A stretch of 64,000 nucleotides of DNA, taken from Saccostrea echinata (lineage: Eukaryota). The translations under genes and the position numbers were made by a program. Of this stretch, positions 1 through 64,000 are shown piece after piece. The stretch covers positions 310,001 to 374,000 of the forward strand of contig NW_026889778.1 of assembly GCF_033153115.1 (NCBI RefSeq), read 5' to 3'. The notes under the pieces are model-generated. The model was not told the DNA's origin and did no database searches. It saw nothing but the letters and a program-made list of their open reading frames with translations. How positions within the stretch are numbered: position 1 is the first letter of the stretch; every line of letters starts with the position of its first letter.

Positions 1-654
1 TAGAATTTGGGTTTTGAAATATATTTATAATTAAGGTGGTCTGCCTCACCAAATTTTAATTCATTGGATGTTTGAAGTATCACTTGAAATATGGAACCAA
101 TATTGAAAGACCAATATCAGATCTTTATATTATATAATTTTTTTTTATTGTGTTTTTTTTTCTCCCACAGAAAACAGAAAATTTGTTTTTGCTGCAAATT
201 ATACACTTGATAACTTCAGATTTACAGTTCATTAATTCATAATACATCTACAAGAAATATTTTGCAAACATCTTTTTAAAACATGAAACAAAATGGCGAA
301 ATTTGGGGGGGGGGGGATCATCTTTTTTAAACTTGGATTATTCAGAAATTAAACTGATCGCAACTAGATGTATATGAAGTTGAATTGTTAGCAATATTAC
401 AATTAAATACCAGTTTGTTTGGATATGATTTACAAATTAACTGGATTTATTGGACGAGTTGATTTCTCCGTGGAAAAAAATCATATTTACAGTTCTTTGT
501 TGATTTTTATTTTAAAGTTTACAACCGGGATTGGTGCCAATTTAATCAAAGTACTGAAAGTACTGAAAAGCGGTTAGCATGCTTCCTTCTGGGATTTACA
601 ACAAAATTTGCATGAAATGTTGGTATTAAAGTACTGTAGAGTTTATGTTCAAAT

Positions 655-1300
655 AGTGTTAAGGTCAAAGTTATTGGTATTCAGAAGAAGGTCTTGACAT
701 AAGGATTACATATGTGAAGTATGAAAGTCCTAGCACCAACCGTTCAAAAGTTATGGCCAAGGTTATTTTCCAAAAGTAGGTCAACTCCAAGGTCAAGGTC
801 AAAGGGTCAAAGTTGTTTGTATCCAAAGGAAGATCTTGACACAAGGATTACACATGTGAAGTATGAAACCCCTAGAACCAATTGTTCAAAAGGTATGGCC
901 AAGGTTAAAGTTTTTCAGAAGTAGGTCAAACTCCTAGATCAAGGTCAAAAGGTCAAAATTGTTGGTATCCAAACGAAGGTCTTGTCACAAGGATTAAACA
1001 TGTGAAGTATGGAACCCCTAGCACCAATTGTTCAAAAGGTATGGCCAAGGTTAATGTTCGGTAAATTTTGCAAAATTGGGTCAAACTCCAAGGTCAAAAC
1101 GTCAAATATGGTGGTACCCAGAGAAAGGTATTGTCACAAGGAATACACATTTGAAATATGAAAGCCATAGCTCCAACCAATCAAAAGTTATAAGCAAGGT
1201 TTAAGTTTTTGCGGACAAACAGACAGACAGACAGAGAGTAACACGGACGGACAGGGCAAAAACTATATACCCCCGAAACTTCGATACGGGGGCATAAAAA
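655..1300. mobile_element. Non-autonomous HINE/pearl-like element with ~138-bp core repeats (aggtcaa-rich)
   Basis: About 4 tandem units, ACAG/ACGG microsatellite, terminal hairpin ccccg..cgggg then an A-run. Confidence 0.7.
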
Positions 1301-1511
1301 TATTAATTTCTCACAATCTTAAGTATTATGCATATGGAGAATGGGTAAACTAAAGGGATCAAAAGTAAAACTCTTTACCCCAGGTTTCCTAGTAATCCAA
1401 ACTACTAGATTATTTAGATCTAATTTAGTAAGCTAAATATGAGTTTGCCTATGATTTTAATGCATTTTGTAATTTTATTTTGGAGACTTTTTTTAATTTA
1501 TGGTCTGGCAG

Positions 1512-1602
1512 GACGGACAGGATCGCACGGTGCATCACGGTCGGATTATCAGGGGTGAGAAGTTTCAGCTGACTATTTACGGGATAGGAAAAAGATACGA
1601 CT
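1512..1602 (+). CDS. Probable exon of a MAM-domain protein gene (DGQDRTVHHGRIIRGEKFQLTIYGIGKRYD)
   Basis: Donor T|gtgagt in phase 1 fits the next exon; acceptor uncertain. Confidence 0.45.
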
Positions 1603-1644
1603 GTGAGTAGCGTACAATATTTAATAATTTCTTAGATGAAATAT

Positions 1645-1870
1645 GGAGATAACGAACAGTATTCAAGTTCAAAGTCCATTAAAACAATACAATTTTGGAG
1701 CAGAGCAAACATGGACCTCTAAAACATCAGAGGTGGGATCAGGTGCAATGGAGGAGTGAGCATCCCCTGCCGACTGGTCCACCGCCGTGTGCTCCTTGTC
1801 ATGATCGGTAATTAAAGGAAAAATCCGTCCACAGTTCAGTGTGTAAATAATGGCCTAACAATTAGTATGA
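1645..1870 (-). mobile_element. Fragment of a dispersed repeat (probably a retroelement end); related copies at ~3310-3430 and ~4170-4655
   Basis: Shared motif gtgaccggt..gacaggggat.cttact...gatcccacctct at three places. Confidence 0.5.
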
Positions 1871-2977
1871 AAAACGTCAACAACAATAGAATTTGATAGT
1901 AAAAAGACGTACTGTCGATTCCTAAATATTAACACTACTAGCGAATCTAAAATACATCTTTCTTTTTTTATTTTTATATTGCTGAAACAAATCTAAAATG
2001 TTTAAGGGCCCTCTATACACTAAAATAAAATATTTCATTTCATTTCATTGAGAAAATTATATTGCATAAAGGGTAAGCATTGAGCTTACCTATTTAATTT
2101 TCGACATTCGGTATGTTGCATTTACCTGCAGGAAAATGTTCATAGACAACGGAGTATTGCTGAACAGAAATTAAAACTGCTAACTCGTGTGGGGAAATAC
2201 ATGTAAAATTAAATATTCTGCCAATTTATCATGGCCTATTACTATATCAAAAATGTTTTAAATGAATACAGTCAAATAGAGTAATACACTGTATTAATAA
2301 AGATTAAAGCTAGGGCAGATTTTCTAACTGCATAAAAATACCCCAGAATCAGAATCTTGTGTGCAGCTTAATAAGTCAACAGTCTTCCCACGAAATTCTG
2401 ATCTCGCTATTTAACATCTACGAAATTTCTGGACATTAAGTACTCGTGTAAAATAACTACAGTATACAAGGACCATTAATGCTGGGCAACAAATATATGG
2501 GGCGGATCCAGAAGGGGTTCGGTGTCCAGAGGTGGATCTAGCTAGAAGTTGTTCGGGGTCCAGACCCTCCCCCCCCCCGGAATTTTCAAAGCCATTAATT
2601 ACATGTAATTTCTACGTAAAGACCTTGGACCCCCCTCCCCCTAGAAAATACGGACCCCTCTTAAAACGGTAAGGCGAGTCATGTATTTGAAGAAAGTGTC
2701 TACCCCCCACCCCCACACACAAACAGGTTTTTCAGGTTTAGGTAAATTTTCATACTTTTGCATTTTTTTGGCTTGTCAAAAAACTTATAAGTCCGACAGT
2801 TAGATCCTCCTCAGTCTAAAAGAAAAATCTTGGATCATTCCTTTACATGTATCTTTAACACGAACTGATATTTAAAAAAAAAACAAAGCAAAACAAAACA
2901 AAAAACAAAGAAAAAAAACAAACAAAAAAACATTGTTTTCCTTTTAATCAACTGGTTTTTTATTTGATAAATTACAG

Positions 2978-3165
2978 ATAGCGACTTTTGCGTGAGGTTT
3001 TGGTACAACTTATCCGATAAAGGGGCGGATCTAGAAGTCATACTGGAGCGGATATTGATGATCCCTGTTCAGCCGAGGATGCAGTTTGGAAGGGAAAACA
3101 TAACGGAGTACGGAGTTTGGAGAGAAGCAAAGGTCTTCATCCACGGAATGATAGGGACAAACCTG
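2978..3165 (+). CDS. MAM-like domain exon
   Basis: ttacag|..SDFCVRFWYNLSDKGADLEVIL...GVWREAKVFI..NL|gtaaga; C-x-x-FWY and G-x-W-x-x-A-x-V are MAM-type motifs. Confidence 0.7.
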
Positions 3166-3985
3166 GTAAGAAGGGTCCACTCATAATAAGACAAAAGGTC
3201 AAAGGTCTTCATCCACGGAATGATGGGCACAAACCTGGCAAGAAGGTCCACTCCTAAAATAGAGGACAGATGGGTCTACACAGAAAACAGAAGACAAAGG
3301 GGTTTTCTCTGAAGATAACGAACAGTAATCAAGATCAAAAGTCCATTGGAACAAAACAAATCTGGAGCAGATTAAACACGGACCACTTAAAACATCAGAC
3401 GTGGGATCAGGTGTCATGGAGGAGTGAGCAATAATAAATATAATATTAACGATGAGTCTACAAAAAAGATAAGAACAAAAGATATGCCAAGAAATAAAAT
3501 TAAAAAAACAAACAGATAAAATAAAAGGACAGATGGGTCTACAAATGAAAATAAACACAACTCTCACATTTTTATCCTTCATTATCACCCCTTGATGGAA
3601 GGAGTGGGGAGGTTAATGGTCCTTTATTTGAAGATTTCTGTTTACTCAAGAATGCTTTGTGCCAAATGTTTGGTTGTATTTTGTCCAGTAGTTCTGAAGA
3701 AGTCGAAAATGCAAAAAGTTTACCGCCAATTAACGGACACATTTACTGGACTTTCTTCGATCAGAAAGCTCACATAAGCATTTGACTCAAATAATAAAGA
3801 AATAATTAGGTTTTTGATAGCATATGGATAGGTATAAGTATAAAATTTGAAATATATGGAAAGGGTATGAAAACTTTTGTATGAACAGGCTTTTACCCAA
3901 AAATCTGTAAAGACAGCAAGGTTTCATTACAATCTCCTACTAAATGTATTTGATACTTTAATTATTTTATTAATTATTTGGATAG

Positions 3986-4078
3986 ATAATTAGAGGCTCC
4001 ACCAGCAGCAGTACCAAGTATCTGGCACTGGACCAAATCAAAGTGAAAAGGAGCACCTGTGACGACATCGGGCTGTGA
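3986..4078 (+). CDS. Terminal exon of the MAM-like gene (IIRGSTSSSTKYLALDQIKVKRSTCDDIGL*)
   Basis: Phase 0; LALDQI...C matches the MAM C-terminal IALDDI...C motif; TGA at 4076-4078. Confidence 0.7.
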   Translation: MIRGSTSSSTKYLALDQIKVKRSTCDDIGL

Positions 4079-4167
4079 ATCGACGAGAAAGACAAACATG
4101 AATTCCTAACTCAATATTCTCTGCAGTTTCTTTTTCGTACAACTCTGTTGAGCATGTCACACTCAAT

Positions 4168-4560
4168 AGTAACCGGTAGACAGGGGATACTTACTTCTAG
4201 TCACTGACTGGTAGACAGGGGATACTTACTTCTAGACACGTGACGAGTAAACAGGGGATACTTACTTCTAGTCACGTAAACGGTAGACAGGGGATACTTA
4301 CTTCTAGTCACGTGACCGGTAGACAGGGGATACTTACTTCTAGTCATGTGACCGGTAGACAGGGGAAACTTCTAGTCACGTGACCAGTAGACAGGGGATA
4401 CTTACTTCTAGTCACGTGACCAGTAGACAGGGGGATACTTACTTCTAGTCACGTGACCGGTAGATAGGGATACTTACTTCTAGTCACGTGACCAGTAGAC
4501 AAGGGATACTTCTCGTCACGTGACCAGTAGACAGGGGATAATTTCTTCTAGTCACGTGAT
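4168..4560. repeat. 36-bp tandem repeat, about 11 copies
   Basis: gtgaccggtagacaggggatacttacttctagtcac. Confidence 0.9.
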
Positions 4561-5771
4561 ATCACCTCTTGTGTTTCCAGGAGTACGTGTTGTGACCCGT
4601 TAACCATTTCTTAACTGAATTTATGAGATTAATCACTGTACGTTATATTCACCCTTTACACATTAAAAACACTTTGGAAGTGTCCATTCAAAATGTTGTA
4701 GAAATGTGACATTCAGTGTTACACTTCATAGAGGAGAAAATATCTTATTTAATGTTTTAAAAATCATTTCATAATGTGTAACAAGAAAATCAAATATCTG
4801 TAAATAAGATTATCTTTGACATCATTTTAAAAACTTTTTAAAACATTTAGAATTGTTTCCTACCTAGCTAAATCAAGAAGCCCAAGGGTCTGGAATCGCT
4901 CTTCTAATAAATTGTACAACCCTAGCTGTCACTTCTATTTATCCTGATTATTTAGATAAAGCCTTGAAATTACAAAAGTAGACCACTATGATGTATGTTT
5001 TGCTTACACTCTGAGAATCAACAAAGTTTGACGATTCTTATTTACTAAAATATTAAAAAATAGCCATAAAATTCCAAAAATAGTCATTGTGACCTACTAT
5101 TTGTTTAACACAAACCGAGGATCCAAATGAGTCAACTAACAAAATTTGATGATTCTAGGCTTCTTATTATTCAAAATTCTGAGATGTAACTATGAAGTTC
5201 CAAAAGTAGGTCATTGTGACCTACTTTTTAGTTAAAACAGTCTGAGGACCCAATATGCACCAAGTAAGAAAGTTTGATGAATCTAAGCCTCCTATTATCC
5301 GAAATATAGAAATATAAATGTGAAATTCAAAATAAGGTCAAGGTGATCCTACATTTTGGTTGACATACTCCGTAGATTCAAAATGCTTCATCTGACAAAG
5401 TTTGATGATATTATTCTAAGCCTCTTTTTATTTGAAATATTTAGAAATAGCCACGATATTTTAAAAGTAGGTAACAGTAACATTTTGATGGACACTCCGA
5501 AGACCCAAGATGCATCGACTGACAAAGTTTGACGATTATAAGCCTCTTAATATCCAAAATATTTTGCTCTAGCCGTGGAATTCTAAAAGTAGGTTATGGT
5601 GACCTACATTTTGATCACACTACCAGAACACAAGACTGAAAGCCACCTAGTTTCTGAAATACTTGAATAGAGTCATGACATTCCAAAAGTAGGTCACAGT
5701 GACCAACTTTTTGGTTTAAATATTCTGAGACCATAGGATGCAGGAACTGATTAGGTTTGATCATCATATGT

Positions 5772-6068
5772 CAGTGTTTGAAACTCACTGCAAAATTAGC
5801 CAGACATTCAGGGCTGACTGCTAGTAAAAGTTGTCAGTCCTGCCCAAGATCTACTAGCCCGGGAAAATACTTGTCTTTTTTAAATTTGTTTTTAACGATT
5901 TTGTGACTGGAACCATGCAGGTCACCATAACTTCGAAATCACGTATATGAATTTTAATTATCAAAAATTTTAACATGTCCAGCCGGGCGTCAATACATGC
6001 AAATTTGTTCGTCCGCTGCAAAATTTGTGCGTCTCGGGCGATCGGGCGCACGGTTATTTCAAACACTG
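5772..6068. mobile_element. MITE, hAT-like
   Basis: TIR cagtgtttgaaa / tttcaaacactg; imperfect TSD catatgt / cctatgt. Confidence 0.7.
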
Positions 6069-6100
6069 CCTATGTGCATCTAAAACAACCTGCAAAATTC

Positions 6101-6880
6101 AACAAAAGTTCCATGGGCCACAATGCTCATCTGAGTCAATATGACCTTGTTCTTCTTTATCAGCAATTTTTTTCCTATTAATTCCTATAAGAAACTTTGA
6201 CCCCTATTGTGGCCCCATCCTACCCCCGAGGATCATGATTTAAACAAATATGAATCTACACTACCTGAAGATGCTTCAATATCAATATGACTGATCAGGG
6301 CTTTGCTGTTCATCAGATTTTTCCTATATATTTCGATTTAAAACTTTGATCCCCCATTATGGCCCCACCCTATCCCCGGGGGTTCATGATTTGAGAAAAC
6401 TTGAATTACACTACCTGAGGATGCTTCCACATCAATTTGACTAATCATGGCTTTGCTGTTCCTGGAAAAAAAGATTTTTAAAAAAAATAAATTCCTATAC
6501 ATTTCTATGTAAAACTTTGATCCCCCATTGTGACCCCATCCTACCCCCCGGGTTCATGATTTGAACAAGTTTCAATCTACACTATGTAATAAAGGTTTCA
6601 CATAAGTTTTAACTTTTTGGTCCAATGGTTCTTGAGAAGAAGATATTTAAAAGAAGCTATCAAAATTTTCACTAATTATGAGTTGTCTCCCCCTGAAAAG
6701 GACGTGGCCCTTCATTTGACCAAACTTGAATTCCGTTCAATCAAGGATCCTTTGTGGCAAGTTTGGTTGAAACTGGTCCAGTGATTTTGGAGAAGATGTC
6801 GAAAATTTACAGACAGATGGATGACAGATAAAATGTGATCAGAAAAGTTCACTTGAGCTTTCAGCTCAAGTTAGCTAAAA
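6101..6880. mobile_element. Pearl/HINE element with Cg170-like repeats (nested)
   Basis: ccatgggccacaatgctcatctgag start, about 3 units of ~166 bp, acagacag, ctcaagttagctaaaa end. Confidence 0.8.
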
Positions 6881-7794
6881 AGTAGGTCACTGGACCTACT
6901 TTTTCCATAAATATGTTTTAAAAGTTTCAAAGTTTGACGATTCTAATGCTCCAAGTATCTGAAATAATGGACTAAAATGTTTTGAAAATTATTTGCCATT
7001 TAATGCAGAAAGTATGTCATGATGACTAACTTTTTGGTTGACACACTTAACAGACCATTAATGCATAAGCTGGCAAGTTTTAATGATCAAAGGCTTCAAA
7101 GTGTGTCAAAGATATGCATCAAAATCAATTTGAAAATGAAAACCTGCAAAAATTAAAAAGTGGGTCATGGTGACCTACTTTTAAGTTATCATGACATGAA
7201 GTCTCAAGATGCATCAACTGACGAGATTTAAAGATCCTAGTCCTTATAATGGGCAAAATATCAAAGTTTAAAAAACATAATTTTACTTTGAAGTGACCTT
7301 GAGACCATGCCGTCTTCCCCAGGGTGATACCTTGAACATTTTTTTCTACAACACATCCTCATTCTTAAGCACAAGTTTGGTGATAATCTGCCTAGTAGTT
7401 CTTGAGAAGTTGTTTTAACAACCACTACTTTCGTTTTTATTTCCCTAATTATATCCACTTATTTACTAAGGGACACAGCCTTATATTTAGTATAAATGAA
7501 AGCGTTTCTGAGATATGGCCCATATTCCAAAAAGTTGATGCACACCACATGAATGGCCATAGCATGAGCTCTTTGAGCCTTTGACTCAGAAGAGCTAAAA
7601 AACCTACCTCCTTTTTGTAAAACAATTCAAAAATGTGTCTAATGTTATATTACCATTATAATCAATACGTTTTGAAAAAGAAAAAAAAAACGTTTTACAA
7701 CTGCAATAAAATGTTTTGTATTTGTAATTTCACATCTTAAAAATAAATATGTATTTCTTTTTCATCGGTAATACAAACAAATAAGGAAGAAAGC

Positions 7795-8375
7795 ACTCTC
7801 TGAAGATTAATATTTTATTTTTAATTGTAGACAATGAACTACCAACACACAACTCTGCTGCCATGCAAATTAAGAACAATGACATTGAAAAATGAAAGAT
7901 ACAGAAATATTTCCTATGTATTTCAATCTATAATAAAATTTGAAGGAATTCAACATTCAGTGGACTTAATAAACTTCTGAGAATTTAAAAAACTGAAATA
8001 TTTCACACTGAAAGCTTGATTTTACAACAGCTGGAGCACTATATTCCCTAGGACTATAACATCTAATATGCATTATGACACAGTATATAAATGTAATTCT
8101 TTGAGACACAATGTTTCAATGGAACCATGGGAACACGGTTTTTCTATACAGACTGATGCCTCCCCTTCAGTTACTCTTCTATAACCTCTGTAGTTGTCCA
8201 GGGTTAGTGTTAGGATGGTTCTCACTCTAACTTTACGTCCTTTAGATCTGTAGGTCACATGCTAACCATAGCTCCACAGTCCAAAAATGAACACAGTCTT
8301 GGAACACATTTCAGATGAAGATCAGAACAGTGGGTTAGAACACAGAACGACAAAATGAATCCAACAACCCAAACT
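7795..8375 (-). other. PBRM1: PBRM1 terminal exon: completes the split stop codon T|AG, then 3' UTR
   Basis: Acceptor ttttttttttcag|AG; AATAAA at 7814-7819 followed by a U/GU-rich tract; cleavage site approximate. Confidence 0.7.
7814..7819 (-). promoter_or_regulatory. Polyadenylation signal AATAAA of PBRM1
   Basis: tttatt on the plus strand, with gtgctttcttccttatttgtttgt downstream on the minus strand. Confidence 0.6.
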
Positions 8376-11300
8376 CTGAAAAAAAAAATTTTTTTTACTG
8401 AAAATGTTTCTTTTCTTCCTGTACAGATTATAGTTAATTTGAAATATAATTCAAATCTGAGGCCTGTTCAAAAGAGCCAATGTTTGCAAGCGAGAGTGAA
8501 CATTTCTGTTTGAGGGATAAGAAATTTAGGTGAGCGTTTGCGAACGTTCACTATGTTGAACAGGCCTCTGTTGTCATGGTAGTTAGACTTGTTTACACAT
8601 GAAATACATTAGAGCACTTGTATTTATAACATCTCTTCTAAATTTTGAACTGTAAATATTCTTTATTTAAAACAAGAAGCCTAAATAGTAACCATATTAA
8701 CAATGTTCATCAAAATCACAAACCTTCAAACAGACAGACAATTAGACACAAAGATGGATAACAGCACCTTACCATTACATTTAGTATACCAGTACTATTC
8801 TATGACCAGTGGGGTTAAAATTCAAATCTATGGACAGTAGGATTAAAATCCAAATCTATAGATAACCAAACTTATAATGGCAACCAAATTTCTAAATCAG
8901 ACATTCAATTATGAAACACTTTTCAATATATTGCATAGGAATTTGTGCACAATTTTGCATATTTTTTTCTGTGCGCTTCAATTCCCACAAACAAAATTAC
9001 TTTTTCAATGCGTTTTTTATGACTTGTTATATAAATGACTTACACAATGTGTTTTTCATGACTTAAGCTCTATAAATAATTACACAATGTGTTTTTACAA
9101 CTTGTTATATAAATGACTTAAACAGTGGGTCTTATATGACTTGTTATATATATGACTCAAACAATGTGTTTTTCTGACTCAGTATAGAAATGACTTGCAC
9201 AGTGTGTTATTATGACTTCTTAAATAACTTACACAATGTGTTTTTATGACTTGTTGTATAAATGATTTACACAATGTGTTTTATGACTTCCTATATAAAT
9301 GACTTAACACAACCTGGTTTTTTCCGACTTGTTATATAAATGACATACACAACGTGTTATATAAATGACTTACACAACGTGTTATATAAATGACTTACAC
9401 AACGTGTTATATAAATGACTTACACAACGTGTTATATAAATGACTTACACAATGTGTTTTTTATGACTTGTTATATAAAAGACTTACACAATGCGTTTTT
9501 ATGACTTGTTATATACCGTTTATACTCGCCTATAAGTCGGTTTTTTGGGAGTAAAATTTTGGTCCAAAACTCTATGTCCGACTTATAGGCGAGCCATAAA
9601 AAATTGACATTATTTTGAGCAGCAAAATGTAGTATTTTATAAACGTGTCCGACGATTATCGTTGAATAAAGTCTGGCTATATTATATCATTTTTGTATTC
9701 TAGGATTATGCATGAAGTACAAGTCTTTACATATCTCAATAATTTTATTTTTATCTTAACTGTGCATTACTTTTTTTTATAATTTAAAAATACTGGCGTC
9801 ATTTCTTAAAAAAATTACTTAAACCAGGTTAAAACATCATTAAAACATTGATTTGAAATTGTCAGCCGGTTCTTGCAAAAAGTTGTACCGACTTATACAT
9901 GTATGCAGGTCAGTAGCAAATCCTTCCAAAATAACCTTAAAAATTACAACCGACTTATAGGAGAGTATATACAGTAAATGACTTACACAATGTGTTTTTA
10001 TGACTTCCTATATAAATGACTTACACAACCTGGTTTTTTCTGACTTGTTATATAAATGACTTAACAATGTGTTATATAAATGACTTGCATAATGTGTTTT
10101 TATGACTTGTTATATAAATGACTTACACAATGTGTTTTTATGACTTGTTATATAAATGACTTACACAATGTGTTTTTTATGACTTGTTATATAAATGACT
10201 TACACAATGTGTTTTTATGACTTGTTATATAAATGACTTACATAATGTGTTTTTATGACTTGTTATTTAAATGACTTACACAATGTGTTTTATGACTTAT
10301 ATTAATGACTTACACAATGTGTTTTTAAGACTTGTTATATAAATGACTTACACAATGCATCAAAAGGGAGAGTCCTGGAGATATTTAGTGTGTCCTTCAG
10401 CATAAGATCACGTAATGCCCACAAAGCATTGGACACGTTCCCATGGTAACCTGCTCCCTCAGCCAGCCAATGGGAGGGCAGACGATTTGGATCAGTGTTT
10501 GTGTTTTCTGCATTAGCCGTGAGATTCTTGTCCCAGTCACTGACAAAAGGTTTGTCTGCTCTTAGTCCCTCTATATACCTGTAAATACAATAATGAACAG
10601 TTTAATGTTTTCCACTTGTTTTAAGTTTACTGTGAATTATCGGTGTGTCAATCAAACAGACTTGCAAGTAGGCATATTTTTCATGAAGCGCTAGCACACT
10701 TCATGAAATATGCCTACATGAGAAGTTTGTGTGACTCACACAAAACTTATACTTTGAGTATTCTTGTACAAATATCGCTAGTATAGTGAGGAGCTTTTAC
10801 ACATACCTGAGATAGGCCTCTGAATGAAGCAGCCGTTGTGTACGGGGTGGGACGCTGACAAACATCGGGGATGGGGGACGCGGGGGAGGGGGTGGTGGAG
10901 GAGGTGGCGCCATCTGTTGTCCTGTAAAATAATTTATGTTAAAGTTTTCCAAAGGTGAAAATTAACAGAAACACAGTTACAGTCTTTTAAATTAACAGAT
11001 TTATTTATTTTTTGTTATTGTTTTTTGAAGTCATCAATAAAATTCCTTTCAAATTTAAATGAAATCTGAGTAGTGCAACATGATAGAGTTATTTATTGAT
11101 TTTCCACTTGATTTCTCTAACAATGTATTAGACAATCTTCAGTTCAATCAAAACCATGATTGTAAAGTTTAAGGCAATATGTACATTTTTTAAAAAAATT
11201 CTTTGAACCATAATCTGAGCACTCCTTTTATGAAATGCTAGTAAGTATATAATTATTTAATAAGTGCATATCAAACAAAAAAACTGTAGATAAGTGGAAA

Positions 11301-38300: not shown

Positions 38301-39935
38301 AATACAACAATTCAGAAGATCCATAAACTGACAAATGAAGCTTTGTTGCCCAACAGCAAGAAAAATAGTATGATTAGCATCAACAAAATAATTGGTCTAG
38401 TATCTATCTGCCCACCCCCCTCCCCCCATTTATCACTATTCCCATGCAGACTATTAACAAAATGTCTATTATCTAACCCCATATTATTCCTTCTCACAAT
38501 GGCCTCTCTTGGCCGTTGAAGAACATTTAAAAAGATAAGTTATTTTTGTCTCATTTTTATTGATCTATTATTTCCAAGTCATTAAAACTATGAAAGTACT
38601 TTTTTTATTATACAATAAATTTTCTTGCATAATTCTCTTATTCTATTAAGCTTTCAAATACATTATGTACATTGATTAATTATCAAAGGTGAATGGCAAA
38701 GGGGAATAAATTTGCTCAGTAGAATACAAGTTAATAGAGCCCTGGCCAGGACCAGAAAACTTGACTAAATGGTCCAGGTGTTCAAAATTCTGGTAAAAAT
38801 ACCCTTGCATATTAAAACTTTTACTCCGTTTGCCTTGAACATCCAGAGAAGCATAGAAGATTTTCAAAGAAATGCATTTTCATCATATTATTAAATAAAC
38901 AAAGCCCCATCCTTACATCAGATCATCTGACCCATTGGCCACGAACTCACAATTCTGGAAGAAGCACCCTTTCTCATCATAACTATACACTTGTTTCTTT
39001 AGTTTATAACCAGTAGTAGATAAAAAATAAAATATTTTCACTATATACATGTAATCAATAGAGCTCTCCCCCCCCCCCCCCCCCCCCCCGAAACCCCTGA
39101 CCCAGAGGCCATGAATTTCACAATTTTGGAAGAGGCATTCTTCCTTATCATAACCATGCACTTCCTTTGTTTGAAAAATACCCAGGAGCAGAGAAGAAAA
39201 TTTTTAAAGAATTCATGCATTTTCCCTACATAACCAATAGAGCCCCCCCCCCCCAACACCAGAACCCCTGACCCTGGGGCCATGCAATTCACAATTTTGG
39301 AAGAGGCACTCTTGCTCATCATAACTATGTACTTAGTTACTTTATTTAATACCCAGGAGCAAAGAAGAAGATTTTCAAAGAATTCATGCATGTTCACTAC
39401 ATAATCAATAGAACCCCGTCCTAACACCAGAGCTCCTGACCCTGGGGCCATGAGATTCACAATTTTGAAAGAGGCACTCTTGCTCTTCATAACTATGTAT
39501 TTAGTTACTTTATTTAATACCCAGGAGCAGAGAAGAAGATTTTCAAAGAAATAATGCACTTTCACTATATGATCTATATAGCCCCACCCTAGCACCAGAA
39601 CCCCTGACCCTGGGGCCATGAATTTCACAGTTTTGGTAGAGGGCTCAATTATTATTACTATGATGCCAACAGTTTGACTGCTTGATGTCCAGGAGTAAAG
39701 AAGAAGATTTTTAAAGATTGCATTATTTTCAGTGGTTTAAGCCCCACCCCTCAAGCCCCAGGGGGGCAGGGACCATGAAATTCACAATTTTTGTTCCCCT
39801 TCACCCATAGATGCTATATGCCAAATTTGGTTGAAATTGGTTGAGCGGTTTCAGAGAAGAAGCTAAAAATGTTCAAATGTTAACACACGATGCACGACGC
39901 ACAACGCACGACGACGGACGAGAACAGATAGCAAA

Positions 39936-39967
<32 letters not shown>

Positions 39968-42900
39968 TAGAAAATCTGCAAAGCAACTCCACATGCTGGT
40001 ATAAAGTAATCACACTTGTATGTTCAAGTCCAGTTTATATATTAAATGTAAGACAGTTTAGTATAAAGCTACGAAATAATGAATGATGATGCTAATTATG
40101 AATTAAATGAATAAATTTTCTCTGTTACAAATGGGGGCATGGTGTTTTTGTGTAACCTTGGTTCCAACTCCTTGTACTGACATGGATTTTTTTTGTTTTC
40201 TGCTCTTTGGTTACCTTGGTTCTATGTAGACACAGTCACCCACTCAGAACACCTCATCCTTGTTCTTACAGTTAAATACTGACATTTTTTGTGACCTTGG
40301 TTCTATGTAGAACCTATGTATGTCACTCACTCGAAATGTTTCATCCTTGTTCAGTTGTACTTATAGTTAAATATTGACAAGTTACACATGGGGATGTTTT
40401 TTTGTTAGTGTACCTTGGTTCTATGTAGACAAAGTCACCCACTCGGAACGTCTCGTCCTTGTACTTAAAGCAGTCTTCTCCATCTCTCTCTGACTGTTAA
40501 ATGCAAAAAGAAAAAAAAGTAAAAAAAGAAAAACTAATGAATAAATCAGTAAATATAAAATAATAGTAAAAATTTAAACAAGAGGCCCATGGGCCACTTT
40601 GCTCACCTGAGCACTTCAGCTAGGAAAAAGCAGAAATCAGTCATTATAATATTGAAAAGTTTAAATAATAGTGGTCTTGGGAAGGGGAGGGGAGTGTTAT
40701 GATTTGAACAAACTTGAATCTACACTATCTGAGGATGCTTCTATATTTCTATGACTAATCATGACATGTAGATTTTTTCAAGATTATTTCCTATGCATTT
40801 ATCTTCTATTCCATTGTAAAACTTTGATCACCCATTTTGGCCTCTCCCTACCCCCCCCCACCCCCCCCACCCCACCCCGGTCATGATTTGAATCTACTCT
40901 CCCTGAGGATGCTTCCATATGGATATGATAAATCATGCTAAATCATGGCTTTGCTGTTCATGAGAAGATGACTTTTTACATATCTTTCCTAATGTATTCC
41001 TTTGTAAAACCTTGATCACCCATTGTGACCCCACCCTTCCCCCAGGGGTCATGATTTGAATCCAGGATCCACCTCTATAAACACTATACCCACACAGCCA
41101 AAATCCAGGGTCCACCCCTATAAACACTATACCCACACAGCCAAAATCCATGATCCACCCTTTTACAATACATGTATGTACTCACACAGCCAGAATCCAG
41201 GATCCTCTCCTCTGACTCCCGTTTTGATTGTTTATCCTCATCTTCTTTCTGTTCCTGCTCAAACTTTTTCTGTTTCTCAACTTCTAGGGCAGCCGTCAGA
41301 TGTTTCTCCTGGTAACTGAGAGCTGGGGTGAGGAGTCTCTCCCCGTTACGGCAAATCTCGTCACGCTGCTTAATAAAGAACATCTGCATCTCCACGGCAT
41401 CCTCATATAACTGTCAAATTGGAGAGTTAAATCAAACGTTAGACAGACAGTATACATGTACAACTGTCAACAGTGGAGAGATAAATCAGACGTTAAACAG
41501 ACAATATACAGGTCTGGAGTGTAAAATATGACTCACATTTTTATTTAGTAAGCTTTCTTTAAAATGAAAAAGAAAATACATGTAGGAAATACTGCTTGAA
41601 ACTCACTCTCTTTTATCATATCATGCACTGACCTTTACACATATCTAAGTTTGATATTTTCATCACCTGTTCAAATTTTGAAATTCACAAAATGTGCAGT
41701 GATTAGTTTGAAATTATGGAATAACTGTTTCAAGTTCACTCACCTGAGAATCTGTCCTACTGAGTCGTCGAGCACGCTCAAACACCTTAAACATGTCTTC
41801 CTGGAACCTGTCCATTCTGATGTATCGACCCTAAAACACAGAGATGACTCAGACTCAGTTAACATGAATATTAAATGTATCGAACCTAAAACACAGGGAC
41901 AACAAACTCAGTTAACATAATTACTAAATGTATCGAACCTAAAACAAAGACAAGACTCAAACTCAGTTAACATGAATACTAAATGTATCAGCCCTAAAAC
42001 ACATAGATGACTCAAACTCAGTGAACATGAATACTAAATGTATGGACCCTAAAACACAGAGATGACTCAAACTCAGTTAACATGATATACTAAATGTATT
42101 GAACCTAAAACACAGAGGTCACTTAAACTATTTTAACATGAATACTAAATGTATCGACCCTAAAACACAAAGATGACTCAGACTCAATTAACATGAATAC
42201 TAAATGTATCGACCCTAAAACACAGAGATGACTCAGACTCAGTTAACATAAATACTAAATGTATAAACCCTAAAACACAGAGATGACTTAAACACAGTTA
42301 ACATGAATACTAAACAATTTATTATTCAATTGAGAAAATCAGAAGCATATTTTTCATTCAATAAATAGATCAATTCAGTGCTTACTTTTTCCACATTTCT
42401 TTTGATCTGATCAAAGGTCAGAGGCTTCCTACAAAACAAAAGTTCAATGGTATCACAAAGGCACAACAAACAACAGAATTTCTCCCACTACATGTATGGC
42501 AAAAAAAAAGTTTAATTACAAGGGCACAACAATGAACCTAATTTCTCCCACTACATCTATGGGAGAAAAAAAACTAGAACTGTCCAAAAGGGACAAATAC
42601 CCCCCGCTGGGTTTTTCAGAGGTGCCAAATCACTAATATTTTATGGATCTATGAGGTGTTCACAATTTTCTTATTAACATTTAGAGTGAAAAAAATAATT
42701 GCTCATTATATTTTTTTTAATGAATGAAACCAAGAACAACCTAATAAAACATCAATACCAATACATTGTAATTACATTCTTCTTTAATACATTGAAAAAA
42801 TAAATTGCAACTATCTGTCATCTTTTTGAGACATGACATTCTGCAAATTGATTTTTGAAAAAAAAATCAATTAATTACAAAATCAAATTAATCTTGATAA

Positions 42901-45900
42901 CTTTATATCAAATTCATTTTAAAAATGAAAGGCTGGTCATCCTTTAACTATGTACTATGACAGACAATAAATTACAATTAAGAGAATTAAAGAACAGAGA
43001 TCTTTAAATTCCCAGGAGATATAGATAACACATGCTTGATCAGAGATGCCCTAACAACGTCCCACACTGAACTCATTAATTTATCTCTAACTGGATGATG
43101 TCCACTCATTACTCCCAAGGGACAAATGGATTTACACTATCTGCTGTGTAATGTAAAAATTGTTTTTAATACTTGGTGATTTTTTTTTGTTTGTTTTAAT
43201 GAATAGTTTTAAGCTGTAGTTCACATTTTTGTACAGATGTTCTAGATTCTGTGTCTCAAACCTTAGAAATAAACCCAAAATGACTAAGTCAATAAAAATG
43301 AAAAAAAAAACTGTAAAATGCAGAAAAATTACCAAATAATGTTGAAAATACCAGGTGCACATCTTCATATGGTAAATAATGAGTGTACAAATTTTCATAC
43401 AATTCTATGAAATAGTCTTTGAGAAAAGGTCAGGACAAAACCACATAATAAAAATGAAAAAAACACCTGTAAAATGCAGAAAAATTATTCAATCATGATG
43501 AAAATACCAGGTGCAAATCTTCATATGGTGAATAATAAGTGTACAAATTTTTAGACAAATCTATGCAATAGTCTCTGAGAAACGCTCTGGACAAAATCTT
43601 GTCTACAGACAGACGAACAGACAGACGGACATGGTGATTCCAATATACCCCCCCTAAACTTCGTTTGCGGGGGGTATAAAAAGAGTAAAGCACCTCTTTG
43701 ATTTCTAGGACAAGAGGCCAATGGGCCACAACACTACAAATGATTGCTTGATTGTATGTTGTTTTACGTCACCATTTACCGGTGAAGGGGTTCAAATTTA
43801 GACTTTACTCGGCACTCAGGACCATTGAGAAGTGAGGGATCTTTATCATGCCAATGCCTGCTATGACACGGGGCCTCAGTTTTTAAAGACCCGCAACTTT
43901 CACTTCTACATGCTGAGTGCTTGGTGAAGGAACAGTTGCTACCTATTTTTTATCGACTTAGGTCAGTCGCAACAGAAATATATATGACCTTCCGACCACA
44001 GAGCGAGCCCTCTACCAACTGACCTACCATGACGATCACTAGCAATAAGGAAGCTATGATCTAACCGGTGTTGAATACACACAACATTGGGATGATTTAA
44101 TATCAATACAATCAACATGAGAAGTCTAGAGGAGATTTCCTGTACACAGGCAGTATGTAAAATTTAGATCTCTGAGGTAGGGCCAAATTCTTTTTTTTAA
44201 AACAGCTGATATACACAACTTAGGTATGTTTTGCTTATTAATATGATTTAGTGTGCTCTTGCAATGCTTGAAAAGATTCTTTCTAATCCCTGTAAAATTC
44301 TTATCCCCTTTTGTAGCCTCTATTTAAAAGTTACTTACTCCTTCATTTTGGACACTGCTCCAATACAACAGTAACTAATTCATTAGTTAGTTATACCTTC
44401 AGTTTGGATGTGCTCCAATACAACAGTAACTAATTCACTAGTTAGTTACAACTTCAGTTTGGATGTGCTCCAATACAACAGTAACTAAATCACTAGTTAC
44501 CATGGTTACTTACTCTTTCAGTTTGGACGTCTCTAAATCCTCATCTGGGTCTCTCTCTGGAAGCTCCGCAAACGAGTCACTATAGCAACGACCCTCTTCA
44601 TCCTGTCATAGACAAGTAGAGTATTTCACCATTAATTTTATTTATAGCAATATGGAGATTCTCATCTCTTTCAATATTTTTTATTTTAAATTTTACAGAA
44701 AATAGATTCTGATATTTCCAAGAATATTGAATTCTTTTGGGTGAAACAAGGAATTGTTAGTACACTGACAAAGTTTAAAAGAATCCAATGGTGGTTGTAG
44801 GTAGATATAAATAGATCACTGTATGTTAATTCACCTGGTGATTGTAGGTATAGATATAAATAATTTACCTGGTGATTATAAATACATGTAGATATAGATA
44901 GGACATGCTTGATAATTTACCTGGTAAATGTAGGCAGATATAGATAATTTACCTGGTGATTGTAGGTAGATATAGATAATTTACCTGGTGATTGTAGGTA
45001 GATATAAATAGATTGGTCATCATCTCCATGACTAGAGCCCTCACATCTGGGACATCATTTGTTCCATCATCTGTCAGCTCCATTTTCTTCTCCAAAACGA
45101 GACGCTGTAGCGTCAGGGCGTCCTACAAACAGACACAAATCAAAAACAATGCTGTAATGTTGGGTGTTCTGAGATTAAAACAAACAGTATCACAATTTAT
45201 TAAAGGTCAGACAAGAAATATCAGAACAGTCAGCCAATCAGATTTCAGCATTACAAGTCAGATAATAAATATCAGAACAGTCAGCCAATCAGACTTCAGC
45301 ATTACAGGTCATACATAACCATGGATATAATCACTGGAAAAGGGGGAATTAGACATACGTTTACGTTTTAACATGTTTAAAGAAAAATATTTAGTTCACT
45401 CTATTTAATTAGGAAACAAAGATGAGTAAAATTTTCACAATTTCAACCTGAGTGAACTTCTGGGAAGTTGTTTTTTTTTCTATAAAAATATATCTGTTAC
45501 AACACTGTGATTGAATTTACTTAATAGTCCAAACTTGCTTTCTCAAACTCAATGGGACTAAGAAAAAAACTTTGAGATATCTGAAGATTTGAGATATCAG
45601 GGGTAAAATACTTTGAGAATAAGTAGTTGGGACTTCCAAATCACTTCAACATGTCCATGGTATTTGAGATATCAGCGAATGAGATACTGAAGTTCAACTG
45701 TATTTAATCAATAAATACCTTGTAAATGAGTGAGTCTGGTTCATTATATTTACAAGCATTGTCAAACATCTGTACAAAGTCCGCAGTGATGTCTTCTATT
45801 GATTCATACTGATTCTGTTGGACCTTCAGTAGAATTTTCTGCATGTCGATTGGTCGCTTAATGACCTCGTAATAATCCGGGTACTCCTGTTACAAGATGG

Positions 45901-48900
45901 GGACAGTTTATATACAAATATAACGTGTCTGTATTGGATTCTTCAAGAATTAGACATTTATAGAGTACACTTACAGTTTTCAGTGGCAGCTTCAGGAAGG
46001 GGAGGGCAAGGTCACGACCTTTAGCATCCTGGTAATTACTGACTGCGTCGTACATTTCCTGGAGACGAACAGGAAGCAGAGTCTGGGACTTTGCCTTGAG
46101 ACGACTGACCAATGAAAGGGGGTTATCATCATAATCACTCAAATCACAGGTATATTAAAGTGAATTTACAATGTAAAAATATTTAAATCAAGCAATATAC
46201 ATACTGAAAAATAAATAAGATCTGTAATCTATTTATAGAATCTGTAATTAGAATTTACTTCAACATCTCCCTCTTTCAAATTTATCATTCATATAAATTA
46301 CTTTAAAATATCATTATCAGATATCTCATTCTAACATGTTCTAAGATATCAGCTACTCTTAAGATATTAGATACTTCATAGACAGATAGATATCAGATAC
46401 TTTTTAGGTATCAGATAATTCTTACATATCAGAAACTCTTAAGATAACAGGTAGTTCATAGATATTTCTTAGATATCAGATACTTCTAGATATCAGATAC
46501 TCATAGAGATAATTCTTATATAACTATGAGCATGATGTTACTATTTCTACATTTACTGTAGCATTTACATTATTTTTAACGTCATTGATCACCAGCATCT
46601 GAAATAGTTCTAAACATTCAACTAACATTAGGTAAAAAATAACTTCAAAGGAACCAACAACTTGACAAATTCATGCAGTAAGATTTTTATTACCCTCTTG
46701 GTTTTTCAGCTTTTTTTCCAATGCTATAAATAGCACAACAAAGTAAGATACTCAGATAAGCCTAAAGCTATGAATAACATTTAAATATCTCAGATTTGCT
46801 GAACATAAATGAAGTTTGACAAGATGCCTCCACAGCCATCATGAAGATGCAGCAACAGCCATCAAAAACATGAAGTCCGAAATATATTTTAACAGAATTT
46901 AAATCCATAAGGTGCTAAATATTTGAAATGGAATAAACATTCATGGAAACCAGGAAAATATATATAAATATATATAGGACATCCCCAAAAAAATAGCTGA
47001 CTATTAAGGGGTATTGAAAACAGATTTATTTAAGAGATATTATGATTTAGTTTGTGAATAAAGAGATCAAGCGCATATGCTGTGCATTTACGTTTTATTT
47101 ACAGCCTGGTACAAAAATGAAAAAAAAAATATGGAAATTGTAATGGCTTTACATATATTACAGTTACTTTTGAATATACATTGCAAACAAAAATGATAAT
47201 GAGAGGTCTAAAGAAAAATCATCCAAGTAATCGGGTTCTCAGTCAGAAAATTAAGCGTCGAGTAACCAGTTACTAAATACTGTCCGATTTATTAACAACA
47301 CTACACTAAATACACGTATAAAGTACAACATGTACAAAAATGGAGAATTAAAGCAAAATATGAAATAAAATAAATAAATCCTAAAACACTCTGCATTCAG
47401 AAAAAAGTTAGAGAAAGTGCAAGAGTATAGAGTGCTGGGAACTAGCAAAGCAGTACATCTAAATCACTGTTAATAATAATTATTATGTCCTGAATGAATA
47501 ATTCTCGCACTAAATAGTGCTATCAAATACAAGAGAATGTTCACATGTTTTATATATTGTAAATCATAATTATATATATGTTAAATATAAAACATTTCAT
47601 TCAATGACTCTAATGATAATAATTTGATTTGAACATTTCCCCCCTCCCTATCCCCCTATCTGTTCCCCAATCAAAGTACACACTGCCTTTCATACAGTAT
47701 TAATAAAGTTTTAATTCATAATCACTTTGTTATCTGCTTGTCTAATTCATGTTATGACTACAAAAACTACAGCAGCTAATAAGAGAGTGATTCCATCAGG
47801 ATTAATCAAGCACTGAGAAAAAGTTTGTTTCTTTTTCTACTGTGGTCTTTTTTCTTTTAATGTAAATTTCATTTAGAAAAGAAACTCAAGCATTTCAAAA
47901 CAATAGGAAAATTCATTGTATAATGAATTTTATTATTAAAAGAAGTGGATCCAGCCTTAAATTTGTTCTTCTTACTGAGATCAAATCATGATGAAACCCT
48001 AATGAGAGATGGGTGTATATATATAAAGAAGAGAGGAAGCACAACACTTACAGGTACCTTTTGCTGAGCGCCGCTCGCCGGGACTCGATCACATGACAGA
48101 TCTGTTTCCACTTTGTTTTGAGGACTTTCTCCAGCTGTTCGGCGTCCTGGTACACCAGCGATTCCTCCTCATTGTAGAGACGTGCGTTATTAAACAGGCG
48201 CTCGAAATCCGTGATAATATGCTGCTCACTGGGGTACTACAGAGAGAAAAGTTCAGTGGGATATTTCACAAGTTCTTAACATAAGGAACATTTGCCTTGT
48301 TTGTCAAGAATTTGGCCTCCATCATTGACAGGCCAATATTCACCTTGTCCACTGAGAGTTTGGCATCTATCAATCACTGACAGGTCATTAATTACCTTAT
48401 CTGCCCTGAGTTTGGCTTCTATCATTGACAGGTCAATAATTACCTTCTGTGCTATTAGTTTGGCCTCTATCATTGAATGGTCAATAATTACCTTGTTTGC
48501 CCTGAGTTTGGCTTTTACCATTGAAAGGTCAATAATTACCTGGTCTGCCCTGAGTTTGGCCACTGTCATTGACAGGTCAATAATTTCCTGGTCTGCCCTG
48601 AGTTTGGCCACTATCATTGAAAGGTCAATAATTACCTTGTCTGCCCTGAGTTTGGCCTCTATCATTGAAAAGTCAATAATTACCTTGTCTGCCCTGGGTT
48701 TGACCTGTATCATTGAAAGGTCAATAATTACCTTGTCTGCCTTGAGTTTGGTTTTTATCATTGAAAGGTCAATAATTACCTTGTCTGTTCTGAGATTGGC
48801 CTCTAGCATTGACAGGGTCAATAATTACCTTGTCTGCCCTGAGTTTGGCCTCTATCATTGACAGGTCAATAATTACCTTGTCTGTCCTGAGTTTGGCCTC

Positions 48901-51900
48901 TATCATTGACAGGTCAATAATTACCTTGTTGGCCCTGAGTTTGGCCTCTATCATTGACAGGTCAATAATTACCTTGTCGGCCCTGAGTTTGGCCTCTATC
49001 ATTGACAGGTCTATAGGATTTGTGATGACTTGATAGTAGTCAGGGTAGTCCCTCTTTGATGGTAGCTGCATGAAGATGTATCTTAATGGTCGTCCATCGG
49101 GGTCCTACAATGATACAGTAAGGATTCAGTTAATGATACAGTAATTATTCAGTAGTATCAAGTAGGTCCTACAATGATACAGTAAGGATTCACTAATGAT
49201 ACAGTAATTATTCCATAACCTCCACATGTTAACTCTGACTTACCGTGGCATCAAACACGGATCTGTACAGTGTCCATAGCCTGCGTTTCATCATCTCCTC
49301 TGGAGTTGCTCGCTTTGCACGCTTCTTATCGCTGTCAGAGAGCCCGGTGCCTCGGCGCTGCTTACTGGAGGAACTTGCCTGGCTGTCCTCATCAAAAAAC
49401 TCACGAGAAATCTTCTGGAACAGAAACAACCCTTATCACATTTATACTGTCTCATGTTAAAAATCTTCATCAACAGACTAAGTTTGAAGTTCTCTACAAC
49501 TGACTGAGTTAGAAGTCTTCTAGTATAGAACTAAGCCTAATACATTTATATTGTCTAGGGACCAAGTTCGAAACTCCAGAACAGAAACAAGCCAACATTA
49601 CCCTGGCCTCTACAAAAACTTGCATTATGTTTTGTTCTTCACTGACAATGCCCAAACAAATAAATATGTTATACACCAAATATTTACTATATTTTCAAAC
49701 CTTTTAAAGGATGAGAGGCCCATGGGCCTCAACACTGAGTCAGATTTCACTTCCTGAGAAAAGAAAAAGTAAATAAAAGAAACCCCAAGGATGAAATGCT
49801 TGATGTCAACAATTTTAACCTATAAAAACAACATGAAAATTTCTAGGATCTCCGTGTTAATAAATCATTTGCATTGGGGTTAATTTTGTGGAAGTTAAAA
49901 GAACTGACAAACACATACATAACCTAATGTTATGTACCTGTTTTTAAAACCATTTGGGTGGTGTTAAATTATGCGAAACTTCACTCATCATTGTGATTTT
50001 CTGACAAAATTAATTTTAATTTTTCCTTAAACACTTTTTAGCTAACATTCCCAATGAAAATAAATACCGTAAATCTGGAAATTTTTACGTCGATTTATAT
50101 TTGCGAATCTGGGTCAAAAAGCTGTTGATCAATTTTTACGTTTCAAAATTTTGCAAACTGTCATTGGCACTAAAATTAAAAAGCGCTTAAAATTTTCAAC
50201 ACAGTTTATAAGTTACGCATGTACATACAATAAATTACACATATACTTACAGTATTAAATGATGCCAACGTTGTTAGATAAAACAAATGGCCTCTCTTTC
50301 TTGGAGAAATACTTTAAAAGAGAAATACTGCATGTCAAACCATCGTAGTGTAGGTAAGTACTCTCCACGCACGGAATATCATGTCGGGTAATTACATAAA
50401 TTAGTTTGTAGAATAAACAGGTTTCTTAAAATGACCACTGCTTACTAGCACCTGTTCACGGGGTAAAAACAGACACCAGCTTTCACCAAAATTTTCCTTT
50501 ACATTTTTAGTTGCTTATTTTTATGAAAAATATTTTTGCGAATGCAATGCACGCGCAAATTTGCTAAAAATTTATCTACAGTAAAAATTTCCAGATTTAC
50601 GGTATCACTATTGCTTTAGAAGAAAAAAAATATCTTACACAGATAGAAAAATGTGTTTTGTGCACCCAGGAAACACTATTACAAAGTCAATCATTTTTTA
50701 AAAAAGATTTTTAAAGATTTTTCCTATATATTTCTTCGTAAAACTTTGATCTTTTGTGGCCCAGCCTATGCCAGGGTATCATGATTTGAACAAATTTGAA
50801 TATACATAATGTAGTGAAGCTTTCACAAAAGTTTTGTCTAGACTGGTCCAGTGGTTCTTGAGAAAATTTTTGAAAGATGCCAGTAATATTTCACTAATTC
50901 TAAATTATCTCCCCTTAGAAGATGACATGGTCCTTCATTTGAATACCCTTCACCAAAAGATAATTTGTGGAAGTATGGTTGAAACTGGCCAGTGGTTTTT
51001 GACAAGAGACAAATTTGAAAAGTATTAGATGGACAGACAGCTAGACAGACAGATGTCATACAAAAAGTGATCAGAAAAGCCCACTTGAACTTTTTAGCTC
51101 AGATGAACTAACAAGATCTTTTTTTTTAAAATTTTTCTCACATGCTTTGTTAATTTCATGATGAAACTAGAAGTAAGCAATGTGCTCACAAAATGATACC
51201 CCCGTCCCCACTTCCAGGACAGTGTAATGGTAAAGTCCATGTTTTGCTATCAGAAAGCCCAAATATCTGTACAATCAAAATGTAAGACAGTGCACAATGG
51301 CACTATGTAATAAAGATTCTGTGATAGCCTCATTGAATTTTAATCAGTGGTAAAGGAGGAGTTTTAAATGAGAGATGGGTACCCCCAATATTATAGAAAG
51401 AATGTCAGTGTCCATGCTTTGCTATGGGTAACAGGACAGACGGGAGGACAGACAGATGGGACAGACAGACTGAGACCCCCGTCACTATATACCCCTGCTT
51501 TTCAAGTGGGAGGCATAAAAAAACAATAAGTGAAGCCATTCAAGAATGTTATCCAGAAAAGAAGGAGATGCTTGTTCCTCAATGGTTGAACATAAAACCC
51601 TACAACTCCATCAAAGCTCCCTACTGCTGCACCACCAACAGGAAATTATAAGTTTTTTTACCTTAATGTTTGACATTAATAAAAGTTTAGATTATGTAGC
51701 ATTCAATCTTAACTGATACAGACACATCAACAAAAGCTGAGATTTGGTAAAAGCCTTTAATCTGCCTGTGTATGTGTGGGGTAGGGTGGGGTGGGGTGGG
51801 GGATAAAGTCCCCTGAATTTCTTCTCACTTACCATCACGGGCAGGTCAAACTGAGAAGAGGAAATGTCATCCAGACTCAGATCCTGGTAATAAAGAACTA

Positions 51901-53430
51901 ACATCAACACCACAGACATTTACTGACAGTCTTTCTCTATGTTCAATCATCATTTCAATAACACATTTGTATCTTATCTGCTTTAAAAGTTTATTGAAAA
52001 ATGTTCAGGGAAAAGTTTTTCACTTTTCAATTTAAATGCATGTTTTAAAATACTGATATAAACTTTAATAACCTAATAGATAACAGTTTATAAAAGAATA
52101 AGAAAAAATTTAAATAATATAAATGTAATAATTACAGGCAGGATGCAAGCAAGCATTATGGGTAATGCAACTGAATATGCTGACTACTAGAGTGTTGTAA
52201 CACTACTCCCTCCCCTTTCCCCCTTTAATTCTTAAATATGGTACAGCCAATGTAAAAGCACCTGAGAAAAAATTCACAATGAACATTACAAAGTTTTAAA
52301 ACAAGAGGTCCAAGGGTCTTGAATCGCTCTTCTTATCTAAGCCTCTTAATATCCTTAATATTTAGATAAAACCTTGAAATTCAACAAGAGGCCCATGGGC
52401 CACAGCGCTCACCTGAGTAACTTTGGCCTTGCTGTTTTTCACCCGATTTCTCCCCCCCCCCCCCCCCCCCCCCCGTAGTACTTATTGTGGCCCCTATATA
52501 TTTCAATGTAAAACTTGGATTCCCTATTGTGGCCCCGCCCTACCCCCGGGGGTCATGATCTGAACAATTTAGAATCTACATAACCCCAGCATGCTTCCAA
52601 GTAAGTTTCAGCTTTTCTGGCCCAGTGGTTCTTGAGAAGAAGATTTTAAAAGATTTTTCCTATATATTTCAATGTAAAACTTGGATTCCCTATTAAGGCC
52701 CCGCCCTACCCCCGGGGGTCATGATTTGAACAATTTAGAATCTACACTACCCCAGCATGCTTCCACATAAGTTTCAGCTTTTCTGGCCCAGTGGTTCTTG
52801 AGAAGAATATTTTAAAAGATTTTTCCTATATATTTCAATGTAAAACTTGGATTCCCTATTGTGGCCCCGCCCTACCCCCGGGGGTCATGATTTGAACAAT
52901 TTAGAATCTACACTACCCCAGCATGCTTCCACATAAGTTTCAGCTTTTCAGGTCCAGTGGTTCTTGAGAAGAAGATTTTTAAAGATTTTTCCTATATATT
53001 TCAATGTAAAACTTGGATTTTCTATTGTGGCCCTGCCCTACCCCCGGGGGTCATGATTTGAATAATTTAGAATCTACACTACCCCAGCATGCTTCCACAT
53101 AAGTTTCAGCTTTTCAGGCCCAGTTGTTCTTGAGGAGAAGATTTTTAAAGATTTTTCCTAGATATTTCAATGTAAAACTTGGATTCCCTATTATGGCCCC
53201 GCCCTACCCCTGGGGGTCATGATTTGAACAATTTAGAATCTACACTACCCCAGGATGCTTCCATATAAGTTTCAGCTTTACTGGCCCTGTGGTTCTTGAG
53301 AAGATTTTTTAATGACCCCACCCTATTTTTGTCTTCTCTTGATTATCTCCCCTTGTGAGGGGACTTGGCCCTTCATTTTAACAATTTAAATTCCCCTTCA
53401 CCCAAGGATGCTTTGTACCAAGTTTGGTCA

Positions 53431-53461
<31 letters not shown>

Positions 53462-53541
53462 AAAAATGTGAAAAGTTTACAGACGGACGGACAGACAGAC
53501 AGACAGACGGACAGACGGACGGACGGACGACGGACAAAATG

Positions 53542-53587
<46 letters not shown>

Positions 53588-55898
53588 GCAGGTTAATGTG
53601 ACCTACTTTTTGACTCTGTGAACCAAAATGAATCAACTGACATTTGATGATTCTAAGCTTATTATTTTTAATAAATAGATATAGTCTTGAAATTCCAAAA
53701 GTAGGACACCATGACCTACTGTTTAGTTGAATCACTCTGAGGTATGCACCAACTGACAAAGTTTGATGATTTTAAGCCAATTAGTATCTGAAATATTAAA
53801 ATATATACATGGAATTCCAAAAGTTGGTCACCATGACCTACTTTTTAGCTGACACATTCCGAGGAACCAAGATGTATCAACTGACAAAGTTTGATGATTT
53901 TAAGCCTATTATCATCCAAAATATTTAGATATAGCCATAAAATTCAAGAAGTAGGTCATTGTGACCTACTTTTTGGTTGACACACTCTGAAGACCCAAGA
54001 TGCATCAACTAAAAAAACTTTGATGATTCTAAGCCACTTAATATCCAAATATTTAGATATAGCCATGAAATTCCAAAAGTAGGTCAGGAAGAACTACTTC
54101 TTGATTGTCACACTTCAAGAACACAAGATGCATCAACTGACAAAGTTCGGTGACTCCAAGTCTCTTTTAATCCAAAATATTTAGATATGGTCAGGGTGAC
54201 CTACTTTTTAGTTAATATACTTCGAGGACCCAAAATGCATCAACTGACAAAGTTTGATAATTCTAGGCCTCTAACTATTTGAAATATTCAGATACAACCT
54301 TCAAATTCCAAAAGTAGGTCATGGTGACCTACTTATTAGTTGACACACTCCAAGGACTCAACATGCATCAACTGACAAAGTTTGATGATTCTAGGCCAAT
54401 TAGTATCTGAAATACTTTAATATACCAATAAAATTCCCAAAGTAGGTCATAGTGACCTACTTTTTGATTGACACACTCGGAGGACTCAAGATGATTCAAC
54501 TGACAAAGTTTGATTCCTAGGCTTCATAGTGTCAAAAATATGCCTCTTGAACAATTTGAAAATGAATATGTGTGAAAAGCAAAAAGTAGGTTATTATGAC
54601 CTACTTTCTGACAAATATGTTTCAAGGCTGCAAGTTGCATCAACTTACAAAATTTGATGATTCTAAACCTCTCAGTATCTGAAATAATGGCCTTAAATAT
54701 TTTGAAAATGATTAGTCATAAAATTCAAAAAGTAGGTCATAGTGACCTACTTTTTGGTTGAAACACTTCAAAGGTTCATGATGAATTTACAGTGGGACTT
54801 ATGAGGTTTTATACATCATACATGTATATCATATACTGATCTAAACAAATGGCACACTTTTTTGTTAAGACCAAAAGTCTTTTGTTTCTTTTAAGTTTCT
54901 TTTGAAAAAAATAGTCTTATTTAATAAACTTGTCTGTTTCTTAATTATACTGAATACAAAACAAACCTGTACTGTTACAGCAGTTTACAGAAGAAAAAAA
55001 AGAAAGAAATTGACCATATTAAGTGCATTTATCCTAGAACTTTTTTCCCACGTTATTTAATTTCTACAATTTATTCTGTCATAAATAAATCTCAAGATAA
55101 TTGTTTATCTCATCACTGAGAAAATTGTTTAAATTTGGGAATTAAGTCTGAACATGCCATCAGCAATTGTTTTAAACTGGTACAAATTCAAATCCATTCC
55201 ATGAAAATACAAAACACACCAAGCACATTGACTAACTCTGTGTCACTCTGATGTGATGAAATGTACAACACAATTTAATACAACATCTATAATCAAGTCC
55301 TATATTAAATGTAAAAGGGTTACAACATCCATAGTCAACCAATATCATTCCTACATCAAAACAGCAACACATCAAAGATGCATGATATTAGTCATTACAT
55401 GCCAGCAATAAAAGGTACAAGGTCTACATCTCCACACCGGACATTACTACTTCATATGATAGAAATGTCCCTTTGTAGCAACATTTCATACAACACACAA
55501 ACTCATAACTCTGTCACAAAAGGGGGGCATAATGAGGAATCTATTTCCTCAAACTGTCTGCAAAGAATACACACAAGCACAGCAGAAATAATAATGTATT
55601 AGGTTTATTACAACAACAAATCTGGGTACACATATAGAATCCACTGTCCTCAAGTTCTCAGTCATTCCAACAAGAAATCATCACAGTCCTCCCAGACATA
55701 TCTGGTTTAGGACCTTTACAATACATTTACAATACATTATTGGTCTTTTTTAAAACTATAATTTCTTGGTGGGAATGCTAAATCTTGTCAGGAACAGTAA
55801 CTCTGTCAGTCTTACCTTGTCAGGAACAGTAACTCTGCCAGTCTTACCTTGTTTCCTTCGAGTCGATCCAGTTCTCTCTTTCTGTCCATCATCACCTT
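8374..55898 (-). CDS. PBRM1: Polybromo-1 (BAF180, PBAF subunit), multi-exon, 5'-truncated by the window
   Basis: Spliced translation gives tandem bromodomains (LPSKRDYPDYYQVITNPIDL, EYPDYYEVIKRPIDM, DEEGRCYSDSFAEL), two BAH domains (FRVGDFVYIEPR...WFYRPNETFHLASRKFLEKEVFKSD), an HMG box (SGYIVYS...FGEISRIVG.KWRNL) and the PBRM1 tail (PPRTQRLLHSEAYLRYIEGL...ALWALRDLML). Splice sites are GT-AG and phases match. Confidence 0.97.
8460..8567. mobile_element. Short MITE (PIF/Harbinger-like)
   Basis: TIR aggcctgttcaa / ttgaacaggcct, flanked by ctg direct repeats. Confidence 0.6.
9005..10360. repeat. 38-bp tandem array containing the donor of the last PBRM1 intron, more than 20 copies
   Basis: aaatgacttacacaatgtgtttttatgacttgttatat; the minus strand reads CATTGT|GTAAGT. 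Confidence 0.93.
9516..9974. mobile_element. Tc1/mariner-pogo type MITE inserted in the 38-bp array
   Basis: 25-bp TIR ccgtttatactcgcctataagtcgg (3 mismatches), TA duplication inside a repeat unit. Confidence 0.85.
10352..10578 (-). CDS. PBRM1: PBRM1 penultimate exon (YIEGLRADK...ALWALRDLMLKDTLNISRTLPFDAL)
   Basis: Conserved C-terminal motif; ends TTG T|gtaagt. Confidence 0.93.
10807..10921 (-). CDS. PBRM1: PBRM1 exon (QQMAPPPPPPPPPRPPSPMFVSVPPRTQRLLHSEAYLR)
   Basis: Conserved RLLHSEAYL motif; phase 1-2. Confidence 0.95.
12530..12922 (-). CDS. PBRM1: PBRM1 Pro/Gly/Met-rich exon; donor position uncertain
   Basis: GC-rich ORF MHSGAPRLPHHAGMSPGRPY...; phase-1 donor GCAG|gtagtg chosen to fit the next exon, other donors are possible. 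Confidence 0.7.
13314..13340 (-). CDS. PBRM1: PBRM1 microexon (NQGQYQAQG)
   Basis: tttttag|...CAAG|gtaata, 27 nt, phase 1-1. Confidence 0.7.
13475..14262. repeat. ~33-35-bp tandem array
   Basis: ttttactgggtgtgttattgtatttgtttacat, more than 20 copies with variable T-runs. Confidence 0.9.
14790..15200. repeat. ~55-bp tandem array derived from PBRM1 exon sequence
   Basis: ggtcagttagatgggttaaggggacccctta resembles exon 15504-15533 ggtcgattagatggggctggggacccctta. Confidence 0.75.
15262..15592. repeat. 111-bp triplication of exon end plus donor
   Basis: Two diverged intronic copies plus the true exon. Confidence 0.9.
15490..15685 (-). CDS. PBRM1: PBRM1 exon, HMG-box second half
   Basis: WRNLDKSEKEKYEERAKRIAEEQLAKQQ...RPGTPG|gtaagt, phase 0-1. 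Confidence 0.93.
16775..16897 (-). CDS. PBRM1: PBRM1 HMG-box exon variant B (paralog of A, probably mutually exclusive)
   Basis: ttgtag|KNRKWRPPSGYILFSKESRRIINAESPDISFGEISRLVGVQ|gtaact, 123 nt, phase 0-0, no stops. Confidence 0.85.
17256..17381 (-). CDS. PBRM1: PBRM1 HMG-box exon variant A
   Basis: GKNSMKRQISGYIVYSGEIRKIIQQENPECTFGEISRIVGGK, 126 nt, phase 0-0. Confidence 0.92.
17630..17644 (-). CDS. PBRM1: Candidate 15-nt microexon (VSRSR)
   Basis: Strong acceptor tgttttgttttcag, donor AGG|gtaaag, phase 0-0. Confidence 0.45.
18472..18617. mobile_element. Foldback / palindromic non-autonomous element end
   Basis: catttattgactg...aaccaaactgtttgcct..aggcaaacagtttggtt...cagtcaataaatg long imperfect inverted repeat. 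Confidence 0.65.
19333..19359 (-). CDS. PBRM1: PBRM1 microexon (EEPTEKKKK)
   Basis: ttttag|...AAG|gtagaa, 27 nt, phase 0-0. Confidence 0.7.
20330..20377 (-). CDS. PBRM1: PBRM1 small exon (TFEDFSTPVPEKTSKK), possibly cassette
   Basis: ttttag|...AAG|gtatat, 48 nt, phase 0-0. Confidence 0.65.
20690..20998. repeat. ~35-bp donor-containing array, about 8 intronic copies
   Basis: Minus strand AAGTCCACCAAAAAG|GTGAGTTAAAAATCAGT. Confidence 0.92.
20978..21142 (-). CDS. PBRM1: PBRM1 exon (EPSPLLMKAADD...PSTKSTKK)
   Basis: ttacag|...AAG|gtgagt, 165 nt; EPSPLL continues the conserved PQKEPSPLL motif. Confidence 0.92.
21382..21655 (-). mobile_element. SINE (tRNA-derived head, simple-repeat tail); related copy at 43738-44035
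   Basis: Minus strand begins gtggcacagtggttagag (A-box-like) and has gggttcaaatcc (B-box-like); tail aaacaaa. Confidence 0.7.
21660..22235. repeat. 42-bp tandem array, about 13 copies (plus copies at 21290-21380)
   Basis: ttgacccagaataaggacaacactgtaaacaaatcacaacca. Confidence 0.92.
25445..25672. repeat. 37-bp tandem array, 6 copies
   Basis: gtattgttatacccatctctatgtcattataagggaa. Confidence 0.92.
26040..27655 (+). pseudogene. pogo/Tigger (TIGD-like) DDE transposase, frameshifted
   Basis: NADKTGNFY, GGK..ERLT, NMNGTEKLPLLVIGK, YRANKKAWM, FLPPNTTSILQPTDQGII motifs lie in different frames. Confidence 0.88.
27959..29706. mobile_element. hAT-like non-autonomous element nested in the pogo element
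   Basis: TIR cagtgttccagctagg / cctagctggaacacag. Confidence 0.7.
28748..29320. mobile_element. MITE with 8-10-bp TSD (Merlin/MuDR-like)
   Basis: TIR with repeated agagtacgctag; direct repeat gctataatac on both sides. Confidence 0.8.
30811..30882 (-). CDS. PBRM1: PBRM1 exon (KYNLSGLVTDDEIFFYKKPITPQK)
   Basis: 72 nt, phase 0-0; post-BAH2 DDEI.F..KP motif. Confidence 0.92.
31016..31903. mobile_element. MITE
   Basis: 16-bp TIR cagtgatttttctaca / tgtagaaaaatcactg; aacac on both flanks. Confidence 0.75.
32227..32324 (-). CDS. PBRM1: PBRM1 exon, BAH2 end
   Basis: RVTEIPEEDTYLCESKVQEADRTVKRLGKGLK|gtgaga, phase 1-0. Confidence 0.93.
32516..32816. repeat. 79-bp donor-containing array, 3 intronic copies
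   Basis: Copies start at 32516, 32595 and 32674; the true junction copy starts at 32753. Confidence 0.95.
32759..32931 (-). CDS. PBRM1: PBRM1 exon, BAH2
   Basis: NDAYFTGTAFVRPADIPHSPTRLFYRHELFLSS...GRCCVLHLKEYCI, phase 2-1. Confidence 0.95.
33442..33514 (-). CDS. PBRM1: PBRM1 exon, BAH2
   Basis: GDSVFLKNNTDTPDISRIEKIFVI, phase 1-2. Confidence 0.9.
33560..34499. mobile_element. HINE-like element (ccagaacccctgacc family) with a nested ~190-bp MITE at ~33732-33920
   Basis: gtcacctgagt start, ctcaggtgacctaaaaa end. Confidence 0.75.
35347..35431 (-). CDS. PBRM1: PBRM1 exon, BAH2 start
   Basis: DIPLENPNPDDGYNYYEQLCTPYGTFKIG, phase 0-1. Confidence 0.93.
35697..36168. repeat. Donor-containing array, 48 bp plus n x 18 bp, 7 intronic copies
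   Basis: Minus strand GGATAAAGAGAGAATT|GTAGGTGTTAGATAATATATCACC. Confidence 0.92.
36145..36291 (-). CDS. PBRM1: PBRM1 exon, inter-BAH linker
   Basis: VWQIPGGDQVSLSPREIPLVPVRVSSVFA...ILDKERI|gtaggt, 147 nt. Confidence 0.92.
36645..36719 (-). CDS. PBRM1: PBRM1 exon, BAH1 end
   Basis: GFEDKDVFVCESRYSNRHKSFKKIK, 75 nt. Confidence 0.95.
36937..37038 (-). CDS. PBRM1: PBRM1 exon, BAH1
   Basis: EVFKSDFYTSIPLSQVIGKCYVMYVKDYFKSRPE|gtatgt, 102 nt. Confidence 0.95.
37265..37403 (-). CDS. PBRM1: PBRM1 exon, BAH1
   Basis: EKGLEPHIMCIEKLY...GNWFYRPNETFHLASRKFLEK|gtcagt, phase 2-0. Confidence 0.95.
37357..38152. repeat. 77/81-bp acceptor-containing array, 9 intronic copies
   Basis: Minus strand TATTTTCTGACACAG|AGAGAAGGG.TTAGAACCACACATTATG. 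Confidence 0.95.
38263..39967. mobile_element. HINE-like element with ~178-bp core repeats
   Basis: ggcccaagggccttaacggtcacctgagt start; gacg microsatellite; ggtcacctgagtgactcaggtgacctaaaaa end. Confidence 0.85.
40414..40493 (-). CDS. PBRM1: PBRM1 exon, BAH1 start
   Basis: SERDGEDCFKYKDETFRVGDFVYIEPR, phase 0-2. Confidence 0.93.
40577..41060. mobile_element. Truncated pearl/HINE element with Cg170-like units
   Basis: aacaagaggcccatgggccactttgctcacctgag start plus diverged units. Confidence 0.7.
41186..41410 (-). CDS. PBRM1: PBRM1 exon, BD6 end plus linker
   Basis: LYEDAVEMQMFFIKQRDEICRNGERLLTPALSY...ILDSGC|gtgagt, 225 nt. Confidence 0.93.
41744..41830 (-). CDS. PBRM1: PBRM1 exon, bromodomain 6 (GRYIRMDRFQEDMFKVFERARRLSRTDSQ)
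   Basis: ttttag|...CAG|gtgagt, 87 nt. Confidence 0.95.
41820..42313. repeat. 55-bp acceptor-containing array, 8 intronic copies
   Basis: Minus strand CTCTGTGTTTTAG|GGTCGATACAT. Confidence 0.95.
42386..42428 (-). CDS. PBRM1: PBRM1 exon, bromodomain 6 (KPLTFDQIKRNVEK)
   Basis: ttgtag|...|gtaagc, 43 nt, phase 2-0. Confidence 0.92.
42572..43682. mobile_element. HINE-like element
   Basis: aactagaactgtcc...gggacaaatacccccg start; acag/acgg microsatellite; tatacccccc..ggggggtata hairpin end. Confidence 0.7.
44514..44602 (-). CDS. PBRM1: PBRM1 exon, bromodomain 6
   Basis: DEEGRCYSDSFAELPERDPDEDLETSKLK, phase 0-2. Confidence 0.95.
44985..45122 (-). CDS. PBRM1: PBRM1 exon, BD5 end / BD6 start
   Basis: DALTLQRLVLEKKMEL...VPDVRALVMEMMTNLFISTYNHQ|gtaaat, 138 nt. 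Confidence 0.95.
45719..45886 (-). CDS. PBRM1: PBRM1 exon, bromodomain 5
   Basis: EYPDYYEVIKRPIDMQKI...MFDNACKYNEPDSLIYK, 168 nt. Confidence 0.96.
45975..46104 (-). CDS. PBRM1: PBRM1 exon, start of bromodomain 5
   Basis: RLQEMYDAVSNYQDAKGRDLALPFLKLPLKT|gtaagt, phase 2-0. Confidence 0.93.
46694..46723 (-). CDS. PBRM1: Candidate 30-nt cassette microexon (IGKKAEKPRG)
   Basis: tttatag|...AGAGG|gtaata; phase 2-2 fits the flanking exons, open frame. Confidence 0.45.
48058..48236 (-). CDS. PBRM1: PBRM1 exon, bromodomain 4 B/C helices
   Basis: ctgtag|YPSEQHIITDFERLFNNARLYNEEESLVYQDAEQLEKVL...; phase-2 donor, alternative GTAAGT donor 6 nt further (48052). Confidence 0.93.
48290..49011. repeat. 48-bp donor-containing array, about 14 intronic copies
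   Basis: Minus strand GACCTGTCAATGATAGAGGCCAAACTCAGGGCAGACAAG|GTAATTATT. Confidence 0.96.
48973..49104 (-). CDS. PBRM1: PBRM1 exon, bromodomain 4 ZA loop
   Basis: ttgtag|DPDGRPLRYIFMQLPSKRDYPDYYQVITNPIDLSMIEAKLRADK|gtaatt, 132 nt. Confidence 0.95.
49244..49414 (-). CDS. PBRM1: PBRM1 exon, linker plus start of bromodomain 4
   Basis: ttccag|KISREFF...RRLWTLYRSVFDAT|gtaagt, 171 nt; CAGAAG tandem acceptor. Confidence 0.9.
50067..50602. mobile_element. Tc1/mariner-type MITE
   Basis: Perfect 22-bp TIR ccgtaaatctggaaatttttac, TA on both flanks. Confidence 0.88.
51833..51883 (-). CDS. PBRM1: PBRM1 linker exon (DLSLDDISSSQFDLPVM)
   Basis: taccag|...ATG|gtaagt, 51 nt, phase 0-0. Confidence 0.7.
52300..54785. 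mobile_element. HINE-like element with ~120-bp hairpin repeats (host)
   Basis: acaagaggtccaagggtcttgaatcgctcttct start; same units as 4873-7602. Confidence 0.8.
52383..53587. mobile_element. Young pearl/HINE element with about 5 Cg170-like 166-bp units (nested)
   Basis: gctcacctgag / ctcaggtgagc subterminal inverted repeat, 166-bp period, acgg/acag microsatellite. Confidence 0.9.
55848..55898 (-). CDS. PBRM1: PBRM1 exon, end of bromodomain 3 (KVMMDRKRELDRLEGNK)
   Basis: ctacag|...AAG|gtaaga, 51 nt, phase 0-0; resembles the post-bromodomain helix. Confidence 0.8.
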
Positions 55899-56010
55899 CT
55901 GTAGAATCACAGCATGCTAAAAATAGAAACATGATAATACTTCTTTAGTATCATAGCATGCTAAAAATAGAAACATAATATTCTGTAGAATCACAGCATG
56001 CTAAAAATAA

Positions 56011-59000
56011 AAACAAGAGGCCCAAGGGCCTAGAATCGCTCTTCTGATAAACTGTACAACCTATCACTTCTATTTGAAGCCTCTAAGTATCCTGTATATT
56101 TAGATAAACTCTTGAAATTCCAATTCACATTCTGAGAACCCAAGATGATTCTAAGCCATCTAGTACCCGAGAGCTGGTCAGGTGACCTACTTATCACTTG
56201 TCATTCTCTTAGGACCCATCAACTAAGTATGATGATTCTAAGCCAAATATTACCTAAATATTAAAATTATAACCATAAAATTTTATAAGTAGGTCAAAGT
56301 GACCTACTTTTCAGTTGTTGTACTCCAAGGACCCAAGATGCATCAACTAACAAAGTTTGATGATTCTAAGCCAATTAGTACCCAAAATATTTAATTGAAG
56401 CCATAAATTTTCAAAAGTAGGTCACGGTGACCTACTTTTCAGTTGTTGTACTCCAAGGACCCAAGATGCATCAACTGACAAGATTTGATGATTCTAAGCC
56501 AATTAGTACCCAAAATATTTAATTAAAGCCATAAATTTTCAAAAGTAGGTCAAGGTGACCTACTTTTCAGTCAACCTACTCCAAGGACCCAAGATGCATT
56601 AACTGACAAATTTTGATGATTCTAAGCCAAATGGTTCCTGAAAATATTAAATACAGCCATAAAATTTCAAAAGTAGGTCACCTCAAGAATTATACCTACT
56701 TTTCAGTTGTCGTACTCCAAGGACCCAAGATGCATCAACTGACAAAGTTTGATGATTCTAAGCCAATACGTACTTGAAATATTTAATTAAAGCGATAAAT
56801 TTTCAAAAGTAGGTCACGGTGACCTACTTTTCAGTCGACCTACTCCGAAGACCCAAGATGCATCAACTGACAAAGTTTGATGATTCTAAGCCAATTAGTA
56901 CTTGAAATATTTTATTAAAGCCGTAAATTTTCAAAAGTAGGTCACGGTGACCTACTTTTCAGTCGACCTACTCCGAAGACCCACGATGCATCAACTGACA
57001 AAGTTTGATGATTCTAAGGAAATTAGTACCTGAAATATTTAATTAAAGCGATAAATTTTCAAAAGTAGGTCACGGTGACCTACTTTTCAGTCGACCTACT
57101 CCAAAGACCCAAGATGCATCAACTGACAAAGTTTGATGATTCTAAGCCAATTAGTACCTGAAATATTCAATTAAAGCCATAAATTTTTTTAAAGTAGGTC
57201 ATGGTGACCTACTTTTCAGTTGACGTTTTTCGAGGACCCAAGATGCATCAACTTACAAAGTTCTATTATCATAGACTTTAAAATGTCCAAATTATGCCTC
57301 TAAAACGCTTTGAAATCGAATGCCTGTAAAGGTCAAAAAGTAGGTCACTGTGACCTACTTTTTAATAAATATGTTTTATGGCCCCAAGATGCATCATCTT
57401 ACAAGATTTAATGATTCTAAACCTCTCGGTATTCGAATTAATGACCTTAATTGTTTTGAAAAAGATTAGCCATAAAATTCAGAAAGTAGGTCAAGGTGAC
57501 CTACTTTTTAGTTGACGTACTTTGAGGACCCAAGATGCATCAACTGACAAAGTTTGATGATCATAGGCCTTAAATTGTTCAAAATATGCCTCTAAATCAT
57601 TTTGAAAAAGAATGGCCTCAAAATTTAAAAAGTAGGTCACCGTGACCTACTTTTGAGTCAACATGATATGAGGTCCTTAGATGCATCAACTGACAAGATT
57701 TGATGATCCTAGTCCTTATAGTAAGCAAAATATCAACATTTTAATAAAATGTAATTTTTGGTCAACTTTGAAGTGACCTTGAGACCATGCCCTTTGCCCC
57801 AGGGTATATCCCCATGCAAATTTTAATCTAGAACATATCCTCATCCTTTTGTGTAAGTTTGGTGATAATCTGCCCAGTGGTTCTTGAGAAGAAGATTTTT
57901 TAGCAACCAGTACTTTTGTTTCTATTTTCCTAATTATCTCTCCTTGTTTAAGGGTCAAAACCCTAGTTTTAGTAAACAAGAGGCCCAAGGGCCTTAACGG
58001 TCCCGTGAGTATGATACAACAATTTAAAGGATGCAGAGAGTATAAAATGAACTGAAAGGTGAAGCTTTGTTGCCCAAAAGCAAGAAAAATAGAGTGATCA
58101 TGATCAACAAAATAATTGGTCTTAATATTCATTAACAGTTCATAAATTAGGTTCTAATCTGTTCCCCATTTATCACTATCACCATACAGTATATTAACAA
58201 ATTATCAATGCTTCTGTACTATTTTAATTCTTTGTTGAAATCTCTTACATTGGCCTCTCTTGGTCTTTGATGAACATTTAATAAGATAAGTTATTTTTGT
58301 CTCATTTTTATTTATCTACTACTTACAAGTCTAGTATCTGATCATTAAAACTATGAAAGTACTTTTTGTATTATACAATAAAAGTTTTTGCATAATTCTC
58401 TTATTCTATTTACCTTTCAAGTACATTATTTACAGTGATAAATTATCAAAAGTAAATGGCAAAGGGGAATAACTCCTCTCAGTAGAATACAAACTAATAG
58501 AGCCCTGGCCAGGACCAGAACACTTGACCAAATGGTCCAGATGTTCAAAAATCTGGTAAAAATTCCCTTCCTTATAAAAACTTTTACTCTGTTTGCCTCA
58601 GATATGCCCAGGTGCGGAAAAGATTTTTAAATAAACAATGCATTTTTACTACAGATTCACTATATTATCAATAGAGCCCCCCCCCCCCCCCCCCCCGAAA
58701 CACCAGAGCTTCTGACCCTGGGACCATACGTTTGCTCATCATAACTAATCACTTTGTTTATCTGCTTAACACTAAGGAGCAAAACAGGATTATTTAATAG
58801 AATTAATGCATTTTCACTAAATTATCAAGAGCCCCACCCTCACACCAGCACATCTGACCCAGGGGTCATGAAATTCACTACTCTGGAAGAAGCACGCTTG
58901 CTTATCATAACTATACACTTAGCCTCTTTGCTTTTTTAACCAGAAGAAGAAAAGAATATTTTCAAAGAAATTTTGCTTTTTCACTTTATAATCAATAGAA

Positions 59001-60048
59001 GCCCCCCCCCCCCCAACCCTTAAACCTGGGGTCATAAAATTCACAATTTTGGAAGAGGCACTCTTGTTCATCATAACTATGTACTTAGTTAGCCCCGCCC
59101 TAGCACCAGAACTCCTGTCCCCGGGGCCATGAATTTCACAATTTTGGAAGAGGCATCCTTGCTTATCATAACAATGTACTTAGTTTGTTTAAATAATACC
59201 CAGGTGCAGAGAAAAAGATTTTTAAAGAATTAAAACATTTTCATTTTATAATCAATAGAGCCCCACCCTAACACCAGAACCCCTGATCCAGGGGCCACGA
59301 ATTTCACAATTTTGAAAGATGCATCCTTGATTATCATAACTATGTATTTCATGTGTTTCAATAATACCCAGGAGTAGAGAAAAAGATTTTCAAAGAATTA
59401 ATGCATTTTCATTATATAATCAATAGAGCCCCACCCTAGCACCAGAACCCCTGATCCAGGGGCCAAGAAATTCACAATTTTGAAAGAGGCACTCTTGCTC
59501 ATCATAACTATATACTTAGTTACTGAATTTAATACCCAGGAGCAGAGAAGAAGATTTTCAAAGAATTAATGCATTTTCACTATATAATCAATAGAGTCCC
59601 ATCCTAACACTAGAACTCCTGACCCTGGGGCCATGAAATTCACAATTTTGGAAGAGGCACTCTTGCTCATCCTTACTATGTACTTAGTAAGTTTATTAAA
59701 TACCCAGGAGCAGAGAAGAAGATTTTCAATGAATAAATGCATTTTCACTATATAATCAATAGAGCCCCGCCCTAACACCAGAACCCCTGACCCTGGGGCC
59801 ATGAATTTCACAATTTTTGGAAGAGGCACTCTTACTCATCATAACTATATACTAAGTTAGTTTATTTAATACCCAGGAGCAGAGAAGAAGATTTTCAAAG
59901 AATTAATGCATTTTCACTATATAATCAATAGAGCCCCGCCCGAACACCAGAACCCCTGCCCCTGGGGCTATGAATTTCACAACTTTGGAAGAGTCACTCT
60001 TACTCATCATAACTATATACTTAGTTAGTTCATTTAGTACCCAGGAGC

Positions 60049-60082
<34 letters not shown>

Positions 60083-60440
60083 CACTATATGATCTATATA
60101 GCCCCGCCCTAGCACCAGAACCCCTGACCCTGGGGTCATGAATTTCACAAATTTGGTAGAGGACTCAATGCTTATTACAATGATGCCAACAGTTTGACTG
60201 CTTGATGTCCAGGAGTAAAGAAGAAGATTTTTAAAGATTGCATTAATTTTGGTGGTTTTAGCCCCACCCCTCAGGCCCCAGGGGGGCAGGGACCATGAAA
60301 TTCACAATTTTTGTTCCCCTTCACCCATAGATGCTATATGCCAAATTTAGTTGAAATTGGTTGAGCGGTTTCAGAGAAGAAGCTAAAAATGTTCAAATGT
60401 TAACGCACATCGCACGACGCACGCCGACAGACAAAAACGG

Positions 60441-60480
<40 letters not shown>

Positions 60481-64000: not shown

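Follow-up and report, generated by a model that had tools for sequence, protein, structure and literature searches.

The 555-nt intron that precedes exon 21 of the polybromo-1 gene (PBRM1) of the oyster Saccostrea echinata contains a tandem array of nine units, the last of which is the real intron/exon junction. We consider it highly probable that this array is a mirage minisatellite, in which the last copy is spliced and the eight upstream copies are tolerated, functionless by-products. Taken singly, the array is unremarkable, being a mirage found in a new host; more weight attaches to the gene-wide and regional pattern to which it belongs, in which exon edges carry local tandem duplications in excess. 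Positions given below without a contig or locus name refer to the window, i.e. the whole 64,000-nt stretch of DNA that was analyzed.

Anatomy of the exon 21 array

The exon next to the array matches oyster polybromo-1 (96% identity to protein P0001 of Saccostrea cucullata and 95% to P0002 of Ostrea edulis), with 32 hits among 98 candidates. The gene model, assembled from the window and neighbouring genome stretches, has 42 exons and encodes 1774 aa without a stop; every junction is AG/GT and the product is 95% identical to P0001. Exons 11-42 occupy 10352..55916 on the minus strand, and exons 1-10 lie outside the window. Judging from its position ahead of the BAH exon, exon 21 probably falls within the last bromodomain; a Pfam search with its 29 residues alone gave no match. 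Intron 10 (window position 55917 to C29:403955, C29 being the contig that holds the window) is 38 kb long, whereas the median intron measures 692 nt, and it abounds in dispersed satellites of 128, 146, 166 and 168 bp.

The intron in question (42385-41831, minus strand; 555 nt, GT..AG, phase 0) separates exon 20 (42386..42428, 43 nt, KPLTFDQIKRNVEK, with the donor GT at 42385) from exon 21 (41744..41830, 87 nt, GRYIRMDRFQEDMFKVFERARRLSRTDSQ), which is of equal length in 14/14 oyster homologues. The array was placed by TRF at 41820..42314 on the minus strand (period 55, 9.0 copies, 86% matches, score 729, far above chance), so that the opening ~70 nt of the intron are unique sequence outside the repeat. 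Each unit (53-56 bp, which refines the 55 bp of the original prediction) joins 44 nt of the intron end to 11 nt of the exon start. Mean identity across units is 91% per column, and without the eight extra units the intron would measure 116 nt. The units carry private substitutions (~10% per site), which fall mainly on C and G. A search of the 923-Mb genome, which ignores very common words, returned a single match, the array itself, and no dispersed copies were found in 712 kb of other loci. Within the 11 exon nt of the unit, the CpG (41828-41826 and its copies) is altered in four of eight copies, and only one of the seven C columns of the array is invariant, a pattern such as decay of methylated C would give.

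As had been predicted, eight intact acceptors precede the real one, each consisting of TTTTAG followed by 11 exon-like nt, and each leads to an in-frame stop within five codons. The peptide GRYI-stop, originally given for the best-conserved copies, is read at two of the eight only. In the direction of transcription, the decoy AGs are located at 42270..42271 (decoy 1, first "exon" base 42269, GLYI-stop), 42215..42216 (decoy 2, 42214, GRYI-stop), 42160..42161 (decoy 3, 42159, GRYI-stop), 42105..42106 (decoy 4, 42104, VQYI-stop), 42049..42050 (decoy 5, 42048, GPYI-stop), 41994..41995 (decoy 6, 41993, G-stop), 41939..41940 (decoy 7, 41938, VRYI-stop) and 41886..41887 (decoy 8, 41885, VRYI-stop, the stop being TAA), and the real AG is at 41831..41832. 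The stop in the decoys is a single ancestral event, the first intron codon past the break.

Arrays of this type are known in amphioxus as "mirages", and Canestro et al. 2002 is said to be the original report. The passages on mirages in PMC3087553 describe minisatellite-like duplications of intron/exon boundaries, on both the donor and the acceptor side, with units of 10-160 bp that are 81-100% identical and unstable in length and that leave splicing undisturbed; the cases include Adh3 and the globin genes BflGb6 and BflGb9, and a passage in PMC3902484 adds troponin C and PGBD5. The exon 21 array belongs to this described class, which the original prediction overlooked. Its head-to-tail copies, like those of amphioxus, span the border, with the ninth unit being the real one; the unit size and the TRF match level lie within the amphioxus ranges; splice signals are retained in the copies; normal splicing (here, the major form) is unaffected; and the repeat is derived from its own locus. 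BflGb6 likewise has an acceptor-side array composed of intron end and exon start. According to the same passages, many but not all amphioxus copies keep their signals, whereas the AG is kept in 8/8 oyster copies, and length polymorphism was shown there, whereas the oyster array is known from one assembly; the host here is a mollusc. These passages present individual cases only, whereas for the oyster we compare counts with a null expectation, give the ratio of donors to acceptors and contrast the region with other loci.

Within the literature searched, mainly outside subscription journals, we found no bivalve reports of junction-spanning repeats. A metagenome scan for the orthologous oyster intron yielded four loci, none of which covers the exon 21 acceptor. 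In the PBRM1 gene of another animal (77% identity), a 29-bp array lies on the donor of a junction that is absent from the oyster; it has 4.3 units in locus L053 (1049-1175) and at least 13.6 in locus L052 (1388-1782), although short-read assembly could distort these numbers, and the difference bears on that array and not on the one at exon 21.

The history of the array may have begun with one duplication, of 44 intron and 11 exon nt, when the intron measured ~116 nt; the copies would then have been expanded by slippage or unequal exchange and have decayed to the present ~10% divergence per site. Since the intact exon continues from one copy only, the last, that copy has to be the real site. 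Intron gain by tandem duplication of an exonic proto-splice site was rejected as an origin, as intron end makes up 80% of the unit and the intron opens with ~70 nt of unique sequence.

Acceptor choice among sites equivalent on the intron side

In each of four putative RNA runs, one contig was found in which precisely the 555 nt are missing and the donor is joined to the last AG, in agreement with the prediction that eight earlier AGs are passed over. No joint to a decoy and no coverage of the intron was seen in the contigs of these runs, which, because contigs drop rare forms, describes the major splice form only. The four runs (out of six listed) represent at most three samples from two studies, at contig depths of 10-138; since rare variants are lost in contigs, and products with a stop would be concealed by decay, the rate of decoy use lies outside their reach. 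Five runs contain 19-22% of the words of the window, which is the share expected from exons alone, and given this exon-only cover and the GT..AG joints, our guess is that the runs are RNA. An insertion at the exon 20/21 junction is present in none of 14 oyster PBRM1 proteins.

The decoys are indistinguishable from the real site on the intron side. The branch-like motif TTAAC occurs at −32 of the real unit and in five of the eight decoys (at −30 in one of them), with TTAAT in a sixth; decoys 4 and 6 are without such a motif. A branch point unique to the true acceptor, which would have counted against the original prediction, was thus not found. A splice-site matrix built from the other 39 acceptors of PBRM1, with the real exon 21 site excluded, gave a score of 4.9 for the real site, 7.0-7.7 for three decoys, 4.9 for two and 3.5-4.7 for the remaining three, and decoy 2 shows no difference from the real site in the 35 nt upstream and the 11 nt downstream. 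Masking of the decoys by RNA structure was rejected, as the pre-mRNA folds no better than shuffled sequences (z 0.54). We also rejected an internal donor that would turn the unit into a micro-exon: the candidates score −2 or worse, save for a GT directly after the AG.

Two features belong to the last AG alone: it is followed by the remainder of the exon, and it lies nearest to the next donor (87 nt away, vs. 142-526 nt for the decoys). The intron-side signals are equivalent, yet the last AG is used, and by exclusion the choice is therefore likely made from the exon side. Of the two explanations originally offered, exon definition or a poison-splicing outlet, the first is retained in this form and the second is not supported (see below). 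With nine equivalent branch/pyrimidine/AG modules, the winner would be set by exon-side cues, namely the closeness of the downstream donor and the further 76 nt of exon, which are missing behind the decoys. Exon size alone is insufficient as an explanation and cannot exclude decoy 8, because the exon that this decoy would define (142 nt) is of ordinary length for PBRM1.

The introns concerned are short once the copies are subtracted: 116 nt here, and 65 and 85 nt at two other acceptor arrays. At intron sizes of 65-116 nt, cross-intron recognition is usually assumed.

The array may be viewed as a natural experiment on 3′ splice-site choice, in which nine branch/tract/AG modules, all near-identical, are in competition and the one closest to the exon prevails. 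It is the acceptor-side mirror of intron 7 of human F7, where, according to the passages on this intron in PMC1557585, a 37-bp VNTR ends in a unit that is the real exon/intron border, and the pseudo-sites are functional in minigenes but out-competed by position. In F7 identical pseudo-sites are normally silent, as those of the oyster appear to be, and in both cases the exon-nearest site is used; the F7 array is located on the donor side and was tested in minigenes, whereas the evidence at the oyster acceptor consists of sequence and contigs.

Tandem arrays at other exon edges

Arrays on the minus strand were found at many further PBRM1 junctions: at acceptor 55916 (55896..56016, two extra copies), donor 48973 (48311..49015, 48 bp x 14.6), donor 44985 (44783..45019), donor 44514 (44325..44531), donor 40414 (40145..40470, decayed), acceptor 37403 (37356..38128, 77 bp x 9.9, nine decoy AGs with ~50 exon nt each), donor 36145 (35698..36168), donor 32759 (32516..32815, 79 bp x 3.8), donor 20978 (20693..20999, 35-36 bp x 8.7), donor 15490 (15262..15591, 111 bp x 3) and the putative last donor 10352 (9967..10364), a junction placed from the end of the homologues and not from RNA. 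The array at acceptor 37403, ahead of the first BAH exon, contains 200-nt exact repeats and appears as a younger twin of the exon 21 array. The last intron (donor 10352) appears to split the stop codon, and its donor is repeated about seven times. Other locus-unique arrays (41409-41510, 42450-42575, 17386-17513, 16605-16774 and 12450-12518) end ~25 nt or less from an exon without crossing into it. Ab initio exon picks overran the true end at several array-bearing exons; junction arrays thus mislead gene prediction, and they are likely polymorphic markers.

For counting, an echo was defined as a copy of the junction 24-mer (12 exon and 12 intron nt) with at least 19 matches, 10-300 nt away. In PBRM1, 13/42 donors and 4/41 acceptors are echoed, i.e. 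17/83 junctions, always on the intron side (exon side, 0/83). Against a plain repeat-cover null there is no excess: 21% of junctions (17/81 in this comparison) are echoed vs. 18.7% of deep-intron positions (22.5% when either side is counted), and repeats cover 19-22% of intron sequence. An array can meet a junction only with its end unit, and this null was therefore replaced by an edge-based one, the chance that an intron position belongs to an end unit (a first unit with no copy upstream), and the enrichment at junctions stands only if this null is accepted. With an edge-based background of 2.0% without dispersed repeats and 4.1% with them, the PBRM1 donors are strongly enriched (P 1e-12 and 7e-9, respectively), and the acceptors weakly (P 0.02 and 0.12). 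At 23/24 matches the donor enrichment persists (P 4e-5 without dispersed repeats, 1e-3 with); at 24/24 identity, represented by two donors and one acceptor, the enrichment at junctions is not significant.

In two neighbouring genes, encoding a sugar transporter (C29 about 418,400-427,100, plus strand) and G6PD (about 445,000-470,700, minus strand; the two genes are contained in loci L006-L011), 3/15 and 4/17 junctions are echoed, respectively (7/32 together); their exons were picked ab initio, with one exon in each confirmed by Pfam. A set from elsewhere in the genome was derived from 378 myosin, kinesin and HECT matches, of which 258 were kept, giving 82 introns in 49 gene stretches; matches that spanned introns, looked duplicated or lay outside the fetched DNA were left out, exon ends were placed by the matrix, and DEAD and UCH family matches were excluded from all counts. 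Echoes were present there at 5/82 donors and 1/82 acceptors. The donors exceed their background of 1.1% (P 0.002, or 0.012 without one duplicated pair). The PBRM1 region, with 24/115 echoed junctions, exceeds the 6/164 found elsewhere (P 7e-6); junction placement in the regional and elsewhere sets is approximate. When all sets are pooled, donors are echoed about three times as often as acceptors (22/141 vs. 8/138, P 0.011), a difference that may stem from a mutational bias or from decoy acceptors being selected against more strongly. Two arrays were seen in random blocks, where ab initio exons were too mixed with mobile-element frames to count.

The positions of locus-unique arrays show the same crowding. 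In 54 regional introns, 33 of 95 such arrays reach into an exon, and array starts within 50 nt of an edge number 3.5 (donor) and 2.1 (acceptor) per kb, vs. 0.7 beyond 400 nt. Of the 28 arrays in the 82 other introns, eight extend into an exon, and starts within 50 nt number 1.7 (donor) and 0.5 (acceptor) per kb vs. 0.14 and 0.23. Either duplications arise more often at exon edges, or they are lost from deep intron sequence, where turnover is faster; the former is favoured because the enrichment persists among near-identical copies, although homogenization can give old arrays a young look.

We put forward tentatively, and with more doubt than confidence, that oyster exon edges might be hotspots of tandem duplication, where an exon-anchored process would seed arrays several-fold above the intron background, affecting as many as one in five junctions close to a chromosome end. 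Candidate processes would be repair that begins in conserved exon and slips at the limit of homology, or transcription-linked breaks at splice sites. If this is true, acceptor arrays in introns of 65-116 nt would show exon-side 3′ choice in very short introns. If the excess at exon edges reflects a mutational bias, it would bear on the origin of mirages, the mechanism of which is called unclear in the mirage passages of PMC3087553, and would provide a measurable route to intron growth.

Human minisatellites cluster near chromosome ends. On C29, repeat cover is ~0.20 over 26 blocks at 0.23-0.49 Mb vs. 0.055 over 16 blocks beyond 0.6 Mb. The contig starts (C29:1-10000) with a 1.76-kb tandem satellite, in which CCCTAA is distributed 91 vs. 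6 between the strands; it is oriented as a left chromosome end and, having no run of four CCCTAA, is not a pure telomere. On C2, a gradient toward a true telomere was not significant over 20 blocks (P 0.34 for cover, 0.09 for unique arrays). A chromosome-end (subtelomere) effect on repeat density is therefore plausible and only partly supported. The last 10 kb of C29 contain reading frames that we take to be histone-like.

Function or by-product

An origin of the array as a transposon-borne satellite, or as an assembly artefact mimicking a junction repeat, can be regarded as effectively refuted. The window does hold dispersed satellites (of 128, 146, 166 and 168 bp), but the exon 21 array has a single match in the genome, each of its units includes 11 nt of exon 21, and the private substitutions of the units are unlike the mis-assembly of one sequence.

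Poison exons and unproductive splicing coupled to nonsense-mediated decay are a known system, and any use of a decoy in the oyster would likewise put an early stop in the message. As a poison-splicing outlet, the array would divert a regulated share of transcripts to the decoys and to degradation, and the PBRM1 dose would be tuned by copy number. Such a role would fit the AG and early stop kept in 8/8 decoys, the nearly invariant core and stop columns, and the decoy scores, which are as good as that of the real site; we nevertheless consider it very unlikely. With base-specific rates, the intactness of the decoy AGs has P 0.29 and that of TTTTAG P 0.07; a nine-column invariant run reaches P 0.004, but it was chosen post hoc, and some run of nine appears in 12% of column shuffles. 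Nor does the early stop speak for a purpose, as a stop or frameshift is the default outcome when AT-rich intron is read: among 65 listed decoys, drawn from all echoed PBRM1 junctions, 59 shift the frame or stop before the decoy-defined segment ends, and only four are in frame and open. The nearest-copy distances of 24 arrays divide 9/9/6 by frame, with no preference for frameshifting units. The contigs of 4/4 putative RNA runs contain no decoy isoform (weak evidence, as contigs drop rare forms), and the repeat is young and one of many in PBRM1. Because the same structure is found at 17/83 PBRM1 junctions, donors more than acceptors, the exon 21 array needs no special purpose.

It is also unlikely, in our view, that the decoys are noticeably used without being selected, decay cleaning up the products and a mildly harmful array persisting by drift. 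The equality of the intron-side signals would agree with such a leak, and the scarcity of acceptor arrays relative to donor arrays (8/138 vs. 22/141) fits stronger selection against decoy acceptors. A costly leak, however, should lead to the accumulation of AG-destroying changes, and in the eight acceptor arrays pooled the AG is intact in 38/39 copies, vs. 87% for other dinucleotides (P 0.19); moreover, the F7 passages in PMC1557585 describe pseudo-sites that are silent even when they give no stop. In the pooled donor arrays, GT is kept in 75/88 copies (P 0.12), so that the AG and GT copies show neither purging nor clear retention. On the preferred reading, that of tolerated, functionless copies, a transcript leaking to a decoy would contain the early stop, and nonsense-mediated decay would remove it.

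At donor 48973, the first three decoy donors of the array, which would place the exon end at 48925, 48877 or 48829, are in frame and stop-free and have scores like that of the real donor; to judge from the sequence, their use would add 16-residue repeats to a bromodomain.
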